Shown: positions 1 through 64,000 of the stretch, piece after piece | Layout: each line of letters starts with the position of its first letter | Numbering within the stretch: the first letter of the stretch is position 1 | Made by a program: the position numbers and the translations under genes | IMG/VR virus record: IMGVR_UViG_3300042319_002356 | Span: 26,768 to 90,767 of that record | From: a virus | Direction: 5' to 3' (one strand) | DNA: 64,000 bases | Notes under the pieces: model-generated | The model's input: the letters and a program-made list of their open reading frames with translations, nothing else | Databases searched by the model: none | What the model was told of the DNA's origin: nothing

Positions 1-877
1 AGATGCGATTAACAAACCAGGTGATTTAAGAAAGAAAATGGACGTTGAAAAGGATGAAACAATTCCAGCAAGTGAATTGAAGGCGAAATCTAAAGAATTG
101 AAGAAAAAGGCTGAAGGAGATAAAAAATTATCTAAATCAGATTTAAAAACTTCAAAACAAGTTAATTTGGCACTTAATCTTAAAAAGATGAATGAATCTA
201 AAATTTATTTAAGTGAAGATGAAGTAGTTAACTTAATTGAAAAATTAGTTGCTGAAGAAAGAGTTAAAGGTTTGGACGTAACAAATAAGAATTTAAAAGC
301 GTCTAAGAAAGAAAACGACGATTATTTAAAGAGTGTCACTAAAAAAATGAAAGATTACCTTAAAGACGGTTCAAAAGGAGAGTATGAAGAGAATCCTAAA
401 AACTTCCCAATGGGTAATGGTCAAATAGAAAAAATGAAGAAGAAGGCGTATACTCCAAGTGAAGAGGTTGAAGAGTATATTGAAGACTTTGCATATCCTG
501 GTCAAACTAATTTAGTTTTTGATGAGATTAAACCTGACGATGAAAGAATTGAAAAACATTTGAAGGGTAATAAGACAACAGGAAACGCTGAGGTTGATGA
601 AGAAGGGAAAGCTTATGGTAATGTGGTCCCAAGTAAGACAGGAGATAAGTTTATGAAGAACTATCAGAAAAATGCTTATGGTCAAGAACAAATGAATGCG
701 TCATACAAGAGATATCCCCAAGAAACTATTGAAGTTTCAGGAGAAAATACAAAATCAAAAAGAAAACAAAGTGCATTATCTAAATTAAGTGAATCTGAAA
801 TTGAAACAAATAATTTAATTAAGGAAGAGTTTAACAAAATTCAACATTTAATGGGTTATAATAAAAAAACTCAATAA
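1..877 (+). CDS. Hypothetical K/E-rich phage protein, probably 5'-truncated by the window edge
   Basis: The frame is open upstream of the ATG at 38 to the window start; followed by a terminator. Confidence 0.7.
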   Translation, partial: DAINKPGDLRKKMDVEKDETIPASELKAKSKELKKKAEGDKKLSKSDLKTSKQVNLALNLKKMNESKIYLSEDEVVNLIEKLVAEERVKGLDVTNKNLKASKKENDDYLKSVTKKMKDYLKDGSKGEYEENPKNFPMGNGQIEKMKKKAYTPSEEVEEYIEDFAYPGQTNLVFDEIKPDDERIEKHLKGNKTTGNAEVDEEGKAYGNVVPSKTGDKFMKNYQKNAYGQEQMNASYKRYPQETIEVSGENTKSKRKQSALSKLSESEIETNNLIKEEFNKIQHLMGYNKKTQ

Positions 878-904
878 TATATATTTTTTTAAATTTCAAA
901 TTAT

Positions 905-934
905 AATTCCCTAAGAGATTAGGGAATTTTTTTT
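905..934 (+). terminator. Intrinsic terminator
   Basis: AATTCCCTAA-gaga-TTAGGGAATT followed by a T run. Confidence 0.8.
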
Positions 935-1399
935 ATGGATTTTATAAATTGGATATCAAAACCTGTGGACGACGAAGAACTAAAGATATGGTTCGGAGTT
1001 AATAATATTAATTATGAACGCTCTGAATTATATAAAGATTTTTGTGTATCTCTTGTTACATTAATTGATGAAACGTATTTTGGAGATGTTGAAGAAAAGT
1101 TTGAAAGTAACATCAGTATGACTGACGATGATAATCTAAAACATTTTGATTGGTGTTGGGAAAAAATCATATCTAATTTCAAAAGAGAGAATATTACATT
1201 TTCGCAGGAAGGAAGTCATAAAGTATACTTTAAATCTTTTTTAGGGGACGTTTATTACAATCAAACAAATCAAACTGTGAGAAAGTCAGTTTCTAATTTT
1301 TTGAACGATATATTCTCAAGAAACAATGGTTTTACAAAATCTGATTTGGATTTATTCACTGAGATATATAAGTTATTAGATAGTAATCTTGAAAAGTAA
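935..1399 (+). CDS. Hypothetical protein
   Basis: 154 aa ORF. Confidence 0.7.
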   Translation: MDFINWISKPVDDEELKIWFGVNNINYERSELYKDFCVSLVTLIDETYFGDVEEKFESNISMTDDDNLKHFDWCWEKIISNFKRENITFSQEGSHKVYFKSFLGDVYYNQTNQTVRKSVSNFLNDIFSRNNGFTKSDLDLFTEIYKLLDSNLEK

Positions 1400-1448
1400 C
1401 ATTTACATTGGGTGTTAACTTATTATTTTTATTTAAAATAAATTATAT

Positions 1449-1637
1449 ATGGAACCACAAAGTACAATTGATTTAATCAAAACGTTGACAGAAGAAATGT
1501 CTGTTGAAGTTGCTAAGTTTCACAAGGGCAACAAAAGTGCTGGAACAAGAGCAAGAAAACACGCTCAGGATTTAAAGGCACTACTACAAACTTTAAGAAA
1601 TGAAATTTTAGAAGGTAGAAAAAAAGAAAATGAATAA
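1449..1637 (+). CDS. Small histone H1-like (Hc1-type, Bacteroidota) nucleoid protein
   Basis: KGNKSAGTRARK motif typical of the Bacteroidota Hc1-like family. Confidence 0.75.
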   Translation: MEPQSTIDLIKTLTEEMSVEVAKFHKGNKSAGTRARKHAQDLKALLQTLRNEILEGRKKENE

Positions 1638-1810
1638 TCTGTTCTTTTACTTTTTTATTTTTTCAATCTTAATTAATCTTAGGTATGTGTGGAGATTTAT
1701 TATATCAGTAATCTCCACACCTCCTAAACCATTACAAATTAATGAATTTGATTTTTACAAAATTGTGATTACATTTTCATACATAATAACATATATTTTT
1801 AAACTTTAAA

Positions 1811-2245
1811 ATGTATAAAGAACTATCAGACATATTCCCATATCTAATCTCAATTAGAAAACTTGAGAATTATTTATCATTAGATATTGAGTTTCCATCT
1901 ACTTGGAAATTACCTAAAAAATACGTAAATCCTGAAACTACAGTAGAACAACCAGTAACTAAAAATGATGTCAGATGTTTTTCATTTGCAGTACAGTTTG
2001 ACGAAACTCAAATTGTTCAGATTTTCCAAAATGTGAAAAATATTATTTCTTGGAATAGAGAAAGAGAATTAAAAGATAAACTTTTACAAGATAAAGTTAA
2101 TGAATTGAAGACATTTTTTGAAAAAAATTCATTAGATTCATTACAACATCTACAATTTAACATCCAAAATAATGTTTCAAAATTAGAACTTGAAGATGAA
2201 GGAAAAGATATTGAACTGGTATCAGACGGAGATACAGAAGGATAA
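1811..2245 (+). CDS. Hypothetical protein
   Basis: 144 aa ORF. Confidence 0.65.
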   Translation: MYKELSDIFPYLISIRKLENYLSLDIEFPSTWKLPKKYVNPETTVEQPVTKNDVRCFSFAVQFDETQIVQIFQNVKNIISWNRERELKDKLLQDKVNELKTFFEKNSLDSLQHLQFNIQNNVSKLELEDEGKDIELVSDGDTEG

Positions 2246-2540
2246 CCAAGATTTGAAAAGAGAAAAAGATGAGTTTATCAAAAAAATTAAAAAGATTAAA
2301 AAGGATGAACTCATTAACCAAACACCAAAGAAGTTAACATTATGGGAGAGAATCAAAAAAGTTTTAACCAACACTTAGGAGAATTAGCTGAAGTTGCGGA
2401 CAAAGTACAGAATTTATATAAAGGTAAATCAACGATAGTATTTGAGTTGAGCCCTTTTGAATTTGCGACTTTCAAGGGTTTGTTAGACCCTAATAATCTT
2501 AATAAGGAACAATTTAAAATTGATATTTCAGGAACTGAAT

Positions 2541-3182
2541 TTATTTATCTTTTGGATGAGTCGTTGACCGACGATATAACATCTTAATATCAAAACCTTT
2601 ATTTGTTAAAATACGATATAGTTCTTTTTTATGGGCAATATCTTCAGAATAACTGATTAAATAATCAGTTTTTTTGTTTTCTAAACAATATCTTTGTAGT
2701 TCATTTAAAAACCTCTTACTCTCAAAGTCGGTTTTACATGAGTAAACTTTGATTATTTCATCAGATTGGAATACGACTTTATTATTTATTTTAAAGACAG
2801 ATTTCAAATCTTTATTTTTTGAAAATTCATTAATTACCTCTAAGAAAGTTAGTTTCTTTTTATTTTTAATATCGTAAACTCTTTCTTCATATTTGAAATT
2901 TTGAAGTTTGATTATCATATAGTCAGTACCCTCAACCTTATGGTCAATGTTCCTACCGAACTCATCACGATATATTGTTGACGATAATTTACCACCTAAT
3001 TCTAAAACTGCTATCTCAAATTTACACTCTTTACCATTCTCAAATTCAACAGGAAAATATATGTTTTGATTTGAAATAAAATTGTTGTAGAATTTAAAGC
3101 AGTTGTCTTTACCAATAAATTTCTTTATTATTTTTTGTCTTAATTTATTTTTAAATAAAACTACTAAAAAATTTGTAAGCAT
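2541..3182 (-). CDS. Hypothetical protein
   Basis: 213 aa ORF divergent from dnaJ. Confidence 0.65.
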   Translation of the reverse strand: MLTNFLVVLFKNKLRQKIIKKFIGKDNCFKFYNNFISNQNIYFPVEFENGKECKFEIAVLELGGKLSSTIYRDEFGRNIDHKVEGTDYMIIKLQNFKYEERVYDIKNKKKLTFLEVINEFSKNKDLKSVFKINNKVVFQSDEIIKVYSCKTDFESKRFLNELQRYCLENKKTDYLISYSEDIAHKKELYRILTNKGFDIKMLYRRSTTHPKDK

Positions 3183-4125
3183 GAAAGATTATTATTCAAT
3201 ATTAGGCTTAAATGATAAGGCAACTGAAGAAGAAATAAAGAAAACATATCGTCAGTTGGCGAAAGAATATCATCCAGATAAAAATCCTGACGGTGCTGAA
3301 AGATTTAAAGAAATTTCTGAAGCTTATGAAACTCTTTCAGACCCTCAGAAAAAATCGGATTATGATAACCGTAAGAACAATCCATTTGATAATATGGGGG
3401 GTGGTGGTAATCCATTTGACATATTTAGCCAAATGTTTGGTGGAAGAGGTCAAAAATCTAAAAGACGAGGAACCGATAAGGTAGTTAATATTGCAATCAC
3501 AATTGCTGAGTCATACTTGGCAGTAGAGAAAGTTATTGATTATGTTAGAAACGTTAAATGTGACCCTTGTAATGGGTCTGGTGGGGAGAAACAACAGTGT
3601 AGTAGATGTGGGGGTAGGGGACAAATAATATTCAAAACAGGAACAGGATTTTTTGGTCAAGTTATGGCTCAAACATGTGACCAATGTCAAGGTAGAGGAG
3701 TGGTATTTAAAAATGTGTGTCAAACTTGCAAAGGAGGTGCCGCAGTTCCAAAATCTGAAAAAATACAAATTAATGTCCCACATGGTATTGATAACGGTGA
3801 ATTATTAAGAGTGCAAAATATGGGAGATTTTCAGGATGGAGGATATGGAGATTTGATTGTTAGAGTTTCACTTGCTCAAGGAGAATCAATGTACAAAGAA
3901 GGTGATAACCTATTCTTTGATATAATATTAACATTAGATGAATTAAAGAAAGGTGAGTTTGACGTGGCTCATCCAGAAGGTAAATTAACCATCAAATTGC
4001 CAAATACCCTAACAACCCAAACTCCGTTAAGAGTTAAGGGTAAAGGGTTTAAACGTAATAGTCTTGGAGATTTTTACTTGAATATAGATTTAAGTATTGA
4101 TAGAACTCAATTAAACAATAATTGA
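3181..4125 (+). CDS. dnaJ: DnaJ (Hsp40) co-chaperone
   Basis: Starts MKDYYSILG; J-domain HPD motif, G/F-rich linker, four CxxCxGxG-type repeats. Confidence 0.95.
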   Translation: MKDYYSILGLNDKATEEEIKKTYRQLAKEYHPDKNPDGAERFKEISEAYETLSDPQKKSDYDNRKNNPFDNMGGGGNPFDIFSQMFGGRGQKSKRRGTDKVVNIAITIAESYLAVEKVIDYVRNVKCDPCNGSGGEKQQCSRCGGRGQIIFKTGTGFFGQVMAQTCDQCQGRGVVFKNVCQTCKGGAAVPKSEKIQINVPHGIDNGELLRVQNMGDFQDGGYGDLIVRVSLAQGESMYKEGDNLFFDIILTLDELKKGEFDVAHPEGKLTIKLPNTLTTQTPLRVKGKGFKRNSLGDFYLNIDLSIDRTQLNNN

Positions 4126-4471
4126 ATTAGTTTGATTGTTCCGTAAATACTCGTACCTAAAAAGTAAATTGAAAAAATAATTGGCCAAAACAGACTGTTC
4201 TTTAATTTTTCACAAGCCTTACATTTTTCTTCTTTCAAATTGATTTTGTTTTCCATATTTGAAGTTTATTTATAAATAACCCATTTGTCAATTGATATTT
4301 TCATTATCTTTGTAAAATGGAAAATGAAAAGTTACAATTGAATGTACGGCACGTGGCACAGATTGTTAGACGTAATATGATAACCCGTGTAAAACCATCG
4401 GGTAAAGTGTATAAGCGTAATAAAAAGGTTGATATGATTAACGATTAACCTTATATTTTATAAAAAAAATT

Positions 4472-5311
4472 ATGCTGTCATACATCGGTGGAAAAAGTAA
4501 AATTGGTAAATGGATTGTTCCATTCTACCCAAAAGATATGGAGACATATGTTGAAACATTTGGTGGAATGTTTTGGTGTTTCTATAATATGAATTTAAAA
4601 GATTACCCAAATCTAAAAAGAGTTGTTTATAACGACTTCAATCCATTAAACTACAACTTGTTTATGTGTTTACAAAACCCTAGTGTTTTGTTGTCCGCAA
4701 TCAATTCAATTCCCTGCCAACAGATGGGTGAGGAAGTTACTCCATCAATTTATAAAGAACAATTTCAATCATTCCAGAAGGAGATATTTGGGGAGGGATT
4801 TACAATTAACTATCCTGATTATGATGTTGCTGCAAAATATGCGTATGTCCTAACTCAAGTATTCAGTGGTTCCAAACCTGAGACATCTTCATTTATTGAT
4901 TTAAAAGGGAAGTACAAATCAAAATATCTTACATTCAGAGATAAGTTGTCTAAACCAGAATGGGTTGAACACTTTAATAAGATTAGTCATTTCAGATTGG
5001 GTGACTTTGAAGATGTTATTAAAGAGTTTGATAGTCCAACAACTTATTTTTATGTTGACCCACCCTATTGGAAGACTGAGAATTACTACTCAAATCACGA
5101 CTTTGATAGAGAGGACCATGAAAGATTAGCTAATTGTTTAAAAAATATTCAAGGTAAGTTTTCATTATCATATTACGATTTCGTACTTTTGCACGAATGG
5201 TTTCCCGAAGACCAATATAAGTGGGAGAAGAAACAATTTGCAAAGGCGGCCGCCGCAAAGAAAGGAACTACTCAAAATATGGGGGAAGAACTGTTAATTA
5301 TGAACTATTGA
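4472..5311 (+). CDS. DNA adenine methyltransferase (Dam/D12 class)
   Basis: YIGGKS, ETFGG and DPPY motifs. Confidence 0.9.
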   Translation: MLSYIGGKSKIGKWIVPFYPKDMETYVETFGGMFWCFYNMNLKDYPNLKRVVYNDFNPLNYNLFMCLQNPSVLLSAINSIPCQQMGEEVTPSIYKEQFQSFQKEIFGEGFTINYPDYDVAAKYAYVLTQVFSGSKPETSSFIDLKGKYKSKYLTFRDKLSKPEWVEHFNKISHFRLGDFEDVIKEFDSPTTYFYVDPPYWKTENYYSNHDFDREDHERLANCLKNIQGKFSLSYYDFVLLHEWFPEDQYKWEKKQFAKAAAAKKGTTQNMGEELLIMNY

Positions 5312-5334
5312 TATATTTATATAAAAAAAATAAT

Positions 5335-7179
5335 ATGAAATTACTTGATACTCTCAAAAAAAACATTATTCTAGAAGTTTCTGAAAAAGTTAAGAAACAA
5401 CTTATTGATAGATACAAGAATGTTGAGAATGTAACTGATGATGAAGATACAATCGTGTCATATTTAAATGACTTTGAAAAATATAAAAACGGATTACCAT
5501 CTGATAAAAGAGATTTGACAAGGAGAGATTTCACTTATGCCGAATTAAAATCTTTAATTGATGGTAAGAGACAAACAAAAACGACTGGTGACTTATTTAC
5601 CGACTTTAAAGAGAAGGCGAAAGAAAGAGGAGAGAAAGTAAGTGACTCGGAACTTAGAATGTTGTTGAAGAAATTCAATGAGGTTAAGTCAAAATTACCT
5701 GAGAAGTATCAAAACCCTTTGAAATTCAAATATTTGGATTTAGTAAAGTTGATTGGTGAAACTTATCAAAAATTAATTACACCTATCTTGTTGGAAAAAT
5801 TCAAGAAAGAGAATAGTAATTTGACTGATGACCAAATATTATTTTATATTACCCAATATTTAGAAATTTATCCTGAAATTCCATTTAAAACCAAACCGGC
5901 AAATCAAATGTCATTTACCGAGTTTGAGCATTTGATTGATGGAATTATGGCTAAAAAATCTCCAAAAGAAAGAGAATCTAATTCTGATATTGAAGCTATC
6001 CCAACTGTGTATAAGGATAATAACCTAACGATTTTTGCACCGAAGAAGAAAAACGAATGTATTACACTACAACACGGAAGAAGTTGGTGTACAAGTAGAA
6101 TGGGTGGAGGTAATTTGTATTACAACTATCGTTTAGGTAATGAGAGAACATTGTATTATGTTGTTGATGAAGATTTACCATATGATGATTTGAATTTTGC
6201 GTCAGTAATTCTTGTTGACCCTTATGGTGGTATGGCACTCGCTGATGGCTCAAACTCTGGAAAATATAGTGGACACCAAAATGTTCCGTGGAGTGATATC
6301 ATTTCAAAAATACCTAAGTTAAAAGGATTACAGGATTTGTTAAAACCTGAACCATTAACTGCCGAAGAAAAAGAGTTAATTAGAAAATACCAAAGTGTTA
6401 GAGTTCCTGATGATAGAGAATTAAGTACTCTTGGAGACGACAAAGATATTGAATTGTGGATGGAGGTTAATAGCCCAAGAATTTCAAGTTTTCAATATTC
6501 AAATCTTTCTTCGGAATTACAGAAAAAATATATCGCACTTGGATTTGATTTAAATTCTGAACAAATCCAATCATCAAAACCTGAAGTTTTAAAATACTAC
6601 ATTAGTAAAAAAGTTGAAAGTATTAAAACTAAAGGATTAGGTTCATTAACTGAACAAGATATTGCATTATTGAATACTCCGGTATTAGCAAAATTAAAAG
6701 AGGAATTAAAACCAAAATTGGGTCAATCATTAACTGCTGGTAAAGGTGAATTATTGGAAGTTGAATTCCCAAGAAGTGATAACTCTAAATTTGTTGCACT
6801 ATATGGGTTTAATGAACTATTTGAAATGGCTGACCCAAATGTTGATTCAATCATGATTACTAATAAGAGTGATGTGAAAATGGCATTTGACATTCCACCA
6901 TCAATTGGAAGATTTACAAAGGCTGACTCTATCTTCTTTAGTAATATTATTAAAAGTTTACCTGAAGAAATTGCCCAATGTACACAGTTGAATTTCTTAT
7001 CGTTACCTGATAACAAATCTTTGGAGACGTTACCTTGGAATGCGATTAATTCAATTGAATCATTAGGTTTCTTGAATTTAGATGGTAATTCTAATTTGGA
7101 ACTTCCTGAAGAATTCCATAGAAATTGGAAGAGTGGTGACTTTTCAAACGAAGGATTCTATATTAGAAACGAAGATTAA
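5335..7179 (+). CDS. Large protein with a central WCTS-motif domain and C-terminal leucine-rich repeats
   Basis: LPEEIAQCTQLNFLSLPDNKSLETLP is LRR-like; the central domain resembles ORF 49576. Confidence 0.7.
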   Translation: MKLLDTLKKNIILEVSEKVKKQLIDRYKNVENVTDDEDTIVSYLNDFEKYKNGLPSDKRDLTRRDFTYAELKSLIDGKRQTKTTGDLFTDFKEKAKERGEKVSDSELRMLLKKFNEVKSKLPEKYQNPLKFKYLDLVKLIGETYQKLITPILLEKFKKENSNLTDDQILFYITQYLEIYPEIPFKTKPANQMSFTEFEHLIDGIMAKKSPKERESNSDIEAIPTVYKDNNLTIFAPKKKNECITLQHGRSWCTSRMGGGNLYYNYRLGNERTLYYVVDEDLPYDDLNFASVILVDPYGGMALADGSNSGKYSGHQNVPWSDIISKIPKLKGLQDLLKPEPLTAEEKELIRKYQSVRVPDDRELSTLGDDKDIELWMEVNSPRISSFQYSNLSSELQKKYIALGFDLNSEQIQSSKPEVLKYYISKKVESIKTKGLGSLTEQDIALLNTPVLAKLKEELKPKLGQSLTAGKGELLEVEFPRSDNSKFVALYGFNELFEMADPNVDSIMITNKSDVKMAFDIPPSIGRFTKADSIFFSNIIKSLPEEIAQCTQLNFLSLPDNKSLETLPWNAINSIESLGFLNLDGNSNLELPEEFHRNWKSGDFSNEGFYIRNED

Positions 7180-7224
7180 TAATTATTTGGTTAATTGACT
7201 AAACTTTTTTATTTTTGTAAAAAA

Positions 7225-7512
7225 ATGGCAAGAATGAAAAACATAGATGTTGAAATTTACTTTAGTCAGTTGCATAGTTTCTTTGAAAATAATCCTAACG
7301 ATTTAATATCCCTTATCGGAAAATCCGATAGGGATATTTTTTATGAAAAACTTAAAGACCTTGCATATACCAATTACGAGAATGGTGATGATATTACTTT
7401 AACTAACCAACAGTTAATGGGTGTTGTATTGGAAGTGTTAGATATTAATAGGGAGAAACCTGTTGACAAAACTTTTTTTGAAACAAAATTAGGAAAAGTT
7501 TGTATGAATTGA
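7225..7512 (+). CDS. Hypothetical protein
   Basis: ORF of about 95 aa. Confidence 0.6.
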   Translation: MARMKNIDVEIYFSQLHSFFENNPNDLISLIGKSDRDIFYEKLKDLAYTNYENGDDITLTNQQLMGVVLEVLDINREKPVDKTFFETKLGKVCMN

Positions 7513-7566
7513 TTTTTTGCTTATCTTTGTACTCACAAAACAAGTAAATAATCTAAAATAAACAAT

Positions 7567-8325
7567 ATGAACACACCAATTTCTTTTGACAACTTAAAGA
7601 CAATCTGTCCAGCAGCATTCGCAACAAAACCTTCTGACAAGGTTTCAGACAAGTATTCATTCGTTCCAACAGTTGAAGTAATTGAGAACTTCCAAAAAGA
7701 AGGGTGGAATGTGTTTTCAGCACAACAAAGAGGTAGTGGTTCATATGGAAGACATATGATTCGTCTTCGTAACGGTGACCTCCCACAAGTTGGAGACTCT
7801 TTGATTGAAGCAATCATTACGAACTCACACGACGGAACTGCTAAGTTGAATATTAGTTCAGGTTTGTATCGTTTGGTTTGTTCTAACGGTTTGGTAATCC
7901 CACAAGGTGTATTTGAATCAATTCAAGTTTTACACAAGAACATTGAGTTCCAAGACGTTAAAGAAATCAGTAATCAAATCTCTGAAACTTTACCACTCAT
8001 TCAAGGTTCAATGAAGACAATGCAAGAGCGTATCTTGACTTTTGATGAGAAGCGTGATTTCGCAAAAGAAGCGATTGAGTTACGTTGGGAAAACAACAAG
8101 AATGTTAAAAACATTTCTTTGAACGATATGATTATCCCAAAACGTCAAGATGACATGGGTGATGATATGTGGAGAGTATTTAACGTGGTTCAAGAGAAAT
8201 TGGTTCGTGGAGGTTTGATTTACAAAACCGACTCAGGTAGAAATGTCCGCACTCGTCAGTTGACAGATGTGGTAGGTAACACCAAGTTTAACCGTGAATT
8301 GTGGGAGTTGGCATCATCTTATTGA
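7567..8325 (+). CDS. DUF932/DUF945-family protein
   Basis: TNSHDGT, GLYRLVCSNGL and WRVFNVVQE motifs; TATCTTTG promoter upstream. Confidence 0.85.
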   Translation: MNTPISFDNLKTICPAAFATKPSDKVSDKYSFVPTVEVIENFQKEGWNVFSAQQRGSGSYGRHMIRLRNGDLPQVGDSLIEAIITNSHDGTAKLNISSGLYRLVCSNGLVIPQGVFESIQVLHKNIEFQDVKEISNQISETLPLIQGSMKTMQERILTFDEKRDFAKEAIELRWENNKNVKNISLNDMIIPKRQDDMGDDMWRVFNVVQEKLVRGGLIYKTDSGRNVRTRQLTDVVGNTKFNRELWELASSY

Positions 8326-8354
8326 TGCCACCCCTTCACTAAAAAATTAAAATT

Positions 8355-8594
8355 ATGAAAGCAAAGTTAGAATTTGATTTGGATGATGTTGATGATAGAA
8401 TGGCACACTTACGTTGTGTCAAATCAACAGATATGGCGTTGGTTTTGTGGGAAATGTCATTGAATATGCGTAAAAGAGTTACATCGGGTTATGATGAAAA
8501 GGATGACTTTTACAGAGGTGTGGATGCGGTATTTGAAAGATACAATGAGTTAATGCAAGAACATAATTTAGACCCTGAAGAATTAATAAGATGA
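8355..8594 (+). CDS. Hypothetical protein
   Basis: 79 aa ORF. Confidence 0.6.
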   Translation: MKAKLEFDLDDVDDRMAHLRCVKSTDMALVLWEMSLNMRKRVTSGYDEKDDFYRGVDAVFERYNELMQEHNLDPEELIR

Positions 8595-9199
8595 ACATAA
8601 AATTCAAGGATACTTTTTTTGAAAGTTTCAAAAGAATGATTAATCGGGAAAGATGGTATTGGAAAACTTGGGACTTGTTCAGATATGACATCCCAAGATT
8701 TTTCCGTAACCTGTGGTTATTCCGTAAAAACTTATGGAATCACACCTGGTATAATGGTGACAGTTCGGTTTTGCCTTGGGTTAAAACTGCTGTTGATGAT
8801 ATGGCTTGGAGAATTGAAAAATATGGGCACGAGGTTGATGAAAGTCGTTTGAAGAAAGTTGCGAAGATGAGACGATTATCTTATTTGATTGATGTTTGTG
8901 TCAATGACACTTTCATTGAGGAGGCGGAAAAAGAGTTGGGATTTGAGTATGTTTATTACCCATTTGAGTTTGAAGAAATTTCAGGTAGTGAAGATTTATA
9001 CCAATTAAAACAAAATGAAAACCCAACGGACAAAGAGAATAATTCAAAAATTCTTAAACGGTCTCATCAGATTCAAAAAGAATATTGGGAGGAACTATGT
9101 GCAATTATCAAAGGACCTGACTACGATGAATTAAGAAACTCTGAGGAAGGTTGGGATGAAAAATACGATGGAAGTGACCTAAGAGCTTGGTGGGACTAA
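8591..9199 (+). CDS. Hypothetical phage protein
   Basis: 202 aa ORF ending in WWD. Confidence 0.7.
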   Translation: MNIKFKDTFFESFKRMINRERWYWKTWDLFRYDIPRFFRNLWLFRKNLWNHTWYNGDSSVLPWVKTAVDDMAWRIEKYGHEVDESRLKKVAKMRRLSYLIDVCVNDTFIEEAEKELGFEYVYYPFEFEEISGSEDLYQLKQNENPTDKENNSKILKRSHQIQKEYWEELCAIIKGPDYDELRNSEEGWDEKYDGSDLRAWWD

Positions 9200-9422
9200 T
9201 CAAAACTAAATAATATGAGTGGACACAGTATGAGAATGTTGGAGGATTTTCTTCAACAGAAGAAAAAAACCGCAGAAGGATTAATGAGTAAAACTAGCCA
9301 AAAGGACTATTTTAGAGGTCAAGTTGAAATGATTGATGAAATTTTATCGGATATTAAGAAAAAACCCACACCTTTTAATCCATGGCTGATGCCGTTCTAA
9401 AATTTTGCCTTATCTTTGTGGT

Positions 9423-9905
9423 ATGGATAACGAACTAAAATACATACCAACAAAGGAAGCGATTATTGGATACGGTGATTCATTAATTGCGAAAGGGGAA
9501 AGTAATGATTGTGTTGTTAGAGCTATATCATCAGCATTTCAAATGCATTATGACAGAGCTCACGAATTTGTTAAAGAAAAGTTTGGTCGTGAAAACCGAA
9601 AAGGAACAAGATTCTTTGTTGGTGGGATGCGACGTATGGAAGATGATGGACAGGATATTAATTTAAAGTCATTTGAAAGTATGGGTGACCAACGAGGACA
9701 TATGGGTTATGATGTTATTGTAAAAGGTCAAACCGTTAAACGTAAAATGACAACTGGTACATTCATTAAGAAATATTCTGTTGGGAAGTATCTTGTAGTT
9801 GTTCGTGGTCACGCTTTCTCCATTATTGACGGTAATGTTGTTGGTAACCAAGAGGACGCTAAAATGAAAAAAAGAGTTATTAATCACGCATTTAAGGTAT
9901 TATAA
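9423..9905 (+). CDS. Hypothetical phage protein (NDCVVRA...HAF, possible Cys/His dyad)
   Basis: ORF downstream of a TATCTTTG promoter. Confidence 0.65.
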   Translation: MDNELKYIPTKEAIIGYGDSLIAKGESNDCVVRAISSAFQMHYDRAHEFVKEKFGRENRKGTRFFVGGMRRMEDDGQDINLKSFESMGDQRGHMGYDVIVKGQTVKRKMTTGTFIKKYSVGKYLVVVRGHAFSIIDGNVVGNQEDAKMKKRVINHAFKVL

Positions 9906-9906
9906 T

Positions 9907-10509
9907 ATGATTGACAATTTAGAACAAATAAAACAATTGTTGAATTTTGAAAACGATGGGGACTTTTATATGCTCTATGTCCTCAAAAGGAAGAAAGACC
10001 AACCTGAAGGTGAGAGAGATAATCATCAGTCAGTAAGAACTATCAAAACTTATTGTGTTGATAGTATTGAGTATTTGGAAAAACGATATGATGAGATTAA
10101 ACAACTTTGTGAGATGTTTAAAGCTCGGGCGTATATCCATGTTCAAAAACAAAACCATAAGGATGTTTCATTAGAAATGATGATGTCCTTAGCTGAAAGA
10201 ATTAAAAACGGACAACACATTCAGAAAGGATTGTTTGATTCGGTTGTTGGACAAATTAAGACTCACGAAAAAAGGTGGATTGTTGATATTGATACTAAAG
10301 ACAATAAAGAAATTTTAAATATTAAGTTAAAGATTGATAGTTGCCAACCTTTTGGAAAGGATAAAATAATTTCTGAAATCCCAACCAAAAACGGATATCA
10401 TCTAATTACTGATAGATTTGACATCGTGGAATTTATGAAAGTATTTCCTGATGTTGATGTCCAAAAGAAAAACCCAACTTTGTTATTTTTACCTGAAAGT
10501 TTGAGTTAA
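9907..10509 (+). CDS. Possible AEP/prim-pol-fold protein
   Basis: IVDID and PTKNGYHL resemble AEP motifs I and II. Confidence 0.5.
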   Translation: MIDNLEQIKQLLNFENDGDFYMLYVLKRKKDQPEGERDNHQSVRTIKTYCVDSIEYLEKRYDEIKQLCEMFKARAYIHVQKQNHKDVSLEMMMSLAERIKNGQHIQKGLFDSVVGQIKTHEKRWIVDIDTKDNKEILNIKLKIDSCQPFGKDKIISEIPTKNGYHLITDRFDIVEFMKVFPDVDVQKKNPTLLFLPESLS

Positions 10510-10527
10510 ATTTATTATCTTTGTCAA

Positions 10528-11589
10528 ATGAATGAAGTATTGAACAAATATTTTGAGGAAGGGTTGGTGTATAAACAAATACATCCGACTCTTCCTTTGA
10601 CTATATGGAATTATTCTGAAAAAGTTCAGTATGACGGACTTTTTGATGATGTAACCCTACAAACTCGTGGATTAGTTACTGATGCAAATGGGTCAGTCGT
10701 TGCCCGACCATTTCGTAAGTTCTTCAATATGGAAGAAGGGAAACATACCGCAACTCCTGACTTTGATGTTTATGATAAGATGGATGGGTCTTTGGGTATA
10801 TTATTCAATTACGAAGGTGAATGGATAATGGCGACTCGTGGGTCTTTCACTTCTGACCAAGCGGTTAGGGGATTTGAAATGTTGAAGAACTATGACTACG
10901 AGAAACTTCACAAAGGTTACACTTACTTATTTGAGATAATATATAATGAGAACCGTATAGTGGTAAAATATCCATTTGAAGATTTGGTATTACTTGGAAT
11001 GATAGAGACCAAAACCGGATACGAAGTTGATTTGTATGGTGAAGGAAATGATGTTAGATTGAAGAACTTAATATCTAATCTTGGTTTCAAAGTCGTCAAA
11101 AAATATGATGGAATACTGGATTATACCGAATTGAAAGGTATGATAGGTAATGACGAAGAAGGATTTGTTGTTCGTTTCTCTAATGGAGACAGAATGAAGA
11201 TAAAGGGTGAGGAGTATCTTCGTCTTCATAAGATAATGACCAATGTATCTACCACTGCGATATGGGAAATGTTGAGTGAGGGTAAGGATGTATTGGAATT
11301 ATTGAAAGATGTTCCTGATGAATTTTATCAAAAGATAAAGATGTATGTTTCTGATTTAAGATATAATCACTATCGTTATTGGGACTATGCTGGGAAGATA
11401 CATCAGTATTTCAGATATGGTAAGTATAATGATAGAGACCCTGAGCCAACCAAGAAAGAATTTGCCTTACATTTGCAAGAATGTGGAACTCACCCAAAGA
11501 TAAAAGCATTATGTTTTTTGATGTGGGATGGTAAAAATGTTGATAAAGTAATATGGAATTATTTAAAACCTGAATATAAAAAATTATGA
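10528..11589 (+). CDS. T4 Rnl1-like RNA ligase
   Basis: KMDGSLG (motif I), FEI, EGFVV and MKIK nucleotidyltransferase motifs. Confidence 0.9.
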   Translation: MNEVLNKYFEEGLVYKQIHPTLPLTIWNYSEKVQYDGLFDDVTLQTRGLVTDANGSVVARPFRKFFNMEEGKHTATPDFDVYDKMDGSLGILFNYEGEWIMATRGSFTSDQAVRGFEMLKNYDYEKLHKGYTYLFEIIYNENRIVVKYPFEDLVLLGMIETKTGYEVDLYGEGNDVRLKNLISNLGFKVVKKYDGILDYTELKGMIGNDEEGFVVRFSNGDRMKIKGEEYLRLHKIMTNVSTTAIWEMLSEGKDVLELLKDVPDEFYQKIKMYVSDLRYNHYRYWDYAGKIHQYFRYGKYNDRDPEPTKKEFALHLQECGTHPKIKALCFLMWDGKNVDKVIWNYLKPEYKKL

Positions 11590-11876
11590 AAAAAGATGTG
11601 AATTTTGGAACACCTATAGTTGTGTTTATGTTAATATTGTTTTTGTTTGTTTTTGTCGGTTTATTCTTAAAAGAAAATAGTCGGACAAAGGTAACACACG
11701 TCACCAGGGAAAAACATTTGGTAACAAATGTTAAAAGGCATATTCCTCGTAGTGTTCAGGATGAAATGAATCTGTATTATGATGTAACAATTGACGATAC
11801 CAACACTTTCAAAACATTGCATCACTATCAGGTTGGTGATACAATTTATTTTGAAATTTATAAGATTAATAAGTAA
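11586..11876 (+). CDS. Small membrane-anchored protein
   Basis: N-terminal hydrophobic helix. Confidence 0.6.
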   Translation: MKKDVNFGTPIVVFMLILFLFVFVGLFLKENSRTKVTHVTREKHLVTNVKRHIPRSVQDEMNLYYDVTIDDTNTFKTLHHYQVGDTIYFEIYKINK

Positions 11877-12160
11877 GATATGAAAGTAAGTATGAACGGA
11901 CTGAGAAATCAGTTATTGAGAAATTACAACTCTTTGGTTTATAAGTTAAACAAAAGAATTGATGGTGAGGATATCAATGACTTAGAAGTTTATGACATCC
12001 AACGAGAGTTAGAAGGACTCAGAAGTTGTATTGTTACACTTGCTTTTACATCTATGGAAGGTGATGACGGATGGGATTCTATGGATGAAAATACATATTT
12101 TGAACAATTTAATCCTGAAGAAGATTTGGTTGAAGAATAATTTTGTTGTATCTTTGCACT

Positions 12161-12859
12161 ATGATATTAAAAATTGAAAAAGATAGTAACGGAATATTCC
12201 CAAACATTTGGATATGTTCTGACCCGCATTATAATCACAAGAACATTTGTCGTGGAACTACTAACTGGAGGACACTTGATAACGAGGTTCCTGTTGAACA
12301 AACTCGTGACTTTGATACACTTGAAAGAATGAACCAATCAATCCTTGATGGAATAAATTGGAATGTTGGACAGGATGATGTGTTGATTTGTCTTGGTGAC
12401 TGGTCATTTGGTGGATTTGAGTTTATCAAACAATTCCGTGATAGAATTGTGTGTAAGAATGTTCACTTGGTTTTAGGTAATCACGACCAGCATATTGAGA
12501 GAAACAAGGAGAATAGTCGGTCATTGTTTAGTTCCGTATCTGAGTATCTACGAATTGTTGTGATGGAACCAATCAAAAAAGGTCAAACCAAACGACAAGA
12601 GTTCGTATGTATGCACTACCCAATCCAAAGTTGGGATGGGATGAATAAAGGTATTCCTCACTTACACGGACACGTTCACTTACCAAATGAAAGAAAGTTC
12701 GGTAATGGAAAAAAAATGGATGTTGGTTTTGATGGACATCCTGAATTTCGTCCTTATAATTTGTTGAGGGAAATTGTCCCGTTAATGAAAAATCGTGAGC
12801 AGTTGTCAGATATGCCAAATGACCACCACCTTGAAAGATTGTTAAACTCTGATAAATAA
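12161..12859 (+). CDS. Calcineurin-like metallophosphoesterase
   Basis: SDPH, LGD, GNHD and HGHVH motifs. Confidence 0.9.
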   Translation: MILKIEKDSNGIFPNIWICSDPHYNHKNICRGTTNWRTLDNEVPVEQTRDFDTLERMNQSILDGINWNVGQDDVLICLGDWSFGGFEFIKQFRDRIVCKNVHLVLGNHDQHIERNKENSRSLFSSVSEYLRIVVMEPIKKGQTKRQEFVCMHYPIQSWDGMNKGIPHLHGHVHLPNERKFGNGKKMDVGFDGHPEFRPYNLLREIVPLMKNREQLSDMPNDHHLERLLNSDK

Positions 12860-13151
12860 GTTATGACTGAACAAGAAATGGTAAGTGAAATCATTAGGAT
12901 TGAAACGATATGTACTAGAGCCGTCCTTCAAGGGCATAAAGCATCTAACGATGACGTATATCAACCATTAAGAGAAAAAGCTAAACATTATAGAGAAAAA
13001 TTAGGAATAAAATGAAAATAATACCATTCTTTGAAACAACCTGGGACGAGGACTTTAAACAAGTTGTTCTTATACCAACAATATTCCTAACCAAAAGTTA
13101 CGGAACTAGATATAACATTGGAATTAATTTTTTATGTTTTGACTTTGGACT

Positions 13152-13553
13152 ATGGATACTCATAAGAAAATAAATGAGATTAAGGACTTAAAGGGTAATT
13201 ATGAATATTACCTTACCATTGGTAAACTTAGGAAGTTTTTACAGGAACATCCTGAATTACCCGACGATGCTCTTGTCCTTTCCCAAAGAGTTGAAGATGT
13301 TTATTATGAACAACACGGATGGGGCGTGGTGTTGAAAGAAGGTGACCATTATGATATGGTTAAAACCCACAACATTAGAATGGAAGAGGAAATCCGTAGG
13401 AGAAAGAACGGAGAACACCCAAAGTATGATATGGAAGACCCTTCACAATACATTCAGGAATTGACCGATGATTTAAAAGACCAATACCATCCTGTATTTT
13501 CTTGTACGAAATATAAAGATGATGATAATCTTTATTTGTATTTACACTATTAA
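13152..13553 (+). CDS. Hypothetical protein
   Basis: 133 aa ORF. Confidence 0.65.
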   Translation: MDTHKKINEIKDLKGNYEYYLTIGKLRKFLQEHPELPDDALVLSQRVEDVYYEQHGWGVVLKEGDHYDMVKTHNIRMEEEIRRRKNGEHPKYDMEDPSQYIQELTDDLKDQYHPVFSCTKYKDDDNLYLYLHY

Positions 13554-13569
13554 TTTATATATTTGCAAT

Positions 13570-13956
13570 ATGAAAACACTTTATTTAGTTAGAGGATTAC
13601 CAGGAAGTGGTAAAAGTACATTTGCACAATCATTAGATTGTCCTGTATTTGAAGCGGATATGTTTTTTGTAAACTCACAAGGGGTCTATAACTTTGACTT
13701 CACTAAGATTAAAGATGCTCACGCTTGGTGTCAGGAAATGGTTGAGGACCATATGTTTAACCAACACGAGAAGATTGCGGTATCAAACACTTTCACACAA
13801 GAATGGGAAATGAAAGCGTATTATGATATGGCAAAAACTTATGGTTATACCGTATTTTCAATCATTGTTGAAAACAGACACGGAGGTGAGAATGTTCACG
13901 GAGTTCCTGCAGATAAGTTAGAAGTAATGAAAAACAGATTTGAAGTTCAGTTATAA
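13570..13956 (+). CDS. P-loop polynucleotide-kinase-like protein (AAA_33 type)
   Basis: Walker A GLPGSGKST; VSNTF and HGVP motifs. Confidence 0.85.
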   Translation: MKTLYLVRGLPGSGKSTFAQSLDCPVFEADMFFVNSQGVYNFDFTKIKDAHAWCQEMVEDHMFNQHEKIAVSNTFTQEWEMKAYYDMAKTYGYTVFSIIVENRHGGENVHGVPADKLEVMKNRFEVQL

Positions 13957-14282
13957 TGAAAAAGGAATACATTACCTGTTCTGCGATATGGTATAAAGAT
14001 TTACCAACACAGACATTTCTACCAAAGAATATTGATAAAGGTGTTGTTGTTTGTGGTCATCGTCACGGACATTGTATTGACATAATGAAAACACTTGGAC
14101 AATTACGAAGTGTGGTTAATGGTCCTGATTCGGTTGGTGAATATGAGCAAGGTTTCTTATCAAACCTTAATAAATTCTACGACAGGTTTGAAGCGATGAG
14201 GATTGCAATTGATGCTGGTCAGGTGGAATACGATAAACTATATAACCCATTAATAGGATTATTCTCTGAAGATTTATATTAA
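13956..14282 (+). CDS. Hypothetical phage protein
   Basis: 108 aa; GHRH...QGF...LFSEDLY pattern. Confidence 0.65.
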   Translation: MKKEYITCSAIWYKDLPTQTFLPKNIDKGVVVCGHRHGHCIDIMKTLGQLRSVVNGPDSVGEYEQGFLSNLNKFYDRFEAMRIAIDAGQVEYDKLYNPLIGLFSEDLY

Positions 14283-14285
14283 GTT

Positions 14286-14312
14286 AAACCCCTCACTTTT
14301 GAGGGGTTTTTT
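14286..14312 (+). terminator. Intrinsic terminator
   Basis: AAACCCCTCA-cttt-TGAGGGGTTT followed by T. Confidence 0.85.
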
Positions 14313-14336
14313 GTTTATTTCAAGTATTTATCAAAT

Positions 14337-15434
14337 ATGAAAATAAACACCAAAATCTCTTTACTTTTCAAAACCATATCAAATTTAGTTTTTGGTGAAA
14401 CAAAAAAAGAAATGTCTGAAACTGATAAGTTTATTGACAGAGCGACAATTGTTTCTATGACTGATGAGAAAGGTAGAATTACCTATGTTAATGAAAAGTT
14501 TGAAAAGATATCAGGTTATAAATTAGATGAGGTTAAAGGTAAAGACCACTCAATAGTTAATTCGGGATTACAACCCGATGGGTATTGGAGAAATATGTAT
14601 AAGACGGTATTGAAGGGTGAGATATGGAATGATATTGTTTGTAATAAAGCAAAAGATGGTAGTCATTACTGGGTTGATACATACATTAGAGCTCGTTTTG
14701 ATGAGGACGGGAAGTTAGAAGGGTTCTCATCAATTAGACAAGATGTTACCAAAATTATGGAACAATCTGTTGAACTAGATAGGAAGAACACCTATTTAGA
14801 ACACGCTGCCAAGATATTAAGACACGATATGCACTCTGGTATTAACACTTATATGCCAAGAGGTCTTAGTTCGTTGGAGAGAAGAATAACTAACGAAGAC
14901 ATTACCAATCTTAAAATTGAAGCCCCACTTAAAATGATTAAAGAGGGACTCAAACATTCTCAGAAAGTTTATAGAGGAGTTTATGAGTTTACCAATCTAG
15001 TGAAAAAGGATGTGGTTCTTAATAAAGAACAATGTAACATCAAGGACATTCTCAAGGACTATTTGTCTTCGACGGCCTACGTCAGTCAGGTAATATTAGA
15101 TGATAATTTACCATCTGTGGAAGTAAACGAACCATTATTTTGTACTGCGGTTGATAACCTTATCCGTAATGGATTAAAGTATAATGACTCAGACACCAAG
15201 TTTGTTAAAATATATTCTGATGAAAACTCAATTTACATTCAGGATAATGGTAGAGGTATCACTCAGGAAGATTTTGAACACCTATCTAAACCATATGTAA
15301 GAAAAGAGGGACAGAAAGAAAGTGGAAGTGGATTAGGATTGAACATTTGTGTTGCAATTCTTAAAGAACACGGGTTTGAAATTACCTGTGAGAAAAATGA
15401 AACTGGAACTAAAATGAAAATTAAATACAAATGA
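14337..15434 (+). CDS. PAS-domain sensor histidine kinase
   Basis: PAS/PAC (TDEKGRITYVN...KDGSHYWV), H-box RHDMH, N-box NLIRNGLKY, DNGRG, GSGLGL. Confidence 0.92.
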   Translation: MKINTKISLLFKTISNLVFGETKKEMSETDKFIDRATIVSMTDEKGRITYVNEKFEKISGYKLDEVKGKDHSIVNSGLQPDGYWRNMYKTVLKGEIWNDIVCNKAKDGSHYWVDTYIRARFDEDGKLEGFSSIRQDVTKIMEQSVELDRKNTYLEHAAKILRHDMHSGINTYMPRGLSSLERRITNEDITNLKIEAPLKMIKEGLKHSQKVYRGVYEFTNLVKKDVVLNKEQCNIKDILKDYLSSTAYVSQVILDDNLPSVEVNEPLFCTAVDNLIRNGLKYNDSDTKFVKIYSDENSIYIQDNGRGITQEDFEHLSKPYVRKEGQKESGSGLGLNICVAILKEHGFEITCEKNETGTKMKIKYK

Positions 15435-16042
15435 AAAAGTTATTATTAATCTGTTTTATGTTAATGTCTTTTGTTGGATATACACAATACCCAATAAAGA
15501 CAATCTTTAAGGGTGATTCAGTTATTATCTTAACCATTGAGCAATCTGAAAAGATTAATGAAATGTTAGATAAAACATCAAAATCTATTAAAGATAGCAA
15601 TAAAAAAACTAAAGAATATGAATCGGAAATTCAAAAGTTAAATACCGTATTGAATAACCAAAATGCGTATATTGATAGTTTATCTAATCTTTTATTACAA
15701 AGATGGACTTGTAATGAAGACATTTACGATAGCATATGGACATGGGCTCTAGGACCTTCAATCATCTACACCATGTATCCTGATGATAGTACGGTTTATG
15801 TAATGGACTTATCACATTATTATATGACAACTAATGATTTTGGTATAGTAATGGCAAGAATGACAGACAAAGAATATCTTAAATACAAAGCATTTATTTC
15901 AAAGTATGGACTTAGTGAGGAAGCGTTTTGGAGATTTAGAAATGAGATGAAAGTAAAAAGACTTAATGATGATAAGATGAAAGATAAGAAAGAATGGAAA
16001 AGTAAAATGGTTCTTGAAAAGAAAGAGGAGGAAGAGAAATGA
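15431..16042 (+). CDS. Exported coiled-coil protein in the signalling operon
   Basis: Signal-peptide-like N-terminus; overlaps both neighbouring kinase genes. Confidence 0.7.
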   Translation: MKKLLLICFMLMSFVGYTQYPIKTIFKGDSVIILTIEQSEKINEMLDKTSKSIKDSNKKTKEYESEIQKLNTVLNNQNAYIDSLSNLLLQRWTCNEDIYDSIWTWALGPSIIYTMYPDDSTVYVMDLSHYYMTTNDFGIVMARMTDKEYLKYKAFISKYGLSEEAFWRFRNEMKVKRLNDDKMKDKKEWKSKMVLEKKEEEEK

Positions 16043-17385
16043 GAAATTATTTAATATCTACACTATTTTTAGTTAGTCTTCAATCTTACTCACAAGATAC
16101 CACAGACTTCTCAATTAAACCTAATTGGGTTAGTCCAGAAAAAAATCTAGAAGTAATTCAAAAGGATAGTGTATTAAAATCTAATATCATTACTGATGTG
16201 ATTGATAGAATAATACCTAATTGGGCACCACCCGAAAAAGTATTTGAACAACCAAAAGAAGAACTTTCACCTGAGGATGTGAAACAATTAGAAGAAGACG
16301 TGAAATTCATGTCAGATTTACCACAATCATACAAACAAGTGTCCAAAGAGGATTTAAAAAATGTTTTGGTTTTGATTGATAATAAAATAGTTCAATTAAA
16401 GGCCGAATTGGATGCGTTGTTAAAAGCAAGAAATGCTAACCAGGAAGTTATCAAATCAAAACAAAGTACTTTAACGGTATTAGAAAAAGAAAAGAGTATT
16501 ATCAATTTAACTTTAACTGAAGGTGAATTAAAAGATGAAAACGGAAATTTAATTGGTCAAAACGATGAGTTAAAGATAGAACAAGATAAACTTAAAAAGT
16601 ATCTTTATTTTGCTCTCGGTGGAATCGCCTTACTTGGATTAATTGTTGCGGTAGTATTACAAAGAAAGAAGATACAAGTTCAGGATGTTGAGATTCAAAA
16701 TCAACTTGATGAAATTAATAAGAAGAATAGTTACTTGGAACACGCTGCGAGAATTATCCGACATGATATGCACTCAGGTATTAACACATATATGCCAAGA
16801 GGTATTAGTTCATTAGAGAAAAGATTGACCACTGAGGACATTCAAAAGTTAAAAATTGAAGGAGCTTTGAAGATGGTTAAAGAAGGTCTTAACCACACCC
16901 AACGAGTATATAAAAGTGTATACGAATTTACCAATCTTGTTAAACAAAATGTAGTATTAAATAAAACTATGGTTGATGTTAAGGACTTGGTATGGAAATA
17001 CATTTCACCCAATTCATATAGTTCTCAGGTTGAGATATCTGATTTAGGTCAATTAGAAGTTAATGAGATTTTATTTTGTAATGCGGTTGAGAACTTAATT
17101 AAAAACGGACTAACATATAATGATAGTCAGGATAAGAAAGTTAAAATTTATTTGGACGAGGATTATATAATCGTAGAGGATAATGGTAAAGGTTTTTCTC
17201 AGAAACAATTTGAGAAACATCTTAAAAAATATGCGACAAAGAAAGAGTTTAGTGAAGATGAGAAAGGGTTGGGGTTAAACATTTGTGTTGCAATATTAGA
17301 AGAACATGGTTATAAACTCTCCTGTGAAAAAATTGAGACAGGAACTAAAATGAAAATAAAAATAAAAAAAGAAAAAAATGATTGA
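16039..17385 (+). CDS. Membrane-bound sensor histidine kinase
   Basis: Signal peptide, coiled coil, one TM helix, RHDMHSGINTYMPRG H-box, HATPase boxes. Confidence 0.9.
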   Translation: MRNYLISTLFLVSLQSYSQDTTDFSIKPNWVSPEKNLEVIQKDSVLKSNIITDVIDRIIPNWAPPEKVFEQPKEELSPEDVKQLEEDVKFMSDLPQSYKQVSKEDLKNVLVLIDNKIVQLKAELDALLKARNANQEVIKSKQSTLTVLEKEKSIINLTLTEGELKDENGNLIGQNDELKIEQDKLKKYLYFALGGIALLGLIVAVVLQRKKIQVQDVEIQNQLDEINKKNSYLEHAARIIRHDMHSGINTYMPRGISSLEKRLTTEDIQKLKIEGALKMVKEGLNHTQRVYKSVYEFTNLVKQNVVLNKTMVDVKDLVWKYISPNSYSSQVEISDLGQLEVNEILFCNAVENLIKNGLTYNDSQDKKVKIYLDEDYIIVEDNGKGFSQKQFEKHLKKYATKKEFSEDEKGLGLNICVAILEEHGYKLSCEKIETGTKMKIKIKKEKND

Positions 17386-17809
17386 TTCAATTTTGTTGGT
17401 GGATGATGAAGATTTGTTTCACCTGGTATTTGAAGATAGTTGTTCGTTGTTGGACATCACTCTATCTTTAAAATCACTGAACTCTGCGGATGAGGCAGCT
17501 AAACTATTTGCGGAATGGCAGAAAAATCCAAACGGAAGACCTGAATGTGTGTTTGTGGATTTAAATATCATCGGGTCATCTTTTGATGGTATTGAACTTA
17601 TTAGAAAGATTAACTTTGAGTATGGTAATCACGTTGTTATTGGTATCATATCCTCAAGTAACGAACCTGAAGAACAGGCAAAGGCAGTTCAAGCAGGTGC
17701 TCAATTTTGGATTATTAAGTCAGATGAGATTGAACCAAGATTGGAAGAGTTCAAAAAAGATTATGACGGATTTAAAAACAGAACACAATCGTTTAAAGTA
17801 TATAAGTAA
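17378..17809 (+). CDS. Single-domain response regulator (REC)
   Basis: LLVDD acidic pocket, phosphoacceptor VFVDLN, SSS and conserved K. Confidence 0.9.
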   Translation: MIDSILLVDDEDLFHLVFEDSCSLLDITLSLKSLNSADEAAKLFAEWQKNPNGRPECVFVDLNIIGSSFDGIELIRKINFEYGNHVVIGIISSSNEPEEQAKAVQAGAQFWIIKSDEIEPRLEEFKKDYDGFKNRTQSFKVYK

Positions 17810-18492
17810 TGGTAATTGATAAGAATACAAAGAAAGAATTGATTGAAATCTTCCAAACTAAAAACATTGGTTTGGAAGGTAATATCATTAAGCTCATTGA
17901 CCCTGAAGGTGATGAGGAGTTTTCTGAGTATTTAAAACAATGTGTTGATAAGGACGGAGCAACAAGACGCAAACGACTTGAAATGACTAAGAAAGTCCAA
18001 GTTCAAAATGCTGAACTTACCAAATTGAATGATGAGAATCAAAGAATGATGGAAGAACTTCAAAATACTTTAACAAGTATTGAAGAACAAAAAAGTCAAA
18101 TTGAAGCTCAAAATCATGAGTTAATTGAGTGGAAAAAAGAAAACGAAAAAATAGGCGCCGAACTTGTTGAAGCAATGAAGCAATCGGAACAAGCGAGAGT
18201 TATTGCTGAAAACGCAAAGAACGAAGCCGAGAACAACTTGGATTTAATTCAAAAGAAAACTCAATTTGAGTTGATAAATAATATTGTTAAGGTTGCCTTA
18301 TATGTCATCATTGGTGTTGGAGGGATAACTACTGGAATTTATGTTTATTCTATGTCAATAGGAATGGATACGGACATTATCGGCTCCACTTGGAGTAATA
18401 TGTTTGGTATTCTATTAACAAATAGTTTCAGTATTGTCGGAACAATACTTGGTGTAAAATATGGGACAAGTCCTAACAAAGATGATAAATAA
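17809..18492 (+). CDS. Coiled-coil protein with two C-terminal TM helices
   Basis: Heptad-rich region plus two hydrophobic segments. Confidence 0.7.
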   Translation: MVIDKNTKKELIEIFQTKNIGLEGNIIKLIDPEGDEEFSEYLKQCVDKDGATRRKRLEMTKKVQVQNAELTKLNDENQRMMEELQNTLTSIEEQKSQIEAQNHELIEWKKENEKIGAELVEAMKQSEQARVIAENAKNEAENNLDLIQKKTQFELINNIVKVALYVIIGVGGITTGIYVYSMSIGMDTDIIGSTWSNMFGILLTNSFSIVGTILGVKYGTSPNKDDK

Positions 18493-18510
18493 ACCTAAAA
18501 AATAAAAAAA

Positions 18511-19020
18511 ATGAGTAGATTAAAAAAAATGTTATTTGGAGAAACACCTTATGTGAAGGTGGAAGATAAAAATCGTTTCTATTATATGTTGCAACAAATG
18601 CAAGCTAATAGATGGAAGATTACAGGGATTGTATTGTTCTTGTTCTTCTTCATAATTTTTGGTATCAATATGGCAGTAATGTTCAACATTGAAATTGCTG
18701 AAAACTGGAAGGAGATGTTATTAATCCTTTTGGGTGCTTTTGTTGGTAACCTTAATAAAGTTGTGGATTATTGGTTTAACTCTGAAGATAGAGATAAAAT
18801 GTTAATCCAAAAGGTTGACGAGGAAGACGGAAGTAGTTTATCCAACGTAAGTGAATTCCCAACAGCTCCAAGACCTCCACAAGAACCAATTATTATTGTT
18901 AAAAAAGAAGAAGTTGTTTCTGAACCTGAACCAATGGTTTATGAAGAACCACTTCCATATGAGGAACCTTTGGCCGATGATGGATATGAAACTCCACCTT
19001 CAGATGAAGAAAATATCTAA
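18511..19020 (+). CDS. Two-TM membrane protein with an acidic, Pro-rich tail
   Basis: Two hydrophobic helices; VVDYWFNS. Confidence 0.7.
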   Translation: MSRLKKMLFGETPYVKVEDKNRFYYMLQQMQANRWKITGIVLFLFFFIIFGINMAVMFNIEIAENWKEMLLILLGAFVGNLNKVVDYWFNSEDRDKMLIQKVDEEDGSSLSNVSEFPTAPRPPQEPIIIVKKEEVVSEPEPMVYEEPLPYEEPLADDGYETPPSDEENI

Positions 19021-19027
19021 AAAAAAA

Positions 19028-19057
19028 GAAACCCGGTTTGATAAATCGGGTTTTTTG
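19028..19057 (+). terminator. Intrinsic terminator closing the signalling operon
   Basis: GAAACCCGGTTT-gat-AAATCGGGTTT followed by T. Confidence 0.75.
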
Positions 19058-19072
19058 TTTTACATTTGTGGT

Positions 19073-19462
19073 ATGAAAAACTTTGACCTCAATAAATTTA
19101 TGTTTGGATTCTTTATAACGGCATTAATTGTATTTGGAATCCTTTTAACTTATATCTCCTTTAATCTGTATGAGAGACCAACTCCTCCAAAGAATGAATT
19201 GAAGATTCAAAAGAACGTTGATGAACCAGTTGTTAATGACACAACAATTGTTGAACAAAAAGGGGATAACCTTTGGCCAATTAAAGTTGTGAGTGTTGAA
19301 AAATCGTATGAAAAAGATACTCCTAAATGGCAAGTAGTTACTGAGAATGGTGTGATGTTCTACACCAATAAGAAACCAAAGGTTGGTGATATTGCGTTTT
19401 ACATAAACGATAATGATGATATAACTAATAAGAATGGTAGAGTGGAAATTACAAGACAATGA
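19073..19462 (+). CDS. Membrane-anchored hypothetical protein
   Basis: N-terminal TM helix downstream of a TACATTTG promoter. Confidence 0.6.
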   Translation: MKNFDLNKFMFGFFITALIVFGILLTYISFNLYERPTPPKNELKIQKNVDEPVVNDTTIVEQKGDNLWPIKVVSVEKSYEKDTPKWQVVTENGVMFYTNKKPKVGDIAFYINDNDDITNKNGRVEITRQ

Positions 19463-19696
19463 TAACTACATTGGTCTATACAAGAATTACATTCTTCGTG
19501 TAGAACAGATGGGTCCGCAGAAATGGTGGTGGGCTGTGTATAAGGACAACGAAGATTTATGTTACGATAACCCTTTTACAAGAAACTCTGAATATGGAAA
19601 AAAACTTGCAGAACAATGTGTCAGAGATGACGAAAGTGAAAGTTAGATTCCCAAATGAATCTTTTTTTCAGGAAATACCAATTGATTTAAGTATAT

Positions 19697-21445
19697 TTGT
19701 ACCACATAAAGAATTTGATGATGAAACATTCGGATATTACAAAGGAAACTACATCTCAGTCAGAAAAAACAACGGAAGTTATTTTTAAAGTTGTTTTACC
19801 TCAATACTTTACTCAATTTTTTGATAAAGTTGATGATAAAGATTTACCTGATGAGAATGATATTTTTGGTGCGAAATCATATATGGTTCGTTACGAAAAA
19901 GATGGAGAATATTATACATTAGGTAAATCAGATAGAACCGAAGAAACCCTAATCAAAAACTATGGTAACACTAGTTGTGAAAGTTACATTCGTAGGGTAA
20001 CTATTGTGGTTGAAAAATATGACGATAAGGTATCAATTAAATTATTTGACTTTACTAAACGAAGAGGATTTGGTAAGAAATACTTTAAGAAATCACCTAA
20101 TTGTATTTATCTTACATACAATAAAAAAACAAATGACTTATTCTACGGGACAACTACCAAAGTAAGACACAAAAGGTCGTCAACCATAAAGAGAAACAGG
20201 TTTGAGGCGGCCAAAAGGTTTTACGCTGCATTACACACTACTTGTGAAAATCTTAAAGCTAATTACTATGCCCAAGTTGACCCAATATGTTCTGATGAAA
20301 TAATCGTTAGTGCTATATCGGCAAAAACATTATCGTGGAATAAGTTTATTTCTGAGATTGACCCAGAGTTCTTCAACGAAAATTGTTATTTGGGTGAGGG
20401 GGAGAAGTTTTTCAAATATTATCTAACTAAACGTAATATCAAGTATCCTGATAATTTTGAACATTATATGTCTCTTAACAGAGTTGATTCGCGATTACTT
20501 AAAAAATCAGGTAGAAATCTAGTCGACGGAATTATGTTAAAATATGGTCTAACTGGTAAAAAAATAAAACGTGTATTACATAGTATTGATTCTCAAATAC
20601 ACACCCATGCAATAAAAGCATTTAGTGAAACTTTCGGTGAAGATATTCTTAAAAAAATTACTGATAACCAATTAAAAAAGTTATTAGAAATGTCTTATTA
20701 TGGTCTTACATTAGATTCTTACGGACTTAAATACTTTATAAATAATTGTTCTAAAAAAGAATATAACAATTTTTTTAAAATAGTTTTAATAGAACATATT
20801 GAAAACTCATCTGTTGATATTGCAACTTTGTTAGACCATTTAAGATTTTATAAATTTTTGAAAGAAGAAATGGAAACGGATGTTGAGTGGAAATCATATG
20901 ACCTTAAATCATTCAGAGAAGAACACGTTGACTACTCAACAGAGTACTCCAAGTTGAAAAATGTTCTATCTGTTAACAGGAAATACGGTGAAAAATTCAA
21001 AGAGAGTGTTAATGAGGTTTTTGAATATAACGGACAACAATATTACCCAGTGTTACTTGAAGAAAATAAGGATTACATACTAGAATCAGTTGTTCAATCA
21101 AATTGTGTGAGAACTTATGTTGAAAGTCCAAGTATGATTATTTCATTTAGAATCGGAGAACCTGATTCAGATGATAGAGCTAGTTTGGAATATAAGTTGA
21201 CAAAAAGAAATAATAGATTAAGATTAAATAGAGTTCAGAGTAGAATAAGATTTAACCAATCACTACCTGATGAGTTAGAAAACGTTTGTCAAATGTTTGA
21301 TTCATATTTGAATAGTTTGATGGATGATTTTGAAACTCCAAAATTAATAAAAGAAAGATTTTATGGTAACGAAGAGTTATCATTAGTGGAAGAAAAAGGT
21401 ATTTTTAAATGGAACGACAAGACAACAAACAATTTACTCTTTTAG
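19697..21445 (+). CDS. PcfJ-like domain protein
   Basis: C-terminal ESVVQSNCVRTY motif; start codon uncertain. Confidence 0.65.
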   Translation: MYHIKNLMMKHSDITKETTSQSEKTTEVIFKVVLPQYFTQFFDKVDDKDLPDENDIFGAKSYMVRYEKDGEYYTLGKSDRTEETLIKNYGNTSCESYIRRVTIVVEKYDDKVSIKLFDFTKRRGFGKKYFKKSPNCIYLTYNKKTNDLFYGTTTKVRHKRSSTIKRNRFEAAKRFYAALHTTCENLKANYYAQVDPICSDEIIVSAISAKTLSWNKFISEIDPEFFNENCYLGEGEKFFKYYLTKRNIKYPDNFEHYMSLNRVDSRLLKKSGRNLVDGIMLKYGLTGKKIKRVLHSIDSQIHTHAIKAFSETFGEDILKKITDNQLKKLLEMSYYGLTLDSYGLKYFINNCSKKEYNNFFKIVLIEHIENSSVDIATLLDHLRFYKFLKEEMETDVEWKSYDLKSFREEHVDYSTEYSKLKNVLSVNRKYGEKFKESVNEVFEYNGQQYYPVLLEENKDYILESVVQSNCVRTYVESPSMIISFRIGEPDSDDRASLEYKLTKRNNRLRLNRVQSRIRFNQSLPDELENVCQMFDSYLNSLMDDFETPKLIKERFYGNEELSLVEEKGIFKWNDKTTNNLLF

Positions 21446-21722
21446 ATAAAATAGACACAAGTATTTTATCTGAAATGACTTATGTTGATTTAGTGAGTCC
21501 TGAAATAATCCAAAAATTGAAGGAAAAGTATCCTATTTTTATTGCTAATACAAAATATCAAGATGGTCAAGTTTATTACTATGATATGGTTTTTCAAGTG
21601 AAAACATACTATTTATATTTTACACGAAATGAAAATGAGGTATACTCAAGTCTTAAAATATATTATCCTGAGTCAAAACTTGAAGAGCTCAAGATTTTCA
21701 TAAATTCTATATTTAAACAAAA

Positions 21723-22040
21723 ATGAAAAAAGTAATCAAAGAAGAAGTGGTTAGAAATTTAGAAAGTAATGGAACTTTCGTAGTTAAATTTGAAGCTGAT
21801 TGGTGCGGACCATGTAGAATGTTAACCGAAGTATTCAACGGAGTTGACAAAGAATTAAACGAACAATACCCATCTATTCAGACCTTTAGATTTGACATTG
21901 ATTCTGATGTGGAGTATGCTAAAAGTTTCAATATCAGAGGGGTACCAGTATTAATTGCATTCAAAGAAGGTAAAGAAGTTGGAAGAAAAGTAGGACTTAT
22001 TAGCGATAAACAAATCCTTGATTTTTATTCTACACTATGA
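21723..22040 (+). CDS. trxA: Thioredoxin
   Basis: WCGPC active site, cis-Pro GVP. Confidence 0.92.
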   Translation: MKKVIKEEVVRNLESNGTFVVKFEADWCGPCRMLTEVFNGVDKELNEQYPSIQTFRFDIDSDVEYAKSFNIRGVPVLIAFKEGKEVGRKVGLISDKQILDFYSTL

Positions 22041-22315
22041 AAGAGTTAGTTGTTTTTTCAATGAAGAGTTGTCCATTCTGTCAGATTATGAAGGACAAAT
22101 TAAATGAGGAAAACATTCCTTTCATAAACATGGACATTGAAGAACATGAAGAAGAGTATAAAATGTTTATGGAATTAGTTGAAGGTAATGAATTTGTCCC
22201 GGCATTAATGGTTATTGATGAGGATAATCCCGAACAAAGGATTACACCAATGGCTCCTGATAGGGATTATAAAACAATTGAAGAGGGTATTGAAAAAGTC
22301 AAAAATTTGCTGTAA
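22037..22315 (+). CDS. Glutaredoxin-like protein
   Basis: CPFC and FVP motifs. Confidence 0.85.
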   Translation: MKELVVFSMKSCPFCQIMKDKLNEENIPFINMDIEEHEEEYKMFMELVEGNEFVPALMVIDEDNPEQRITPMAPDRDYKTIEEGIEKVKNLL

Positions 22316-22324
22316 ATTAGCAAA

Positions 22325-22852
22325 ATGAAAGAATTGACATTTAAAAAGAAAGGGGTGGTTTACACCCCTTTGACATACTGGCAAGTTGATAAAAAAAATA
22401 CAATTGCTATCTATCAGGGAGGTAGAGGTGCTCGTCCCGATTTAGATTTTATTGTGAAACATAAGGAAGAAGGTAAACGGTTACGAACTCCGTCACATAC
22501 TCATTGGATTGTTGATTTGATTACCAAAGCTCAATACGATAAAGGTAGAGTAAAATTATATGTTGAAGATATGATTAAACTTTATGATGAATGCGAACCC
22601 TTCAAAACCGAAGAGGAAAGAAACTCATATAAGTTACAGTGTCCCACAAAAATGTGGTTTGACCATATTATGTTAGAGGATAGAGGATATTATCCATTAC
22701 AGGTTTTAACCACATTTATTGAGTTATTCTCCAAATGTGAAAAACAAACACCAGATGCGTTTATGTTCAGAAACCTATTGGTATTGGTTAAAGAATACTG
22801 TGAGGGTAAGAAAGATTTTTACCAAATTGTAGGATATTCTAAAAGGGTATAA
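22325..22852 (+). CDS. Hypothetical protein
   Basis: 175 aa ORF. Confidence 0.65.
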   Translation: MKELTFKKKGVVYTPLTYWQVDKKNTIAIYQGGRGARPDLDFIVKHKEEGKRLRTPSHTHWIVDLITKAQYDKGRVKLYVEDMIKLYDECEPFKTEEERNSYKLQCPTKMWFDHIMLEDRGYYPLQVLTTFIELFSKCEKQTPDAFMFRNLLVLVKEYCEGKKDFYQIVGYSKRV

Positions 22853-22863
22853 TATTTATTTGT

Positions 22864-23439
22864 ATGAAAAGAATTATTTTATCAGAATCTGAAAAACAAA
22901 ACATTTTATCTAATTATAATTTATTAATTGAGGGTATTTCTGAAGACCAGCAATCAATGATGAAATTTAAAAATGATTTTATGTCTAAGAGTTATGGCGA
23001 AATTGCTGATGGTTTAGAAAAAATGAAATCGGCACCTGGATTAACATCTGATGACATTTCACAAATTGACCAAGCGGTTCTTTATTTAAGAAAAAATAAT
23101 GCATTATCTGGAACTGCAAAACAAATGGTTAATAAAAAATTTGATGAATACATAAACGATAGACCTGAGGTTGCTAAGAATATGTTATGTTATTTAATTA
23201 ACAAAAATCCTGAATATTCTAATCCTGAAATGAAATCTTTTTGTGACGGAGGTTCAAAATCTAAAGAGATTACCAAGAATATTGAAGATACTATTAAAAA
23301 ATCTATAGATAATAATAAAATTGAAGAACCAAAAAAAGTAGAGATAAAAAAATCAAATAATTCAGGTTCATTTATGAATCCTTATTCTAGTGGTTCAAAT
23401 ACATCACCTGGCTCGTTTATGAACCCTTACGGAAGTTAA
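22864..23439 (+). CDS. Hypothetical protein with an N-terminal I/L-x-E leader
   Basis: Starts MKRIILSESEK; TATTTAT motif upstream. Confidence 0.65.
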   Translation: MKRIILSESEKQNILSNYNLLIEGISEDQQSMMKFKNDFMSKSYGEIADGLEKMKSAPGLTSDDISQIDQAVLYLRKNNALSGTAKQMVNKKFDEYINDRPEVAKNMLCYLINKNPEYSNPEMKSFCDGGSKSKEITKNIEDTIKKSIDNNKIEEPKKVEIKKSNNSGSFMNPYSSGSNTSPGSFMNPYGS

Positions 23440-24197
23440 AACATTACAATTTCCGATTTTACATCTCTAACCAACCAAGATTTTGGACCCAATGGGTCCA
23501 TTATTTCTTTTATGTAGCTGTTATATTCAAATCTTGAGAAATCAAAATCAAAGTAATCCTTAATCATTGATTTGAATATTTCGGATTTAACGTAACTATT
23601 CCCTGAAAATATGAAGTCAATTTCAAGACCTGTTAAATCATACTCAATACCAACCACATCTAAGTTTTTAATCCCACCAATGTTATACATAATGTACTCA
23701 CTATAACATAGTAAATTTCTACCCATAGAATAAGAATATCCGTATGGGAATGAAGAACTGATTGATAAAGTATTATCTATTGAATCTTTCTTTGATACAT
23801 ATAAATCAAAGTTTTGTTCACAGTATAAGAAGTCAGTATTGTTCCTGTAGTGGTTAATTTGTTCTTGTGAATATGAAGGTCTTTCAGAATAATATAACTT
23901 ATCAATATACAGATGGGACGGTTTATTTAATTCAACATCGTATTCAATTAGGTCAATGAAATTAATGTTTTTTGACCAATCTGATATATCCTTAAAGTTA
24001 TTAATTAGTGTTTGTCTAATTACATCTAAATCAAGAATATCTTTTGATTCAGTTTTACCATTGATAACATAAAAATTACCACAGTCAGTTACTTGAACTA
24101 CTGTATTATAATTTTTTGTTTTATTAAGTTCTGTGAGTATTAAATCGGAAATCAGATTAACGATACCGTATCTTGAATTCAAGTGGAATAATTTCAT
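23436..24197 (-). CDS. Hypothetical protein (weak resemblance to the MetK N-terminus)
   Basis: 253 aa ORF; MetK catalytic motifs absent. Confidence 0.6.
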   Translation of the reverse strand: MKLFHLNSRYGIVNLISDLILTELNKTKNYNTVVQVTDCGNFYVINGKTESKDILDLDVIRQTLINNFKDISDWSKNINFIDLIEYDVELNKPSHLYIDKLYYSERPSYSQEQINHYRNNTDFLYCEQNFDLYVSKKDSIDNTLSISSSFPYGYSYSMGRNLLCYSEYIMYNIGGIKNLDVVGIEYDLTGLEIDFIFSGNSYVKSEIFKSMIKDYFDFDFSRFEYNSYIKEIMDPLGPKSWLVRDVKSEIVMF

Positions 24198-24238
24198 ATT
24201 AAAAAATATGAAATATAAAATTATGGTTAAATAGTTAA

Positions 24239-25561
24239 TTAGAAATAGTCACCAATATTTTCATTAACACACTTTGACACTTTGCTAGAATCGGGCCAGT
24301 CATCCAAACGAGGAGTACTTACATGACTTCTATCACCATCATTAATCAATGCTTTAAGAATACCCATATAATTTCCCCACCAAGTAAATGTATTGTCGGA
24401 GTATGTTTTTTCTTTATTTACGGTTAAAAACTCAACAGCTACGTCACGAAGACAATTAGTAACTTTATATTTACGAACATCATAGGTTTTTGTAACCCTT
24501 TTACCTTCCTTATCCCAAGTTTCTCTTTGATAAGTTCCCCAAGTTGGAGTTTTATCGTCAATTGCATACCCAACAAGTTCATTCCATAAATCATTATACC
24601 ATTCATCAACTAAAGTATCCCTATAACAACCTTCGTAAATCATATACAAATCACTTTTAATATCGTCTACTTTGTTACTTATTATATACTCAATACTTTC
24701 TTCATCTTCTAATAAATCAGTTATTACTTCATCCGTTATTATTATCTCACTTTCAGTTCCTTGTTTTTCAGCAATTTCATCAAATAATGATGGAGTATGG
24801 TGAGTAACCTCAAATGTTTCATCTTTTATTTCTTCACGAATTCTATTATTTACTAATTCTTTTTTTTCAGGTGTTAATTCCTGATAGACATCCCTAAATT
24901 CATCATCGGTCACATTGCTCCAGTAGTTCATTTCATATTCTCCTGACAAAATTTCGGCAATTGCTCCCTGACTAATTTCTCCCCTATGGTAGTTAAATAA
25001 CTCTGATAAATCCTCAAAATCTGTAACATCTAAATAATAATCATTATCTATTTTTGTTACATCAGATAAGTAGTTATCAATAATTTTCCATATAAATGAA
25101 TTATCTTGTTCATAAAATGCGTAAAAAATTTCATTTTGATATTCATCAAGATTATTTGAAAATGGGTCAAAGTATTCTAATAAACCCATTTTAGACATTG
25201 TAGATATGAAGTTACCTAAATTTTTGAAGTGGAGTATAATTTTTGAAATTATTTTTTCATCACCATCATTAATACTCTCAATAGTTGAAATCCATTTTTC
25301 TTTTACTGTCATACTACTGTCTGACTCATTAATTTTTTTGACGGATTTGGGTATAGTTTTGTATTTGACACATGATTCATATAAAGGAACCAAATCTAAT
25401 TTTGGGTGGGAAATATAAAAGTCACCATCAGATTCCATTACTACTTTTGATTTAGTATTTAAAATATCTTTATACCAAGTGTTACACCAAAAATTATTAG
25501 ATTGTTCTCTTTGGTTTGTAATCTCATTAATAATAATATTATTTCCTACTTTATGTTTCAT
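24239..25561 (-). CDS. Acidic hypothetical protein
   Basis: 440 aa ORF; TATTTAT motif upstream on the minus strand. Confidence 0.75.
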   Translation of the reverse strand: MKHKVGNNIIINEITNQREQSNNFWCNTWYKDILNTKSKVVMESDGDFYISHPKLDLVPLYESCVKYKTIPKSVKKINESDSSMTVKEKWISTIESINDGDEKIISKIILHFKNLGNFISTMSKMGLLEYFDPFSNNLDEYQNEIFYAFYEQDNSFIWKIIDNYLSDVTKIDNDYYLDVTDFEDLSELFNYHRGEISQGAIAEILSGEYEMNYWSNVTDDEFRDVYQELTPEKKELVNNRIREEIKDETFEVTHHTPSLFDEIAEKQGTESEIIITDEVITDLLEDEESIEYIISNKVDDIKSDLYMIYEGCYRDTLVDEWYNDLWNELVGYAIDDKTPTWGTYQRETWDKEGKRVTKTYDVRKYKVTNCLRDVAVEFLTVNKEKTYSDNTFTWWGNYMGILKALINDGDRSHVSTPRLDDWPDSSKVSKCVNENIGDYF

Positions 25562-25623
25562 AAATATAAATACTAAAAAAGGGGAAAAACTCCCCCTTTA
25601 AAAAATCCTTACCCCAACTAAGA

Positions 25624-25776
25624 TTATTTTTTTGAAACAGTGTAATACTTGTTCAAAGTGCTTTTAATAGCTTCTTGAACTGCATTTGCAGAATTAGGGT
25701 TATTTTTTTCTTGAACAGGTGCCGCTTGTGGTGCTTCCGCCTGTGGTACTTGTTTGTTTTTGCAACCGCATCCCAT
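25624..25776 (-). CDS. Small MGCGCK-type protein
   Basis: 50-codon ORF read manually (MGCGCKNKQ...); TATTTAT motif upstream. Confidence 0.55.
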   Translation of the reverse strand: MGCGCKNKQVPQAEAPQAAPVQEKNNPNSANAVQEAIKSTLNKYYTVSKK

Positions 25777-25873
25777 AATAGTAATTTTTTTTAAGTTTAT
25801 ACGTATAAATATCTAAATTTTTTTCTTTTTTGTAAATAAATAATATCTTTGTTCTTTGAAGTATTTATTAAAT

Positions 25874-27169
25874 ATGAACAAGACAATTATCATAACAGAA
25901 CACCAAAGTCTGAGTTTAATTAACGAAGAAGACAATGTTGAATATATTGAATTGACTCCTGATGAGTATAAAAGATACTTAAAGATGGTATCTTACGATG
26001 GTAGATTATTGTATAACATACCTAAATTTAGAGGAAAAAAAATAATTATTAATAAACAATTAGATTTATCAGGACTACCTGTGAAAGATTTGGGTCCGAT
26101 TGTTATTAATGGAGGGTTAGATATATCAAGAACCAAAATTTCTTCCTTAGATAATGTTGATATTAGAAGTCGTGGGTGGATTGCAGATTGGGACACTCCA
26201 ATGAGAAAGATGAGAGAAAGACGAGAATTTTTGGCAAAAGTTGCTGAACAACAATCAAAGAGAGAAGATGGTGAATGGGATGAAAATTCTGAATTGGATA
26301 TGGTTGGGTTATGTGCAAATGCTTTATTTAAGTATTTGGTGCGGTATGAACAATTTGAACCTAAAGAACCTGGTGATGATGAAAAATTAGAACAATATAG
26401 AAATAGAATTGAGGAGATTGAAAGTATTGAGGGATATGATGAAAATGATGAATTGGTTTCTGAAGTTGAAACTTTAACGGAAGAAATTGAAGAGATTGAA
26501 AAAAGAATTGATGTTTATAATCTAAATTATATTGGTAAACATTATAAATTATTAGAATTTTCTGTATTACACCAAGATAATGAGAGTCATGAGAGATATG
26601 CGGTTGGAGATTATGATGACACTAATGCGACCGCATTATCCAGAGCTGAAGATTACATTGATGAGGTTGGAATTGAGAATATGGACAAAAATTTTGTCGG
26701 TGATTATATTGATGAGGAAGAGTTTAGAGATTACTTCAGAGAGGGTGAAGAGGAGTATGTTAGAGACAATATAGAATATATTTTTGATGAAGATGATTTT
26801 GAATATAGTGAAGAAGTGCAAGAGAGAATAGATGTAATTGAAGCGAGATTAGAAGATTCTGAAATAGATTCAGATGAAGAAGATGAATTAAGAGAAGAAC
26901 TTGATGAATTAAAAGATAGTGAAAAGACAGTTTCTGAAGATTTAATTGAAAGTAAAGTTGAAGAAATGTTAAATGATAAGGCTGATGATATGATGGCGAC
27001 ATTGATAGATTACGGGATTGAATTTGACCAATTTGTGAATAAAGCTGATTTGGCACAAGGTATGGTTGATGCTGACGGATTCGGTCATACAATATCATCT
27101 TACGATGGAAATGAACATGAGGTTGAATTCCAAGGAGAAACTTACTATATTTTCCAAACAGAAGGATAA
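25874..27169 (+). CDS. Highly acidic hypothetical protein with a short LRR-like segment
   Basis: Starts MNKTIIITE; LDLSGLPVKDL and LDISRTKISSL. Confidence 0.7.
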   Translation: MNKTIIITEHQSLSLINEEDNVEYIELTPDEYKRYLKMVSYDGRLLYNIPKFRGKKIIINKQLDLSGLPVKDLGPIVINGGLDISRTKISSLDNVDIRSRGWIADWDTPMRKMRERREFLAKVAEQQSKREDGEWDENSELDMVGLCANALFKYLVRYEQFEPKEPGDDEKLEQYRNRIEEIESIEGYDENDELVSEVETLTEEIEEIEKRIDVYNLNYIGKHYKLLEFSVLHQDNESHERYAVGDYDDTNATALSRAEDYIDEVGIENMDKNFVGDYIDEEEFRDYFREGEEEYVRDNIEYIFDEDDFEYSEEVQERIDVIEARLEDSEIDSDEEDELREELDELKDSEKTVSEDLIESKVEEMLNDKADDMMATLIDYGIEFDQFVNKADLAQGMVDADGFGHTISSYDGNEHEVEFQGETYYIFQTEG

Positions 27170-27170
27170 T

Positions 27171-27920
27171 ATGGAGAATATAAATTTTATACTACCGACA
27201 GATTGGATGTTTAACCAACCGATAGATGCTGAACACAAAAAGTATCTATTGATGTCGTATTTTCAAAAAATTGACGATTTAATTATTGAAAACAAACTAT
27301 ATCCTCATTTTATTGAGTTGTCATTACACATGGCGAATCTTCATACCTTAATCAAAGAGAGTACCATATTATATACAAACAAGATATTTAAATGTCCTGA
27401 TGATGAATTATTGTTAAAAGAGTTAATGGCGAAACCAGTGCCAAGTCTAACTGATGAAGAAACTGAAGAGATGAAAGAAATTTTGAAATTCTCATCTGTT
27501 AAATTTTTTGAGTATTTTCAAATTGTTAAATCATACTGGTCAATGTTTTATGAAACAATATCAATATCAATCAAAAAGAATAAAAACAATTCAAACAGTA
27601 CCAACGGGTATTTTTATTTTCTTAATAAGAATAACCAAATATATGTTTGGGAATATGAAATTGATACAACAAACCCTGAACATATTACCAATACTAAATT
27701 AATATATGAGGGTAAGAAGGGTGACCTAACTTTACCTAAAGTAGTTGAAAATTTTTCAGGTAGAAAATTTAGTGAGGCGAAAAAATTACCTGTATTTGAA
27801 ATGTCCTGTGGAGAAGATTATCCGGTTGAGGAAACATTACTTCCATTGTTTAAAAGAAAACTTCTTTCATATATTTTCCAAAAATATTCTATAGATAACT
27901 TGAAAAAAATTGAGATTTAA
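27171..27920 (+). CDS. Hypothetical protein
   Basis: ORF of about 249 aa from MENINF. Confidence 0.7.
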   Translation: MENINFILPTDWMFNQPIDAEHKKYLLMSYFQKIDDLIIENKLYPHFIELSLHMANLHTLIKESTILYTNKIFKCPDDELLLKELMAKPVPSLTDEETEEMKEILKFSSVKFFEYFQIVKSYWSMFYETISISIKKNKNNSNSTNGYFYFLNKNNQIYVWEYEIDTTNPEHITNTKLIYEGKKGDLTLPKVVENFSGRKFSEAKKLPVFEMSCGEDYPVEETLLPLFKRKLLSYIFQKYSIDNLKKIEI

Positions 27921-28140
27921 TTTTTTTCATATTATATTTGTGTATGGGATTTAACAAACGATTTCTTTCTGAACAAAAAATTAAAGATTTTGCGAAAACA
28001 CATAATTTCACTGAGTTTGAAAAGATGATGTCCAATTCTGATTTTTATACGTATTTAGATGATTATTCCGCTCAGGTTGGGACGGAATTTTTTATTTCAG
28101 ACAAAGAAACAAGAACTAACATATATAACAACTTATTAGT

Positions 28141-29346
28141 ATGATTTTTAAATTAGAGTATGTTTGGTTAGATGGGTACACACCGGAACCAAATCTTAGA
28201 AGTAAAGTTAAAGTAGTTAACCTTGACGAAGGTGAAAACTATAATTTCCCAATGTGGGGGTTTGACGGAAGTTCAACAAAACAGGCGGAAGGTTATCTAT
28301 CCGATTGTTTTTTAAGACCTGTTAGATATTACCAACACTCAATTATTAAGGAGACTATCCCAACAATTTATGTATTTTGTGATGTCTTAGATAAAGATGG
28401 TAATCCGCACCCATCAAACGACAGAGATAAGTTACAGAATACTGGTACTGATTTATGGGTAGGGTTTGAACAAGAATATTTTATTCGTTCAAAACACAAA
28501 GGGTCAATCATTGGAATGGAAAGAGGTGAAATTGAAGTCCAAGGTAGATATTATTGTGGCGTTGGAGGACAAATTCACGGAAGAGATATATCTGAGAAAC
28601 ATTTAGAATATTGTTTATCATTGGGAATCAATGTTGAGGGTACCAATGCGGAAGTTGCAATTGGACAATGGGAATATCAAATCTTTGCGAAAAATACCCT
28701 ACAAGCTTCTGATGACTTATGGATTAGTAGATATATTCTTCATAAAATTGCTGAAAAAGAAGGAATGTCAATTGAGTTACACCCAAAACCATTAATATTC
28801 GGTGAGTGGAACGGTTCAGGATTACATACTAACTTTTCAAACAAAAGAATGAGAGAGATTGGAGGGGAACAATACTTTAACTGTATTTTCAACTCATTTG
28901 AATCATCAACTAAGAAACACATTGAAAATTATGGCTCAGATAATCATTTAAGATTAACTGGTAAATACGAGACTCAAAGTATTGATAAGTTTAGTTGGGG
29001 TATAAGTGATAGAGGAGCGTCAATAAGAATTCCAAAATCAACCGCAGAAGAATGGAAAGGATATTTGGAGGATAGAAGGCCATCATCAAATGCGAATCCA
29101 TATAAAGTATTACAAGTTATTATGGAAAGTTTGAAGGCTGCGGAAGCTATTGATAAAATAAAAACAAAAATGTCAATTAATGTTGATGTTTATGCAACGG
29201 CTGAAAAGTTTAAAATGTTGACACCTGACGAATTATTAAATGAATATAAATCTGAAGAAGATGGTTATGATAAAATGAAGTGGACGAAAGGTGATGGGAA
29301 TAATATGGAAACTGAAGAAATTAAATTTGATATAAATTCAAAATGA
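28141..29346 (+). CDS. glnII: Glutamine synthetase type II
   Basis: EYVWLDG, FDGSST, GQWEYQ, WNGSGLHTNFS, RLTGKYET and EDRRPSSN motifs. Confidence 0.93.
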   Translation: MIFKLEYVWLDGYTPEPNLRSKVKVVNLDEGENYNFPMWGFDGSSTKQAEGYLSDCFLRPVRYYQHSIIKETIPTIYVFCDVLDKDGNPHPSNDRDKLQNTGTDLWVGFEQEYFIRSKHKGSIIGMERGEIEVQGRYYCGVGGQIHGRDISEKHLEYCLSLGINVEGTNAEVAIGQWEYQIFAKNTLQASDDLWISRYILHKIAEKEGMSIELHPKPLIFGEWNGSGLHTNFSNKRMREIGGEQYFNCIFNSFESSTKKHIENYGSDNHLRLTGKYETQSIDKFSWGISDRGASIRIPKSTAEEWKGYLEDRRPSSNANPYKVLQVIMESLKAAEAIDKIKTKMSINVDVYATAEKFKMLTPDELLNEYKSEEDGYDKMKWTKGDGNNMETEEIKFDINSK

Positions 29347-29600
29347 TGGAAAAAGAATTATTAGAACATTTGCGAAATAAAATAGAAATGGTTAATCACC
29401 CATCTCACTATGGTGGGGAGGACAATCTTTATGAAGCAATTAAAGTAATTGACGCTTGGGACTTAGGGTTTTGTTTGGGTAATACTGTAAAGTATATCTC
29501 AAGGGCTGGTAAGAAAGATAAAGAAAAAGAATTGGAAGATTTAAAGAAAGCTCTTTGGTATCTACAACATCACATAGAAACTTTAGAAAAAAATACATAA
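29343..29600 (+). CDS. DUF3310-family protein
   Basis: VNHPSHY, GNTVKYISRAGKK and EDLKKALWY motifs. Confidence 0.85.
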   Translation: MMEKELLEHLRNKIEMVNHPSHYGGEDNLYEAIKVIDAWDLGFCLGNTVKYISRAGKKDKEKELEDLKKALWYLQHHIETLEKNT

Positions 29601-29938
29601 TCGCATTTTACAAAACCAAACATTTTTATTATTTTTTAAATTATGAAAATGTTTGGATTCAATTTGGGTAAAAAAATCAAGATTTCTTTTAATTTTGAGT
29701 GGGTTTGGGATACCGAAATCTCTAATTACGGTGATAGATACTTAGGTCTATTTACGTCAAGAACAATAATCCATAATTGGGTAACTAAAAAAGACGCTTC
29801 AAAATTTTATGAGGTTCTTTATCGGTTTGGAATCAATTTAGTTTGGTTCAAATTATGGTTATCCATATCAAATTCAAAAGAATATCAGTATTCAATCAAA
29901 ACAAAAAAAACGAAAACAGAAATTTATTGGGATATATA

Positions 29939-30403
29939 ATGGAATTAATAACAACATACATTTGTAAAAAAGGAGATATCGGAATCCATGATAATATGTT
30001 TGGAGGTACAATATTGGGGTTAATTGACGACGCGGCTGCTTCATACGTCTCTCAAATTTGTGATACCCAAAGAGTTGTAACATTAAAAATTGATGAGTTA
30101 GTATTCAAGAAACCGGTAAAGGTTGGTAGTATCCTGAAAATTTATGGAGGGGTTGTTGAATTTGGTAATACATCAGTAACAATTTCAATTGATGTTAGAA
30201 AACACAACGTATATACAGGTTCTCAGGAAACTGTGACTCACACTAAAATGGTATTCGTCAGAATTGATGACGATGGGAAACCTAGACCATTCCATTCTCA
30301 TATTAAAACAAGATATTGGGACAGATTTGCCAAATTTGGCAAAGGTCTTTTAGACCAAAAAGAAAGAATGTCAGAAGAAACTGACAAAATGTCAGACAAT
30401 TAA
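29939..30403 (+). CDS. Hotdog-fold acyl-CoA thioesterase (YciA-like)
   Basis: NMFGG...IDDAA, FKKPVKVG, GNTSV and FVRIDDDGKP motifs. Confidence 0.85.
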   Translation: MELITTYICKKGDIGIHDNMFGGTILGLIDDAAASYVSQICDTQRVVTLKIDELVFKKPVKVGSILKIYGGVVEFGNTSVTISIDVRKHNVYTGSQETVTHTKMVFVRIDDDGKPRPFHSHIKTRYWDRFAKFGKGLLDQKERMSEETDKMSDN

Positions 30404-30458
30404 TTTTGGCATATTTTTGGCATTATCATCTGAAAATAAACTTAAAAAATATATTATT

Positions 30459-30848
30459 ATGCCTAATTCATTTAGACGAATTGATGAGATTTTAAGAAGG
30501 ATGTTTGAAAATCCTGATAATTTTGATTTTGAACAATTAGAAAAAATGTTCACAAAAAGAATGTTGAGTAAACCATATGGTGATAACATTAAATTAAATT
30601 TTGTTTATGTTAGTGATAGTACATTGGATGATGTAACAGAAAATGACTTGGAACAAGAACTAAAACAAGCTGTTGAATCTGAAAATTTTGAAAGAGCAAT
30701 TGAAATTAGAGACGAACTAAAAAAATTGGAATTGAATAAAGAGAAAATTCAGAATCTTGAAATTGAACTAAAAGAAGCAATTCAAAAACAAGATTTTGAA
30801 AAATGTATTATTATTCGTGACGAATTAAATAAATTAAAAACAAAATAA
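30459..30848 (+). CDS. Double UVR (UvrB/UvrC) motif protein, possible Clp adaptor
   Basis: Two copies of LKxAxxxExFExAxxIRD; directly upstream of dnaK. Confidence 0.8.
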
Positions 30849-30855
30849 AAAATAT

Positions 30856-32724
30856 ATGGGAAAAATAATTGGTATTGATTTGGGAACAACGAATTCGTGT
30901 GTTGCCGTAATGGAAGGTTCAGAACCTGTCGTAATTACAAACAGTGAAGGTAAAAGAACGACTCCTTCAATCATTGGATTTGCCAGTGATGGTGATAGAA
31001 AGATTGGTGACCCTGCAAAACGTCAGGCGGTTACTAATCCTGAAAAAACAATTCACTCAATTAAAAGATTTATGGGAACTAGTTACACTGAAAGTAAAGG
31101 TGAAGTAAAACGTGTTCCTTATAAAGTTGTTAAGGGTACTGGTGATACTCCTCGTGTTCAGATTGATGACCGTAAGTTTTCACCACAAGAAATTTCAGCA
31201 ATGGTTCTTCAGAAGATGAAACAAACTGCTGAGGATTATTTGGGTACTGAAGTTACTGAAGCGGTCATCACAGTACCAGCATACTTCAACGACGCTCAAC
31301 GTCAGGCTACAAAAGAAGCTGGTGAGATTGCAGGTCTTACAGTTAAACGTATTATTAACGAACCAACTGCGGCCGCATTAGCTTACGGACTTGATAAGAA
31401 AGGTTCGGATATGAAAGTTGTTGTATTTGACTGTGGTGGTGGAACTCACGACGTATCAATCTTGGAACTTGGAGATGGTGTGTTTGAAGTATTAGCGACT
31501 GATGGTGACACACATTTGGGTGGTGATGACTTTGATAATGCAATCATTGACTGGTTGGTTAAAGAATTCCAAGATGAGAATGGATTGGATTTGTCAAAAG
31601 ACCCAATGGCGTTACAACGTCTTCGTGAAGGGGCTGAAAAGGCTAAGATTGAATTGTCCTCAACTTCTTCAACTGAAATCAACCTACCATACATTATGCC
31701 GGTTGATGGTGTTCCAAAACACTTGGTGAGAACTTTATCTAAAGCAAAATTTGAACAACTTGTTGATAAATTGGTCCAAAGAACAATTGAACCATGTAAG
31801 AAGGCTATGGAGAACGCAAACCTTACAGTTGGTGAAATTGATGAAATTATTTTGGTTGGAGGTTCAACTCGTATTCCGGCAATCCAAGAAGCGGTTAAGA
31901 AATTCTTTGGTAAGGAACCATCAAAGGGTGTTAATCCTGATGAAGTAGTTGCTCTTGGTGCGGCAATTCAAGGTGGAGTATTGGCCGGTGATGTGAAAGA
32001 TGTATTGTTGTTGGACGTAACTCCACTTTCATTAGGTATTGAAACAATGGGAGGAGTATTTACAAAGTTGATTGAAGCTAACACGACAATCCCAACCAAG
32101 AAATCACAGATATTCTCAACCGCAGTTGATAACCAACCATCAGTTGAAATCCACGTATTACAAGGTGAAAGAGCGATGGCTAAAGATAACAGAACCATTG
32201 GACGTTTCCACTTGGATGGATTACCACCGGCAATGAGAGGAGTTCCACAAATTGAAGTTGTTTTTGACATTGATGCTAACGGTATTATTAATGTGTCAGC
32301 AATTGACAAAGGAACTGACAAACAACAAAATATTCGTATTGAAGCGTCATCAGGACTTTCAAAAGAAGAAATTGAAAGAATGAAACAAGAAGCTGAAATG
32401 AATGCTGAGGCGGACAAGAAAGTTAAAGAAGATGCTGAAACAATTAATCAAGCTGACTCAATGATTTTCCAAATTGAAAAATCTTTGAAGGATATTGAAG
32501 ATAAATTGACGGACGAACAAAAATCAGAAATTAATTCTTCATTACAAGAGTTGAAAGATGCTCATTCTACAAAGGATGTTGATAAGATTAAAACCTCAAT
32601 GGATAAAGTTAACACAACGTTCCAAAGTATCTCCTCTGACCTATACTCCCAAGGTTCAGGAGAAACAAATGAACAAACAGACCGAGAGGTTAATGATGTT
32701 GACTTTGAAGAAGTTAAAGGTTAA
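30856..32724 (+). CDS. dnaK: DnaK (Hsp70)
   Basis: [26 protein letters not shown] and NPDEVVA motifs. Confidence 0.98.
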
Positions 32725-32728
32725 AAAA

Positions 32729-32759
32729 GAAACCCCTCCAAGTGAGGGGTTTCTTTTTT
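32729..32759 (+). terminator. Intrinsic terminator (core identical to the one at 49528)
   Basis: AAACCCCTC-caagt-GAGGGGTTT followed by T. Confidence 0.85.
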
Positions 32760-32776
32760 AATTAATATTTATTGGT

Positions 32777-33157
32777 ATGGAAAAAAAAATAAAAAAAATT
32801 AATGAAATTTTTAAAAATAAAACTCTTACAATTAAAAATACCGGGGTATCAATATTTGAAGATGCTAAATTTAAGTTTAGAGTGACTAAAATATCCCAAT
32901 TAATAAGTATGGGTGAATGGAAAGATTATATATTTGTTGATGTAGTAATTACTTCTCTTGATAGTAAAGAAAAAAATAAATCATTTGGTTCAATATTAAA
33001 TGGAGTTAGTTTCGTTGATAGAACTACTGTATATAATCATGCATATACAACTGCAAACGCTGCTGCTAACGCTATCCAAGTTTATTTAAAACATTTTAAT
33101 ATTGATAATGAGGTTGTGGTTGAAAAAATTAAATATAATTTTGAAGATGACGAATAA
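32777..33157 (+). CDS. Hypothetical protein
   Basis: 126 aa; TATTTAT motif upstream. Confidence 0.6.
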   Translation: MEKKIKKINEIFKNKTLTIKNTGVSIFEDAKFKFRVTKISQLISMGEWKDYIFVDVVITSLDSKEKNKSFGSILNGVSFVDRTTVYNHAYTTANAAANAIQVYLKHFNIDNEVVVEKIKYNFEDDE

Positions 33158-33386
33158 TTTCGTATCTTTGTTCCCGTTATGAGTAAAAAGGAACAATACC
33201 AACAAGTTTATGAAAACGATGAAGCGGTTACAATCTGGACTTATGATTTAACCAAATTCAAAAACGGGCCAATCTCAGTTGAGATTAAATACAAACACCC
33301 ACCCGAAAAGAAGCAAACAAACCGAGAGAAATTCTCAAAAAAGAAGTAAAAGTAATTTTTTTTGACCTACACATATATTTATATAT

Positions 33387-34130
33387 ATGGAGACAAAAAT
33401 ATGTAAAACTAAACGAGTCAATTTTACAGCGTGTGGAATTGAAAAAACGGTTAATGAATTTTATAAGGGTAGTTCATTATGTAAGACGTGTTCAAAAAAA
33501 CTTAATGATTTAAGAGGTAAAGATTACTTCAGGAAAAAATCAAAAGAAAATTGGGAAAAGAATAAAGAATATTACCGACAAAAATCAAAAGAGTATAGGG
33601 AAAAAAATAAAGAGTATTTTCAAAAATATAGAGATGATAATAAAGAATACATTAGGGATAGATATAAAGAATATTACTCTGAAAATAATGAAAAAGTTGG
33701 TGAAAAAAATAAAAAATGGAGGGAAGAAAATATTGAAAAACACAAAGAATATAATAGAAAATCTGCTCAGAAAAGTAGAAAGGAAAATCCTGAAAAACAC
33801 CGATGGAGATATCTATTAAAGGAAACTTTGAAAAAAATAAAAAAAGATAAAGATGATAAAACAATAGTTTTATTAGGATATTCCCCCGAAGAACTTAAAA
33901 AATACTTAGAAACTTTATCTTCGGATTGGGTTAAGTATGAAATTGACCATAAAATACCAATAACGTGGTTTAAAGAAGATACACCAGCATCTGTGGTTAA
34001 TGATTTTAGAAATTTACAGTTATTAACTAAAAGTGAAAATAATAAAAAAAGAAATTTTTGGATGAGTGATGTTGATGATGTATATTTGAATGAAATTAAA
34101 AACTATATTAAAGAAAAACATATAATATAA
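33387..34130 (+). CDS. HNH-type (homing) endonuclease
   Basis: N-terminal Cys cluster, charged helical repeats, EIDHKIP...NLQLLTKSENNKK. Confidence 0.8.
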   Translation: METKICKTKRVNFTACGIEKTVNEFYKGSSLCKTCSKKLNDLRGKDYFRKKSKENWEKNKEYYRQKSKEYREKNKEYFQKYRDDNKEYIRDRYKEYYSENNEKVGEKNKKWREENIEKHKEYNRKSAQKSRKENPEKHRWRYLLKETLKKIKKDKDDKTIVLLGYSPEELKKYLETLSSDWVKYEIDHKIPITWFKEDTPASVVNDFRNLQLLTKSENNKKRNFWMSDVDDVYLNEIKNYIKEKHII

Positions 34131-34702
34131 TGCGCATTATACTACTTGACCACGATGGAGTTATCTGTTTATCAGGTAATTGGGGGTCACGATTTAAGAA
34201 ACAACAAAAGGAGAGAAAGAAGTTGAGTCAGGACGTTATGTCAATGCCAGTTGATGCTCGTTTTGATAACTTTGACAAGAAGGCAATCAAGGTACTGAAC
34301 AAAATCTTGGAACAGACCGGAGCTGAAATTGTTGTTTCATCTGATTGGAAAAATTGGTGTACAGTTGAAGAAATGGGTGATTACTACGAAAGACAGGGTA
34401 TCATCAAACGACCAATTGATTTCACAGGAAACAACATTGATGGTGAGAAAGTTACCTGGCACCGAAATTGGGATTTGGAAGGAACAAGAAGTATTCAGAT
34501 TCAAGATTGGTTAAAGGAACATCCTGAAGTTACACATTGGGTTGCTATTGATGACTTGAATATGGCAAAGACTGGACTTCACTACTCAATGGAATTTGAA
34601 CACGAATGGGCGTTAGATAACTTTGTACATACGCCAATGAATAATGAGGGTATCAAGCAAGTTGGAGTTAAAGAAAAAGTGTTAAAATTTTTGGTAGGTT
34701 AA
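34130..34702 (+). CDS. HAD-superfamily protein (HAD_SAK_2, RNA-repair-associated type)
   Basis: LDHDGV, IVVSSDW and VAIDD motifs. Confidence 0.8.
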   Translation: MRIILLDHDGVICLSGNWGSRFKKQQKERKKLSQDVMSMPVDARFDNFDKKAIKVLNKILEQTGAEIVVSSDWKNWCTVEEMGDYYERQGIIKRPIDFTGNNIDGEKVTWHRNWDLEGTRSIQIQDWLKEHPEVTHWVAIDDLNMAKTGLHYSMEFEHEWALDNFVHTPMNNEGIKQVGVKEKVLKFLVG

Positions 34703-34961
34703 AAAAAAGTATTACATTTGTAAAAAAATAAACGATATGATACCAGTTATTGAAAAAGGAATTATTTCTGAACCTGAATTGATGGATTTCATTATGGGAT
34801 ATAAGAAATTAGTTAAAGCTAACATTATGAGTGAAACAAATTTCCAAATTGTTATGGAAGGTTTGGGTATTCAGATTGGATATAAAGGTGAAATTATTTT
34901 GGATGAAAATAATGTCTACATATTGTCGGAATAAAAAATTCGTTGTATATTTGTAAAAGAA

Positions 34962-35357
34962 ATGAAAACACAAAAAATGAGTATTATGAGTAAAAAAGGT
35001 AAAAACAAAAATCAAAACGCTGAGTTGATTGAGCGTCTTAATGAAATCCAATCACAATTGAATGAAGTAAAAGTTGACGCAGGAGTTGAAGAAACTGAAT
35101 TCACATTCACAAAAGAACAACTTGAAAACTTCTTAGTTGAGTACACAAACAAAATTAATGATTATATCTTTGATGAAATGTTTCGGTCACTTGATTCTGA
35201 TGAAATTGTGTCTATTGATGTTGATGGTCGTGAGATTAACACTTACGTTGATGAAGACAAATTGAGAGATGCGTTTGTCACGGCAACTGAATCTGTTGAA
35301 ACTGATACTATAATGGAATATGCTGACGAAGCAATGTCCGAAGTCGGAGTAGACTAA
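34962..35357 (+). CDS. Acidic hypothetical protein
   Basis: 131 aa ORF. Confidence 0.65.
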   Translation: MKTQKMSIMSKKGKNKNQNAELIERLNEIQSQLNEVKVDAGVEETEFTFTKEQLENFLVEYTNKINDYIFDEMFRSLDSDEIVSIDVDGREINTYVDEDKLRDAFVTATESVETDTIMEYADEAMSEVGVD

Positions 35358-35368
35358 TTTGTAAAGAA

Positions 35369-35900
35369 GACCCCACAATACCGTTTATCTGCGGTTGGAC
35401 AGTGTGAACCTGGCTTGAAGGCTCCAAGGCTATGGGGGAGGCTACACAGAACGTGAAATACATATAGCACTACTTAATCGGTGTTAATTGGTTTGGGGAA
35501 GTTCAACCAAGTATGATAGGGAACAATGAATTAGATACCCTCGTTATGGATTAAAAGGGTTAGGGGCTTTAAGTAGTCGTGTCGTAATCCACAAGTCGTA
35601 AGAACACTAGACAATCTTACGATATACACTCTTCTTCCGAGTGAGGTTAACCAAGTAACTATGGTGACAGGGCGAAGATGTCTTGAGGGTAACACTGAGC
35701 GCCTTGACCGAGAAGCTTATGACTAATTTGATTAAGTGAGTAGGGACAGGACGGAGTGTGAGAGTATAGGTCCTCGGTGGACGGTTACTATGGTCCCACT
35801 CTCTTGGGGCATATCCGAGGAAATACTACTGATGGTAAAATACTACTAACCAAAGGTCGTCTCGTGAATTACCCACGGACAGGGAAGACGACCTTTAACT
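35369..35900 (+). ncRNA. Large GC-enriched structured non-coding region of unknown class
   Basis: No ORF of 60 aa or more; helices ACTACTTAA/TTAAGTAGT, TATAC(A)CTCT/AGAGTATA, CCTCGG/CCGAGG and AAAGGTCGTCT/AGACGACCTTT. Confidence 0.6.
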
Positions 35901-36140
35901 TTTTAAAAAGAATAAAACAATGGCGGCAAAATCAAAACATTATTTGGACGTATTGAGTTGGGTTAAATCGGTTATCAAATCAATTGACCATCCGTTACAA
36001 GACGCAACTGCAAAAAGACTCATCGGAAATTATTTTGAAATGTATGGAGATAAGTTTACACTCAAGGAGAAAATTCAGATTGGGATGGATTTGAGGATGG
36101 AACTTGACGCTGTGGTATATAAAAAAACAAAACAATCAAT

Positions 36141-36863
36141 ATGAATTACGGAAAAGAATTTAGAAAATTCGCAATGAGTGAGGGAATTTCCTCATTAAGT
36201 CTTGACAGCTTTGAAAACTCCTTAACACCTTATGTGTTGGAAGAAAGGGAGATGAGAGCAACACAGATTGACATCTTCTCAAGATTAATGAGAGAAAGAA
36301 TTTTATGGGTATCAGGACCCGTTAACCAAAGAATGTCAGACATTGTCCAAGCACAATTGTTATTCTTGGATTCAGTGGAGAAACGAGACATTACATTATA
36401 TATTAACTCACCTGGTGGTTCAGTTCTATGTGGACTCGGAATCGTGGATTTGATGAATTACATTAAGTCAGATGTTGCAACAACCAATATTGGAATGTGT
36501 GCATCAATGGGTTCAGTATTATTGTCATCAGGAACAAAAGGAAAGCGTTCATCCCTTGTTTATTCAAAGGTGATGACCCACCAGGTGAGTCATGGAACAC
36601 ATGGAAATGTTCAAGACACACGTATTAACCAATTGGAAGCTGAAAAATACAATTACATTTTGTTTAAGATGTTGGCTGAAAATTGTGGAAAGTCATTTGA
36701 TGAAGTATTAGAATTCTCAAGACGAGACAGATGGTATACATCAGATGAAGCAAAAGAATTTGGATTGATTGATGAAGTAATCAAAACTGAAGGAACCAAA
36801 TCAATCACGGAAATGTTGGAAGGGTTTGACGACTACTACAACAAGGAAGTGATGTCTAAATAA
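36141..36863 (+). CDS. clpP: ATP-dependent Clp protease proteolytic subunit
   Basis: DIFSRL, YINSPGGS, CASMG (catalytic Ser), MTHQ and RDRW motifs. Confidence 0.95.
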   Translation: MNYGKEFRKFAMSEGISSLSLDSFENSLTPYVLEEREMRATQIDIFSRLMRERILWVSGPVNQRMSDIVQAQLLFLDSVEKRDITLYINSPGGSVLCGLGIVDLMNYIKSDVATTNIGMCASMGSVLLSSGTKGKRSSLVYSKVMTHQVSHGTHGNVQDTRINQLEAEKYNYILFKMLAENCGKSFDEVLEFSRRDRWYTSDEAKEFGLIDEVIKTEGTKSITEMLEGFDDYYNKEVMSK

Positions 36864-36941
36864 AAAAGAGGGTGGAAACACCCTTTTTTTATTTTATAGT
36901 GTAACTTTTTGATATTTATGTAGTACACTGATGAACCTCAC

Positions 36942-37415
36942 ATGGAAAAGACTTTACTCTCATACGAAGGAAATATTACAACTGAATATATTGACAGTGT
37001 GGTTGAGTATGTTAATACATTGGATGAAAAACCGGCATTAATTAGAAAGATTTGTTTTTTAATTGTTGAAGTTTTACAAAATGTATTCCACCATTCAGAT
37101 AAGAATGAACATGGAAATACTTTCGCATATTTCCAATTAATTAAGGATGATACTTATATAATAAAAACCGGAAATTTAATCTCAAAAGAAAAAACCGAAG
37201 GGTTAGAAAAAAGATTAGAATGTGTCGTGAGTTCAACTGAGGATGAAATTAAAGAAAAAATATTCAATAATTTAAATAAGGAAGGATTTAGTGAAAAGGG
37301 TGGTGCTGGAATTGGACTTCTTTCAATCAGGAAGAAAGTGAATGATGGAATGACATATGATATTGAGATTTTTAAAGGTGATTATAATATGATTCATTTT
37401 GAAATTAGAATATGA
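36942..37415 (+). CDS. SiaB-family (GHKL-type) protein kinase
   Basis: VEVLQNVFHH, TGNLI and GGAGIGL motifs. Confidence 0.75.
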   Translation: MEKTLLSYEGNITTEYIDSVVEYVNTLDEKPALIRKICFLIVEVLQNVFHHSDKNEHGNTFAYFQLIKDDTYIIKTGNLISKEKTEGLEKRLECVVSSTEDEIKEKIFNNLNKEGFSEKGGAGIGLLSIRKKVNDGMTYDIEIFKGDYNMIHFEIRI

Positions 37416-37948
37416 AAAAAGATACTGGAAATATTAGAGATATAATGAAGTTTTTCATTGCTCATCAGATAAAGAAAGGAGAAATACCCAAATTAACACC
37501 TGTCATTTATCACAACATAGGGGTTAGTAAAAATTCATTAAACGATATCACAAAGGTTCTACCGGTGTTTAGAGAAATTTTGGGTGATGATTATATACAA
37601 AAATTCATATCAAAATTTGAAAACAAACCAATTAATGTTAATGATTATGATGATAACATAGGTGTTGGAGGTTATGATTTCATATTTAAATTTGATATTT
37701 ATAAAATGTATAATTATAATGATTTCTATCTTGTAGAACTCAATATTAATATTGAGCCAGGTGGTGAGGTTACACTTATGACTGACGGTGAAACATATAC
37801 ATTTGAAGAAATGGATAGGACAAACCACGAGGCATGGCAAGAAGTACAACAAGAAATAATTGAATTAATATTTGACATACTTCGTTACAAACTCACAGAT
37901 TACACCGGACTCCAAGACTTTTCAATAGAAAAGTTGAAGTATTTTTAA
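37412..37948 (+). CDS. Hypothetical protein
   Basis: 178 aa ORF. Confidence 0.65.
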   Translation: MKKDTGNIRDIMKFFIAHQIKKGEIPKLTPVIYHNIGVSKNSLNDITKVLPVFREILGDDYIQKFISKFENKPINVNDYDDNIGVGGYDFIFKFDIYKMYNYNDFYLVELNINIEPGGEVTLMTDGETYTFEEMDRTNHEAWQEVQQEIIELIFDILRYKLTDYTGLQDFSIEKLKYF

Positions 37949-37955
37949 AAAAAAC

Positions 37956-37986
37956 TTGACATAACTGAAAAATAGCAGTACTTTTG
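37956..37986 (+). promoter_or_regulatory. Bacteroidota-type promoter of the leader/tRNA operon
   Basis: TTGACA-17 nt-TACTTTTG, the same spacing as at 46739, 63319, 63421 and 63530. Confidence 0.8.
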
Positions 37987-38015
37987 TAAAACAATTGATA
38001 TTTAATAAGAAAACA

Positions 38016-38129
38016 ATGAAACAGAACTCAACACATAACGTAAGTAATCTCCCGATGAACGTGGGCCAAGCGTGGTTTACGATTAAGGGGCAGGATTGCC
38101 GTAAGTTCAGGGTTCTTAATAAGATGTAA
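38016..38129 (+). CDS. Putative attenuator leader peptide (37 aa, MKQNSTHNVSNLPMNVGQAWFTIKGQDCRKFRVLNKM)
   Basis: Translated manually; A-rich start context; 29 different codons; overlaps the antiterminator arm. Confidence 0.8.
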   Translation: MKQNSTHNVSNLPMNVGQAWFTIKGQDCRKFRVLNKM

Positions 38130-38187
38130 TCGTATCATCAAATATATAAAGAAGGACCCTGAACTATAAAGTTCGGGGTTTTTTTTT
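38104..38187 (+). promoter_or_regulatory. Mutually exclusive antiterminator/terminator (attenuator)
   Basis: 38104-38117 AGTTCAGGGTTCTT pairs over 14 bp with 38152-38165; alternatively 38156-38165 pairs with 38170-38179 in a 10 bp hairpin followed by a U tract. Confidence 0.85.
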
Positions 38188-38201
38188 GGTGTTACAAAAA
38201 G

Positions 38202-38212
38202 GTTCTTTGACA
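38202..38212 (+). promoter_or_regulatory. rrn boxA-like element
   Basis: GTTCTTTGACA just before the first tRNA; similar elements at 63587 and 55534. Confidence 0.55.
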
Positions 38213-38229
38213 TATTGGGAAAAATAAAT

Positions 38230-38308
38230 GACCTCATAGCTCAGTTGGTTTTTAGAGCGCCATACTTTTATAATATGGGAGTCCCGAGTTCAAATCTCGG
38301 TGGGGTCA
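38230..38308 (+). tRNA. tRNA, probably Lys(TTT)-derived, with a 9-nt anticodon loop
   Basis: Full cloverleaf; CCATA-CTTTTATAA-TATGG anticodon arm. Confidence 0.7.
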
Positions 38309-38309
38309 C

Positions 38310-38451
38310 AATTGGTAGTAAAAATGCGTAGGATGGAAGACGTGGAGAGACGAGTCGCAAGGGTACACACTTAGAACTGCTCTATTATGGTGTGTGAAGC
38401 GTCGTAGTGATACGAATCCCAGATTCCTGATAAATCCATCCACTACCAATT
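38310..38451 (+). ncRNA. Unknown structured RNA between tRNAs
   Basis: Closing helices AATTGGTAGT/ACTACCAATT and GGATGGA/TCCATCC, plus internal stems. Confidence 0.6.
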
Positions 38452-38458
38452 TTTATAT

Positions 38459-38531
38459 GCGTCTGTAGCTCAATTGGTAGAGTACTGGTCTCCAAAACCA
38501 GGTGTTAGAGGTTCGAGTCCTCTCAGGCGTG
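38459..38531 (+). tRNA. tRNA-Trp(CCA)
   Basis: Cloverleaf; CT-CCA-AA loop. Confidence 0.93.
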
Positions 38532-38537
38532 CAACAA

Positions 38538-38610
38538 GCCTCCTTAGCTCAGTTGGTAGAGCACTTGTTTTGTAAACAAGATGTCGTTGGTTCGAATCCG
38601 ACAGGAGGCT
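38538..38610 (+). tRNA. tRNA-Thr(TGT)
   Basis: Cloverleaf; TT-TGT-AA loop. Confidence 0.93.
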
Positions 38611-38617
38611 CAAACAT

Positions 38618-38692
38618 TCTCACGTAGCTCAGGTGGTTTAGAGCATTTGACTGATATTCAAAAGGTCGTTGGTTCGAGTCCAACCGTGAGAA
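38618..38692 (+). tRNA. tRNA-Ile(GAT)
   Basis: Cloverleaf; CT-GAT-AT loop. Confidence 0.9.
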
Positions 38693-38700
38693 CTTAATTT

Positions 38701-38775
38701 CTAGGTGTCGGGCAGATGGTTATACCCGCATGGTTTGGGACCATGATATCGTAGGTTCGAATCCTACCACTTAGA
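38701..38775 (+). tRNA. tRNA-Pro(TGG)
   Basis: Cloverleaf; C1-G72; TT-TGG-GA loop. Confidence 0.9.
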
Positions 38776-38782
38776 CAACAAT

Positions 38783-38855
38783 GGGCTGTTGGTATAGACG
38801 GTTAACACACTTGCTTTGCACGCATGAGTCCCCGGTTCGAGTCCGGGATGGTCCA
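38783..38855 (+). tRNA. tRNA-Ala(TGC)
   Basis: G3:U70 pair; TT-TGC-AC loop. Confidence 0.9.
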
Positions 38856-38867
38856 CTAATCGGAAGT

Positions 38868-38935
38868 ACGTAAAAAATGGGTGGAACTTGTGAAAAATGA
38901 GAGTAAAACCACTCTTAACGTAAAAAATGGGTGGA
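38868..38935 (+). repeat. 18-nt direct repeat with a 50-nt period
   Basis: ACGTAAAAAATGGGTGGA at 38868 and 38918. Confidence 0.8.
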
Positions 38936-38954
38936 GAATATTTGAAAGAAATAT

Positions 38955-39030
38955 GGGGTGATAGCACAGGTGGTCAGTTCGCGTCGGTCTGAAAAACCGA
39001 AGATGTGTGGTTCAACTCCCACTCACCCCA
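38955..39030 (+). tRNA. tRNA-Phe(GAA)
   Basis: CT-GAA-AA loop; bulged D and T stems. Confidence 0.8.
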
Positions 39031-39110
39031 CGAGGTCCTGAATTAACAGGACAACCCCACCTCCGATATGGCAGTCAGTCCGTTAATCTGACGAAGTGGG
39101 TTTTTTATAA

Positions 39111-39186
39111 GCGGGTGTTGCATAGTGGCCGATTGCGTCTGCCTTCCAAGCAGAAATCACCGTGGGTTCGAATCCCACTACCCGCT
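39111..39186 (+). tRNA. tRNA-Gly(TCC)
   Basis: GCGGGTG acceptor, CT-TCC-AA loop, U73. Confidence 0.92.
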
Positions 39187-39266
39187 CCTAGTGTCTCGGT
39201 AAGCTCTGACGAAAGTCAACTACGAGGTCTCGGTGGACAGAAGGCCTCTGATTCCACCCACTTTTT

Positions 39267-39339
39267 GGCTCCATGGTTGAATGGCAACAATGCCGGCTTG
39301 TCACGCCGTGTGGTACGGGTTCGAATCCCGTTGGAGCCG
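39267..39339 (+). tRNA. tRNA-Asp(GTC)
   Basis: TT-GTC-AC loop, G73. Confidence 0.9.
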
Positions 39340-39400
39340 CAAAAAGAGGAATAACTTGTGTAGGTGCCTCAGGGGACTGCAGCCCCACTACACTCCATTT

Positions 39401-39471
39401 TGTCCCTTCATCTAATGGCAGGATATCAGATTTTGATTCTGAGTATGTTGGTTCGAATCCAGCAGGGACAA
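39401..39471 (+). tRNA. tRNA-Gln(TTG)
   Basis: U1-A72; TT-TTG-AT loop. Confidence 0.88.
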
Positions 39472-39507
39472 CTTTTTTAATTCAAATTTTTTTATTATAT
39501 TTGCTCT

Positions 39508-40119
39508 ATGAACTCAACTAATTTAAAATTAAAATACTCAATTGGGAAAATTGATGAAATTAAAAATCTTGATGGTGACACTAAAGAAAGGTTGTTACTT
39601 GAGTTATTGGGTGAGATGTCTAAAGATAAGAACTCTTCTACATTTAGAGAGGGTGTTACTCTTGGGGTATTAGGTAAAAACCAAAGTGTTACTAAATTGG
39701 GTTATGATTCTGATGATGAACCAATTGAGGTTAAACCTAAGAATATTTCATCAGACTCTAATAAAAAATTTGATGGGTCTGGTAATTTTAGTGATTTTAC
39801 TTGGGCGAGACATAAAAAATATAAGAATGACAACGTCAAAATGATGGTGTCAGGATTTTTAGACGGTAAAGTTTTATTTGTTATTAGTTTTGATTACAAT
39901 TCAAATGATTTTGTAACTGAGATTGAAAGACAATTAACTAAACATTTACCTGATGGTGATGTTAGCAGTAGATATGTTAGAAGTGTTAAATTTAGTTATA
40001 AGCATTTTAACACTTCTGATAGTTTAAAAATTGAATATTTGTCTCCTGAGTTTAAAACATTTGAGAACAAATTCACTAAACCTTTTTATTCCTTTATACT
40101 TAAATATGAATCTAATTAA
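39508..40119 (+). CDS. Putative PD-(D/E)xK restriction endonuclease
   Basis: GYD...IEVK motif; overlaps the downstream MTase gene. Confidence 0.55.
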   Translation: MNSTNLKLKYSIGKIDEIKNLDGDTKERLLLELLGEMSKDKNSSTFREGVTLGVLGKNQSVTKLGYDSDDEPIEVKPKNISSDSNKKFDGSGNFSDFTWARHKKYKNDNVKMMVSGFLDGKVLFVISFDYNSNDFVTEIERQLTKHLPDGDVSSRYVRSVKFSYKHFNTSDSLKIEYLSPEFKTFENKFTKPFYSFILKYESN

Positions 40120-40924
40120 TGAAATAGTTTTAGGGGATGTTCTTGAAACTTTAAAACAAATACCTGATAATAGTTTTGACTTAGGTGTTACTTCACCACC
40201 ATACAATAAACAAAAGAATAGGAAAGGGGTGTTGGTAAAGGATATTAAGTATTCGGATATTACTGATAATTCTGATGAATCTGATTACCAAGTTGAACAA
40301 ATTGAAATACTAAATGAACTATATAGAACTATAAAACCTGGTGGTTCATTTTTCTATAATCATAAAATTAGATGGGATAAAGGTGAAATGTTCCATCCGA
40401 TTGATTGGTTGAAAAAAACTGATTGGGTGGTAAAACAAGAGATTGTTTGGGACCGTAATATTGCTGCTAACATTAGAGGATGGAGATTTTGGCAAGTTGA
40501 GGAAAGAATATATTGGCTATATAAACCAAAAAACAAAGGTGATAATGGAGCTGAGCTAATGTCAAAACACGCTTTGATGACATCAGTTTGGAGACTTAGA
40601 CCTGAGATGGATAAGACGGTAGTATTCAATCACCCGGCACCATTCCCAATTGAGATACCGACAAGGTGCATCTATTCAATTTTGGATGATTTGAAAAATT
40701 GTTTGGTGATTGACCCTTATATGGGGAGCGGAACAAGTGCGGTTGCAACTAGACTACTCGGACACAATTATTTTGGTATTGATATTTCCGAGGAGTATAT
40801 TGGTAATGCTAATTTTAGATTGAACAATATTACTGAAAAAGAGATTGAAAGATTCAACAATGAATTGTCGTTACATAAAGTGAATAAAACGTATAAACAA
40901 AGGAAAGAGGAAAAACTTAAATAA
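40106..40924 (+). CDS. N4-C/N6-A DNA methyltransferase (beta class)
   Basis: TSPPY, HPAPFP and DPYMGSGT motifs. Confidence 0.92.
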   Translation: MNLINEIVLGDVLETLKQIPDNSFDLGVTSPPYNKQKNRKGVLVKDIKYSDITDNSDESDYQVEQIEILNELYRTIKPGGSFFYNHKIRWDKGEMFHPIDWLKKTDWVVKQEIVWDRNIAANIRGWRFWQVEERIYWLYKPKNKGDNGAELMSKHALMTSVWRLRPEMDKTVVFNHPAPFPIEIPTRCIYSILDDLKNCLVIDPYMGSGTSAVATRLLGHNYFGIDISEEYIGNANFRLNNITEKEIERFNNELSLHKVNKTYKQRKEEKLK

Positions 40925-41143
40925 TATGAAAACACTTTGGAAAACATTAATCTATCCATTTCAGATGATATGGGATAGTATCTTTGATAACGACGCACAT
41001 AAGATTGTATCAAAACAAGGACAGAAGGAACTATTGATACGGATAATGAAACACGACGAGGAAGCTGGGATGTATGATGTGGATTTCAGTGAAAAGTCAA
41101 AAGAAAATTTGGATTAACAAGAACATCACAGTATATTTGTCAA

Positions 41144-41509
41144 ATGGAAAAGGAATTTGTACCCTACGAGTTGGCGGTTAAACTCAAAGCACTTGGATTT
41201 GATGAAGAATGTTTGAGTTATTATTTTAATAAACAACTATCATTTGGTTCTAAAACTTCTTATGGTGAAGTAGTAGAAGCACCACTCTTCCAACAAGCAT
41301 TCCGTTGGTTTAGAGAGAAGTACGAGTTATTTCATTCAACTAACTACCAAGATGATAATTCTGGTTCAGGTAGTTTTGATTACGAGATTCTTGATAAAAG
41401 AGGGAAACATCAACAAGATGATGACTCTCCTGAATTTGATACCTATGAAGAAGCAGAACTTGCTTGTCTTACCAAGTTAATTGAAATTGTTGAACAAACT
41501 AAAAGATAA
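41144..41509 (+). CDS. Hypothetical phage protein
   Basis: APLFQQAFRWFREK...TYEEAE pattern. Confidence 0.7.
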   Translation: MEKEFVPYELAVKLKALGFDEECLSYYFNKQLSFGSKTSYGEVVEAPLFQQAFRWFREKYELFHSTNYQDDNSGSGSFDYEILDKRGKHQQDDDSPEFDTYEEAELACLTKLIEIVEQTKR

Positions 41510-41573
41510 TTAAAATAAAATTTGGACTGACAGGAACTTTGATATATATTTGTAATCACAAACCGATAAGAAT

Positions 41574-41870
41574 ATGACACAGAAACAACAAGATGCTCTT
41601 GACAACATAATGGATAACTTTGACTTTGACCAAGTTCATAAGGTAATGGTATTCCTTAATTGGAAATGGGCGAATAGTAATGGTGGCCTTGAGGTACCTG
41701 AAAAATATGAATTAAGAAGTGAAGCAAGACGACTTTTGAAAATGGCGATTGAGGAAAAGACGACTGTATCAACTGGCGGATTCTTAGCTGAATACATTGA
41801 TGAAGATGGTGGATGGATGGATTTGAAGTTTGTTGTATCAGATTGGGATGAAGAGGTAAAAAATGGGTAA
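41574..41870 (+). CDS. Hypothetical protein
   Basis: 98 aa ORF. Confidence 0.65.
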   Translation: MTQKQQDALDNIMDNFDFDQVHKVMVFLNWKWANSNGGLEVPEKYELRSEARRLLKMAIEEKTTVSTGGFLAEYIDEDGGWMDLKFVVSDWDEEVKNG

Positions 41871-42057
41871 GGTATGACAAATAAAGAAAAAATTGTAACC
41901 TTTAGTTGTAGTAAATCTGTTCATATATACGGACCAAAAAGTGGATTACTACCAAGGTCTCCGTATAGAACTCACCCAACCATTGATGAAGCGAAAAAGT
42001 TTTTAACTGAAAGGGAAGGGGATTATGAAATAAAATTAGTATATTTGTAAAATAATT

Positions 42058-42177
42058 AGTCAGGTAATGCGTAATGTGGAAACGGCATCACATCCTGAAA
42101 ACACCACGGTCCATAACCATTTGGACGCGAGAAGTATAAAGGTTGCATTGTTGGGGGTTCGAATCCTCTCCTGACTA
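42058..42177 (+). ncRNA. tRNA-like RNA A (acceptor stem and T arm, no canonical anticodon arm)
   Basis: AGTCAGG/CCTGACT-A; GGGGG-TTCGAAT-CCTCT. Confidence 0.75.
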
Positions 42178-42334
42178 CACGGTCTGGCTCATCACCAGAT
42201 AGTATGTCCAATACGATGAGAAATGGTATGATAACCATAGGGAACTTCTGATAGGGAAACGCTCTATCCGGTCTAACTAGCCGCGGGAAATATCAAAGAG
42301 GATGCAAAGAACAACGTGCTCTCGTAGTTAACAT

Positions 42335-42443
42335 AGTCAGGTGGCGGAATTGGTTTGCCTTAGCAGTAGCAGACACTACACAAAAATTGGCCGAATGTCA
42401 ACGATACCAAAAGCTAATACAGGTTCGAATCCTGTCCTGACTA
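42335..42443 (+). ncRNA. tRNA-like RNA B
   Basis: AGTCAGG-TGGCGGAATTGGT...ACAGG-TTCGAAT-CCTGT-CCTGACT-A. Confidence 0.75.
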
Positions 42444-42506
42444 CTAACGGGAAACGCTCACTAACCCTTATAATAGTGTGATGACAGCTCGGAAAGACGG
42501 CAAAAT

Positions 42507-42594
42507 AGTCAGGTGGTGGAATTGGTTGCCATACAAACTTGGAGGGTTACTTACTTTAAGTCCCTGAATACAGGTTCGAATCCTGTCCTGACTA
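42507..42594 (+). ncRNA. tRNA-like RNA C
   Basis: Same acceptor stem and T arm as B, different interior. Confidence 0.75.
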
Positions 42595-42957
42595 CAAAAA
42601 TTAAAATTAAAAAACAAAAAGTATGATTGGGATTCTATTGTTTATATTATTGGGTACGTGGGTGATAATAACGGAAGGAAACATTTTTTTAAGAAAAAAA
42701 GATGATGATGGTGACCACTATCACCAATCAATGGATTGATAAAGGTAATGAGTAAGAGATACTCAACGGTCTTCGAATCAAGACCTAAAGAATGATTCCG
42801 CAGAATGTCTACGGCGCGAGTGGGACATCGTGGGATAAAGGGACTGACACAATCCCTCCCAGTAGTGTTGGATGTTTTTAACGGGTAAGACCAGCAGGTT
42901 TTTAAGAAATAGAAAACCGATATATCTACTCACCTATAATCTCAGGGTGGGGAACTT

Positions 42958-43033
42958 GCCCCCTTGGCGGAATAGGCAGACGCACATCGCTTAGAACGAT
43001 GTTTTAGTGAGAGTTCGAGTCTCTCAGGGGGTA
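42958..43033 (+). tRNA. tRNA-Leu(TAG) with a short variable region
   Basis: CT-TAG-AA loop; only 7 nt between the anticodon and T stems. Confidence 0.85.
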
Positions 43034-43061
43034 CAAATCCCATAATAGTATATTTATGATT

Positions 43062-43685
43062 ATGAAAAATATATTATTAGTTCTTTTAACATTTTGGGTA
43101 TCCATTTCTTTTTCCCAATCTTATGATGTGGTTATTAAAAAACAAAACTACACTTCTTACTTTGAATATGATTATGTAAATCCTACGGTTGTGACTTATA
43201 AGTTATATCACGGAGGTGGTGATTGTAAGAGAGACAAGTTCTATTTTAAAAACGACGAGTCATTTAAGACTGCGACAGACCAAGATTATTCTAAATCAGG
43301 TTATGACAAGGGACATATGGCAAATGCTGAAGACTTTGCTTATGATTGTACTTTGGATGAATTAACATTCAGATATTATAATTGTGTTCCACAACACCCA
43401 AGAATGAATAGAGGTCCTTGGAAGAAAGTTGAAACTGAAATTAGAAAGTGGAGTCAGGATAAAGAGTTGTTAGTTATATGTATTAATGTATTTGGTGATA
43501 AGGACTTACCTAATACAAATGTTGCCATCCCAACGGAGTGTATTAAACTTGTTTATGACTATAAAACAAAGAAGCCAATTGCGGGTTATGTCTTCACAAA
43601 CACGGCAAATCCTGTAATGACTCAGATGACACCTGACGAAATTGTTAAAAAGTATTCTATTACAATTAAGACCTTCTTAAATTAA
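43062..43685 (+). CDS. Exported DNA/RNA non-specific endonuclease (NucA/Serratia-type)
   Basis: Signal peptide; SGYDKGHM and NCVPQ...NRGPW motifs. Confidence 0.88.
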   Translation: MKNILLVLLTFWVSISFSQSYDVVIKKQNYTSYFEYDYVNPTVVTYKLYHGGGDCKRDKFYFKNDESFKTATDQDYSKSGYDKGHMANAEDFAYDCTLDELTFRYYNCVPQHPRMNRGPWKKVETEIRKWSQDKELLVICINVFGDKDLPNTNVAIPTECIKLVYDYKTKKPIAGYVFTNTANPVMTQMTPDEIVKKYSITIKTFLN

Positions 43686-43730
43686 ACAACTATTAATTAT
43701 TGGTTTATGTCTTAGTTGATATTTATCAGC

Positions 43731-45308
43731 ATGAGACACCTATTCTTCCTCCTATTATTAATCCCCAATCTTATACTTGCACAATGTGCTGGGATACCGT
43801 CATTCACATTAAATCCCGCTCCTGTTAATGGTAATTACGAACCAGGGACTGTTGTAACTATGTGTTACACTTTAAATGGTTGGGATACTTCATTTGGTTC
43901 AAATTGGTTGGAGGGGTTTAGTATTAACTTAGGGCCTGGTTGGGTATCTTATACACCTATATCAGCACCTGATGATTGTGGAGGAGCAACACCACCACAA
44001 GGATGGTTATGGTTGGAAAGTGTTACCAATAATGCGGGGACATTAACTGTTGGACCGGGTTACTTTTACGAGGGACCACAAGGACCTACTGATGGAAATC
44101 CGGGAAATGATTGGGGTGACTTTGGAACAAATTGTTTATGGACTTTTTGTGTCCAATTACAAGTATCCGACCAATGTGACCCACTTTCTTTATTGATTGA
44201 AGTTACACCTTATGCTGACGGAACGATGGGAAGTTGGGGAAATGAATCTTGTTTTGATGGACCATTTCAGGTATTCAATGGGGCAATCGCAGGAGGAGAT
44301 GTTGATACGTCACCAATAACTTATGTGACGGATTCAGTTTGTGTTGGACTTATGCAACAATATTCAGTCGTTAATACACCTGGGTCAACATATGAATGGA
44401 GTGCTAATGGTGGATATTTTGGTATTGACCAAAATGGTTCAAATGTTGCGGATGTATATTGGGGAGCTTGGCCTGGAACTTATACATTATATGTTCAGGA
44501 AACAACTGCTGAAGGATGTGTTGGGGATGAAATAACTTTGGATATTACGGTTGTTGATACCTTGATTACATTTGGACAACCAAGAACAGGTCTTTGTTTG
44601 GGAGATTCAACAAAACTATTTGCGTCACCATCAGGGGGATTTTGGGCCGGTGAGAATTTGGTTGGTAATACATTCACAGGTTATAATTCAGGAACCTATC
44701 ACCCAACTTATTTTGTCAACATACACGGATGTCCTGTTGCAGATTCTGTTGAAGTGTTTGTTAGAGAACCATTTACATCACCAATAATTTATACGACATT
44801 ACTAGATATTGATTTATGTCAAAATTCACCTGAACAATTTTATTATGTAAATGAAGAAGTTGGTGTTGAATATACTTGGCATGTTGATGGTATCTTACAA
44901 GAAGATACTGATTTTGAATTATATCAGAATTGGTATGATACAACAATGTTACATACAATAACAGTTTATGGGACGGACACCATTGGATGTGAAAGTGAAC
45001 TCGGTTATATATTAATTGATGTTGAAGCATGTCACAGATTATTTGTTCCAATATCATTCACACCAAATGGTGATGGGTACAATGATGCATTTAAAATTGT
45101 TGGTGAATCAATATATGAACCACATATGAAAATATTCAATAAAGATGGTATGGTTGTGTATGAAATCAAATCAATAACTCAAACTTGGAATGGAAATGAT
45201 GGAACAGGATATTTTTGTCCGAATGGAGTTTATAACTGGGTTATGACTTATAGGGACGATAGAGGGATTGGTCACACACAAAAAGGTCATATTGTTTTGA
45301 TTCGTTAA
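43731..45308 (+). CDS. Secreted beta-rich protein with a T9SS type-B (gliding-motility-associated/CHU_C) CTD
   Basis: Signal peptide; C-terminal FVPISFTPNGDGYNDAF...WNG...GVY.W...GHIVLIR. Confidence 0.88.
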   Translation: MRHLFFLLLLIPNLILAQCAGIPSFTLNPAPVNGNYEPGTVVTMCYTLNGWDTSFGSNWLEGFSINLGPGWVSYTPISAPDDCGGATPPQGWLWLESVTNNAGTLTVGPGYFYEGPQGPTDGNPGNDWGDFGTNCLWTFCVQLQVSDQCDPLSLLIEVTPYADGTMGSWGNESCFDGPFQVFNGAIAGGDVDTSPITYVTDSVCVGLMQQYSVVNTPGSTYEWSANGGYFGIDQNGSNVADVYWGAWPGTYTLYVQETTAEGCVGDEITLDITVVDTLITFGQPRTGLCLGDSTKLFASPSGGFWAGENLVGNTFTGYNSGTYHPTYFVNIHGCPVADSVEVFVREPFTSPIIYTTLLDIDLCQNSPEQFYYVNEEVGVEYTWHVDGILQEDTDFELYQNWYDTTMLHTITVYGTDTIGCESELGYILIDVEACHRLFVPISFTPNGDGYNDAFKIVGESIYEPHMKIFNKDGMVVYEIKSITQTWNGNDGTGYFCPNGVYNWVMTYRDDRGIGHTQKGHIVLIR

Positions 45309-45340
45309 GATTTTTGCTTTATCTTTGTATTCACAAACAA

Positions 45341-45425
45341 GGTCGGGTGCTTGAGTGGTTGAAAAGAGCGGTCTGCAAAACCGTTTGACGAAAGTCACAC
45401 GTCAGTTCGAATCTGACCCCGACCT
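45341..45425 (+). tRNA. tRNA-Cys(GCA) with a long variable arm
   Basis: CT-GCA-AA loop, U73, TGAC-GAAA-GTCA variable arm. Confidence 0.85.
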
Positions 45426-46366
45426 CAAAATTTTTCCCATTATGTCTTGTTGTAAAGAATGTCCGTATAAGGTTGATAACAACCACAATAGAAAGTTAAG
45501 AGAATTTACTGAAAGGACTGGTAGAAAACACACTTGTCATATGGTGAATCCAAAACTATGGGACACAAGTAATGAAAAAGAAATTTGTAAAAATTTTGTG
45601 TAACTGAAAACTTTATATTATCTTTGTCCTATGAAAGTAAAATCAGAATTTGACCAGTTGATTGACAAGAAAAATGATGTTAGAGACCAATTCATTCTTG
45701 TTGATAAAATCCTTAAAGAAACACGTCAGTTACAAGATAAGTCTCGTGGAAAAGGAATCTTTTGGAGAGACCTTGACACATATTATGGTTGTGAAAAGAG
45801 AATTGAGCAACTAAATGGACTTAGAGATTCTCTTTCAGAGTATTATGAATACATTAGTGACCGAATTGAAGAAATAGAAACCAATAAATAAAAAAATATA
45901 TGAATAACTTTTTAGGTGGCGGGTTAGGTTTTTTCTTACAAACAGCAATGGACGAGATGTTCATTTATGAGAACAATCGTGAACAATGGAAAGAATCTAT
46001 CAAACGAAAGTTCCGTGAATCCCGTAATCTTCCACGAAAGAAGAAAAAACAAGTTAGAAAAGAACTTCAACTTGATTGGAGAATTGCAAATTGGGACCCT
46101 TTTAAATTTTGATAATTGAAAATTTCAATTTATATTTGTAGAAATAATTAAACGATATGAAAAACAAAGTTTGGCACAAAGTGGAGATTAGTACTGAAGA
46201 ACAAAAAGTTGAAGTTTACCCAACAGAAACATTCGACGGGATTATTGTTGAAACTAAGGAGTGGGATGGTAGTAGTAGTCCTCGTTTGTATCTTAACAAA
46301 GATGAAATGGAGTTTTTGATTACCAAGATGCAAGAGATGATGAAATACGTGAAGGAATAAAAGAAT

Positions 46367-46470
46367 ACTCAGGTGGCGGAAGCGAGACGAATGCATTAGT
46401 CCGATAGACAGACGCTAGGGTAACTATCCGAGTCAGAAATGACATGAAGGTGCAAGTCCTTCTCTGAGTA
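46367..46470 (+). ncRNA. tRNA-like RNA D
   Basis: ACTCAGG/TCTGAGT-A (compensatory 2:71 change); GAAGG-TGCAAGT-CCTTC. Confidence 0.65.
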
Positions 46471-46540
46471 CAAACCAACCAAGGGCAATACGGGTTCATA
46501 CCTGTGGAGCAAGGAGACGGCCAGGAAAGACTGGCAACAT

Positions 46541-46607
46541 AGTCAGGTAACTTAATTGGCAAAGCTCCTAACAAGGAAGATTGCAGGTTCAAATCCTGTC
46601 CTGACTA
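46541..46607 (+). ncRNA. tRNA-like RNA E (67 nt, truncated anticodon arm)
   Basis: AGTCAGG...TCCT-AACA-AGGA...GCAGG-TTCAAAT-CCTGT-CCTGACT-A. Confidence 0.75.
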
Positions 46608-46814
46608 CAAACTATTAGTAAACTTTAGTACCCGTACAGGTCACGTAGGGTTAAATTAGATACAATTTCGTGCCACATTTGTGGGAACTGGAAGTAGAAT
46701 GCTAAAGAACTAATGGTTAAAAATAAATAAGATTTTTCTTGACACGGGAGTATTTATATCTTACCTTTGTCAAACAATTCGGAAACGACTGAATTGAAAA
46801 ACAAAATATTATAA

Positions 46815-46892
46815 AGCAGGATGGAGAAGATGGTCTATCTCGTGACTCTCATAAGGTCAAGGTCGCAAGTTCGAATCTTGCTCCTGCTTCCA
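46815..46892 (+). tRNA. tRNA-Met(CAT)
   Basis: Cloverleaf with encoded CCA; own promoter at 46739-46769; lacks the three initiator G-C anticodon-stem pairs. Confidence 0.85.
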
Positions 46893-47008
46893 AAAGATAG
46901 AAGTAAGTTTCACCTGTTGCAGGCAACATAAAGTAAGATTCACAACTTGACTGGTCGTTACTTCTTATAGTGAGAAATGTGGACACTATAGGCTATCTTT
47001 TTTTATTT

Positions 47009-47080
47009 GGCCCGTTCGTATAGAAGTAAGTACACTGCCCTTTCACGGCAGAGACGGCGGAGCGTTACCGCCACGGGCTA
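47009..47080 (+). tRNA. tRNA-Glu(TTC) with an atypical T loop
   Basis: CT-TTC-AC loop; T loop reads AGCGTTA. Confidence 0.8.
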
Positions 47081-47977
47081 CAAATCCTTCTCATAAGATT
47101 TAATCCACTTTCGGATTGAGTTGTCAGAAACTCCAAACATTCTTCCTGTTTTACTATATCCATTCGTTTTAACTAAATCAATCAACTCTTGATAAGGAGG
47201 ACGAGTAACTCTTCTCTGTTTAATTGACCTCTCAATTTCACCTTTTGTTAAACCACAAGATTCTCTTTCTTTTTTCTGTCTTTTCTTTGGGAACTTTACT
47301 ACCCCAAGTTTCATAGATTGTATTTTTGGTCTATCATTAATTATTGAGATTATTGTGTTGAATACTGATTTGATATTTGTTTTAACTTCGTTTTCACTAA
47401 CACGTAAGATAAACCAACCATCTTCCTTTAATAACTCATCTTTTTTATCATCCCTTTCTTTTCTTTCAGGTAATAAATGTTGAGACCCATCAATCTCAAC
47501 CGCAACCTTTTCATTAACAAACGCGAAATCTATAAAGTAGGGGAATACAGAATATTCTCTAACTATTGAATATTTTTTATCTAAACACAATTCATATACC
47601 TTTTCCAAAAATAGTTTTTCAGGGTAGGATAAATTCTTAGTCCTCCAAGCAGTTTGTTCGGGGTTTTCTTTCATAAACTTAATCCTGATTTCTCTAATTT
47701 TTTGTTTTGTCTCATCAGAATGTTTGAATGATTCTGGAAATAATTTACGTGCAATTTTATTTGATTCACTTGATGTCCTTAAACTATTCCCTAATAAATC
47801 CACAATTGTTTGTGAACCTAAATTATACTTGTCTTTTATCCTTTTTATTGACCATAATTCATCAATATATAATTTCTTAATCTCTTCTTTTACATTATAA
47901 ACATACTCACAAGTGGTTTGATGAACCATTAGTGCCCCATTATTTTTAATTTCTTTACCACAAATGTTACATTCCAT
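47078..47977 (-). CDS. DUF559/Vsr-like endonuclease with a NUMOD3-like motif and HTH (probable homing endonuclease)
   Basis: KHSDETKQKI, YFIDFA, VAVEIDGSQH, RDDKKD and GWFILR motifs; antisense within the tRNA cluster. Confidence 0.85.
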   Translation of the reverse strand: MECNICGKEIKNNGALMVHQTTCEYVYNVKEEIKKLYIDELWSIKRIKDKYNLGSQTIVDLLGNSLRTSSESNKIARKLFPESFKHSDETKQKIREIRIKFMKENPEQTAWRTKNLSYPEKLFLEKVYELCLDKKYSIVREYSVFPYFIDFAFVNEKVAVEIDGSQHLLPERKERDDKKDELLKEDGWFILRVSENEVKTNIKSVFNTIISIINDRPKIQSMKLGVVKFPKKRQKKERESCGLTKGEIERSIKQRRVTRPPYQELIDLVKTNGYSKTGRMFGVSDNSIRKWIKSYEKDL

Positions 47978-48083
47978 AATACCCTTTTATTATAAATATC
48001 TGAACTCTTATCAAAAGTCAGTTGTCCTAACTATTTTTTTCTTGTTTTTTGAAATATTTATTGTATCTTTGTAAAAGAAATAA

Positions 48084-48165
48084 GGGAGTATCGCATAGCG
48101 GCAATTGCAAGACACTGTAAATGTCTCACCGATAGGTTTCGGAGGTTCGAGTCCTTCTACTCCCA
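48084..48165 (+). tRNA. tRNA-Tyr(GTA)
   Basis: CT-GTA-AA loop, long variable arm; TATCTTTG promoter at 48064. Confidence 0.92.
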
Positions 48166-48168
48166 CAA

Positions 48169-48358
48169 AACAAATCATACAGAAGATGAGGTTAGCACTC
48201 ATTGAAAGGAACTTTGGCTTATGGGAGTAATTACCCAATAAGTTGTAAATGACCCAAAGTACTCTGTGATGGACCCTGCTCTGTGTGGCCACGCAACAGG
48301 TGAGGAGTAAATTATCCTCTGTCAAATCCACAACTACGGAGAGCGTAGATGGTTTGTT
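48169..48358 (+). ncRNA. Unknown multibranched RNA
   Basis: Closing helix AACAAATCAT/ATGGTTTGTT with at least six internal stems. Confidence 0.6.
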
Positions 48359-48427
48359 AAAACTAAAAATGAACTTTAAAAAGGGCGCTTCCTGAAAGAT
48401 TGGCTCGCTGGGCCCGAGTTCATTTTA

Positions 48428-48455
48428 ACCCTTCTCCAAAAGAGAGGGGTTTTTT
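48428..48455 (+). terminator. Intrinsic terminator
   Basis: CCCTTCTC-caaaa-GAGAGGGG followed by T7. Confidence 0.8.
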
Positions 48456-48510
48456 ATTTTACTATTAACTTAATTTGCCTTATCTTTGTCTAAATTAAAA
48501 AAAAATAATT

Positions 48511-49521
48511 ATGAAATTAAAAACTATTCTTTTCGCTCTTATGGGCATTCTGACACTTAACGTGTTTTCTCAATTCCCAATCAACTTGACCGTTATTGGT
48601 GATGTAAATTGTCCATATACCGTTACAGGTATGTACATTGATTCTTTGAACCAAACAACTGGTGAATTGGTTTTGACTTCCGACCCATCAGGTGTTTACA
48701 CAACATCGGTTCCTATGGTTGGTAGTGACATTTATGTTTATCTATGTGCAACCAATTGTATGGGTATGACTCAGTGTACTGGTGGTATTGTTATCTTTGG
48801 AGCAATTAACACATATACAATTGATTTGACTTCAGTTATTGATAGTGACGGTGATGGTTGGGGTGATGATGTTGATTGTGGTCCTTTTGACCCATATACA
48901 CATCCTCAGGCTATGGAAATGTGTGATGGAATTGACAATAACTGTGACGGACAACTTGAAATGACTCCATCACTTAATATGTATTTTGTTTCTGATTCAG
49001 TTGTTACAGAAGATAATACAATCTTTTTGATTAACCAATCTTCAAATTGTATTGGATATTCTTGGACTTTTGGTAATGGTGACTCAGCAAATGTTGCATA
49101 CCCAACAACAACTTATGGAGGTGTTGGAACATATCAAATATGTGTTGGAGGATATTCTATTGACGGATGTGTTGCTGACACTTGTTTAACATTTACAATT
49201 GATTCTATGGGATGGTATCCTGGTGGTATAATGACCGAGTGGGTGTTGAATGTTGTTGATAGTTACACTGTTGGTGTTGAAGAAACAATGACCAACAATG
49301 TTAAGGTATGGCCAAATCCTGTATCAGGTATGATTAACGTATCAACACCATCTAATAACGGAAACATTAAGATTATGTCAGTTGACGGAAGATGTGTTTA
49401 TCAAAACAAATACATAGCAAATATGATGGAAATTGATTCTGAAAATCTAAGTCAGGGGACCTATGTGATTATGATTAATGATGACTCAGGTAAGCTCTAC
49501 ACCACGAAGATTGTAAAGTAA
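48511..49521 (+). CDS. Secreted protein with a Cys/Asp metal-binding repeat, a PKD domain and a T9SS type-A CTD
   Basis: Signal peptide; EMCDGIDNNCDG; WTFGNG; VKVWPNP...GTYVI...KIVK. Confidence 0.88.
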   Translation: MKLKTILFALMGILTLNVFSQFPINLTVIGDVNCPYTVTGMYIDSLNQTTGELVLTSDPSGVYTTSVPMVGSDIYVYLCATNCMGMTQCTGGIVIFGAINTYTIDLTSVIDSDGDGWGDDVDCGPFDPYTHPQAMEMCDGIDNNCDGQLEMTPSLNMYFVSDSVVTEDNTIFLINQSSNCIGYSWTFGNGDSANVAYPTTTYGGVGTYQICVGGYSIDGCVADTCLTFTIDSMGWYPGGIMTEWVLNVVDSYTVGVEETMTNNVKVWPNPVSGMINVSTPSNNGNIKIMSVDGRCVYQNKYIANMMEIDSENLSQGTYVIMINDDSGKLYTTKIVK

Positions 49522-49575
49522 TAATATAAACCCCTCCAAGTGAGGGGTTTTGTTTTTGTAATATATTTATTACAT

Positions 49576-50682
49576 ATGAAGAAGATAGTTAAATTAACTG
49601 AATCAGATTTGGTTAAGATTGTTAAAAGAGTTATAAACGAACAATCAGAACAATCAAAAAAATTATATACATCTTGGGCTAATAAAAAAAGTGGAAATCC
49701 TGAAATGGCAATGTCCATTATGGATGACGTGTTAAAATTCCAAAGGTCATTACCTATGAGGGATTTTGCAAAATATTCTTCATATGAACAGTTAAAGAAA
49801 GATTTGGATAAGGTTATTGGTGACAGGAAAGAAAAAGATGCTACAAAGGTATATGAGGATAAGGACTTGTTAATTATTCAGGCCAATACTTGGGAGGCAA
49901 GTTGTAAGTATGGTGCGGGGACCAAGTGGTGCACTGCCGGTAGAGACACACCTGTGAATTGGGAAAGATATAATAGAACAGGAACTGAGTTCATTTGGAT
50001 TTTTAAGAATAAACCAAATACTGACCCAGGTTATAAGTATTCACATCATATTAAACCCGATGATGGACAAGATTGGTGTGACGCATTAAACAACTGTAGG
50101 GTTGAATTAAGCGATAAATCATACCCAAAGCAACACCCAAAGTATGACGAGATTATTGAAAAGTTAAAATCAATCCATAATGAAAGAAATATTGTGGACC
50201 CAGATAGAGAAAGGAAACTCATTGATAAATTAATTTATACTTGGATTGATAACCATCAGGATGAACTTGAGGCAATGTATTTAAAAGATTTTAATCCTAA
50301 TAAACTTTGGAAGAGTATTTGGAGTGAAACTTTAATGGATGGTGGATGGGAGTATGATTATGAAGATGTTGACCCTGATGAACTTGATAATATCCTTGGT
50401 GACCTTTCCAGAAATATCCCACCGTATTATGGTAATGGTGATATTGAAGTAAGTAATGTTGATTTCTTCTATGATGTTAAATCAGGTATCGGCAGTTATA
50501 TGCATAAGAAACAGATGGCGTTTACTTCTGAGAATTTGGAACGAATTATTAATACTATAGATGTAGATATGATAGCTACAAATAATTTTTTTGATAGTGT
50601 GGATGAAGAAATTGCAGAACGGATGAAAGAAACGGCTTACGAAATGATAAATGATGAACTCAGAGATAGATTGGGTATTTAA
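49576..50682 (+). CDS. Hypothetical protein (WCTA domain) with an LTESDL leader
   Basis: Starts MKKIVKLTESDLVKIVKRVINEQ; ASCKYGAGTKWCTA. Confidence 0.75.
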   Translation: MKKIVKLTESDLVKIVKRVINEQSEQSKKLYTSWANKKSGNPEMAMSIMDDVLKFQRSLPMRDFAKYSSYEQLKKDLDKVIGDRKEKDATKVYEDKDLLIIQANTWEASCKYGAGTKWCTAGRDTPVNWERYNRTGTEFIWIFKNKPNTDPGYKYSHHIKPDDGQDWCDALNNCRVELSDKSYPKQHPKYDEIIEKLKSIHNERNIVDPDRERKLIDKLIYTWIDNHQDELEAMYLKDFNPNKLWKSIWSETLMDGGWEYDYEDVDPDELDNILGDLSRNIPPYYGNGDIEVSNVDFFYDVKSGIGSYMHKKQMAFTSENLERIINTIDVDMIATNNFFDSVDEEIAERMKETAYEMINDELRDRLGI

Positions 50683-50703
50683 TTTATTTAAGATTATAAC
50701 AAT

Positions 50704-51012
50704 ATGAAATACCTAATCACCGAATCACAAATTGATAAAGTAATTTTTAAGTATCTTAATCATCAGGACTTCATTCAGATTGATAAAGGTGACAAAATAT
50801 ATTTTGTTAATTCAGATGACGATGAATACGCTCAGATTAGATATGATGAAGATGATGGTGAATGTTTTATTTATATTGGTTTGATTGAAGAAATTTCGTC
50901 TTTCTTTTCTTTACAAAGCTCTGATTCTAAGGAAGTTATTGGTAGATGGGTTGAGAATACCCTACAAATAATGGTTGAATACACCACTCCATCTACAGAA
51001 ATTTGGATGTAA
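50704..51012 (+). CDS. MKYLITESQ-family small protein, copy 1
   Basis: Paralogous to 54223 and 54573. Confidence 0.8.
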   Translation: MKYLITESQIDKVIFKYLNHQDFIQIDKGDKIYFVNSDDDEYAQIRYDEDDGECFIYIGLIEEISSFFSLQSSDSKEVIGRWVENTLQIMVEYTTPSTEIWM

Positions 51013-51036
51013 GTGGGTTGAGAATACCCTACAATT
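50950..51036. CRISPR. CRISPR-like repeat-spacer-partial repeat unit 1
   Basis: GTTGAGAATACCCTACAA at 50950 and 51017 (period 67). Confidence 0.5.
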
Positions 51037-51178
51037 AATCTTTACACAAAAACAAATTACCTTATAATTATTAATGAAACCTTGTTGCTGAGGTCCACCT
51101 GTCCTTTGAGACAGTTGAGTTGGAGAAATACCAACAAAGTGGGGTTCAATAAACATAAACAATAAAATAAGGTAAAAA

Positions 51179-51988
51179 ATGTATTACAAATCATTTAAAA
51201 AGAACCCTGCTGCGTTCATTACGGTAGGGAAACAACGACTAAAACAAAATGGAAGTGTCGTTTATCTAAAAGACGGGGATGAATTTGAAGTTGAAATCTT
51301 CAACCCTCAACAAAATTCAGTTTTAGCAAAACTTAAAATTAACGGAAACTACATCGGTGGTGGTGGAGTTGTATTAAAACCAGGTCAAAGGGTTTTCCTT
51401 GAAAGGTATTTGGATGAGGCGAGAAAGTTCAAGTTTGAAACCTATGAGGTTAATGCCAAATCCAAAGAGGTGCAGGAAGCAATCAAAAACAACGGAGTTG
51501 TTGAGGTTGAGTTCTATGAGGAGAATCGTTACGGTGGAAGTATAACTTTCACAAATGAACATGGTGATTATGGATATTATGGTATTCGTAACTATGGTAA
51601 TAGTAGGGACATTACCACAGATTTCAAATTATATAATTATAACACCACCACAAGTTCAGGTAATAATCTTTATACCACAAACGCATCTTATAACTTAAAT
51701 AATAATGTTGATTATAATACTTCTCAAAATTTAGGGAAGTCATTATTAACTAACAGGTTTAAAGAAACAGGTCGTGTTGAAAAAGGTGGAAGTTCAAATC
51801 AGGAATTTACATCAGTGAATATGGATTTTAATTCTTACCCATCATCATACTCAACTTGGAGATTAATGCCAATGTCAGAAAAACCAGTTGATGCAAGTGA
51901 GGTGAATGTTCTTTACTGCACCAATTGTGGAAGTAAGAGGAAGAAAGATAACCATAAATTCTGTCCACACTGCGGAACAAAGTTCTAA
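51179..51988 (+). CDS. Hypothetical protein with a C-terminal zinc ribbon
   Basis: CTNC...CPHC. Confidence 0.75.
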   Translation: MYYKSFKKNPAAFITVGKQRLKQNGSVVYLKDGDEFEVEIFNPQQNSVLAKLKINGNYIGGGGVVLKPGQRVFLERYLDEARKFKFETYEVNAKSKEVQEAIKNNGVVEVEFYEENRYGGSITFTNEHGDYGYYGIRNYGNSRDITTDFKLYNYNTTTSSGNNLYTTNASYNLNNNVDYNTSQNLGKSLLTNRFKETGRVEKGGSSNQEFTSVNMDFNSYPSSYSTWRLMPMSEKPVDASEVNVLYCTNCGSKRKKDNHKFCPHCGTKF

Positions 51989-52045
51989 AAATAAATAACA
52001 AGGTTTCACTTAAAGCCCCACCCATAAGGATGGGGTTTTTTATTA

Positions 52046-52786
52046 CTATTGAGTTGATAATAGGTGTAGATGGTTAAAGGCGTCAATGAGCTCGTCACTT
52101 AAATTTGAGTAATCAATATCAAATGTCTTTGGCATCTTTGTGTAAACTGACTCAATATTGTATGGTTCAAAACCAATCTTATACCAACTTCTTTTTTGTC
52201 TCATCCATAGATAGAACAATGCGTAAGCGTTTGACTTTTGGGTGTATTCATCAACACTTACAACAAAGTCCAAACCATATTTTTTAATCTTCGCAACGGT
52301 TCGTTTTTCACAATCCACCTCAACTGCAATGCTTTGTTTGATTTCTTCATCAACGAGATTAAAATCAACATCATCTGAACCTTCAATCCATTTGAAAGTT
52401 TCCTCCAAACCTAATGATTCATTAAATAATGGGTCCCCTTCAAGAAATTGGTCCATATGGGACGCTTCGTGTAATAAGATGAGTAACCATTTATTTAGTT
52501 CTTTCCCTGTTGCACAAGCAAGAACTCGGTTACCTGAATCAAAATACCCATTTGTTTGAGTATCCATACCTGGATATTGAACACCAGGGGTATTAGGAAG
52601 GAACAATTCAATATTATTCTCGGCACATTCCTTCTCCAATTCAGTTATGAAGAAATCAATCTTTGATTTTTGTTCATCAGTTAAATTGGGTTCGTTTATC
52701 TCAATTGATTCACTAATCATTTTTTTAATATTAACTCCCATAATCTCTTGGATTCTACGAGTTTCAGTGATAATTTCTTTTTTCAT
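52046..52786 (-). CDS. Putative zincin metallopeptidase
   Basis: LLHEASH motif with a downstream E; MKKEIITE leader. Confidence 0.65.
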   Translation of the reverse strand: MKKEIITETRRIQEIMGVNIKKMISESIEINEPNLTDEQKSKIDFFITELEKECAENNIELFLPNTPGVQYPGMDTQTNGYFDSGNRVLACATGKELNKWLLILLHEASHMDQFLEGDPLFNESLGLEETFKWIEGSDDVDFNLVDEEIKQSIAVEVDCEKRTVAKIKKYGLDFVVSVDEYTQKSNAYALFYLWMRQKRSWYKIGFEPYNIESVYTKMPKTFDIDYSNLSDELIDAFNHLHLLSTQ

Positions 52787-52883
52787 CTTATCAATAAATA
52801 TTTTATTTAAACGAATATACATCAAATACCTGAAACCACAAAATCAAATTGAAAAAAGACAAAAACTGAAATATTTATTCAGT

Positions 52884-53843
52884 ATGAGAGGTTTAATCCA
52901 ACAAATTTTAAGAGAGGAAGCTGAGGTTAAAGAGATGGGTATTGACATTGGGAAGATAAAAGCATCCCAACCAAAGAACTATCTTGTTAAATCTTTAAAG
53001 AAAAAAGAGAAAGCTTCAAAACTTAAAGAAGAGTCCAAAAAGGATGTTCAGAAGATTAACAAGTTATATGCTCAAATTGTTGATGGATTAACAAATCTTA
53101 AATGGGAGGATATTGAGTTACAAGAATGGCAAAATTTCTTTTATGTGGTATTTCCAAAGAAACTTGAGAAAAAAATGGAAGAATTGAGGAATTTGTATGG
53201 TAACTTATTGGAGTCCCAATATTTCGTTGGATTAAAAGAGGAGACAAAGGTTGCTCAACTTTATGAAGATTTCACAAAATTTGTTGAACCAATTTATATC
53301 TACCTATACCTTGATTATCCAAGAAATAGAACTCACTTCCCAAAAGGATTACCAAAGTCATTCTTGGGATATAATATAGGAGTTAAGATTTATAGAAAAC
53401 TTTTGAATACGGTTAAGTTTATTCAGTCAGAAGAAAATGCTACCAGCGATGTTCAAGAGGTATATAGAAAGTTAATGAAGATGCCCGATGTTAATACCAT
53501 TGTTTATAAAGACCAAACGGTATTGATTGAGGACGGAATACCAAAGAATCAGGTTATTGAAATTGTATCTGATAGCATTTATGAAAGATACTTAAATAAA
53601 CCAAGTATGAAAAAGTTGGTATTAAATAGAAGTATCATTGTCAATACAAAATTATTAAGAATTGTTGGCGAAACCAGATTACTTAATATGATGTATGAAT
53701 ATTATTATTCGGCAAAAGAAGGGAAAAAAGTCCCATTTGAAACATTGGGATATGAAAATGCAATTAGACCCAAAAAAGAAGAGCCTGAAAATGATGATGA
53801 CGATGATTACGAAAGTGAACTTTTTAATAAACGATTTGGATAA
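52884..53843 (+). CDS. Hypothetical protein
   Basis: Starts MRGLIQQILREE after a TATTTAT motif. Confidence 0.7.
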   Translation: MRGLIQQILREEAEVKEMGIDIGKIKASQPKNYLVKSLKKKEKASKLKEESKKDVQKINKLYAQIVDGLTNLKWEDIELQEWQNFFYVVFPKKLEKKMEELRNLYGNLLESQYFVGLKEETKVAQLYEDFTKFVEPIYIYLYLDYPRNRTHFPKGLPKSFLGYNIGVKIYRKLLNTVKFIQSEENATSDVQEVYRKLMKMPDVNTIVYKDQTVLIEDGIPKNQVIEIVSDSIYERYLNKPSMKKLVLNRSIIVNTKLLRIVGETRLLNMMYEYYYSAKEGKKVPFETLGYENAIRPKKEEPENDDDDDYESELFNKRFG

Positions 53844-53849
53844 TAGAAT

Positions 53850-54221
53850 ATGTCAAAAATAATTAAATTAACAGAATCAGACTTGGTTAAGATTGTTAAA
53901 CGAGTTATTGAGGAACAAACAGATAGAGGACCTGTAATTCCAAAAAACTCCATATTGAAAGTTGATGAAGATGTTATTAATCACTTTAGAAAATTCAAAG
54001 TTGATTTTAAAAAAGAAGAAACTCCTGAAGATTTCTTGGGAAAGTTAAACAAAAGTAATGTTGGAATTAATGCATTTCATATAAGCGCAGAAGGATGGAA
54101 ATTCCCAATTCAACCTGTGTTTGTTAATATCCCACTTGAAAATAGTAATGTTAGGTTGAGTTTTGAACCGTTCAATAAAGAACGAGGGATTTATATGTTC
54201 AGGGTTACCAAGTCTTTTTAA
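53850..54221 (+). CDS. Hypothetical protein with an LTESDL leader
   Basis: Starts MSKIIKLTESDLVKIVKRVIEEQ. Confidence 0.7.
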   Translation: MSKIIKLTESDLVKIVKRVIEEQTDRGPVIPKNSILKVDEDVINHFRKFKVDFKKEETPEDFLGKLNKSNVGINAFHISAEGWKFPIQPVFVNIPLENSNVRLSFEPFNKERGIYMFRVTKSF

Positions 54222-54222
54222 T

Positions 54223-54558
54223 ATGAAATATCTAATCACAGAATCTCAAGCGAAAATGGCAGCAACATTTCGCAAACTTGACATGAAGAAATTCATTCAG
54301 ATTGAAAGGGATAACAAAATTTATTTTGTCAAATCAGAGAATGATAAGTATGCTCAAATTAGATATAACAAAGATGATGGATGGTGTCTTATTAATTTTA
54401 ATTTAATTAACGAAATTTCTTCTTGGTTTTCTTTAGAAGAATCTGATTCTAAAGAATTTATCGGAAGGTGGGTTGAGTATACCCTCCAAACGAAGGTCAC
54501 AACCACCGCAAAGTTCGCAAAGATGTGGATGGCATCTGTTGAGAGTCCCTTCAAATAA
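54223..54558 (+). CDS. MKYLITESQ-family small protein, copy 2
   Basis: Paralogous to 50704 and 54573. Confidence 0.8.
   Translation: MKYLITESQAKMAATFRKLDMKKFIQIERDNKIYFVKSENDKYAQIRYNKDDGWCLINFNLINEISSWFSLEESDSKEFIGRWVEYTLQTKVTTTAKFAKMWMASVESPFK
54472..54558. CRISPR. CRISPR-like repeat-spacer-partial repeat unit 2
   Basis: 36-nt GTTGAGTATACCCTCCAAACGAAGGTCACAACCACC, 30-nt spacer, then GTTGAGAGTCCCTTCAAAT at 54538 (period 66). Confidence 0.5.
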
Positions 54559-54572
54559 CATATTTATATTAT

Positions 54573-54950
54573 ATGAAATATCTAATCACAGAATCTCAAG
54601 CGAAAATGGTGGCAACATTTCGCAAACTTGACATGAAGAAATTCATTCAGATTGATAAAGGTGACAAAATATATTTTGTTAAGTCAGAAGATGATGAATA
54701 TGCTAAAATAAGATATGATAAATCAGATGGTCGGTGTTATATTAATTATGGTTTGATTAAAGAAATTTCTTTATTCTTTTCTTTACAAGAGTCTGATTCT
54801 AAAGAAGTTATTGGTGAGTGGGTTGAGAATGGCATCAACGATAGAAACCGACGGACCAATGGAGTTGAGAATACCCTCCAAATGAGGGTCACAAAGACCG
54901 AGAAAATTCCACTTTCATTGAAAGTTGTGTTGAGAATACCCTTCAATTAA
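54573..54950 (+). CDS. MKYLITESQ-family small protein, copy 3
   Basis: Paralog with a 14-codon insertion. Confidence 0.8.
   Translation: MKYLITESQAKMVATFRKLDMKKFIQIDKGDKIYFVKSEDDEYAKIRYDKSDGRCYINYGLIKEISLFFSLQESDSKEVIGEWVENGINDRNRRTNGVENTLQMRVTKTEKIPLSLKVVLRIPFN
54822..54950. CRISPR. CRISPR-like unit 3 (partial repeat, repeat, partial repeat)
   Basis: GTTGAGAAT at 54822; GTTGAGAATACCCTCCAAATGAGGGTCACAAAGACC at 54864; GTTGAGAATACCCTTCAA at 54929. Confidence 0.5.
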
Positions 54951-54992
54951 AAATCAATTGACATTATAGAGTTAATAACCTATACTTGTCAT

Positions 54993-55346
54993 ATGAAAAA
55001 TTATTTAACACTTAAAAATTTAGGTTGGTTACTTACAGTAATTGTAACCTTTATGCTCGGAATTGGCGGATTGTCAAAGATTATGGGAAGTGAGGCCATG
55101 ACCACTAACTTTACTGCAATGAACATGTTACCTTACATGGCTCTTGTTGGAGTAATGGAAGTCGCCGGTGTAATCGCACTTTGTATTCCAAGAACATCTG
55201 TTTATGGGGCATTGGTCCTTTCATCAGTTATGTCAGGAGCAGTTGCGGTTCATATCGCAATGTTTGGCGGAGCGGGTATCTTAGTACCAATCTTCCTTGG
55301 AGCAGCTGCTTGGACAGCACACTGTTTGAGAACTTATTCTAAATAA
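54993..55346 (+). CDS. DoxX-family membrane protein
   Basis: Four TM helices; GLSK, VGVMEVAG and GAVAVH motifs. Confidence 0.8.
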   Translation: MKNYLTLKNLGWLLTVIVTFMLGIGGLSKIMGSEAMTTNFTAMNMLPYMALVGVMEVAGVIALCIPRTSVYGALVLSSVMSGAVAVHIAMFGGAGILVPIFLGAAAWTAHCLRTYSK

Positions 55347-55452
55347 GGGATTACCTTAAAATCCCTTCAAGACGAAGGGATTTTTTATTTTAACAAAGAA
55401 AAATTTGATTTACAAAAATATATGTTATATATTTGTAAAGGATTTGAGGGAA

Positions 55453-55527
55453 GCGCCTGTAGCTCAGCTGGTTAGTAGCAACTGACTCATAATCAGTAGG
55501 TCCTTGGTTCGAACCCAAGCAGGCGCA
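55453..55527 (+). tRNA. tRNA with CAT anticodon, probably Ile2 (lysidine type)
   Basis: CT-CAT-AA loop; C4:G69 and C5:G68 pairs consistent with TilS substrates. Confidence 0.8.
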
Positions 55528-55547
55528 CAAAACGTTCTTTATTTAAT

Positions 55548-55833
55548 GGTCGGATGATGAAATAGGTAGACATGCAAGACTTTAACTATTTGAGTGCTAG
55601 AGGGGAAACTCTCTAAGTAGAACTCCGTAAATTCGGTGAACCCTTTAATCTGGGAACCCCGAGCCAAGCCCGAAAGGGAAGGTGTAGAGACTAGACACGG
55701 AGAACCTAAATCAGAAATGATATGGTTAAGGTATAGTCCAGACTACAAACCGAAAGGGTAGCGAAAGCTATAGTAGTAAGAAAATCTTGTGGACATTGTG
55801 TCCGTGCGGGTTCGATTCCCGCTCCGACTACCA
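55548..55833 (+). tRNA. tRNA-Leu(TAA) interrupted by a group I intron
   Basis: Exons 55548-55582 and 55781-55833 reconstitute CAAGA-CTTAAAA-TCTTG, a long variable arm and CCA. Confidence 0.9.
55583..55780 (+). ncRNA. Group I self-splicing intron (IC3-like, 198 nt)
   Basis: P AAATTCGGTGAA, Q CCCGAGCCAA, R GTAGAGACTAGA, S AAGGTATAGTCC; U.G pair at the 5' splice site; terminal G. Confidence 0.92.
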
Positions 55834-55837
55834 ATCT

Positions 55838-55911
55838 GCCCTCGTAGCTCAGTTGAATAGAGCACAAAACTTCTAATTTTGGGGTCACAGGTTTGAATCC
55901 TGTCGGGGGTA
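55838..55911 (+). tRNA. tRNA-Arg(TCT)
   Basis: CT-TCT-AA loop. Confidence 0.9.
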
Positions 55912-55916
55912 CTAAC

Positions 55917-55943
55917 AAAAGGTGGAAGTTTTCCACCTTTTTT
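55917..55943 (+). terminator. Intrinsic terminator
   Basis: AAAAGGTGGAA-gtt-TTCCACCTTTT. Confidence 0.85.
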
Positions 55944-56422
55944 GTTTTATTGAAATTTTTGATTATCTTTGTCCCATGCTAACATATCTACATTATTGTT
56001 TAATCGTTACCTGTTTATCAAGGTTTAACGAAGGAAGAAAGGGGAAGGGTGCTAAAACTATTGGTGAAGAAATTGAGGAACTACTCAACACTTTTATAGG
56101 TGCAGCGTTTGTTCTGGGGATTGTGTTTATAATCTTTTTCATACTCAAAACGATTTTATTTGGTTTTTAGTGTGATTTGAATTATCTTTGTAAAAAATAT
56201 AACCTATGAAAAAATTTATTAGTTGGGTTTGGTTGGTGGCCTACATTTTATTACCAATCTATTTCATCATAACATTACTTGTATCTTTGTTTACAGGACA
56301 CAAGATGAGTGAGATTATCAGTTATGAGTGGTGGACGTTTTTTTTCTTATTTGAAATTTGGACACACACCATTGTTAGAGAAAGATTGAATGATGCATAT
56401 AACGGAATAAAAGGAGAATAAT

Positions 56423-56872
56423 ATGAAAATATATTTAGATGATGTGAGAACACCAAGAGACAAAGATTGGATGGTTGTCAGAAACTATGGGGAGTTTGTT
56501 GATTTGGTTCAGAAAGTTGGTATTAAGAACATTGGGACCATATCTTTGGACCACGACTTGGGTGATAGTGCAATGAATGAGTATCACACCAACGTATCAC
56601 CTAACTTCAAATTGGATTATAACAACATTAATGAGAAGACTGGATATGATGCGGCTAAGTTCTTGGTTGATGAGTTCTATTCTCAATATCCTGAAAGGTT
56701 GGAGATGAATTACTTTGACAAGAAGAAAGAACCAATCATGTTCCCAATCGTTTTGACTCATTCTGCTAATCCAATTGGTTCTGCAAACATTATGGGTTAT
56801 ATCAATAACTTCTTGATGAACGAAGCTAAACCACAAACTTGTGTAAGAACTCAAATACCTCACACAGTATGA
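56423..56872 (+). CDS. Cyclic-phosphate-processing receiver-like (cREC) domain protein
   Basis: IYLDDVR, ISLDHDLG, TGYD and HSANPIG motifs. Confidence 0.75.
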   Translation: MKIYLDDVRTPRDKDWMVVRNYGEFVDLVQKVGIKNIGTISLDHDLGDSAMNEYHTNVSPNFKLDYNNINEKTGYDAAKFLVDEFYSQYPERLEMNYFDKKKEPIMFPIVLTHSANPIGSANIMGYINNFLMNEAKPQTCVRTQIPHTV

Positions 56873-57527
56873 TTAGTAGAATATCAATTGATGTTGAATT
56901 AACAATTGACCAACGTATTGAGATTATTGAAAAGGTTGACCAACATTTTGATATTCTTGATTTTGGAATCAACAGTAATTTTAATAGAGACACACAGGAT
57001 GAAGAGTTACATAAACAAATTGACTTGATGTATCCTGGTGTCCCAAGAAAAGTAACAGCGTATTATACAATAAATAATTAAAACTATGCCAAATTTCACA
57101 GCTTACAATGTTGATGTTGATTTAGATATTGATGTTGACGATTTTTTATCAGAATGTTCAAATAGAGAAATCAAAGAAATAATTAATGCTTTGATTGAAG
57201 ATGGACATTTAGCCAAACACCCACTCCTTCCTGGTTATGATGATAAGATAGGTAAAATGGAGGAGGAATTTGTTGGTAAACTGTATACCATATCTTCAAA
57301 GTATTATTCAATGACCGAAGAGGAACTTGAGATGATTGATAAACTTTATAACAAATACCGATAAGATATGTTCTTCTTCATTAAAGTATTTTTCTTCATT
57401 TGTTTTGTGATTGTTTTTTTCTCAATTATTTTATTAATTATCGGAGAATATTTGGCAGGTAAGTTTAAAAGTAGTAAATTTGCTAAATGGTGGAACGACA
57501 ATGTTATCACCGAAATGCCGGACGATT

Positions 57528-58211
57528 ATGAAGATTAATGTAACATTATTATCAGATACCCACACCAAACATATGAATGTTATGGTGAATGGAGGTGACT
57601 TGATTTTACATAGTGGTGACATTATGAATTCAGGTTATGACCCTGAAGATTTATACGAGTTTTTACAATGGTTCAGTGAATTACCATATAAGATGAAGGT
57701 GTTTATCCCTGGAAACCATGACCGATTGATTGAGAATAAACCTTGGGACGCTTGGAAGATGATTAACCAGTTCCACGATAAAGGTGTTCGTTGTTTGATT
57801 GATGACTTTGTTGAGTTTGAAGGATTGAAGATTTATGGTAGTCCTTGGCAACCTGAGTTCTACGATTGGGCTTTCAACCTACCACGAAACGGAAAGGAAC
57901 TTGAAGAGAAGTGGAACGCAATTCCTGATGATACTGATATCTTGTTAACTCACGGACCGGCTTGGGGCATTTTGGATACTGTTGTTAATCGTCGTGATGT
58001 GAATCTTGGATGTGAATTGTTAGCAAAAAGATTTGAAACTTTGAATCCTTTGCTTCATCTTTGTGGTCACATTCATACAGGATATGGGTATGTTGAGAAG
58101 AACGGAACACATTTCTTCAACGCATCGGTGTTGGATGAAAGATATCGTTACACTCAAAAACCTTTTGAGATAACAATAGATTTGGAAACTAAACAATTAG
58201 ATATACTATGA
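57528..58211 (+). CDS. Metallophosphoesterase
   Basis: SDTH, HSGD, GNHD, THGP and GHIH motifs. Confidence 0.9.
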   Translation: MKINVTLLSDTHTKHMNVMVNGGDLILHSGDIMNSGYDPEDLYEFLQWFSELPYKMKVFIPGNHDRLIENKPWDAWKMINQFHDKGVRCLIDDFVEFEGLKIYGSPWQPEFYDWAFNLPRNGKELEEKWNAIPDDTDILLTHGPAWGILDTVVNRRDVNLGCELLAKRFETLNPLLHLCGHIHTGYGYVEKNGTHFFNASVLDERYRYTQKPFEITIDLETKQLDIL

Positions 58212-58349
58212 ACGGATTAACTAACAGACAATTTGCTTTAATGATGGCAATTGAAGCCCGAAAGATTAAATTTCAGGGTGGGATTTATGACAACGCAGAA
58301 GATTTTTATAATTGGTTGGAACAAGAAAATAAAGAAAAAGAAAAATAAT

Positions 58350-58619
58350 ATGAGAAAATCAAATTTTTATGTGGTGATGTTATTCACATTACTAACAATT
58401 ATGGCAACAATGGTGTCTTGTACAGACGCGACAATGAGTAAGATGGGTGGATATGGTGATACCTTTACCGTTAAGGTATTGGGACCTGACACTGTAATCA
58501 CTTACCACTCAACAGGTAAAGTTATCAGTGAGGAACATAGTGATGGTTATTACTTCACAAACCGTGAGACTGGTAAGTTGGTTGAGGTGAGTGGTAACAT
58601 TATTATTGAACAAGAATAA
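58350..58619 (+). CDS. Putative lipoprotein
   Basis: Hydrophobic leader ending in MVS-C. Confidence 0.65.
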   Translation: MRKSNFYVVMLFTLLTIMATMVSCTDATMSKMGGYGDTFTVKVLGPDTVITYHSTGKVISEEHSDGYYFTNRETGKLVEVSGNIIIEQE

Positions 58620-58710
58620 TGTTGGCTCTTGGATGTACCCTATGCGGGATATGGGTGGGAATGTTTATTTCCTTTCTCGCAACTAAACATATGTTTGAAA
58701 AAAGAAAATA

Positions 58711-59571
58711 ATGGAATTTGAAAAAGTAATTAATACCGTAATCAACGGAGACTGTATTGAAGTAATGAAGGAAATGCCGGAGGGGGTGGTGGATTTGATT
58801 GTAACATCACCCCCTTATGGAGTAAACATCGCTTATGATGTCCATGATGATGATATGGAGATAAATGAGTATTTGGAGTTTACTCGTAAATGGATGACTG
58901 AGGCCTATAAAGTTCTAAAAGATGATGGAAGAATTGCTTTGAACATTCCATATGAGATTAACCGACAAGCTAAAGGTGGAAGGATTTTCTTTGTATCCGA
59001 AGTTTATCAGGTTATGAAGGAGATTGGGTTTAAGTTCTTTGGTATCGTTGACTTGGAAGAAGATAGTCCCCATAGAAGTAAGACAACCGCTTGGGGTAGT
59101 TGGATGAGTCCATCAAGTCCGTATATCTATAACCCAAAGGAATGTATGGTTCTTGCTTATAAGAAACACCACATCAAGAAAGTTAAGGGTGAACCACAAT
59201 GGAAAGGTGAACCAACCGTGACTGAAGAGGGTAAAACCAAGATTGTTTATCAGGAACAAGATAAGAAAGATTTTATGGAATTGGTATTTGGGCAATGGAA
59301 GTATTTGAATGACTCAAGACCAATGACCAAGGCAACTTTCAGTATGGATATTCCAACCAAAGCAATTAAGATATTGTCATATAAGAATGATGTTGTGTTG
59401 GACCCATTTAATGGTAGTGGAACAAGTTGTGTGGCGGCAGAAATTTTGGATAGAAGATGGATTGGTATTGAACTTTCTGAAAATTATGCTAATATCGCTA
59501 AAGAACGAATACAAGGTTTTGTTGACCAAAAAAAACAACAGAAATTACAATTTGAAAACGGGGGTCAATAA
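58711..59571 (+). CDS. N4-C/N6-A DNA methyltransferase (beta class)
   Basis: TSPPY and DPFNGSGT motifs. Confidence 0.92.
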   Translation: MEFEKVINTVINGDCIEVMKEMPEGVVDLIVTSPPYGVNIAYDVHDDDMEINEYLEFTRKWMTEAYKVLKDDGRIALNIPYEINRQAKGGRIFFVSEVYQVMKEIGFKFFGIVDLEEDSPHRSKTTAWGSWMSPSSPYIYNPKECMVLAYKKHHIKKVKGEPQWKGEPTVTEEGKTKIVYQEQDKKDFMELVFGQWKYLNDSRPMTKATFSMDIPTKAIKILSYKNDVVLDPFNGSGTSCVAAEILDRRWIGIELSENYANIAKERIQGFVDQKKQQKLQFENGGQ

Positions 59572-59605
59572 CCTCCGTTTTTCATTTTACCATATATTTA
59601 TTGTT

Positions 59606-59977
59606 ATGGAAAATTCAGAAATAGTTATATTATTAGTTCAAATACAAACCCAATTTAAAATGTTACATTGGCAAACTGACTCACTTTCAGGTCATAAAGC
59701 TTTTGGTAAGGTATATGATAGTTTGGGGGAACTTATTGATGAGTTCGTTGAGGTTTGTATGGGAAAACACGGAAGACCATCTTTTTCAGGTGGGTATCAA
59801 ATTACAGGTGAAGACATATCAGAAATGGAATTAGATACATTTATTTCACAAACTTGTGAATTTTTAGTTTCCCTGACAGAAGTTTATAATCCTAAAGAGG
59901 ATTCTGATTTATTAAATTTAAGAGATGAAATGTTGTCACAGATTAATAAGTTAAAATACTTACTGACACTTAAATAA
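59606..59977 (+). CDS. Ferritin/Dps-like protein (DUF5856 type)
   Basis: HWQT...HKAF...YD...IDEFVE...KYLLTL. Confidence 0.8.
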   Translation: MENSEIVILLVQIQTQFKMLHWQTDSLSGHKAFGKVYDSLGELIDEFVEVCMGKHGRPSFSGGYQITGEDISEMELDTFISQTCEFLVSLTEVYNPKEDSDLLNLRDEMLSQINKLKYLLTLK

Positions 59978-60016
59978 TATTATTTGATATTTTAATTTGA
60001 AAGGTTTATCATTTAC

Positions 60017-60361
60017 ATGATGAACCTTTTTTTTGGTATAATATTGGTGATTATTGGTCAGTTCTTAGCATTTATTCAAATGCAAGGACACTATAAGTTC
60101 CCTTGGCTTAAAAGTAATTTATGGTTTGGAGTATTGTTGGGTATTCCTATATCTGCAATCTTTATGCTTGGTATACATTTATTAATAAAGTATTATGATA
60201 ATACTATGTGGCCAAGTAGGATTATAGGATTTTCAATTGGAACCACAGTGTATGCGATTATGGCGTATACTTGGTTTAACGAACAAATAACCACAAAAAC
60301 ATCAATTTGTTTATTCTTGTCACTACTTATCATCTTGGTTCAGGTTTTCTGGAAAGAATGA
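60017..60361 (+). CDS. Four-TM membrane protein (SMR/DMT-like size)
   Basis: Hydrophobicity pattern. Confidence 0.65.
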   Translation: MMNLFFGIILVIIGQFLAFIQMQGHYKFPWLKSNLWFGVLLGIPISAIFMLGIHLLIKYYDNTMWPSRIIGFSIGTTVYAIMAYTWFNEQITTKTSICLFLSLLIILVQVFWKE

Positions 60362-60373
60362 TATTTATAATAT

Positions 60374-62539
60374 ATGAAAGAAATATTGTCTGAGGGTGGT
60401 ATTAGGAATATCAACCAATTAAAGAAAGATTTTAAAAACGCAAAAATATTTTACCATATAGATTTAGATGGTGTTACTTCAGCTTTGGCTATGAAAAAAT
60501 ACCTTGAAGATAAGGGATTTAAAGTCATCGGATGTGAAGGAATACAATATGGTGATAAAGAATATTCGGTTGAAAAGTCGGACCCGGCAATCAATCTAAT
60601 GAATGTATTGGTGGATTTTGCTCACGGAAAACCAATGTTTCACATTATGACTGACCACCACGACAGACAAGCTGGTGTTGAGAAAGATACCTCAACATCA
60701 TTCAGACATGCAAGGTCAAACGTTGAAACTCTTTCCCAAATTATCCCAACTGCTGAAATATTCCCACCAGAAGACGTTAAGATTATCTCAATGGTGGATA
60801 GTGCCGATTATGCTAGAAATGAAGTAACACCTGAAATGGTTATGAACTATATCTTTGACTTTGATAAGGATAAAGGATTGGCGAATAACAAATTAGTTTT
60901 AGGATTGGTTACAAATAAAATGTTATTGGCGTTTAAGAACAAACCACAATTCTTGGACACACTTGTGATGGAATGTAAACCATCACTTATGTCAATATAT
61001 CAAAAGATTAGTCAGGTAGTTAAAGAAAGGGGATTTCCTGGTAGAGAAACTCTTGAAAAGAATAAGGAGATGTATGTTACGTCTATGAAGAATTCTCCTA
61101 ACGTTCAGGTGGATGGACCAATATTAGTTCAGTATGGTGGTGGTAATATGATGAAACCAGGTTCATACGATAGATATACTCCATTCAGAAATAATCCTGA
61201 AGCTGATTTCTTGGTAATCGCTTGGCCATTAGGTTTATTACAAGCATCTTGTAATCCTTTCAAGAAAGAAAGAGAACTTAAAGGTGTTAATCTTGGTGAG
61301 ATTGCTCAAGAAGTATTAAGTAAATGGGAAGGACAGTTGAAGGAAAGAGATGTTAAGTTATCAACTATTAAATGGATTTCAGAATCTTCAAAAGATTTTG
61401 GAGACCAATCTGTAGGATTTACATATAAAGATTTCTTGGCGTTATACAGTGAGAAGTACAGTGTAATGGAAAATGGTGAAAAGTTCTTGGATATCATTTT
61501 TGATTTAATGGAGAAACCATTCTCAAAGTTATCTGAAAAAGAATTAGAGGTATTAGATAGGATTACAGTACCGGCTTGGGATTTAATACAAGCAAACTCT
61601 GGTGGACACAAATGTATTACGAATATATCAGGTCTTAATTTCTTAGGTAGAAGTAATAGACCACCATCAGGAGGTTATAGATATAATTCTGAAAGTGAAG
61701 ATTCACCTTACATTAAGTTCTTAAAAATGTTACAAAAAGAATTTGTTAAGGTTCTTAAAAATAAAATTGATGAATCAAAAGCAGGTAAAAATTTAGAAGA
61801 GAGTATCATTGATAGAGTTAAAAAAAAAATATTAAAAGAACAAACTACTATTCCTGACATTACCTCAGGAGATACCCAAGATACAAAAAAAGAACCTGAT
61901 TTTGAAGATGTTGATTTAGATAAGCTTGATAAACAAAAACTACAAGGTGAAAATCTATTTAAGTTATTATTGATTATTTTCGGGATTGGAAAACTAGCAT
62001 CCCCAAAGGGTAGAGAGTTCCTTAAAAAAATAAAATCAAAATTAATGGGAGTTTCTGATGAAGAAATCTCAGGTGAATCAAATGTTTTAGGATTTCCTTT
62101 GAGTGAATATAAGGATAGATTATGTAATGGTTGCACGTATGGAAAACCAAGAGATGGTGGAAAGAGAAGTCATGCGGGAATTGATTTGGCTGCAAGTTCT
62201 GGAACTGAAGTACTGGCTCCTTTAGATGGGACAGTAACTGATTCTGAAATTAGAGACAATGCTTGTGGTGGAACAATTGCCATTGAACATGGTGAGATAG
62301 ATGGACATGAAACTAAAACTAGATATTGTCATATTAAAGAACTTAAAGTTAAGAAGGGAGATAAGGTTAAGAAAGGTGATGTGATAGGTATTAGTGGCGG
62401 AGATAGTGATGACGTTGGAAGAGGTTCAAGTAGTGGTGCTCACCTACACTTTGAACTTTATAAAGACGGAAACCATTTGGACCCTAAAGAATATGTGTTA
62501 GCACCAAACGAAGAAGGTAGAAAGAAACTATGGACTTAA
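60374..62539 (+). CDS. DHH-like phosphoesterase fused to an M23 peptidase
   Basis: HIDLDG, VDF, DHH and GGH; C-terminal HAGID and HLHFE. Confidence 0.8.
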   Translation: MKEILSEGGIRNINQLKKDFKNAKIFYHIDLDGVTSALAMKKYLEDKGFKVIGCEGIQYGDKEYSVEKSDPAINLMNVLVDFAHGKPMFHIMTDHHDRQAGVEKDTSTSFRHARSNVETLSQIIPTAEIFPPEDVKIISMVDSADYARNEVTPEMVMNYIFDFDKDKGLANNKLVLGLVTNKMLLAFKNKPQFLDTLVMECKPSLMSIYQKISQVVKERGFPGRETLEKNKEMYVTSMKNSPNVQVDGPILVQYGGGNMMKPGSYDRYTPFRNNPEADFLVIAWPLGLLQASCNPFKKERELKGVNLGEIAQEVLSKWEGQLKERDVKLSTIKWISESSKDFGDQSVGFTYKDFLALYSEKYSVMENGEKFLDIIFDLMEKPFSKLSEKELEVLDRITVPAWDLIQANSGGHKCITNISGLNFLGRSNRPPSGGYRYNSESEDSPYIKFLKMLQKEFVKVLKNKIDESKAGKNLEESIIDRVKKKILKEQTTIPDITSGDTQDTKKEPDFEDVDLDKLDKQKLQGENLFKLLLIIFGIGKLASPKGREFLKKIKSKLMGVSDEEISGESNVLGFPLSEYKDRLCNGCTYGKPRDGGKRSHAGIDLAASSGTEVLAPLDGTVTDSEIRDNACGGTIAIEHGEIDGHETKTRYCHIKELKVKKGDKVKKGDVIGISGGDSDDVGRGSSSGAHLHFELYKDGNHLDPKEYVLAPNEEGRKKLWT

Positions 62540-62874
62540 TCTATTTTGATTGAGTCACCTTCTGTAATACCCCAAGTATCACATAACCCACCAGGAACTT
62601 CTAAAACCATATCGGCGTTATCACATTGAAAATGTTTACATTCTTCAGTATAACAAGGTTGACAATCCCGAGCAATTTCCGTAATTTTATTATCTGAAAT
62701 AAAGATAATATCTAAAGGTATGATACATCCCTTCATCCAAAATGATTGAGGACCTGGGTTTAGATAAAACAACATTCCAAGATAATTGGAGTCAAATTTC
62801 TTACCCATCATACCTTCTGAATTATTCTCAGATGGAATTGCTTTAATTTTGTAATCTTTAATTTTAATAACCAT
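62536..62874 (-). CDS. DUF192-family protein
   Basis: GMLF, FWMK, PLDIIFI and VLEVPGG motifs. Confidence 0.85.
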   Translation of the reverse strand: MVIKIKDYKIKAIPSENNSEGMMGKKFDSNYLGMLFYLNPGPQSFWMKGCIIPLDIIFISDNKITEIARDCQPCYTEECKHFQCDNADMVLEVPGGLCDTWGITEGDSIKID

Positions 62875-62895
62875 ATTTAATAATAAATATCAAGT

Positions 62896-63303
62896 ATGAA
62901 ACAATCGTCAGGAATTATTGTAAAATGTAATAACAGAATCCTTGTATGCCAGAGGTCCACTGAAAATTCTGAAGGCGGAAAATGGGCAATACCTATGGGT
63001 GGAATTGAAGAAGGGGAGAGACCTGAAGATGCTGCTTACAGAGAATTCCATGAGGAGATGGGGGTAGAAATTGAAGGAGGGTTGCAATCTTTGGGGTATA
63101 TTAATCGGTATAATAAACAAGGAGGATTAAAAAGTATTCTTTATTTGTTTATGTATGAAACAAATGATGAGTTAATTCCAAACCTTGAGTTGGCAATGGA
63201 TGGACACGAGCATACTGAATGTGGGTATATGACTAAGGAACAAATTGAGGGATTATACATGTCAGATTCAATAAAAGAAGCAATTTTAAAGAAACTTCAA
63301 TAA
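62896..63303 (+). CDS. Nudix hydrolase
   Basis: Nudix box GGIEEGERPEDAAYREFHEEMG. Confidence 0.9.
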   Translation: MKQSSGIIVKCNNRILVCQRSTENSEGGKWAIPMGGIEEGERPEDAAYREFHEEMGVEIEGGLQSLGYINRYNKQGGLKSILYLFMYETNDELIPNLELAMDGHEHTECGYMTKEQIEGLYMSDSIKEAILKKLQ

Positions 63304-63318
63304 TTTTCAGATATTTAT

Positions 63319-63560
63319 TTGACACTACCAAATATTTGCCGTAAGTTTGTAAAAGATTTGACACTCATAGGGAATGAAAGATACTCGGTAGTCAAAAAGA
63401 AAAAAAACTTTACAAAAAGTTTGACAAATTGAAAAAGATGTTGTAAGTTTGTAAAGAATTTGAGATTAAGGTTCACAAAGTGGTAAAACGATGAAAGTTT
63501 CCAAATCTCAAAAAAAGTTAACAAATAACTTGACAAATAGAAATAAATGTCGTAAATTTG
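63319..63560 (+). promoter_or_regulatory. Three tandem host-type promoters
   Basis: TTGACA-17 nt-TAA(G/A)TTTG at 63319, 63421 and 63530. Confidence 0.8.
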
Positions 63561-63599
63561 TAAAACAATTCGGAAATGTCCGATTCGTTCTTTGAAAAA

Positions 63600-64000
63600 A
63601 TAGATTATCCATTCAGTGAAAGTAATCCTTCGGGATGATGATAACTGATAAACGATAATGGGCCGTGTATGGTCCTTAAATAAACTACGAAAGTAGGATA
63701 AAGTGGTCTCCCCCGTGTTGAGGAGATTGCGGTTTGAAACACCGAAAGGTGAATTGAACTCAAGTACACAAGTGGGATATCACAACACCGTAAGTACCGA
63801 GGATAACTTCGTAGGGAAAATGGTGGGGTGACCTGGCAAAGTAGATTGTCAGGTTGAACTCGGAAGAGTAATAAGAATAACCCATAGGAACTCTGTAAGA
63901 AATGTGACCATCCAGTTACACTATTGCGGGTCCCAATATGATAGAGGACTTAAAACCGAAAGGTAAGATAGAGAACGAGTGGTGTCGCTACTATCCCTAA
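63600..64000 (+). ncRNA. Large structured RNA continuing beyond the window
   Basis: No ORF; many GNRA/UUCG hairpins (ATCC-TTCG-GGAT, CTAC-GAAA-GTAG, CACC-GAAA-GGTG). Confidence 0.65.

Follow-up and report, generated by a model that had tools for sequence, protein, structure and literature searches.

For a lytic phage, the chief life-history decision is when to lyse its host. Class II holins and pinholins, such as that of lambdoid S21, possess two transmembrane (TM) helices in an N-in/C-in topology, and to our knowledge none of the known lysis controls, namely holin clocks, antiholins and T4-type lysis inhibition, involves kinase signalling. Single-domain receivers, exemplified by CheY and DivK, often have several protein targets. 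In T4 lysis inhibition, the antiholins RI and RIII act on the holin T by direct periplasmic protein-protein inhibition that involves no kinase or receiver (PMC11413866). In Firmicutes, the two-component system LytSR/LytST controls the holin/antiholin-like genes lrgAB and cidAB, with LytR working transcriptionally as a DNA-binding protein (PMC6997555). A jumbo-phage survey mentions only a different receiver that is independent of histidine kinases (PMC7824862), and no description of a phage-encoded kinase-receiver module coupled to lysis was found in the literature searched.

The window analyzed here, a stretch of 64,000 nucleotides, belongs to record IMGVR_UViG_3300042319_002356, a 90.8-kb fragment that represents ~31% of the ~290-kb genome of an uncultured, T4-like jumbo phage from lake water. 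T9SS-sorted proteins are also encoded by this phage. The host is a member of Bacteroidota. A preliminary description of the window had reported a self-contained two-component operon between two terminators and behind a TATTTAT motif. Inspection of the region confirmed this anatomy, with six co-oriented genes in the order HK1 (PAS histidine kinase), SP203 (exported protein), HK2 (membrane histidine kinase paralog), RR (receiver), TM227 and TM169, and with all parts and catalytic motifs of an intact kinase-receiver module in place. The features are as follows.

14286–14319, + strand: intrinsic terminator of the upstream unit (hairpin 14286–14309 with a 10-bp stem, then a T-run)
14325–14331, + strand: TATTTAT motif, 5 nt ahead of the ATG of HK1; it may be a late promoter or an expression signal close to the start
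14337–15434, + strand: HK1, cytoplasmic PAS histidine kinase of 365 aa (PAS at ~37–140; H-box His163, then the N, G1 and G2 boxes)
15431–16042, + strand: SP203, exported protein with a signal-like N-terminus and a Q behind the predicted cleavage site, then a long helix and a small α/β C-domain
16039–17385, + strand: HK2, membrane histidine kinase paralog of 448 aa (signal-like N-terminus, ~170-aa ectodomain, TM 191–207, DHp/CA core)
17378–17809, + strand: RR, stand-alone receiver of 143 aa (D9, D10, D61, S92 and K114; conserved C-terminal extension; no output domain)
17809–18492, + strand: TM227, conserved output protein and candidate holin/antiholin-like effector (N-domain 1–60, helical stalk running into TM1, tight turn, polar TM2)
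18511–19020, + strand: TM169, lineage-specific two-TM protein whose C-terminal tail is acidic and rich in proline
19026–19066, + strand: operon-closing intrinsic terminator (hairpin 19026–19056 with a 14-bp stem, then a T-run)
19094–19646, + strand: two small genes encoding a 122-aa protein with an N-terminal TM and a 70-aa protein; close relatives have these genes between TM169 and the endolysin
19767, no strand: synteny breakpoint; beyond it, the related locus L025 has a GH19 endolysin plus three small membrane or exported proteins, and the window an unrelated 575-aa ORF

The genes from HK1 to TM227 overlap at successive junctions by 4, 4, 8 and 1 nt, and a gap of 18 nt separates TM227 from TM169. 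The two bounding hairpins are the strongest terminator-like hairpins of the region. On the + strand of the record, TATTTAT is followed 3–6 nt later by an ATG in 14 of 32 copies, compared to 1 of 18 on the − strand; in the relative G001, copies also stand in front of TerL and of the head-gene block. Parts of the operon are overlain by contigs from four runs labelled RNA-Seq, a label that is a guess, as two of the runs are probably DNA, and such cover is biased; some of these contigs are 98–99% identical over 17450–18539, with the flanks little covered.

Both kinases possess a HATPase_c domain, with 60.4 bits for HK1 (2.7e-16) and 46.3 bits for HK2 (6.5e-12) against a cut-off of 26.4. Hydropathy analysis revealed no TM segment in HK1 and one strong TM at residues 191–207 of HK2, followed by QRKK. 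Over 224 aa the two kinase cores share 61% identity as well as the H-box, whereas the N-terminal parts are unrelated, in agreement with the proposed duplication with a swapped sensor. The H-box RHDMHSGINTYMPRG is invariant across 8 orthologs, as are in the orthologs the N, G1 and G2 boxes NLIRNGLKYN, DNGxG and GLGLNI, so that the features of HATPase_c are present. Pfam HisKA has no match to the DHp of HK1 or HK2, their H-box (RHDMHSG) being too divergent for it, and the core of HK1 aligns with HK853 by HMMER from DHp helix 2 onward only, leaving the H-box helix unaligned. Because both searches miss this helix, only motif and register serve to assign the phospho-acceptor: the motif H-D-M-H-S, in a register within two residues of HK853 His260, points to His163 in HK1 and His242 in HK2. 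As the DHp helices of the two kinases are nearly identical, we infer that they share one partner, the single RR.

The N-terminus of HK1 shows a PAS_9/PAS_3 match (2e-11), and its nearest solved structure is the FAD-PAS of MmoS (PDB 3EWK), with an E-value of 9.2e-31 and no gap over 115 residues, followed by Aer (PDB 8DIK, 3.6e-20) and NifL (PDB 2GJ3, 4.4e-10). The flavin pocket of Aer is lined by T18, H53, N85 and R115 (PMC9668731). Their equivalents in HK1 are T42, H71, N103 and R134, and among the PAS copies compared, 68 of 69 retain the His, Asn and Arg, with Thr or Ala at the first position. The FAD-PAS domains of Aer, MmoS and NifL are thus the closest kin of this PAS and share its Thr/His/Asn/Arg pocket, but in the phage the domain is coupled to a phage kinase, and in many HK1 orthologs the first of the four residues is Ala, not Thr. 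Retention of the Aer/MmoS pocket residues makes HK1 a likely redox or energy sensor, which narrows the formerly unspecified cytoplasmic signal to one of flavin/redox type.

SP203 has a signal-like N-terminal segment by hydropathy, consistent with its description as an exported protein, whereas its coiled-coil rests solely on a low-confidence structure model (pLDDT 64). It shares no homology with the HK2 ectodomain. SP203 and HK2 are inserted together in about one third of the related loci, and this pair, like TM169, is a lineage-specific add-on.

RR contains a Response_reg domain alone (37 bits, cut-off 30.2), has no TM segment by hydropathy, and keeps D9, D10, D61, S92 and K114 invariant across 9–12 orthologs. 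Searches against Pfam and NCBIfam found no output or DNA-binding domain; beyond the receiver there is just a conserved tail of ~28 aa. The absence of a DNA-binding output domain, as first noticed, therefore holds. RR is also the most conserved member of the module, the orthologs being 62–85% identical to the RR of the window over loci of 32–66% GC.

TM227 consists of 227 residues with TMs at 159–175 and 198–214 by hydropathy, and its structure model shows a single helix that continues from the head through the stalk into the TM hairpin, with a four-residue turn. The polar residues of TM2 are extremely conserved. The family has thousands of homologs and no Pfam domain, and its Atlas clusters are 96–100% viral. 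An exhaustive HMMER search demonstrated domain swaps in other phages, where GAF or PAS domains take the place of the N-domain of TM227 in GAF-stalk-hairpin and PAS(-PAS)-stalk-hairpin proteins; cells join the N-domain to a kinase core in N-domain-HisKA-HATPase proteins. A 458-aa protein, the sole match of a word-index search and considered as a longer fused form, looks like a read-through gene call and was rejected. TM227 matched no holin family in Pfam, PHROG or NCBIfam, neither TM227 nor TM169 matched LrgA/CidA, and a Foldseek search of the TM227 model against the PDB returned noise only, with no fold neighbour. In addition, with 227 aa and a cytoplasmic part of ~150 aa, TM227 is atypical for a holin. 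Judged from these comparisons, two new domains appear to be defined: the conserved polar TM hairpin and an apparent receiver-docking N-domain, which in cells recurs ahead of kinase cores. A membrane protein is thus the likely output, as the preliminary description had suggested in naming two membrane effectors, but TM227 is the only conserved one.

The triad of PAS-HK, RR and TM227 is invariant across the 84 viral loci examined, which were drawn from more than 537 IMG/VR contigs that carry RR. TM227 directly follows RR in each of the 84, and a kinase lies ahead of RR wherever upstream DNA exists. No match to the operon, HK2, RR or TM227 was found by blastn and tblastn in 50,697 GenBank phage records; among uncultured jumbo phages, however, the module is not rare, which qualifies the earlier remark that such modules are rarely reported in lytic phages.

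The typical cellular domains of HK and RR, together with homologous pairs of multi-PAS HK and RR on two cellular Bacteroidota contigs (L013 and L015), might suggest that the operon is a mere passenger, either a host two-component system captured recently with no phage-specific role or part of a cellular or mis-binned contig. Such an origin is largely refuted and has only a very slim chance of being correct. The contig is viral and not of cellular origin, because its relatives encode Gp23 and TerL, three of them being 97–100% complete at 291–322 kb. Moreover, searching 185,579 species genomes yielded only 8 loci, of which at least two (L010 and L012) have phage neighbours; the RR ortholog and the N-domain each occur in just 1 of 301 genomes of one Bacteroidota class, and the cellular orthologs are 45–70% identical, far from a near-identical acquisition. 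The phage did not acquire the operon recently from a host.

The strong conservation of RR, the frequent multi-target behaviour of single-domain receivers and the T9SS-sorted proteins of the phage would also fit a real target of RR in the host, such as host kinases or regulators, the gliding/T9SS machinery or metabolism, with TM227 as an accessory phosphatase partner, sink or localiser. We consider this improbable. The module loci span 29–66% GC and therefore belong to very different hosts, which argues for a phage-encoded or universal target of RR. Furthermore, the N-domain of TM227 occupies the position of PAS/GAF in the one-component relatives and precedes kinase cores in cells, as expected for an input that receives RR.

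The neighbourhood of the hairpin gene suggests a link to lysis. Its commonest neighbour is a GH19 + PG_binding endolysin (phrog_181, 1.6e-66), which is found in 54 triad loci and in 23 of them starts 26–29 nt after TM227, the classical holin-endolysin arrangement. In the one-component loci, in which the hairpin protein occurs without HK or RR, this endolysin is present in 53 of 80. In the source phage, the 90.8 kb of the record contain no endolysin, hence none lies beside the operon in the window; compared to L025, a rearrangement at ~19767 has taken it from the side of the operon. The proposed role in lysis timing thus gains comparative support from the relatives, but finds none in the immediate surroundings of the operon itself. 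Because the fixed partner of the triad, TM227, adjoins the endolysin in many related phages, these phages probably time host burst by phosphorylation signalling.

Alternatively, the relay may be real with TM227 governing some other membrane process, for instance superinfection exclusion, membrane potential or transport, or anchoring and sequestering of the receiver, in which case proximity to the endolysin would reflect clustering of late membrane genes. About one third of the triad loci with room for it lack a nearby GH19 endolysin, and 16 loci place the endolysin upstream of the kinase and not after TM227. These arrangements, the missing endolysin in the window and the lack of a holin family match favour such a role, and the conserved polar TM2 could equally mean binding to a conserved membrane partner. 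The other small TM proteins adjoining the endolysin could be the real holin. Nevertheless, no other neighbour comes close to the endolysin in frequency in either of two independently wired versions of the hairpin protein, and together with the 26–29 nt spacing in 23 loci this renders a function apart from lysis unlikely, albeit worth keeping in view.

Altogether, we judge it reasonably probable that the operon encodes a phage two-component phosphorelay that gates a holin- or antiholin-like membrane effector, not transcription. As we infer them, flavin binding, phosphotransfer, docking of RR on the N-domain and a role in lysis would be connected as follows. HK1, via its flavin-type PAS, would report on the infected cell's redox or energy state, whereas the periplasmic ectodomain of HK2, probably helped by the exported SP203, would supply an envelope-side input. 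Both kinases would phosphorylate the one RR, which in its phosphorylated form may dock on the N-terminal domain of TM227. From there the signal would travel through the continuous helical stalk to the polar two-helix hairpin, which, as holin or antiholin, could set the time of lysis. More tentatively, and with a chance that we put a little short of even, TM227 might found a new class of signal-gated holins/antiholins, in which a two-helix effector is joined by a stalk to interchangeable inputs, PAS/GAF in the one-component proteins and a phospho-receiver docking domain here, so that a phosphorelay owned by jumbo phages reads the respiratory redox state of the host through the flavin PAS and the envelope state through HK2 and SP203, and times lysis post-translationally.

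If this is true, a phage-owned two-component pathway acting on a membrane protein of the lysis cassette would be a new regulatory layer, by which viruses sense the physiological state of the host (redox/energy, envelope) and use phosphorylation to shift the time of burst. The module is conserved on hundreds of uncultured lake jumbo-phage contigs, with PAS/GAF one-component versions in other phages, and its parts are compact and orthogonal enough for direct in vitro and heterologous lysis testing.

Similar to T4 lysis inhibition, a T4-like phage would here tune lysis timing through a regulated membrane lysis protein with an exported or periplasmic input. However, the signal of the phage relay would arrive from the cytoplasmic side by phosphorelay, and a search without a positive control found no Phage_holin_T (PF11031) in G000, G001 and the three 97–100% complete relatives. 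Like LytSR, the operon would tie a two-component system to holin/antiholin-like membrane proteins and to the energy or redox state of the cell, but RR is phage-encoded and lacks a DNA-binding domain, control would be post-translational, and TM227 has no LrgA/CidA match. The stand-alone receiver, the putative HisKA-like DHp with a HATPase core and the putative docking output recall CheY-FliM, DivK-DivL/PleC and class I kinase-receiver pairs such as HK853-RR468 (PDB 3DGE); the differences lie in the divergent H-box and in the candidate partner of RR, a new phage-specific protein composed of N-domain, stalk and TM hairpin. Compared to class II holins, TM227 has a sensor-receiving cytoplasmic extension, replaced by PAS/GAF in other phages, and it matched no holin family in sequence or fold. 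It would resemble them in its two predicted TM helices rich in Gly and polar residues, in a short, presumably periplasmic turn and, in many relatives, in a gene just upstream of the endolysin.

The operon proved to be organized as the preliminary description had set out, with six ORFs exactly as it had listed them, preceded by a TATTTAT motif and bounded by the two strongest terminator-like hairpins of the region:

14286-14309: terminator-like hairpin on the 5' side
14325-14331: TATTTAT motif, 5 nt upstream of the HK1 start
14337-19020, + strand: six co-oriented ORFs, HK1, SP203, HK2, RR, TM227 and TM169
19026-19056: terminator-like hairpin on the 3' side

The first five genes successively overlap by 4, 4, 8 and 1 nt, and a gap of 18 nt separates TM227 from TM169. 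Pfam search revealed a PAS and a HATPase_c domain in the histidine kinase HK1, a HATPase_c domain in the membrane kinase HK2 and a receiver domain alone in the 143-aa RR, with no significant match for SP203, TM227 or TM169. Based on hydropathy, HK1 and RR are predicted to be cytoplasmic, SP203 has a signal-like N-terminus, HK2 possesses one strong transmembrane (TM) segment with basic residues after it, and two TM segments are predicted in each of TM227 and TM169.

HK1 and HK2 share 61% identity over 224 aa in their cores and have unrelated N-terminal parts, in agreement with the earlier proposal of a duplication with a swapped sensor. Moreover, their DHp helices are nearly identical, indicating that HK1 and HK2 share a receiver partner. 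No variation occurs in the H, N, G1 and G2 boxes, and the alignment of the core with HK853 starts at DHp helix 2 and covers the ATP-binding domain. The H-box helix is not recognized by Pfam HisKA; by the H-D-M-H-S motif and its register, the putative phospho-acceptors were assigned to HK1 His163 and HK2 His242. RR, the most conserved member of the module across loci spanning 32-66% GC, retains D9, D10, D61, S92 and K114 in addition to a conserved C-terminal tail. Judged by these residues, both kinases and the receiver look functional.

A profile search with RR identified related receivers on more than 537 IMG/VR contigs. TM227 lies directly 3' of RR in all 84 loci examined, and a PAS kinase lies 5' of RR in every examined locus in which upstream DNA is present. 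SP203 and HK2 form an insertion in about one third of the loci examined, and TM169 occurs in about 22 loci, with HK2 present or absent. As these three genes are found in part of the loci, the ancestral unit should consist of the PAS kinase, RR and TM227, of which the source phage has an extended version. No tblastn match to HK2, RR or TM227 was found in 50,697 GenBank phage records, nor was a description of the module found in the searchable literature. Altogether, this is a genuine, intact and conserved module that is specific to phages.

The possibility of a recent acquisition from the host was assessed by searching the H-box peptides against 185,579 species genomes, which gave eight loci only; flanking genes were examined for some of them. 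Two loci (L010 and L012, the latter of 66% GC) have phage genes as neighbours and thus represent mis-binned phage contigs, and two others (L013 and L015) lie in true cellular Bacteroidota contexts. The latter copies are merely 45-70% identical to the phage proteins, and among 301 sampled genomes of that Bacteroidota class, an RR ortholog and a TM227 N-domain were each found in one. The rarity and divergence of the cellular copies argue that the operon is not a recent host acquisition. As a separate observation, the cellular locus L013 (4786-8167) encodes a kinase that has several PAS domains and the same unusual H-box, followed by a 143-aa receiver (~70% identical to the phage RR) and a second kinase with a TM227-type N-domain as its input, which suggests a receiver-controlled kinase relay in cells.

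The PAS domain of HK1 has its best match in the FAD-binding redox sensor domain of MmoS (PDB 3EWK, 9e-31), followed by Aer and NifL. The flavin pocket is shaped by residues T18, H53, N85 and R115 in Aer, equivalent to T103, H132, N164 and R195 in MmoS (PMC9668731). They correspond to T42, H71, N103 and R134 of HK1, and the pocket His, Asn and Arg are retained in 68 of 69 PAS copies from the fetched loci. The most specific reading is that the HK1 PAS domain would sense redox or energy state through a flavin.

Thousands of metagenomic proteins are homologous to TM227, which has no Pfam domain, and its Atlas clusters are labelled viral at 96-100%. In the alignment, a conserved N-domain of ~60 aa leads into a stalk that varies in length; the polar hairpin that follows is very conserved, and TM2 contains many invariant positions. 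In the AlphaFold model (pLDDT 82.6), the head is small and helical; an unbroken helix begins at residue 36 and extends into TM1, after which the chain turns tightly and forms TM2. An exhaustive profile search yielded 268 clusters at 50% identity, and a Pfam scan of the atypical ones revealed GAF-stalk-hairpin, PAS-stalk-hairpin and PAS-PAS-stalk-hairpin proteins. Conversely, the N-domain precedes HisKA-HATPase in five clusters, an arrangement also present directly 3' of RR at L013. These domain swaps indicate that the N-domain occupies the position of a sensor domain and that the hairpin is a signal output. TM227 is well supported as the output of the module. Given this position of the N-domain and the constant pairing of RR with TM227, putative docking of phosphorylated RR on the N-domain is the simplest model. 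In addition, the metagenomic protein P0322 joins a TM227-type N-domain to a FecCD-type ABC permease, which reflects either an artificial joining of two genes during gene calling or a third type of output for this input domain.

Clustering of the genes flanking the module across all fetched loci showed an endolysin that combines PG_binding_1 and GH19 domains (phrog_181, 1.6e-66) to be the most frequent neighbour. It is present within 54 loci; in 23 of these it starts 26-29 nt 3' of TM227 on the same strand. A PAS-PAS one-component form of TM227 was found on at least 253 viral contigs, and 53 of 80 such loci carry the same endolysin, with kinase and receiver absent nearby. A search for T4-type holin T in complete relatives, run without a positive control, found none. 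The best-supported reading of TM227 is that of a putative holin or antiholin. In the source phage, homology with the close relative L025 stops at ~19767; beyond this breakpoint L025 encodes the GH19 endolysin along with three small proteins that are membrane-bound or exported, and the window has an unrelated ORF of 575-582 aa (19697-21445) with no Pfam or PHROG match. As no GH19 homolog was found anywhere in the 90.8-kb record and synteny is lost here, the link to lysis is drawn from the relatives.

In the related phage G001, TATTTAT also lies 5' of the head-gene block and of the gene for the terminase, which suggests that the operon may be expressed late. Many gene starts of the window (for example 22853, 25862, 33376, 43720, 49564, 54561 and 60362) have (A/G)TATTTAT placed 4-5 nt before the ATG; with this spacing, the transcripts may carry little or no leader. 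The record beyond the window encodes a phage RNA polymerase sigma factor (L008:1930-2730; phrog_351, 7e-52), possibly tied to TATTTAT recognition.

A cellular origin of the contig, the other alternative raised at the outset, gave way to a T4-like freshwater jumbo phage. The 90.8-kb IMG/VR record (CheckV completeness estimate 31%) encodes a primase, an exonuclease, an SbcC-like protein, a sigma factor, a T4-type RNA ligase, DnaK and an M23 peptidase. Relatives sharing the operon have a T4-type Gp23 capsid gene and a large terminase, three related records of 291-322 kb are 97-100% complete, and near-identical DNA recurs in many lake-water metagenomes. Type IX secretion (T9SS) sorting domains were found in the window:

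43716-45308 and 48511-49521: two phage proteins with CHU_C and Por_Secre_tail at their C-terminal ends

Together with a Gln after the predicted signal cleavage site in the two exported proteins of the operon, these domains indicate a Bacteroidota host, and they point to putative phage cargo for the host T9SS.

Several further genes were observed. A giant ORF of at least 2976 aa (L007:1-8931, record bases 1-8931) continues past the 5' end of the record and has no better match than a weak one to phrog_15511. Neighbouring small ORFs at 21723-22315 appear, from translations alone, thioredoxin-like (WCGPC) and glutaredoxin-like (CPFC). The phage DnaK/Hsp70 (30856-32724) has its top phage matches (64-68%) in uncultured megaphages of 630-735 kb, and some relatives have DnaK no more than 1 kb away from the signalling module. 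Just 5' of the operon is an RNA-repair-like cluster:

10528-13956: entire cluster, including a T4-type RNA ligase (phrog_562, 2e-66)
12143-12859: calcineurin-like phosphoesterase
13519-13956: AAA_33 P-loop kinase

This cluster resembles the Rnl/Pnk tRNA-repair set of phage T4.

Follow-up and report, generated by a model that had tools for sequence, protein, structure and literature searches.

The window analyzed here, a 64,000-nucleotide stretch of DNA, comes from a giant lake-water phage of Bacteroidota. On its + strand, a promoter of the Bacteroidota type, an ORF of 37 codons, a strong intrinsic terminator and ten tRNA genes follow one another in 5' to 3' order. An earlier note had described these parts and interpreted them as an attenuator, in which translation of a leader peptide controls transcription of the phage tRNAs behind it. 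All of the parts that it described are present in the sequence, and its observation is confirmed. A DNA search found no nucleotide relatives among deposited phages, the matches being to tRNA only. In the nearest GenBank relative, LR745206 (ClpP 65% identical), no tRNAs lie near clpP and there is no synteny. The protein encoded upstream of the element has close homologues (P0001–P0003, 85–95% and 66% identical), and no match to GOLLD at 35358–35919 reached the gathering score.

Relatives of the element were recovered by BLAST and pattern scans, and no covariance model was built. The element was observed in about 44 viral or metagenome contigs (35 from IMG/VR, the rest from metagenomes) representing >20 variants, and in every case a tRNA array followed it directly. 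In type 1, promoter, ORF, antiterminator and terminator, the four parts of the proposed geometry, are all conserved across >20 variants. A diverged type 2, recovered by a pattern scan whose gap excluded type 1, builds the same architecture of long hairpin, antiterminator and terminator from different sequence. The proteins flanking the element are only 27–66% identical among relatives. The element was never seen without an array, and four loci that lack the leader (L003, L004, L007 and L008) also lack the array, carrying tRNA-Gln only or no tRNA. The element is not a chance feature. Three Bacillaceae terminators returned by a pattern scan of genome contigs were chance matches.

The promoter (37956–37986, where the earlier note had placed it) consists of TTGACA at 37956–37961, in the −33/−35 position, and TACTTTTG at 37979–37986, a Bacteroidota −7 box (TAnnTTTG). 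Both boxes are invariant among 22 relatives while the spacer between them varies, and the identical promoter type precedes many + strand genes elsewhere in the contig. From the inferred start site, an A/U-rich 5' untranslated leader of about 24 nt (37992–38015) is the sole part of the transcript with 1–2-nt indels among relatives. No Shine-Dalgarno sequence precedes the ORF, as is usual in Bacteroidota, and the start context is A-rich and unstructured.

The leader ORF (38016–38129, 37 codons plus TAA) reads G-Q-A-W-F-T-I-K-G-Q-D at codons 17–27, with Pro at codon 13; it uses 18 amino acids, and only Glu and Tyr are absent, all of which agrees with the earlier description. The reading frame is under selection. 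It is open in all 26 variants of the two types, and the 54 substitution events in the ORF include no disruptive one (P about 0.005). The ORF frame has accumulated 21 synonymous changes where 13 are expected, compared with 9 and 13 for the other frames. All indels within the type-2 ORF are 3 nt long, and ORF length remains 36–37 codons in both types despite a difference of >40% between them. The substitutions nevertheless give a dN/dS near 1 for a protein, and the peptide sequence is poorly conserved between type 1 and type 2. These comparisons support an ORF that appears to behave as translated, with translation in vivo itself inferred. Four metatranscriptome runs yielded low-depth contigs over the leader, and one metatranscriptome contig spans 38027–38225 and crosses the terminator; such contigs cannot show ribosomes or transcript ends, nor can they exclude DNA. 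The leader is written largely in codons rare for this phage, with a GC3 of 0.59 versus 0.26 in the phage genes, exceeding every 37-codon gene window. These G/C-ending codons are ambiguous evidence, because a constraint on RNA structure would explain them equally well. There are no tandem repeats of one codon but instead a mixed alphabet related to the tRNA set, and with no such runs any single stall on the leader would be short.

Downstream of the ORF, folding unambiguously gives an intrinsic terminator within 38156–38187, which a simple terminator scanner did not list. Its 10-bp G+C-rich stem pairs 38156–38165 with 38170–38179 and is followed by a run of nine T reaching 38187 (−19.6 kcal/mol). 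The 5' side belongs to a shared arm (38152–38165) that can pair over 14 bp with 38104–38117 in codons 30–34 of the ORF (−21.7 kcal/mol, z −5.2), a segment that is a near copy of the terminator 3' arm. This alternative pairing exists as the earlier note had proposed, with the ORF-side arm at the coordinates that it gave, and the two structures are mutually exclusive. Across 22 type-1 variants, the antiterminator has a standard pair in 96.7% of cells versus at most 64% in shifted registers, and its type-2 equivalent comprises 15 bp made from different sequence. In one relative, L086, the antiterminator arm and the terminator 3' arm share a C-to-T change where their sequences correspond. Changes in the terminator preserve wobble pairing in type 1 and are compensatory double changes in type 2.

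Most of the ORF (codons 3–34) also folds into a long imperfect hairpin (38023–38116; minimum-free-energy fold z −5.2) with an inner hairpin at 38061–38082. Three pairs of its RNAalifold consensus show compensatory double changes, so that the stem compensation suggested as a check on the attenuator is found both here and in the type-2 terminator. Type 2 forms a hairpin of the same layout. The long hairpin is possibly an anti-antiterminator or a pause structure, and its 7-bp base could re-close behind a ribosome stalled at codons 17–27. A small conserved hairpin with four invariant pairs (38123–38139), also present in type 2, encloses the stop codon.

In its geometry the leader fits a choice set by ribosome position. 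With a 30-nt ribosome footprint imposed, the antiterminator has a probability of 0.98 when the A-site is at codons 2–25, and of 0–0.12 when it is at codons 28–37, where the arm is masked. The full transcript at equilibrium, however, always forms the terminator, including with ribosome footprints in place. The switch must therefore be kinetic, which is beyond computation here, and the choice between the two structures is inferred.

Between the terminator and the first tRNA lies a boxA-like motif, GGTTCTTTGACATATTGG (38201–38218), invariant in all relatives and present in type 2. Its core matches 8 of 10 positions of published boxA consensuses, and a related sequence, GTTCTTTGAAA, follows a promoter and hairpin ahead of other untranslated RNA units (GOLLD, tRNA). 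A reading of TTTGACATATTGG as a second promoter was rejected, since it has no −7 box and the start would fall inside a tRNA; it is now read as boxA-like. Antitermination of the rrn type uses boxA sequences such as UGCUCUUUAACA in E. coli and AUGAUCUUUGAAA in B. subtilis (PMC13753749). Like these, the phage motif has the UCUUUGA/ACA core and stands where a long operon of untranslated RNA begins, but it differs in being placed downstream of an attenuator terminator. It is a candidate NusB/S10 loading site for processive antitermination, a function inferred without binding data and with the host consensus unchecked.

The array itself (38230–39472) comprises ten tRNA genes with structured spacers, in the order Lys(UUU, 9-nt loop), Trp, Thr, Ile, Pro, Ala, Phe, Gly, Asp and Gln. 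Nine were found by ARAGORN, and the Rfam tRNA model added the tenth at 38230–38308 (53.8 bits), so that the ten tRNAs counted previously are all accounted for. This first gene, previously called Lys-like, is a tRNA-Lys(UUU) homologue in which a 2-nt insertion produces a 9-nt anticodon loop, and with this aberrant loop it may not decode. Relatives preserve the order (Asn)-Lys-Trp-Thr-Ile-...-Phe-Gly-Asp-Gln. Other tRNAs of the window lie directly behind promoters without any leader. As had been noted, the two tRNAs whose amino acids the leader lacks have promoters of their own: tRNA-Glu at 47009 (promoter at 46739) and tRNA-Tyr at 48084 (promoter at 48042).

The earlier note claimed that the leader codons name the downstream tRNAs. 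Within this phage the match is uncommon: an 11-residue run confined to the 10-member tRNA set occurs in 1.6% of 37-aa windows of the phage's ORFs, and such a run with at least nine distinct members in none of 4293. The perfect run holds in the window and in a few relatives, but not in the family, where most members have Ser at codon 19 in place of the window's Ala. Covariation of codon 19 with tRNA-Ala was considered and rejected; this codon sits in a tetraloop, and two relatives (L060 and L085) carry tRNA-Ala yet have Ser. The match likewise fails at fine scale. Type-1 leaders are almost invariant whatever the array contains, and where arrays lack a Lys, Thr, Ile, Gly or Asp tRNA the leaders keep those codons. 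Moreover, among the 26 codons that precede the antiterminator arm, 7 are for amino acids without a tRNA in the array; for type-1 leaders, the tRNAs for Ser, His, Leu, Cys and Arg are confined to subsequent clusters, and that for Val is present in only some of the arrays. When type-1 and type-2 leaders were scored by hand count on each other's arrays, the result was not specific (48 own versus 45 crossed).

At family scale, by contrast, leader alphabet and tRNA content are linked. Replacement events lead to a residue with a tRNA in the phage's own array in 24 of 29 cases (12–15 expected, P 2e-4 to 2e-6), compared with 16/33 and 11/31 in the control frames. In L086, with an array of Trp, Ile, Phe, Gly, Asp and Gln, all eight replacements fall in its own set (P 7e-4). 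Asp and Gly are confined to type-1 leaders and arrays, and Tyr to type-2 leaders and arrays. In G011, the amino acids of the type-2 leader are precisely the 16 served by the contiguous 17-tRNA array (P 3e-4 to 2e-6). Absent from this leader are Ala, Asp, Glu and Gly, for which the tRNAs are found 2.7–9 kb further on, and a second leader is present in G011 and in G012, G013 and G014, complete with terminator, boxA and rebuilt antiterminator. This second leader uses the four amino acids missing from the first and precedes Leu, Gly, Ala, Glu, Asp and Met tRNAs; no run like its L-L-G-A-D-L-E-A-G-D was found in 22,297 windows. In type-1 relatives, no leader was found before the second tRNA cluster, and tRNA-like RNAs precede the Ser-Leu-His-Arg cluster. 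These statistics rest on few independent lineages, with L086 and G011 carrying much of the signal and majority states taken as ancestral.

These results make it reasonably probable that the element is a ribosome-mediated (leader-peptide) transcription attenuator gating the phage's main tRNA array. The attenuator interpretation is thus supported, and the two comparative tests, of leader versus tRNA content and of stem compensation, came out mainly in its favor. Host RNA polymerase would start at the promoter at 37956–37986, and a ribosome would load on the A-rich leader and translate the 37-codon ORF. If the ribosome moves smoothly, it would occupy codons 28–37 while polymerase makes 38152–38187, covering the arm at 38104–38117; the terminator would then form and transcription would end before the tRNAs. 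If the ribosome instead falls behind anywhere from codon 2 to about codon 27, owing to the scarcity of a charged tRNA that it needs, the arm would be free to pair with 38152–38165, no terminator would form and polymerase would read on. At the boxA-like motif it would probably be made termination-resistant before transcribing the ten tRNAs. Since the leader is written largely in array-supplied amino acids and rare codons, output from the array should speed leader translation and shut the gate, which would constitute negative feedback. The best reading is that the attenuator senses decoding speed, with both translation in vivo and the physiological trigger inferred only. Because leader amino acids in relatives track the downstream tRNAs, the phage probably makes tRNAs when codons are read slowly. 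Cleavage by host anticodon nucleases, proposed earlier as the trigger, is pure inference.

A bolder version, which we offer tentatively and at somewhat less than even confidence, is that large phages maintain a homeostat of tRNA supply. Each tRNA unit would be gated by its own leader ORF, whose codon alphabet is the unit's tRNA list; a shortage of any one tRNA would switch on precisely the operon able to replenish it, whose product would re-close the gate. The paired complementary leaders in G011, G012, G013 and G014 would then be two independent channels. Such a shortage might reflect mismatched codon usage, host shut-off or the action of a host anticodon nuclease that cleaves the tRNA. Alternatively, with ORF and switch working as proposed, any slowing of ribosomes could open the gate, so that the element measures translation capacity in general and the alphabet match is a by-product of high amino-acid diversity and shared ancestry. 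Because leaders use 16–18 of the 20 amino acids, most tRNA sets are covered in any case, and at least 18 amino acids are found in 5% of windows. The near invariance of type-1 leaders and the nearly equal own and crossed scores are in line with such a sensor, as is the whiB7 uORF, which responds to many amino-acid, tRNA and synthetase losses (PMC10274678). What it does not account for is that the bias toward own-array replacements is frame-specific, that the G011 alphabet is exact (16/16) and that the complementary second leader precedes complementary tRNAs. We therefore regard this alternative as unlikely, although it cannot be dismissed.

It is also conceivable that translation plays no part, and that a protein, small ligand or RNA acting on the long hairpin decides the outcome, with the ORF incidental. 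An incidental ORF is hard to reconcile with a frame that stayed open through 54 events, a synonymous excess in this frame alone, in-frame indels, a constant length across such divergent types and an A-rich, unstructured start context; in addition, no Rfam riboswitch or T-box match was obtained at E up to 1. Very high nucleotide conservation that includes third codon positions, the compensatory pairs in the long hairpin and the poor conservation of the peptide between types leave this explanation some room, but we consider it improbable. Even harder to credit is that the element stands apart as a small gene for a stable small RNA or a 37-aa protein, ending at its own terminator, while array transcripts arise through leakage past that terminator or from a different start and the alternative pairing is non-regulatory. 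A promoter followed by a highly structured 195-nt RNA and a strong terminator does resemble a small-RNA gene, and terminated attenuator RNAs can act in trans (rnTrpL). Yet the stretch from the terminator to the first tRNA contains no promoter, the duplicated arm is not only conserved but rebuilt both in type 2 and in the second leader, the element was never found without an array, and the dN/dS near 1 argues against a protein.

Enterobacterial leaders respond to Thr and Ile (thr), to Leu, Val and Ile (ilvGMEDA) or to single amino acids (trp, his, leu, pheA), and Rfam holds enterobacterial leader families under RF00506, RF00513, RF00514 and RF00512. With these the phage element shares a promoter-proximal short ORF, an antiterminator that uses one arm of the terminator, an ORF whose 3' end overlaps the antiterminator arm and, as proposed here, read-through caused by a stalled ribosome. 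They differ in that the enterobacterial leaders repeat one to three amino acids in tandem and regulate enzymes of biosynthesis, whereas the phage leader presents 16–18 amino acids as single codons, precedes tRNA genes and is phage-encoded. In a search against the Rfam 15 leader families, the best match was Thr_leader (RF00506), at 23.2 bits against a gathering score of 55 (E 0.22) and to the terminator part only. T-box riboswitches and the pheST (pheM) attenuator resemble the phage leader in sensing tRNA charging or availability and in choosing between terminator and antiterminator on genes of the translation apparatus. A T-box differs in that its RNA itself binds a single uncharged tRNA with no ribosome involved, and pheM in that its sensor codons are for Phe alone and its target is a synthetase. 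A T-box model (specifier stem and T-box sequence) gave no match at E up to 1 in 37400–40000.

Among cellular systems, the whiB7 uORF attenuator of mycobacteria is close in logic: stalling is believed to cause antitermination, and the uORF coding sequence sets what is sensed (PMC10274678). Its uORF is likewise of mixed composition, and the system turns on when amino-acid pathways, tRNAs or synthetases of many kinds are lost; in contrast, it is Ala-enriched, cellular, without sequence relation to the phage leader and in control of a drug-tolerance transcription factor (PMC10274678). The Anabaena trn operon, a silent array of 26 tRNAs induced under translational stress, is similarly an accessory tRNA array switched on when translation is impaired, but its control is at the promoter level, through direct repeats bound by the repressor TrcR (PMC8421152, PMC10272220). 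The text of the TrcR paper contains neither "attenuat" nor "leader". We found no publication on trp-operon-style control of tRNA genes, and the earlier statement that no multi-codon attenuator over a phage tRNA array has been described met with no published counterexample.

The regulation of phage tRNA genes is hardly known, and why phages carry them has been debated for 50 years, chiefly between codon compensation and escape from tRNA-cleaving defences (PMC10264068). The element described here spans no more than about 270 nt, occurs in many natural variants and is amenable to reporters. If the interpretation is true, it would offer a compact natural sensor in which the choice of codons simply determines the specificity, and leader-peptide attenuation would be extended from amino-acid metabolism to tRNA genes. 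Phages would then measure decoding capacity and supply tRNAs on demand.

The earlier note had placed a promoter, a short ORF, a terminator and a mutually exclusive pairing in front of the ten-tRNA array, and all four were recovered on the + strand: the promoter at 37956-37986 (from sequence), the 37-codon ORF at 38016-38129, the intrinsic terminator at 38156-38187 (-19.6 kcal/mol), and a 14-bp alternative pairing of 38104-38117, inside the ORF, with 38152-38165 (-21.7 kcal/mol). When this pairing forms, the terminator is excluded. The ORF uses 18 amino acids and lacks only Glu and Tyr, whose tRNAs are under their own promoters, as also described earlier; the Cys, Met-Glu, Tyr and Met tRNAs elsewhere in the window lie immediately behind promoters, without a leader.

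Nine tRNAs of the array were called by ARAGORN, and Rfam adds 38230-38308, the array's first, a tRNA-Lys(UUU) homologue not called in the ARAGORN run on the window. A 2-nt insertion (TA) gives it a 9-nt anticodon loop; counterparts at four relatives' loci (L074, L031, L032 and L093) have ordinary 7-nt loops. The gene may be decaying, or it may serve as a decoy or resist nuclease. The roughly 150 nt between it and tRNA-Trp (38311-38458) form a structured element for which an Rfam search gave no match. This element is also found directly 3' of the upstream protein gene at two loci without the leader (L003 and L007), and its depth in RNA-library contigs of metatranscriptome run X15 is 62-178. The tRNA-Ala/tRNA-Phe spacer (38857-38954) is filled by about three copies of a repeated motif, AAAAATGGGTGGA, seen again beside tRNA-Gln in L008 (350-440). 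Ahead of tRNA-Gln, a G+C-rich hairpin, GTGTAGG...CCACTACAC, is conserved (window 39341-39400; L003 680-730; L004 2203-2270; L008 455-515) and is kept in relatives whose remaining array is gone; in L004 it stands alone, followed by a T-run.

The 90.8-kb viral contig, of which the window is the final 64 kb, has a G+C content of 33%, and the Bacteroidota promoter type TTG-N19-TAnnTTTG is present in + strand intergenic regions of the window. The stretch is present in DNA runs from lake-water metagenomes. Lengths of related contigs go up to 294 kb, with one rated complete, and the ClpP of this phage shares 65% identity with that of a 635-kb uncultured phage. A tmRNA was detected in relatives (L051 2090-2488, Rfam, 112.5 bits; contig G002 near 49741, ARAGORN), and these relatives also encode GOLLD RNA and at least 25 tRNAs.

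Relatives' loci were reached via homologues of the 178-aa protein gene upstream of the leader. Nucleotide identity of the leader is 85-99% at loci whose neighbouring proteins share just 27-66%. Three pattern scans yielded 35 IMG/VR contigs with the leader, in more than 20 distinct variants, each with the fixed order promoter, 37-codon ORF, terminator, motif GGTTCTTTGACATATTGG and first tRNA, the last being Asn, Lys, Trp or Pro. At relatives' loci where the upstream protein gene precedes tRNA-Gln alone or no tRNA, the leader is missing. A diverged second type (L044 and five more contigs; 36-37 codons; about 73-77% identity among subgroups) shares the promoter type, the long hairpin over the ORF and the stop-codon hairpin; its 15-bp antiterminator is made of other bases than that of type 1, and its terminator stem carries compensatory changes. 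Judged from sequence, the leader is a conserved family. In the complete 294-kb relative (L093 340-1050; G002 231640-232350), an apparent 5' half of tRNA-Pro, through the TGG anticodon, directly follows the leader, with an intact tRNA-Pro(TGG) about 600 nt beyond; possibly the gene is interrupted here or has been duplicated in part.

The fold of the whole leader RNA has a z of -5.2 against shuffles and pairs codons 3-5 with 38110-38116 through the long hairpin. A 22-variant consensus fold retains this hairpin, in which three pairs show compensatory double changes, together with the terminator and a small hairpin round the stop codon. Standard antiterminator pairs occur in 96.7% of cells, and in at most 64% for shifted registers. 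In most variants 11 nt of the ORF arm exactly copy the terminator's 3' arm, and in L086 both copies carry the identical C-to-T change. Ribosome-footprint folding was performed on a transcript ended at 38168, with the terminator's 3' arm not yet made. The antiterminator probability is 0.98 with the A-site at codons 2-25, 0.82 and 0.62 at codons 26 and 27, and 0-0.12 at codons 28-37. Thus, the run G-Q-A-W-F-T-I-K-G-Q-D (codons 17-27) ends where stalls cease being productive, in agreement with the earlier proposal that a stall just before the antiterminator arm would leave it free. For the full transcript at equilibrium the terminator always wins in folding, so the choice between structures must be kinetic.

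Among 15 distinct type-1 ORFs, 54 substitution events created no stop and lost no start (P about 0.005). Synonymous events in the ORF frame number 21, versus a transition-matched expectation of 13; counted in the two alternative frames, these events yield 9 and 13. Type 2 has just two, separate indels within the ORF, each of 3 nt, and indels of 1, 2 and 5 nt outside it, and peptide sequence is not conserved between the types. This pattern indicates that selection keeps the frame open and its length fixed, and does not act on a protein. Leader GC3 is 0.59 versus 0.26 for genes of the phage, and its codons are rarer than in any gene window; such G/C-ending, rare codons are consistent with slow decoding and equally with RNA structure. 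Coverage of the leader by RNA-library contigs is shallow, and that one of them spans the terminator proves nothing. Direct evidence for translation, transcript ends or regulation is lacking.

The motif GGTTCTTTGACATATTGG after the terminator has a UCUUUGA/ACA core in common with published boxA consensuses (PMC13753749), and a related GTTCTTTGAAA occurs at 63530-63600 in the window and in G002, behind a promoter and hairpin and ahead of other untranslated RNA units. We infer, without binding data, that an rrn-type antitermination complex may load at the motif. A G+C-richer structured RNA reaches the contig end within 63530-64000, preceded there by a promoter, a short hairpin and boxA-like GTTCTTTGAAAAA. 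Its 86-92% identity to the stretch immediately 5' of Rfam GOLLD (RF02032) matches in L051, L068, L069 and L081 identifies it as the GOLLD 5' domain, severed by the contig end. The TTGACA...TAAGTTTGTAAA promoter type is found three times in tandem, at 63319, 63421 and 63530, with a spacing of about 100 nt and a short non-coding stretch after each of the first two.

A literature search found no account of tRNA genes under leader-peptide attenuation. Closest among known systems are the whiB7 uORF (PMC10274678) and the Anabaena tRNA array, which is controlled by a repressor (PMC8421152, PMC10272220).

The earlier note had further claimed that the leader names the tRNAs of its array. At fine scale this fails: type-1 leaders stay near-constant while the tRNA for Lys, Thr, Ile, Gly or Asp disappears from arrays, and the Ala at codon 19, matched to tRNA-Ala, is Ser in two tRNA-Ala-bearing phages. 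Ser is the consensus at this codon, which sits in a tetraloop. The statistics are based on few independent lineages. In 24 of 29 replacement events the phage's own array contains a tRNA for the new amino acid, versus 11.7 expected from codon neighbours (P 2e-6) or 14.7 from proteome frequencies (P 2e-4); control frames gave 16/33 and 11/31 (Fisher P 2e-4). In L086 (array Trp, Ile, Phe, Gly, Asp, Gln), 8/8 replacements fall within the array set (P 7e-4). In contig G011, leader 1 draws on all 16 amino acids served by the contiguous 17-tRNA array and on no others (P 3e-4 by nucleotide shuffling, about 2e-6 by composition). Absent from it are Ala, Asp, Glu and Gly, for which the tRNAs are located 2.7-9 kb further on. 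A second unit (promoter, 22-24-codon ORF, terminator, boxA-like motif) is present in G011, G012, G013 and G014. Leader 2 of G011 (L147, from 18454) contains L-L-G-A-D-L-E-A-G-D, a kind of run found in 0 of 22,297 24-aa windows of the phage proteome, and is followed by Leu, Gly, Ala, Glu, Asp and Met tRNAs; its 3' end, too, copies the 3' arm of its terminator. The amino acids in leader 2 but not in leader 1 are solely Ala, Asp, Glu and Gly. Between the two types, Asp and Gly are confined to type-1 leaders and arrays, and Tyr to type-2 leaders and arrays. Seen across substitutions and families, the correspondence between leader and array is upheld.

Follow-up and report, generated by a model that had tools for sequence, protein, structure and literature searches.

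A candidate leader-peptide attenuator ahead of a viral tRNA array, and what the codon composition of its leader can tell

Leader-peptide attenuation is classically known from enterobacteria, where trpL, hisL, leuL and pheL are accompanied by the multivalent leaders of thr (Thr and Ile) and ilvGMEDA (Ile, Leu and Val). In these systems a short ORF lies in the 5' leader, the 5' arm of the terminator can pair alternatively with a segment at the 3' end of that ORF, the stop codon is placed so that a terminating ribosome masks the segment, and the codons are matched to what the operon supplies. Classical leaders also show a bias to sensitive codons, the subject of sensitive-isoacceptor theory (PMC1183508), with the rare CUA codons of the leu leader as an example (Carter et al. 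1986, cited in PMC1183508). Two further systems come close to the locus described below. One is boxA/Nus antitermination in the leader and spacer of the E. coli rrn operons (boxA, UGCUCUUUA; PMC2724277) and in the lambda nut site, where a phage uses the boxA of its host. The other is the T-box riboswitch, which senses tRNA status and works a terminator/antiterminator switch ahead of translation-related genes by binding one uncharged tRNA directly, with no ORF needed. We found no published account of leader peptides ahead of phage tRNA arrays, and a blastn search of GenBank phages gave no match to this locus.

The locus belongs to a 90.8-kb IMG/VR virus contig (33% GC), whose DNA is present in lake-water metagenomes, and the window is the 64,000-nucleotide stretch of that contig that was analysed. 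The initial annotation, made from the letters alone, had singled out a 37-codon ORF as a "codon sampler" of 29 distinct codons and 18 amino acids enriched in G/C-ending codons. It took this composition as a sign of selection on codon identity rather than on the peptide, and as independent support for a role in sensing. The ORF turns out to stand in the middle of a compact series of elements that ends in a tRNA array (Table 1).

Table 1. Positions of the leader elements and their neighbours in the window; folding energies and pairings are predicted.
Feature	Position	Strand	Details and basis
Gene of unknown function, immediate 5' neighbour of the leader	37412-37948		Pfam: no match
Putative leader promoter, Bacteroidota-type	37956-37986	+	TTGACA 37956-37961, 20-nt gap after TTG, TACTTTTG 37979-37986; sequence reading
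Leader ORF ("codon sampler")	38016-38129	+	37 codons and TAA
Long imperfect hairpin within the ORF (1:2 hairpin)	38023-38117	+	-32.0 kcal/mol, predicted
Region 2, putative antiterminator 5' strand, AGTTCAGGGTTCTT	38104-38117	+	14 contiguous pairs with 38152-38165
Putative intrinsic terminator	38154-38187	+	5' arm 38154-38165, loop ATAA, 3' arm 38170-38181, nine T 38179-38187
boxA-like element GTTCTTTGACATATTGG	38202-38218	+	17-mer; single copy in the window
tRNA array, putatively regulated	38230-39472	+	ARAGORN and Rfam

The promoter fits TTG-N19-21-TAnnTTTG, which we take to be the Bacteroidota promoter consensus; in all relatives the hexamer and the TAnnTTTG box are constant and the spacer between them is variable. 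Two genes 5' of the leader, the ORF at 36942-37415 encodes a DUF6272 protein (Pfam E 4e-23). The leader ORF has an A-rich start context and begins with MK, and its peptide matched no Pfam and no PHROG family. The leader transcript as a whole is predicted to fold with -57.5 kcal/mol (z -5.0). Within the ORF, region 1 (AGAACTC, 38023-38029, codons 3-5) can pair with GGGTTCT (38110-38116) in region 2, closing a hairpin that would serve as an anti-antiterminator; it is kept in the consensus fold of 19 relatives, where the changes are one-sided only and no double compensatory change was seen. Region 2 can pair instead with the 5' arm of the terminator, and since this arm is common to the antiterminator (-21.7 kcal/mol) and to the 12-bp terminator stem (-23.1 kcal/mol), the two predicted folds are mutually exclusive. 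Region 2 ends 10 nt before the stop codon, and the stop codon lies 24 nt before the 5' arm of the terminator. The boxA-like element starts 15 bases after the T run, and the first tRNA-like gene follows 11 bases further on. Rfam returned tRNAs only at gathering thresholds over the whole window, and nothing else at E values up to 10 in 37900-38470, a search that included the T-box family (RF00230) with its stem I specifier loop and T-box sequence. A weak match to Thr_leader, at 23 bits where the cut-off is 55, involves the terminator only and was rejected.

The features that define a leader-peptide attenuator thus seem to be present as far as sequence can tell, namely a leader ORF on the transcript of the array, a terminator, an exclusive antiterminator and cognate codons. 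We propose that the ORF is translated and serves as the leader of a ribosome-mediated transcription attenuator controlling the phage tRNA array, and we put the probability of this reading at about 0.7. Transcription would begin at the promoter of Table 1. If the 37 codons were read rapidly to the stop, the ribosome would cover region 2, the terminator would form, and RNA polymerase would halt 15 nt before boxA. If a charged tRNA were scarce, the ribosome would stall within the ORF and open the 1:2 hairpin, region 2 would then pair with the 5' arm of the terminator, and the polymerase would continue, transcribe boxA, presumably gain host Nus factors, and go on to transcribe the tRNAs. A leader of this kind that held at least one codon for each tRNA species of the array would have a high diversity of amino acids and codons as a consequence.

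Set beside the enterobacterial attenuators, the locus shares the anatomy outlined above and differs from them in several respects. The genes to be regulated are tRNAs and not biosynthetic enzymes, a boxA follows the terminator, the whole is carried by a phage of Bacteroidota, and it would be tRNA supply rather than amino-acid supply that is sensed. Unlike the trp and his leaders, this type of leader has no runs of tandem codons; instead, between 9 and about 19 different tRNAs are represented by single codons at scattered places in the ORF. In the window no codon occurs more than three times and none stands in tandem, so that the tandem or clustered codons of a regulatory kind are absent. The likeness to T-box riboswitches ends at the switch itself and at the kind of gene that it precedes, since many tRNAs would here be read through the ribosome, and the locus has no T-box or specifier features and no Rfam match.

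The element 3' of the terminator is, by its consensus-like sequence and by its place in the rRNA operons of hosts, the boxA of the host rRNA operon. Its GTTCTTTGA resembles the E. coli UGCUCUUUA (PMC2724277), and more than 120 stretches of bacterial genomes, mostly Bacteroidota, contain the 17-mer; of the 122 Bacteroidota genome matches, 70 lie in the rRNA spacer, 270-880 nt past the 3' end of 16S. More than 114 viral contigs also have this 17-mer, as a rule immediately 5' of tRNAs and after a promoter or a terminator. As in lambda, a phage would be using the host boxA, and host Nus factors would presumably be recruited. In contrast to rrn and lambda, however, the element heads tRNA arrays and lies 3' of a conditional terminator, so that only transcripts which had got beyond the attenuator would come under its influence. 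A scan of the gap between terminator and boxA revealed no sigma-70 consensus site, and inspection by eye no TTG-N19-21-TAnnTTTG. Because boxA acts as RNA and no promoter was seen in this gap, some of the transcripts begun at the leader promoter must get past the terminator. In some other families (L061, L125, L147, L150, L042 and L105) a TAnnTTTG-type promoter does lie between terminator and boxA, and there the array has a constitutive promoter besides any read-through from the leader.

The arrangement is not peculiar to the window. We surveyed every boxA (up to two mismatches) preceded by a terminator, in 149 viral loci and the window, and an ATG-initiated ORF of at least 15 codons that ends near the terminator was present at 78 of the 79 terminator-preceded boxA sites. 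The 45 distinct leader peptides of these Bacteroidota phages form 20 clusters at less than 50% identity, which have layout and amino-acid repertoire in common, not sequence; they are not fully independent in descent. In all 20 families the ORF has 22-50 codons, as against 14% of shuffled upstream regions that contain such an ORF, and in all 20 the distance from the stop codon to the 5' arm of the terminator is 21-37 nt. The 3' end of the ORF pairs with the 5' arm of its own terminator at a mean of -12.8 kcal/mol, compared with -8.7 (sd 0.55) for mismatched combinations, a value reached by none of 100,000 shuffles. As this pairing is specific to the family's own terminator although the terminator stems differ, it amounts to covariation between families.

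The codons of the leaders also correspond to the tRNAs that they precede. In the 17 families with at least six array amino acids, 10 array amino acids are absent from the family's own leader, as compared with 30.4 (sd 3.8) when leaders and arrays are paired at random, and no pairing in 100,000 gave so low a count. Among degenerate codons, 328 of 382 can be read by array anticodons under strict wobble rules, against 291.8 (sd 6.1) from local codon usage (z 5.95). The leader of the window contains a cognate codon for each of the nine non-Met anticodons of its array (Trp, Thr, Ile, Pro, Ala, Phe, Gly, Asp and Gln), whereas gene windows of the same length cover 5.8 (sd 1.3) and only 1.4% of them reach nine; for anticodon coverage in fourteen other families the combined p is 7e-13. 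The total of leader codons that the array of the window could read is ordinary (13 of 36 vs 11.6, sd 3.1, in gene windows); what is unusual here is that every tRNA is sampled, and not how many codons are readable. Within the family, a leader Ala codon accompanies an array tRNA-Ala (3/4 vs 1/13; p 0.02, calculated without regard to descent). Three phages with two arrays each (L104, L106 and L112) have two complementary leaders, and in L112 the first leader and its array lack G, A, D and E, which the second leader and its array hold. Among the observations that speak against the attenuator reading, identical leaders precede arrays of differing content, and the leader of the window still includes five Asn and four Lys codons although the Asn and Lys tRNAs seen in relatives are lost from its array. 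A run of array amino acids in the peptide, GQAWFTIKGQD, was not significant alone by a rough estimate and was dropped. It is in comparative evidence of this kind that the sensing role proposed in the initial annotation finds its support, and this evidence is much stronger than the codon statistics it had cited.

Those statistics are accurate as counts. A recount agrees with 29 distinct codons and 18 amino acids (all but Glu and Tyr), at a GC3 of 0.595 and a GC1+2 of 0.365. The 20,722 windows of 37 codons in 73 long ORFs of this 90.8-kb contig have a mean GC3 of 0.256 (sd 0.089) and do not go above 0.568, so that the leader exceeds every single one; at least 29 distinct codons are found in 0.5% of the gene windows and at least 18 amino acids in 5%. 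The G/C-ending codons named in the initial annotation are indeed rare in the phage genes, where each accounts for 2-20% of its synonymous family (CTC 0.02, GGC 0.02, TGC 0.06, ACG 0.08, CCG 0.10, GTG 0.12, AGG 0.12, GGG 0.13 and GCG 0.20). Nevertheless, the number of distinct codons is no great feat for this composition, as stop-free shuffles of the ORF's own bases give 27.3 (sd 2.0) and 28% of them reach 29. Within the leader, codon positions 1, 2 and 3 differ marginally in GC (p 0.056).

The excess at third positions is mainly one of G (15 G, 7 C, 5 A and 10 T), and across families the claim of G/C-ending enrichment holds for G and fails for C. Leader GC3 is above that of local genes in 15 of 17 families (0.37 vs 0.26, p 0.0007), GC1+2 not being raised. 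NNG makes up 92 of 212 purine-ending codons where 51.2 are expected (z 7.0), and 11 of 16 against 3.8 in the window. NNC, with 79 of 259 pyrimidine-ending codons and 74.5 expected (z 0.66), is not enriched over the families; in the window it accounts for 7 of 17 against 3.7. We considered that the NNG excess might be tuned to U34 tRNAs of the array, and rejected this because the excess is equally strong in codon boxes without an array tRNA (28/54, z 4.9) and in those that have one (53/128, z 6.2). Over-use of G-ending codons may reflect slow codons, rare or read by wobble, that sharpen the switch, or it may reflect third-position G that builds helices, and the data do not decide between the two. 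High GC3 together with high codon diversity is a useful flag for leaders of this kind, and alone is no proof of selection at the level of codons.

Conservation among close relatives leads to a similar view. Scans with k-mers recovered 33 viral contigs, in which the leader transcript is 95-99% identical to that of the window, compared with 49-92% for flanking genes and about 81% for clpP, and the ORF is intact in 33 of 33 family members. Where a residue is conserved, its codon is identical in 781 of 789 cases (99%) in the leader and in 2932 of 4840 (61%) in flanking genes; even for ClpP, at 90% protein identity, identical codons number 110 of 203. The comparison of synonymous positions suggested in the initial annotation thus gave a positive result. 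Variation in the untranslated stretches is, however, just as low as in the ORF: 6 of 28 columns vary in the 5' UTR and 7 of 26 in the spacer that follows the stop, as against 21 of 111 in the ORF (5, 6 and 10 at codon positions 1, 2 and 3), so that constraint on the RNA can also explain the frozen sites. Amino-acid changes among family members are common and non-conservative (T/K/I, M/T/I, A/S/T, G/D, K/C and K/E). The alignment indicates that what is constrained in the leader is its nucleotides, the constraint being neither on the peptide nor specific to codons. A search with nhmmer and the family profile added three weak matches only, and the other families have no recognisable sequence homology to this one; the pattern AAGGGGCARGATTGCCG recovered the true relatives plus three chance matches in GC-rich contigs (L035-L037) and was set aside.

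These results bear on what else the ORF could be. The alternative nearest to our own keeps a translated attenuator and attributes high GC3 and frozen synonymous sites to RNA structure, the diversity of codons being a by-product of unbiased composition. It would account for the shuffles that reach 29 codons, for third positions that are not notably freer to vary than the first and second, and for a G excess that is the same in served and unserved boxes, and predicted pairing probability across families is indeed higher for G-ending than for A-ending third positions (0.66 vs 0.43). In the window 17 of the 22 G/C third positions are predicted to be paired, but this is not significantly above A/T (p 0.30). 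A plain need for G/C also predicts an enrichment of C-ending codons, which is absent, and GC is not raised at first and second positions (0.36 vs 0.38) even though a weakly constrained peptide could have supplied it. The matching of codons to anticodons and the full coverage of the array tRNAs are left unexplained as well. We regard this alternative as rather unlikely, although RNA structure may account for the GC3 and the frozen sites. The claim of selection on codon identity is accordingly kept in part: some selection on codons is indicated by the matching and the coverage, while GC3 and synonymous conservation do not distinguish it from constraint on the RNA, and the two statistics, diversity and GC3, lose the standing of independent support that they had been given.

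That the locus is instead a structured non-coding RNA, or a leader that binds a protein, a ligand or a tRNA in the manner of a riboswitch or T-box, with an incidental ORF, seems to us improbable. The strong fold, the uniform conservation of the whole transcript, variable sites without the usual excess at coding third positions, and the possession of its own promoter and terminator would all suit such an RNA. It gives no reason, on the other hand, for an ORF of at least 22 codons in every family where chance would yield one in 14%, for a stop codon always placed 21-37 nt before the terminator, or for a content of amino acids and codons that tracks the downstream tRNAs; no Rfam family matched, T-box included, and a boxA 3' of the terminator with no promoter seen between them calls for read-through. 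We think it still less probable, and indeed very improbable, that the ORF is the gene of a small protein which has a function of its own and lies before a tRNA array by accident. Its integrity in all family members and its A-rich start context and MK start, as in many real small genes, are what one would expect of such a gene; replacements such as K to C, K to E, G to D and T to K, in a peptide whose kept residues have frozen codons, are not, nor are 20 families that agree in layout and repertoire and not in sequence, and neither Pfam nor PHROG offered a match.

Returning to the attenuator, metatranscriptomes gave some RNA-library contigs of interest, in four runs from different studies, all from relatives and not from this phage. 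One contig (X16) begins in a relative's leader, bridges terminator and boxA, and continues into the first tRNA, and one in a second study (X15) reaches boxA. Contigs in X15 and X18 include the promoter region, so that carry-over of DNA is possible, and contigs of this kind cannot show RNA ends, nor does a lack of coverage elsewhere carry any weight; we take the bridging contigs as a weak hint of read-through only.

A more specific form of the attenuator reading takes the leader for a multi-input sensor of the tRNA pool, in which a shortage of any of about ten tRNAs would switch on the phage's own array through read-through and boxA, its single codons being biased to slow, G-ending or wobble-read ones. 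We hold this form tentatively and would put it a little below even odds. Such shortages could be caused by host anticodon nucleases, by host shut-off or by a mismatch in codon usage. If true, it would constitute a homeostatic feedback on tRNA supply, which is undescribed for any tRNA gene: phages would regulate their tRNA genes by having a ribosome test the tRNA pool, and the principle of the trp operon would apply not to amino-acid synthesis alone but also to tRNA supply, and to ten or more amino acids at once rather than to one or three. It would also give a testable handle on why and when phages need tRNAs of their own, for which compensation of codon usage, host shut-off and escape from tRNA-cleaving defences are candidate reasons. 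In addition, Bacteroidota phages would here be seen to borrow the boxA of host rRNA operons, and for annotation it is of consequence that such leaders resemble GC-rich non-coding RNA and are missed or misfiled.

The array itself shows several peculiarities. It begins with an odd tRNA that has a 9-nt anticodon loop, followed by a structured insert of 140 nt and by the tRNAs for Trp, Thr, Ile, Pro, Ala, Phe, Gly, Asp and Gln. The first gene (38230-38308) scores 53.8 bits with the Rfam tRNA model and is missed by ARAGORN on account of its anticodon loop (CTTTTATAA). At the same position relatives have an ordinary tRNA-Asn(GTT) and tRNA-Lys(TTT), which suggests that these were lost or remodelled in this phage. 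The stretch between this gene and tRNA-Trp (38310-38450, about 140 nt) is GC-rich, is closed by an inverted repeat (ATTGGTAGT...ACTACCAAT) and matched no Rfam family; part of it (38319-38371) is covered by two short RNA-library contigs from one run. Five relatives have a different GC-rich insert, starting with GGGATAAAAGCACATAAGGATGTGCGG, which replaces boxA and tRNA after the terminator (L005:2291-2480, also in L006, L013, L015 and L019), and their array resumes after it. Between tRNA-Gly and tRNA-Asp, 71 nt (39190-39260) are 95-97% identical in most relatives, above the neighbouring tRNAs; neither ARAGORN nor Rfam made a call in this interval, which may be an aberrant tRNA-like RNA. Finally, in L104, L106, L112, L147 and L085 two leader-terminator-boxA units stand in series, and G, A, D, E, L and M fall to one leader with its array, while the other leader and array have the remaining amino acids.

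What the first reader, a model, noticed from the sequence alone, without database searches (positions are those of the whole stretch)
42058..46607. Family of five anticodon-less tRNA-like RNAs with a constant acceptor/T-arm and a hypervariable interior
Elements at 42058, 42335, 42507, 46367 and 46541 (67-120 nt) share (T)AGTCAGG...T-arm-CCTGACT-A. Copy D has a compensatory 2:71 change, and B and C keep a Leu-like TGG(C/T)GGAATTGGT D-loop start. None has a canonical 7-nt anticodon loop. The preceding T can extend the acceptor stem to 8 bp. A conserved top half over unrelated interiors argues against simple decay. Inference: decoys for tRNA-targeting defence enzymes or uncharged-tRNA sensors, aminoacylatable mimics (LeuRS relies on A73 and not on the anticodon), or RNase P/Z punctuation that releases the neighbouring ncRNAs.
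Basis: partly seen in the sequence, partly recalled or inferred. Interest (0 to 1): 0.75.

Follow-up and report, generated by a model that had tools for sequence, protein, structure and literature searches.

The report
Anticodon-less tRNA-Leu-framed phage RNAs
This lake-water phage carries five small genes for RNAs that keep the outer frame of a leucine tRNA but hold unrelated folded inserts where the codon-reading arm should be; they belong to a large, phage-only, uncatalogued family whose inserts differ between closely related phages and whose job is unknown.

Summary
All five elements (42058-42177, 42335-42443, 42507-42594, 46367-46470, 46541-46607, + strand) match Rfam's tRNA model end to end at 21.8-41.3 bits, but the anticodon arm is replaced. 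They are not decaying or intron-split tRNAs. The same acceptor/T-arm frame occurs about 200 times in at least 137 uncultured viral contigs and in no isolate bacterial genome. It is always co-oriented with real tRNA genes and shares their flanking signature (T at -1, C after A73). D-stems covary. Inserts are mostly unrelated: 167 of 211 are singletons. Insert types A and D recur in other phages with compensatory changes. Related phages with similar flanks carry different inserts at the same site, including this window's B site. Element A differs from relatives by a 45-nt hairpin module. The best reading is that these are tRNA-Leu(UAA)-derived frames matured by the tRNA machinery into stable L-shaped RNAs that display exchangeable RNA payloads. 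Decoy and processing-punctuation roles are not excluded. The closest known RNAs are the unexplained 'tRNA-like stable RNAs' of phages T5 (RNA1, RNA2) and T4 (species 1). This scan has flagged the same family at least ten times on other DNA. Function remains inferred, and expression evidence is weak.

The parts
42040..42047 (+). TATATTTG, a Bacteroidota-type -7 promoter box 10 nt upstream of element A. It is the candidate start of an A-B-C transcription unit.
   Evidence: Similar boxes lie 12-17 nt upstream of the real tRNA-Cys (45320), tRNA-Tyr (48064) and tRNA-Met (55428) genes. This is a consensus match only.
42058..42177 (+). Element A, long form of a conserved subtype. It has a 7-bp acceptor stem, a 5-bp central helix P2 (AUGCG/UGCAU) enclosing hairpin P3 and a short P4, then a T arm (GGGGG/CCUCU) and A73. 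There is no cloverleaf D arm.
   Evidence: RF00005 21.8 bits; R1 42 bits. The 5' 19-mer occurs in 26 viral contigs, giving 21 distinct sequences. Consensus folds show compensatory changes in P3, in the insert hairpin and in the T stem.
42096..42140 (+). A 45-nt hairpin module inserted in the P4 loop of element A. It is absent from the short forms of close relatives.
   Evidence: L160 and L153 share about 88% identity with window 41497-42341, yet carry an 83-nt short form with GATAAAAA at this point. The module's stem shows a UA to CG compensatory change. It was seen only inside A-type frames.
42178..42334 (+). The A-B spacer, a separate conserved structured RNA candidate lying between two frames.
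   Evidence: About 88% identical in L153 and L160, with compensatory changes (CTGG..CCAG to CTGA..TCAG; ATGGT..ACCAT to TAGGT..ACCTA). Contigs from RNA libraries cover parts of it.
42335..42443 (+). Element B. It has the AGUCAGG/CCUGACU acceptor, a Leu-type D-arm start, a 5-bp UUAGC/GCUAA stem enclosing a 43-nt insert, the T arm CAGG-UUCGAAU-CCUG and A73.
   Evidence: RF00005 31.2 bits; R1 69.1 bits; fold. The orthologous site in relative L153 (215-293, minus strand) holds an unrelated 79-nt element, and L160 has none there.
42507..42594 (+). Element C. It has the same frame, a 4-bp D stem (GUGG/CCAU) with an AAUUGGUUG loop, and a 36-nt insert that can form an AGGG..CCCU/ACUU..AAGU hairpin.
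   Evidence: RF00005 38.3 bits; R1 73.7 bits. ARAGORN's Ser-GGA call rests on a 3-bp stem.
46367..46470 (+). Element D, a conserved subtype. It has acceptor ACUCAGG/UCUGAGU (C2:G71, G7.U66), a GCG/CGC D stem with a covarying hairpin inserted in the D loop, a GUCA-GAAA-UGAC hairpin, and a T arm with loop UGCAAGU.
   Evidence: RF00005 21.9 bits; R1 30 bits. Six further viral contigs carry it, and five complete copies were folded with the window's. The consensus fold has 3 pairs with compensatory changes. A bona fide tRNA-Leu(UAA) with an ACUCAGG acceptor stem (3' strand CCUGAGU, so G7-C66) is at L069:10981-11066.
46541..46607 (+). Element E, the minimal form (67 nt). It has the frame, a class-I-like 3-bp D arm, and a 4-bp stem capped by the tetraloop AACA where the anticodon arm should be.
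   Evidence: RF00005 41.3 bits, with only 7 nt where the model expects 13; fold; R1 50.5 bits.

Best explanation
The five elements are genes for tRNA-framed small RNAs. The frame descends from a phage tRNA-Leu(UAA). It comprises the acceptor stem AGUCAGG/CCUGACU, A73, a T arm and usually a D arm that can build the tRNA elbow. The frame lets the host tRNA machinery cut the RNA out of tRNA-operon or mRNA transcripts: RNase P at the 5' end, then 3' trimming and CCA completion after the encoded C74. The product would be a stable L-shaped RNA. The anticodon and variable region are replaced by a payload of about 20-150 nt, different in each copy, so the RNA cannot decode. The payload is the specific functional part, a structured RNA that binds some host or phage factor. 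Payloads differ between related phages at fixed sites, which suggests host-specific or arms-race selection. Members with a Leu-type D arm (B, C) may also be leucylated by host LeuRS. Shown here: anatomy, family size, phage restriction, co-orientation and shared flanks with tRNA genes, covariation, and different payloads at the same site. Inferred: transcription, processing, stability, charging and what the payloads do.
For: - **tRNA likeness.** Full-length tRNA-model matches with the anticodon arm replaced.
- **Family size.** A census found 211 framed copies in 137 loci plus the window. The frame model gave 190 hits in 99 loci plus the window at E<=1e-5, and 72 more in 42 further loci at E<=1e-3, a minority of them real tRNAs.
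- **Phage restriction.** Only 17 hits in one genome each of 185,579 species, all on MAG contigs.
- **Frame pairing.** 97.9% of cells are paired, and D-stem pairs covary (CG to UA in 20 sequences); 0 of 500 shuffles reach the observed values.
- **Link to tRNA genes.** The nearest real tRNA is on the same strand in 101 of 102 cases, and none of 45 multi-copy loci has mixed strands. Flanking signature: T at -1 in 66% of elements against 70% of real tRNA genes; C after position 73 in 100% against 99%; CAA is the commonest trailer in both.
- **No decoding.** ARAGORN of 211 as tRNAs, spread over 28 different anticodons.
- **Payloads.** 167 of 211 are singletons with no shared 6-mer. They are collectively more folded than shuffles: mean z -0.49, p 5e-7.
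- **Payload conservation.** Types A and D are conserved with compensatory changes. 27 of 37 same-payload pairs show no flank homology.
- **Different payloads at one site.** L008:2889-3018 and L030:266-345 have flanks 99.6-100% identical over 250 nt on each side but unrelated inserts. L050, L076, L095, L104, L107 and L113 hold five payloads at one site. The window's B site differs in L153, and A's module is absent in L153 and L160.
- **RNA libraries.** Three of four metatranscriptome assemblies laid hold frame-bearing contigs; the joints and in-between letters of other payloads come from two of them.
Against: - No payload function is identified. Rfam finds nothing in the payloads.
- No enrichment of sense or antisense matches outside the elements.
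- No recurrent neighbouring protein: the most widespread family is in 16 of 138 sources searched (137 loci plus the window).
- The structure signal of the payloads is modest.
- Minimal members such as E carry almost no payload, which fits a frame-only function better.
- The RNA evidence is contigs only. It shows no ends, strand or CCA, and DNA carry-over cannot be excluded.
- The apparent invariance of the T arm is partly an ascertainment effect, because loci were fetched by an exact 23-mer. In A-type copies fetched by their 5' end, the T stem varies and covaries.
Confidence: 0.5

Rival explanations
1. Frame-only mimic or decoy. The acceptor/T-arm/elbow is the functional part. It would titrate or engage a tRNA-binding factor, such as a tRNA-directed defence nuclease or sensor, LeuRS, EF-Tu, the CCA-adding enzyme or RNase P. 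The interior only has to avoid decoding or cleavage.
For: The acceptor stem sequence is nearly fixed: 143 of 211 copies have exactly AGTCAGG/CCTGACT, and most variants are wobble-compatible. Minimal members exist with a tetraloop-capped stem (E; others 67-76 nt). Leu identity features are retained in 43% of frames. Several copies per genome would raise the dose.
Against: Payload types are conserved across phages with unrelated flanks, with compensatory changes. Paralogues within one genome carry different structured inserts rather than one cheap minimal form. D arms differ among subtypes (A, D, E), so no single synthetase-type identity set is shared.
Confidence: 0.2
2. Cis-acting processing punctuation, like plant mitochondrial t-elements or mitochondrial tRNA punctuation. 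RNase P and 3' endonuclease cuts at the tRNA-like fold would define the ends of neighbouring mRNAs and spacer ncRNAs. The released tRNA-like piece would be a by-product.
For: A starts 8 nt after the stop of ORF 41874-42050. D starts 7 nt after ORF 46157-46360. C ends 28 nt before ORF 42623. The elements share the strand and flanking signature of tRNA genes. The spacer between A and B is a conserved structured RNA that such cuts would release. No + strand intrinsic terminator was found in the region.
Against: One element per junction would suffice, yet copies stand in tandem: three within 540 nt here and about nine CM hits within about 3.2 kb in L008. This role does not explain conserved, covarying inserts or the turnover of inserts at fixed sites.
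Confidence: 0.15
3. Non-functional relics or selfish repeats. These would be dead copies of tRNA-Leu genes, perhaps derived from intron-bearing ones, that spread and recombine through their constant ends without benefit to the phage.
For: No function is shown. Different interiors at the same site could result from neutral recombination among paralogues or alleles. Short A-type forms keep relic UUAG or UUAA letters at the former anticodon-loop position. The same contig has a tRNA-Leu(UAA) split by a group I intron.
Against: Frame helices are 97.9% paired with covariation. The flanking processing signature is kept. Subtypes are kept across phages whose flanks have diverged beyond detection. Copies are strictly co-oriented with tRNA genes. 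The family is present in at least 137 viral contigs.
Confidence: 0.1
4. Intron-bearing tRNAs. The interiors would be introns whose removal restores a decoding tRNA.
For: A genuine example of an intron in a tRNA-Leu(UAA) lies nearby at 55548-55830. Insert positions coincide roughly with the anticodon region.
Against: With introns allowed, ARAGORN assigns scattered anticodons to 115 of 211 copies. No group I intron model matches the elements in the window or in 21 loci that hold most of the longest elements. Inserts of 20-150 nt are shorter than the one group I intron seen here (198 nt). In many copies the D arm or anticodon stem is itself replaced (A, D, E).
Confidence: 0.03

Closest known systems
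Phage T5 RNA1 and RNA2 (AY543070.1 30501-30644 and 32959-33083, annotated 'tRNA-like stable RNA with unknown functions')
   Same: They lie in the phage tRNA gene region on the tRNA strand. RNA1 has an acceptor-type stem (GGAAUA/UGUUCC), a Leu-type D arm (CCGG-AAUUGGUAGA-CGGG), a T arm, and about 80 nt in place of the anticodon arm. It matches RF00005 end to end at 24.0 bits, the same range as elements A and D. RNA2 ends in GCAGG-UUCGAAU-CCUGU, the same T arm as elements B, C and E up to one base. Their function is unknown.
   Different: The acceptor sequences differ, and there is no detectable sequence homology beyond the tRNA core: the frame model R1 gives 11.4 bits for RNA1 and 23.8 bits for a partial RNA2 match. 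The host is an enterobacterium. For T5, no family of copies with a shared frame and differing inserts has been described, as far as my searches reach.
Phage T4 species 1 RNA (rnaC, AF158101.6 70908-71046)
   Same: It is a stable small RNA of unknown function at the end of the T4 tRNA cluster. Its 3' ~93 nt has a T arm (CCGGG-UUCGAAU-CCCGG) and an acceptor-like pairing ending in A, followed by CAAA.
   Different: Only its 3' part is tRNA-like. It has no RF00005 match, only 17.5 bits to the tRNA-Sec model, and no R1 hit. No Leu-type D arm was noted.
Engineered tRNA scaffold for recombinant RNA expression (Ponchon and Dardel 2007; cited from my own knowledge)
   Same: The design principle is the same: the anticodon arm of a tRNA is replaced by an arbitrary structured RNA, while the rest recruits tRNA processing and gives stability.
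   Different: It is man-made and based on tRNA-Lys or tRNA-Met. It is a working analogy, not a family relationship.
tmRNA tRNA-like domain
   Same: It has an acceptor and T arm, with a large interior inserted between the D-region analogue and the T arm. Element A's topology (acceptor, central helix, T arm) resembles it.
   Different: There is no G3:U70 alanine identity pair, since 3:70 is U:A here. There is no Rfam tmRNA match over the elements, no pseudoknot or ORF architecture, and the elements are much smaller.
Plant mitochondrial t-elements (PMC1920247, title and abstract listed) and mascRNA (recalled from memory)
   Same: They are tRNA-like folds without decoding function, used as RNase P or RNase Z processing signals at transcript ends.
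   Different: They are organellar or eukaryotic, occur as single structures, and do not form a family with a constant frame and conserved exchangeable inserts.

Membership tests
Canonical decoding tRNA (Rfam RF00005) | 7-bp acceptor stem with a discriminator base | tested here: met
   All five elements. Family-wide, the acceptor helix is 99.6% paired.
Canonical decoding tRNA (Rfam RF00005) | T arm with a UUCRANY-type T loop | tested here: met
   A, B, C and E have UUCGAAU or UUCAAAU. D has UGCAAGU, which departs at position 55.
Canonical decoding tRNA (Rfam RF00005) | 5-bp anticodon stem with a 7-nt loop (U33, anticodon, purine 37) | tested here: not met
   Rfam alignments skip or replace this arm. 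ARAGORN calls only C, on a 3-bp stem. Family-wide, 39 of 211 are called, with 28 different anticodons.
Canonical decoding tRNA (Rfam RF00005) | Score at or above the curated gathering score (29 bits) | tested here: inconclusive
   E 41.3, C 38.3 and B 31.2 bits pass. D 21.9 and A 21.8 bits fail.
tRNA gene split by a group I intron | Group I ribozyme core between two exon halves that restore an anticodon loop | tested here: not met
   No RF00028 match over any element in the window or in 21 related loci that hold most of the longest elements. A positive example in the same window at 55548-55830 scores 51.4 bits.
Phage 'tRNA-like stable RNAs' (T5 RNA1/RNA2 type) | Encoded within or beside the phage tRNA gene cluster, on the same strand | tested here: met
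   The window's elements lie among tRNA genes on the + strand. Family-wide, 101 of 102 share the strand of the nearest tRNA.
Phage 'tRNA-like stable RNAs' (T5 RNA1/RNA2 type) | Acceptor and T arm kept, with an enlarged interior lacking an anticodon arm | tested here: met
   for the window. for T5 RNA1 and RNA2.
Phage 'tRNA-like stable RNAs' (T5 RNA1/RNA2 type) | Accumulates as a discrete stable RNA in infected cells | not testable with these tools
   Only assembled contigs from RNA libraries were available. They show presence, not ends or abundance.
Phage 'tRNA-like stable RNAs' (T5 RNA1/RNA2 type) | Sequence homology to T5 RNA1 or RNA2 | tested here: inconclusive
   R1 scores 11.4 bits (RNA1) and 23.8 bits (RNA2, partial), no better than ordinary T5 tRNAs. 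The likeness is architectural.
tmRNA | Rfam tmRNA model match, G3:U70 pair, internal tag ORF with pseudoknots | tested here: not met
   No tmRNA hit over the elements. Pair 3:70 is U:A.
Substrate of LeuRS (E. coli-type tRNA-Leu identity set: A73, A14, A15:U48, G18G19; anticodon not used; from established knowledge) | Presence of the identity nucleotides | tested here: inconclusive
   Present in B and C and in 59 of 137 non-redundant frames. U8 is present in 132 of 137, and a pyrimidine at position 48 in 130 of 137. A, D and E lack the Leu-type D loop. The host's LeuRS rules are unknown, and charging was not testable.

The most novel reading that the evidence does not exclude
Phages keep a library of small structured RNAs (decoys, aptamers or guides against host defence or host regulators) mounted on one standard tRNA-Leu frame. 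The frame provides processing and stability. Its constant ends double as the junctions at which payloads are exchanged between phages. This would be a natural, cassette-based RNA counterpart of the engineered tRNA scaffold, under diversifying selection.
Probability: 0.2. Interest if true: 0.9.

Novelty: new variant of a known kind. Interest (0 to 1): 0.7.

Why it matters
Stable tRNA-like RNAs of T4 and T5 have, to my knowledge, gone unexplained since they were first described decades ago. This family shows that the type is widespread in uncultured phages. Here it uses one standard frame for hundreds of different inserts, and closely related phages differ in those inserts. That pattern points to a payload function under fast selection. 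It also gives concrete handles: conserved payload types A and D, minimal forms like E, and natural same-site variants. With these, the old question can be tested in cultivable systems. The family is absent from Rfam, and gene finders either miss it or mislabel it as odd tRNAs, which inflates or distorts phage tRNA counts. A natural tRNA scaffold would also interest RNA engineering.

Tried and rejected
- **Known phages.** A BLAST of the 5.2-kb region against 50,697 phage records found only two tRNA-Met matches. Element C alone found only 25-nt T-arm matches in Enterococcus phages. No cultured carrier of this exact frame was found at that sensitivity.
- **Rfam.** No family other than tRNA overlaps the elements or their inserts.
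- **Introns.** ARAGORN with introns allowed gives scattered anticodons. No group I model matches the elements in 21 loci that hold most of the longest ones.
- **Shared payload motif.** The best 6-mer occurs in 10 of 130 inserts.
- **Payload origin or targets.** 13-mer matches outside the elements are no commoner than for shuffled inserts, on either strand. One 15-nt perfect antisense match links B's insert to 59038-59052 inside ORF 58711-59571. I estimate chance at about 0.004 per insert, so this is a lead only.
- **Partner gene.** No neighbouring protein family recurs in more than 16 of 138 sources (137 loci plus the window). The top ones are DUF932, terminase and a metallophosphoesterase. 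No CCA-adding enzyme or Leu/Phe-transferase domain lies in the held contig, which is only about 31% of the genome.
- **Relatives found through the nearby endonuclease gene.** Three loci at 47-65% identity have no frame hits.
- **MITE with a TA duplication.** Considered because of the TA-GTCAGG...CCTGAC-TA symmetry. Rejected because the T arm, D arm, wobble-compatible variants and tRNA-type flanks indicate RNA-level constraint.
- **RNA runs.** Contigs cannot show ends or strand. Uncovered parts of the stretch are not evidence.
- **Literature.** Three full-text searches found no description of this family. One further search failed on a term that was too short.

Full report
**Setting.** The window is bases 26768-90767 of a single 90,767-base IMG/VR virus record, estimated to be 31% complete. 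It carries 17 ARAGORN-called tRNA genes, all on the + strand. It also has Bacteroidota-type TAnnTTTG promoter boxes. Lake-water metagenomes hold the region.

**Observation.** Rfam's tRNA model aligns to each over its full length:
- E: 41.3 bits
- C: 38.3 bits
- B: 31.2 bits
- D: 21.9 bits
- A: 21.8 bits

In every alignment the anticodon arm is skipped or replaced. The shared 22-nt T-loop/acceptor motif occurs four times against zero in shuffles. D has the compensatory C2:G71 pair. B and C begin with a Leu-type D arm. E has a 4-bp stem with a tetraloop in place of the anticodon arm. A covariance model of the frame (R1) finds these five and no further family member in the contig.

**A large phage family.**
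- It occurs in only 17 contigs among one genome each of 185,579 prokaryote species. All 17 are MAG contigs, mostly Bacteroidota, and none is from an isolate.
- In 137 loci plus the window I counted 211 copies with both frame halves. One 5-kb stretch has 7 by this census, and about nine by the model.
- R1 gives 190 hits at E<=1e-5 in 99 loci plus the window, and 72 more at E<=1e-3 in 42 further loci. A minority of these are real tRNAs.
- On the model-based alignment, 97.9% of frame cells pair and the D stem covaries (CG to UA in 20 sequences, GC to AU). Acceptor variants are mostly wobble-compatible. No shuffle of 500 reaches the observed values.

One caveat applies. The loci were fetched by an exact 3' 23-mer, so the apparent invariance of the T arm is partly ascertainment. 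In A-type copies fetched by their 5' end, the T stem varies and covaries.

**Treated like tRNA genes.**
- The nearest bona fide tRNA gene is on the same strand in 101 of 102 cases.
- None of 45 multi-copy loci mixes strands.
- The median distance to a real tRNA is about 400 nt.
- T at -1: 66% of elements, 70% of real tRNA genes.
- A at -2: 62% of elements, 57% of real tRNA genes.
- C after position 73: 100% of elements, 99% of real tRNA genes. CAA is the commonest trailer in both.

It is not a special 8-bp stem. Element A has a TATATTTG box 10 nt upstream, at a spacing like that before the real tRNA-Cys, tRNA-Tyr and tRNA-Met genes. D and E follow a 67-codon ORF without a box of their own.

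**Not decoding tRNAs, not intron-split.**
- ARAGORN of 211 copies as tRNAs, with 28 different anticodons.
- With introns allowed it, again with scattered anticodons.
- No group I intron model matches any element in the window or in 21 loci that hold most of the longest elements.
- Real tRNA-Leu(UAA/UAG) genes with normal anticodon arms sit in many of the same loci. One of them has an ACUCAGG acceptor stem like element D's, differing only at the 7:66 pair (L069:10981-11066).
- In this window a tRNA-Leu(UAA) split by a group I intron has the related acceptor GGUCGGA/UCCGACU.
- Short A-type forms keep UUAG or UUAA letters where the anticodon loop was.

The frame thus most likely descends from phage tRNA-Leu(UAA).

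**Interiors.**
- Of 211 interiors, 167 are singletons by BLAST clustering.
- No 6-mer is shared by more than 10 of 130.
- As a set they fold somewhat better than dinucleotide shuffles: mean z -0.49, n 117, p 5e-7.

They are not free-drifting filler:
- Element A belongs to a subtype found in 26 contigs (21 distinct sequences). Its consensus fold is a 7-bp acceptor, a 5-bp central helix, and a hairpin with UA to AU change. The long form adds a module hairpin with UA to CG change.
- Element D has orthologues in six contigs. They share a covarying hairpin inserted in the D loop and a covarying GUCA-GAAA-UGAC hairpin.
- Of 37 pairs from different loci with the same interior (most 77-100% identical), 27 have no detectable flank homology within 250 nt.

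**Different interiors at the same site.**
- L008:2889-3018 and L030:266-345 have flanks 99.6% and 100% identical over 250 nt on each side. They hold unrelated inserts, in elements of 130 and 80 nt. Both keep the same rare 3' acceptor variant, while L030's insert recurs in L020 on a normal frame.
- Six related phages, with flanks 88-96% identical, carry five unrelated inserts at one site. The D arms travel with the insert.
- The window's own locus shows the same pattern. Relatives L153 and L160 match 41497-42341 at about 88%. They carry a short form of A that lacks the 45-nt module. At B's site, L153 has an unrelated 79-nt element and L160 has none.

Two mechanisms remain open: recombination inside the frame, or allelic exchange through the flanks.

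**Expression.** Six RNA-library runs hold small shares of the region. Laying four of them shows many contigs that match the 5' and 3' frame with other letters in between. Their per-contig word depth is 28-137 in run X16, against 7-24 for contigs on neighbouring coding parts. These are assembled contigs from mixed phages. They show neither ends nor strand, and DNA carry-over cannot be excluded. I count this as a weak hint only.

**Function.** I found no recurrent partner protein, no known RNA family in the inserts, and no excess of complementary targets. The shape of the evidence is:
- a constant tRNA-type frame with tRNA-type flanks;
- payload types conserved with covariation;
- several different payloads per genome;
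- rapid payload turnover at fixed sites.

This fits best a frame that recruits tRNA maturation and gives stability to exchangeable RNA payloads (confidence 0.5). A frame-only decoy (0.2) fits the minimal members and the fixed acceptor sequence. Processing punctuation (0.15) fits the junction positions and the conserved spacer RNA. Relics or selfish repeats (0.1) and intron-bearing tRNAs (0.03) fit poorly. Leucylation is plausible only for the 43% of frames with a Leu-type D arm. That rests on the established anticodon-independence of E. coli LeuRS, not on any test here.

**Comparison with known RNAs.** T5 RNA1 has the same architecture: an acceptor-type stem, a Leu-type D arm, a T arm and an interior of about 80 nt. 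It scores 24.0 bits on RF00005. T5 RNA2 has essentially the same T arm (one base differs outside the CAGG/CCUG core). T4 species 1 RNA has a tRNA-like 3' part. All three are annotated as stable RNAs of unknown function. R1 does not link them by sequence. Three full-text searches found no description of the family, and it is not in Rfam. Earlier agents of this scan reported the same family on at least ten other genomes, with the same T5/T4 comparison and the cassette idea. I re-tested the T5 comparison and the same-site differences here, and both hold.

Noticed in passing
window 55548-55830 (+): A tRNA-Leu(UAA) gene split by a 198-nt group I intron at the classical U34|A35 site (RF00028, 51.4 bits, E 3.7e-12). 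The 5' exon is 55548-55582, the intron 55583-55780, and the 3' exon 55781-55830, followed by an encoded CCA. ARAGORN and the whole-window Rfam gathering scan both missed it.
   Followed up: partly
window 42745-42957 (+); also L174, L175, L178, L179 just downstream of D-type elements: A conserved non-coding module of about 200 nt (starting AATGAGTAAGAGATACTCA...) lies before tRNA-Leu(UAG) here. In other phages it directly follows a D-type element. RNA-library contigs of three to four runs cover 42762-42958 with few differences. No Rfam family matches.
   Followed up: no
window 42178-42334 (+): The spacer between elements A and B is about 88% conserved in L153 and L160, with compensatory changes in two hairpins. 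It is probably a separate small structured RNA.
   Followed up: partly
window 42372-42386 and 59038-59052: Element B's insert has a 15-nt perfect antisense match to the + strand inside ORF 58711-59571. I estimate chance at about 0.004 per insert. It is a possible target or a coincidence.
   Followed up: partly
L014:4124-4186 (+): A freshwater-1 RNA (RF02979) match at 70.1 bits, just under the 72-bit gathering score, lies inside a tRNA and frame array of a related viral contig.
   Followed up: no
L047:4975-5349 (-): A phage-encoded tmRNA (RF00023, 53.3 bits, E 3.8e-18) lies next to an array of more than 20 tRNA genes and a framed element.
   Followed up: no
L052:682-750, L117:5854-5926, L153:66-180 (-): Further anticodon-less tRNA-like elements use other acceptor sequences (AGCCAAG/CUUGGCU; CCACUG/CAGUGG). 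The frame studied here is therefore one of several.
   Followed up: no
window 43056-43685 (+): An ORF with a signal-peptide-like start and a DKGHMAN motif looks like a secreted DNA/RNA non-specific endonuclease. It lies between the two element clusters. Relatives at 47-65% identity lack nearby frames.
   Followed up: partly
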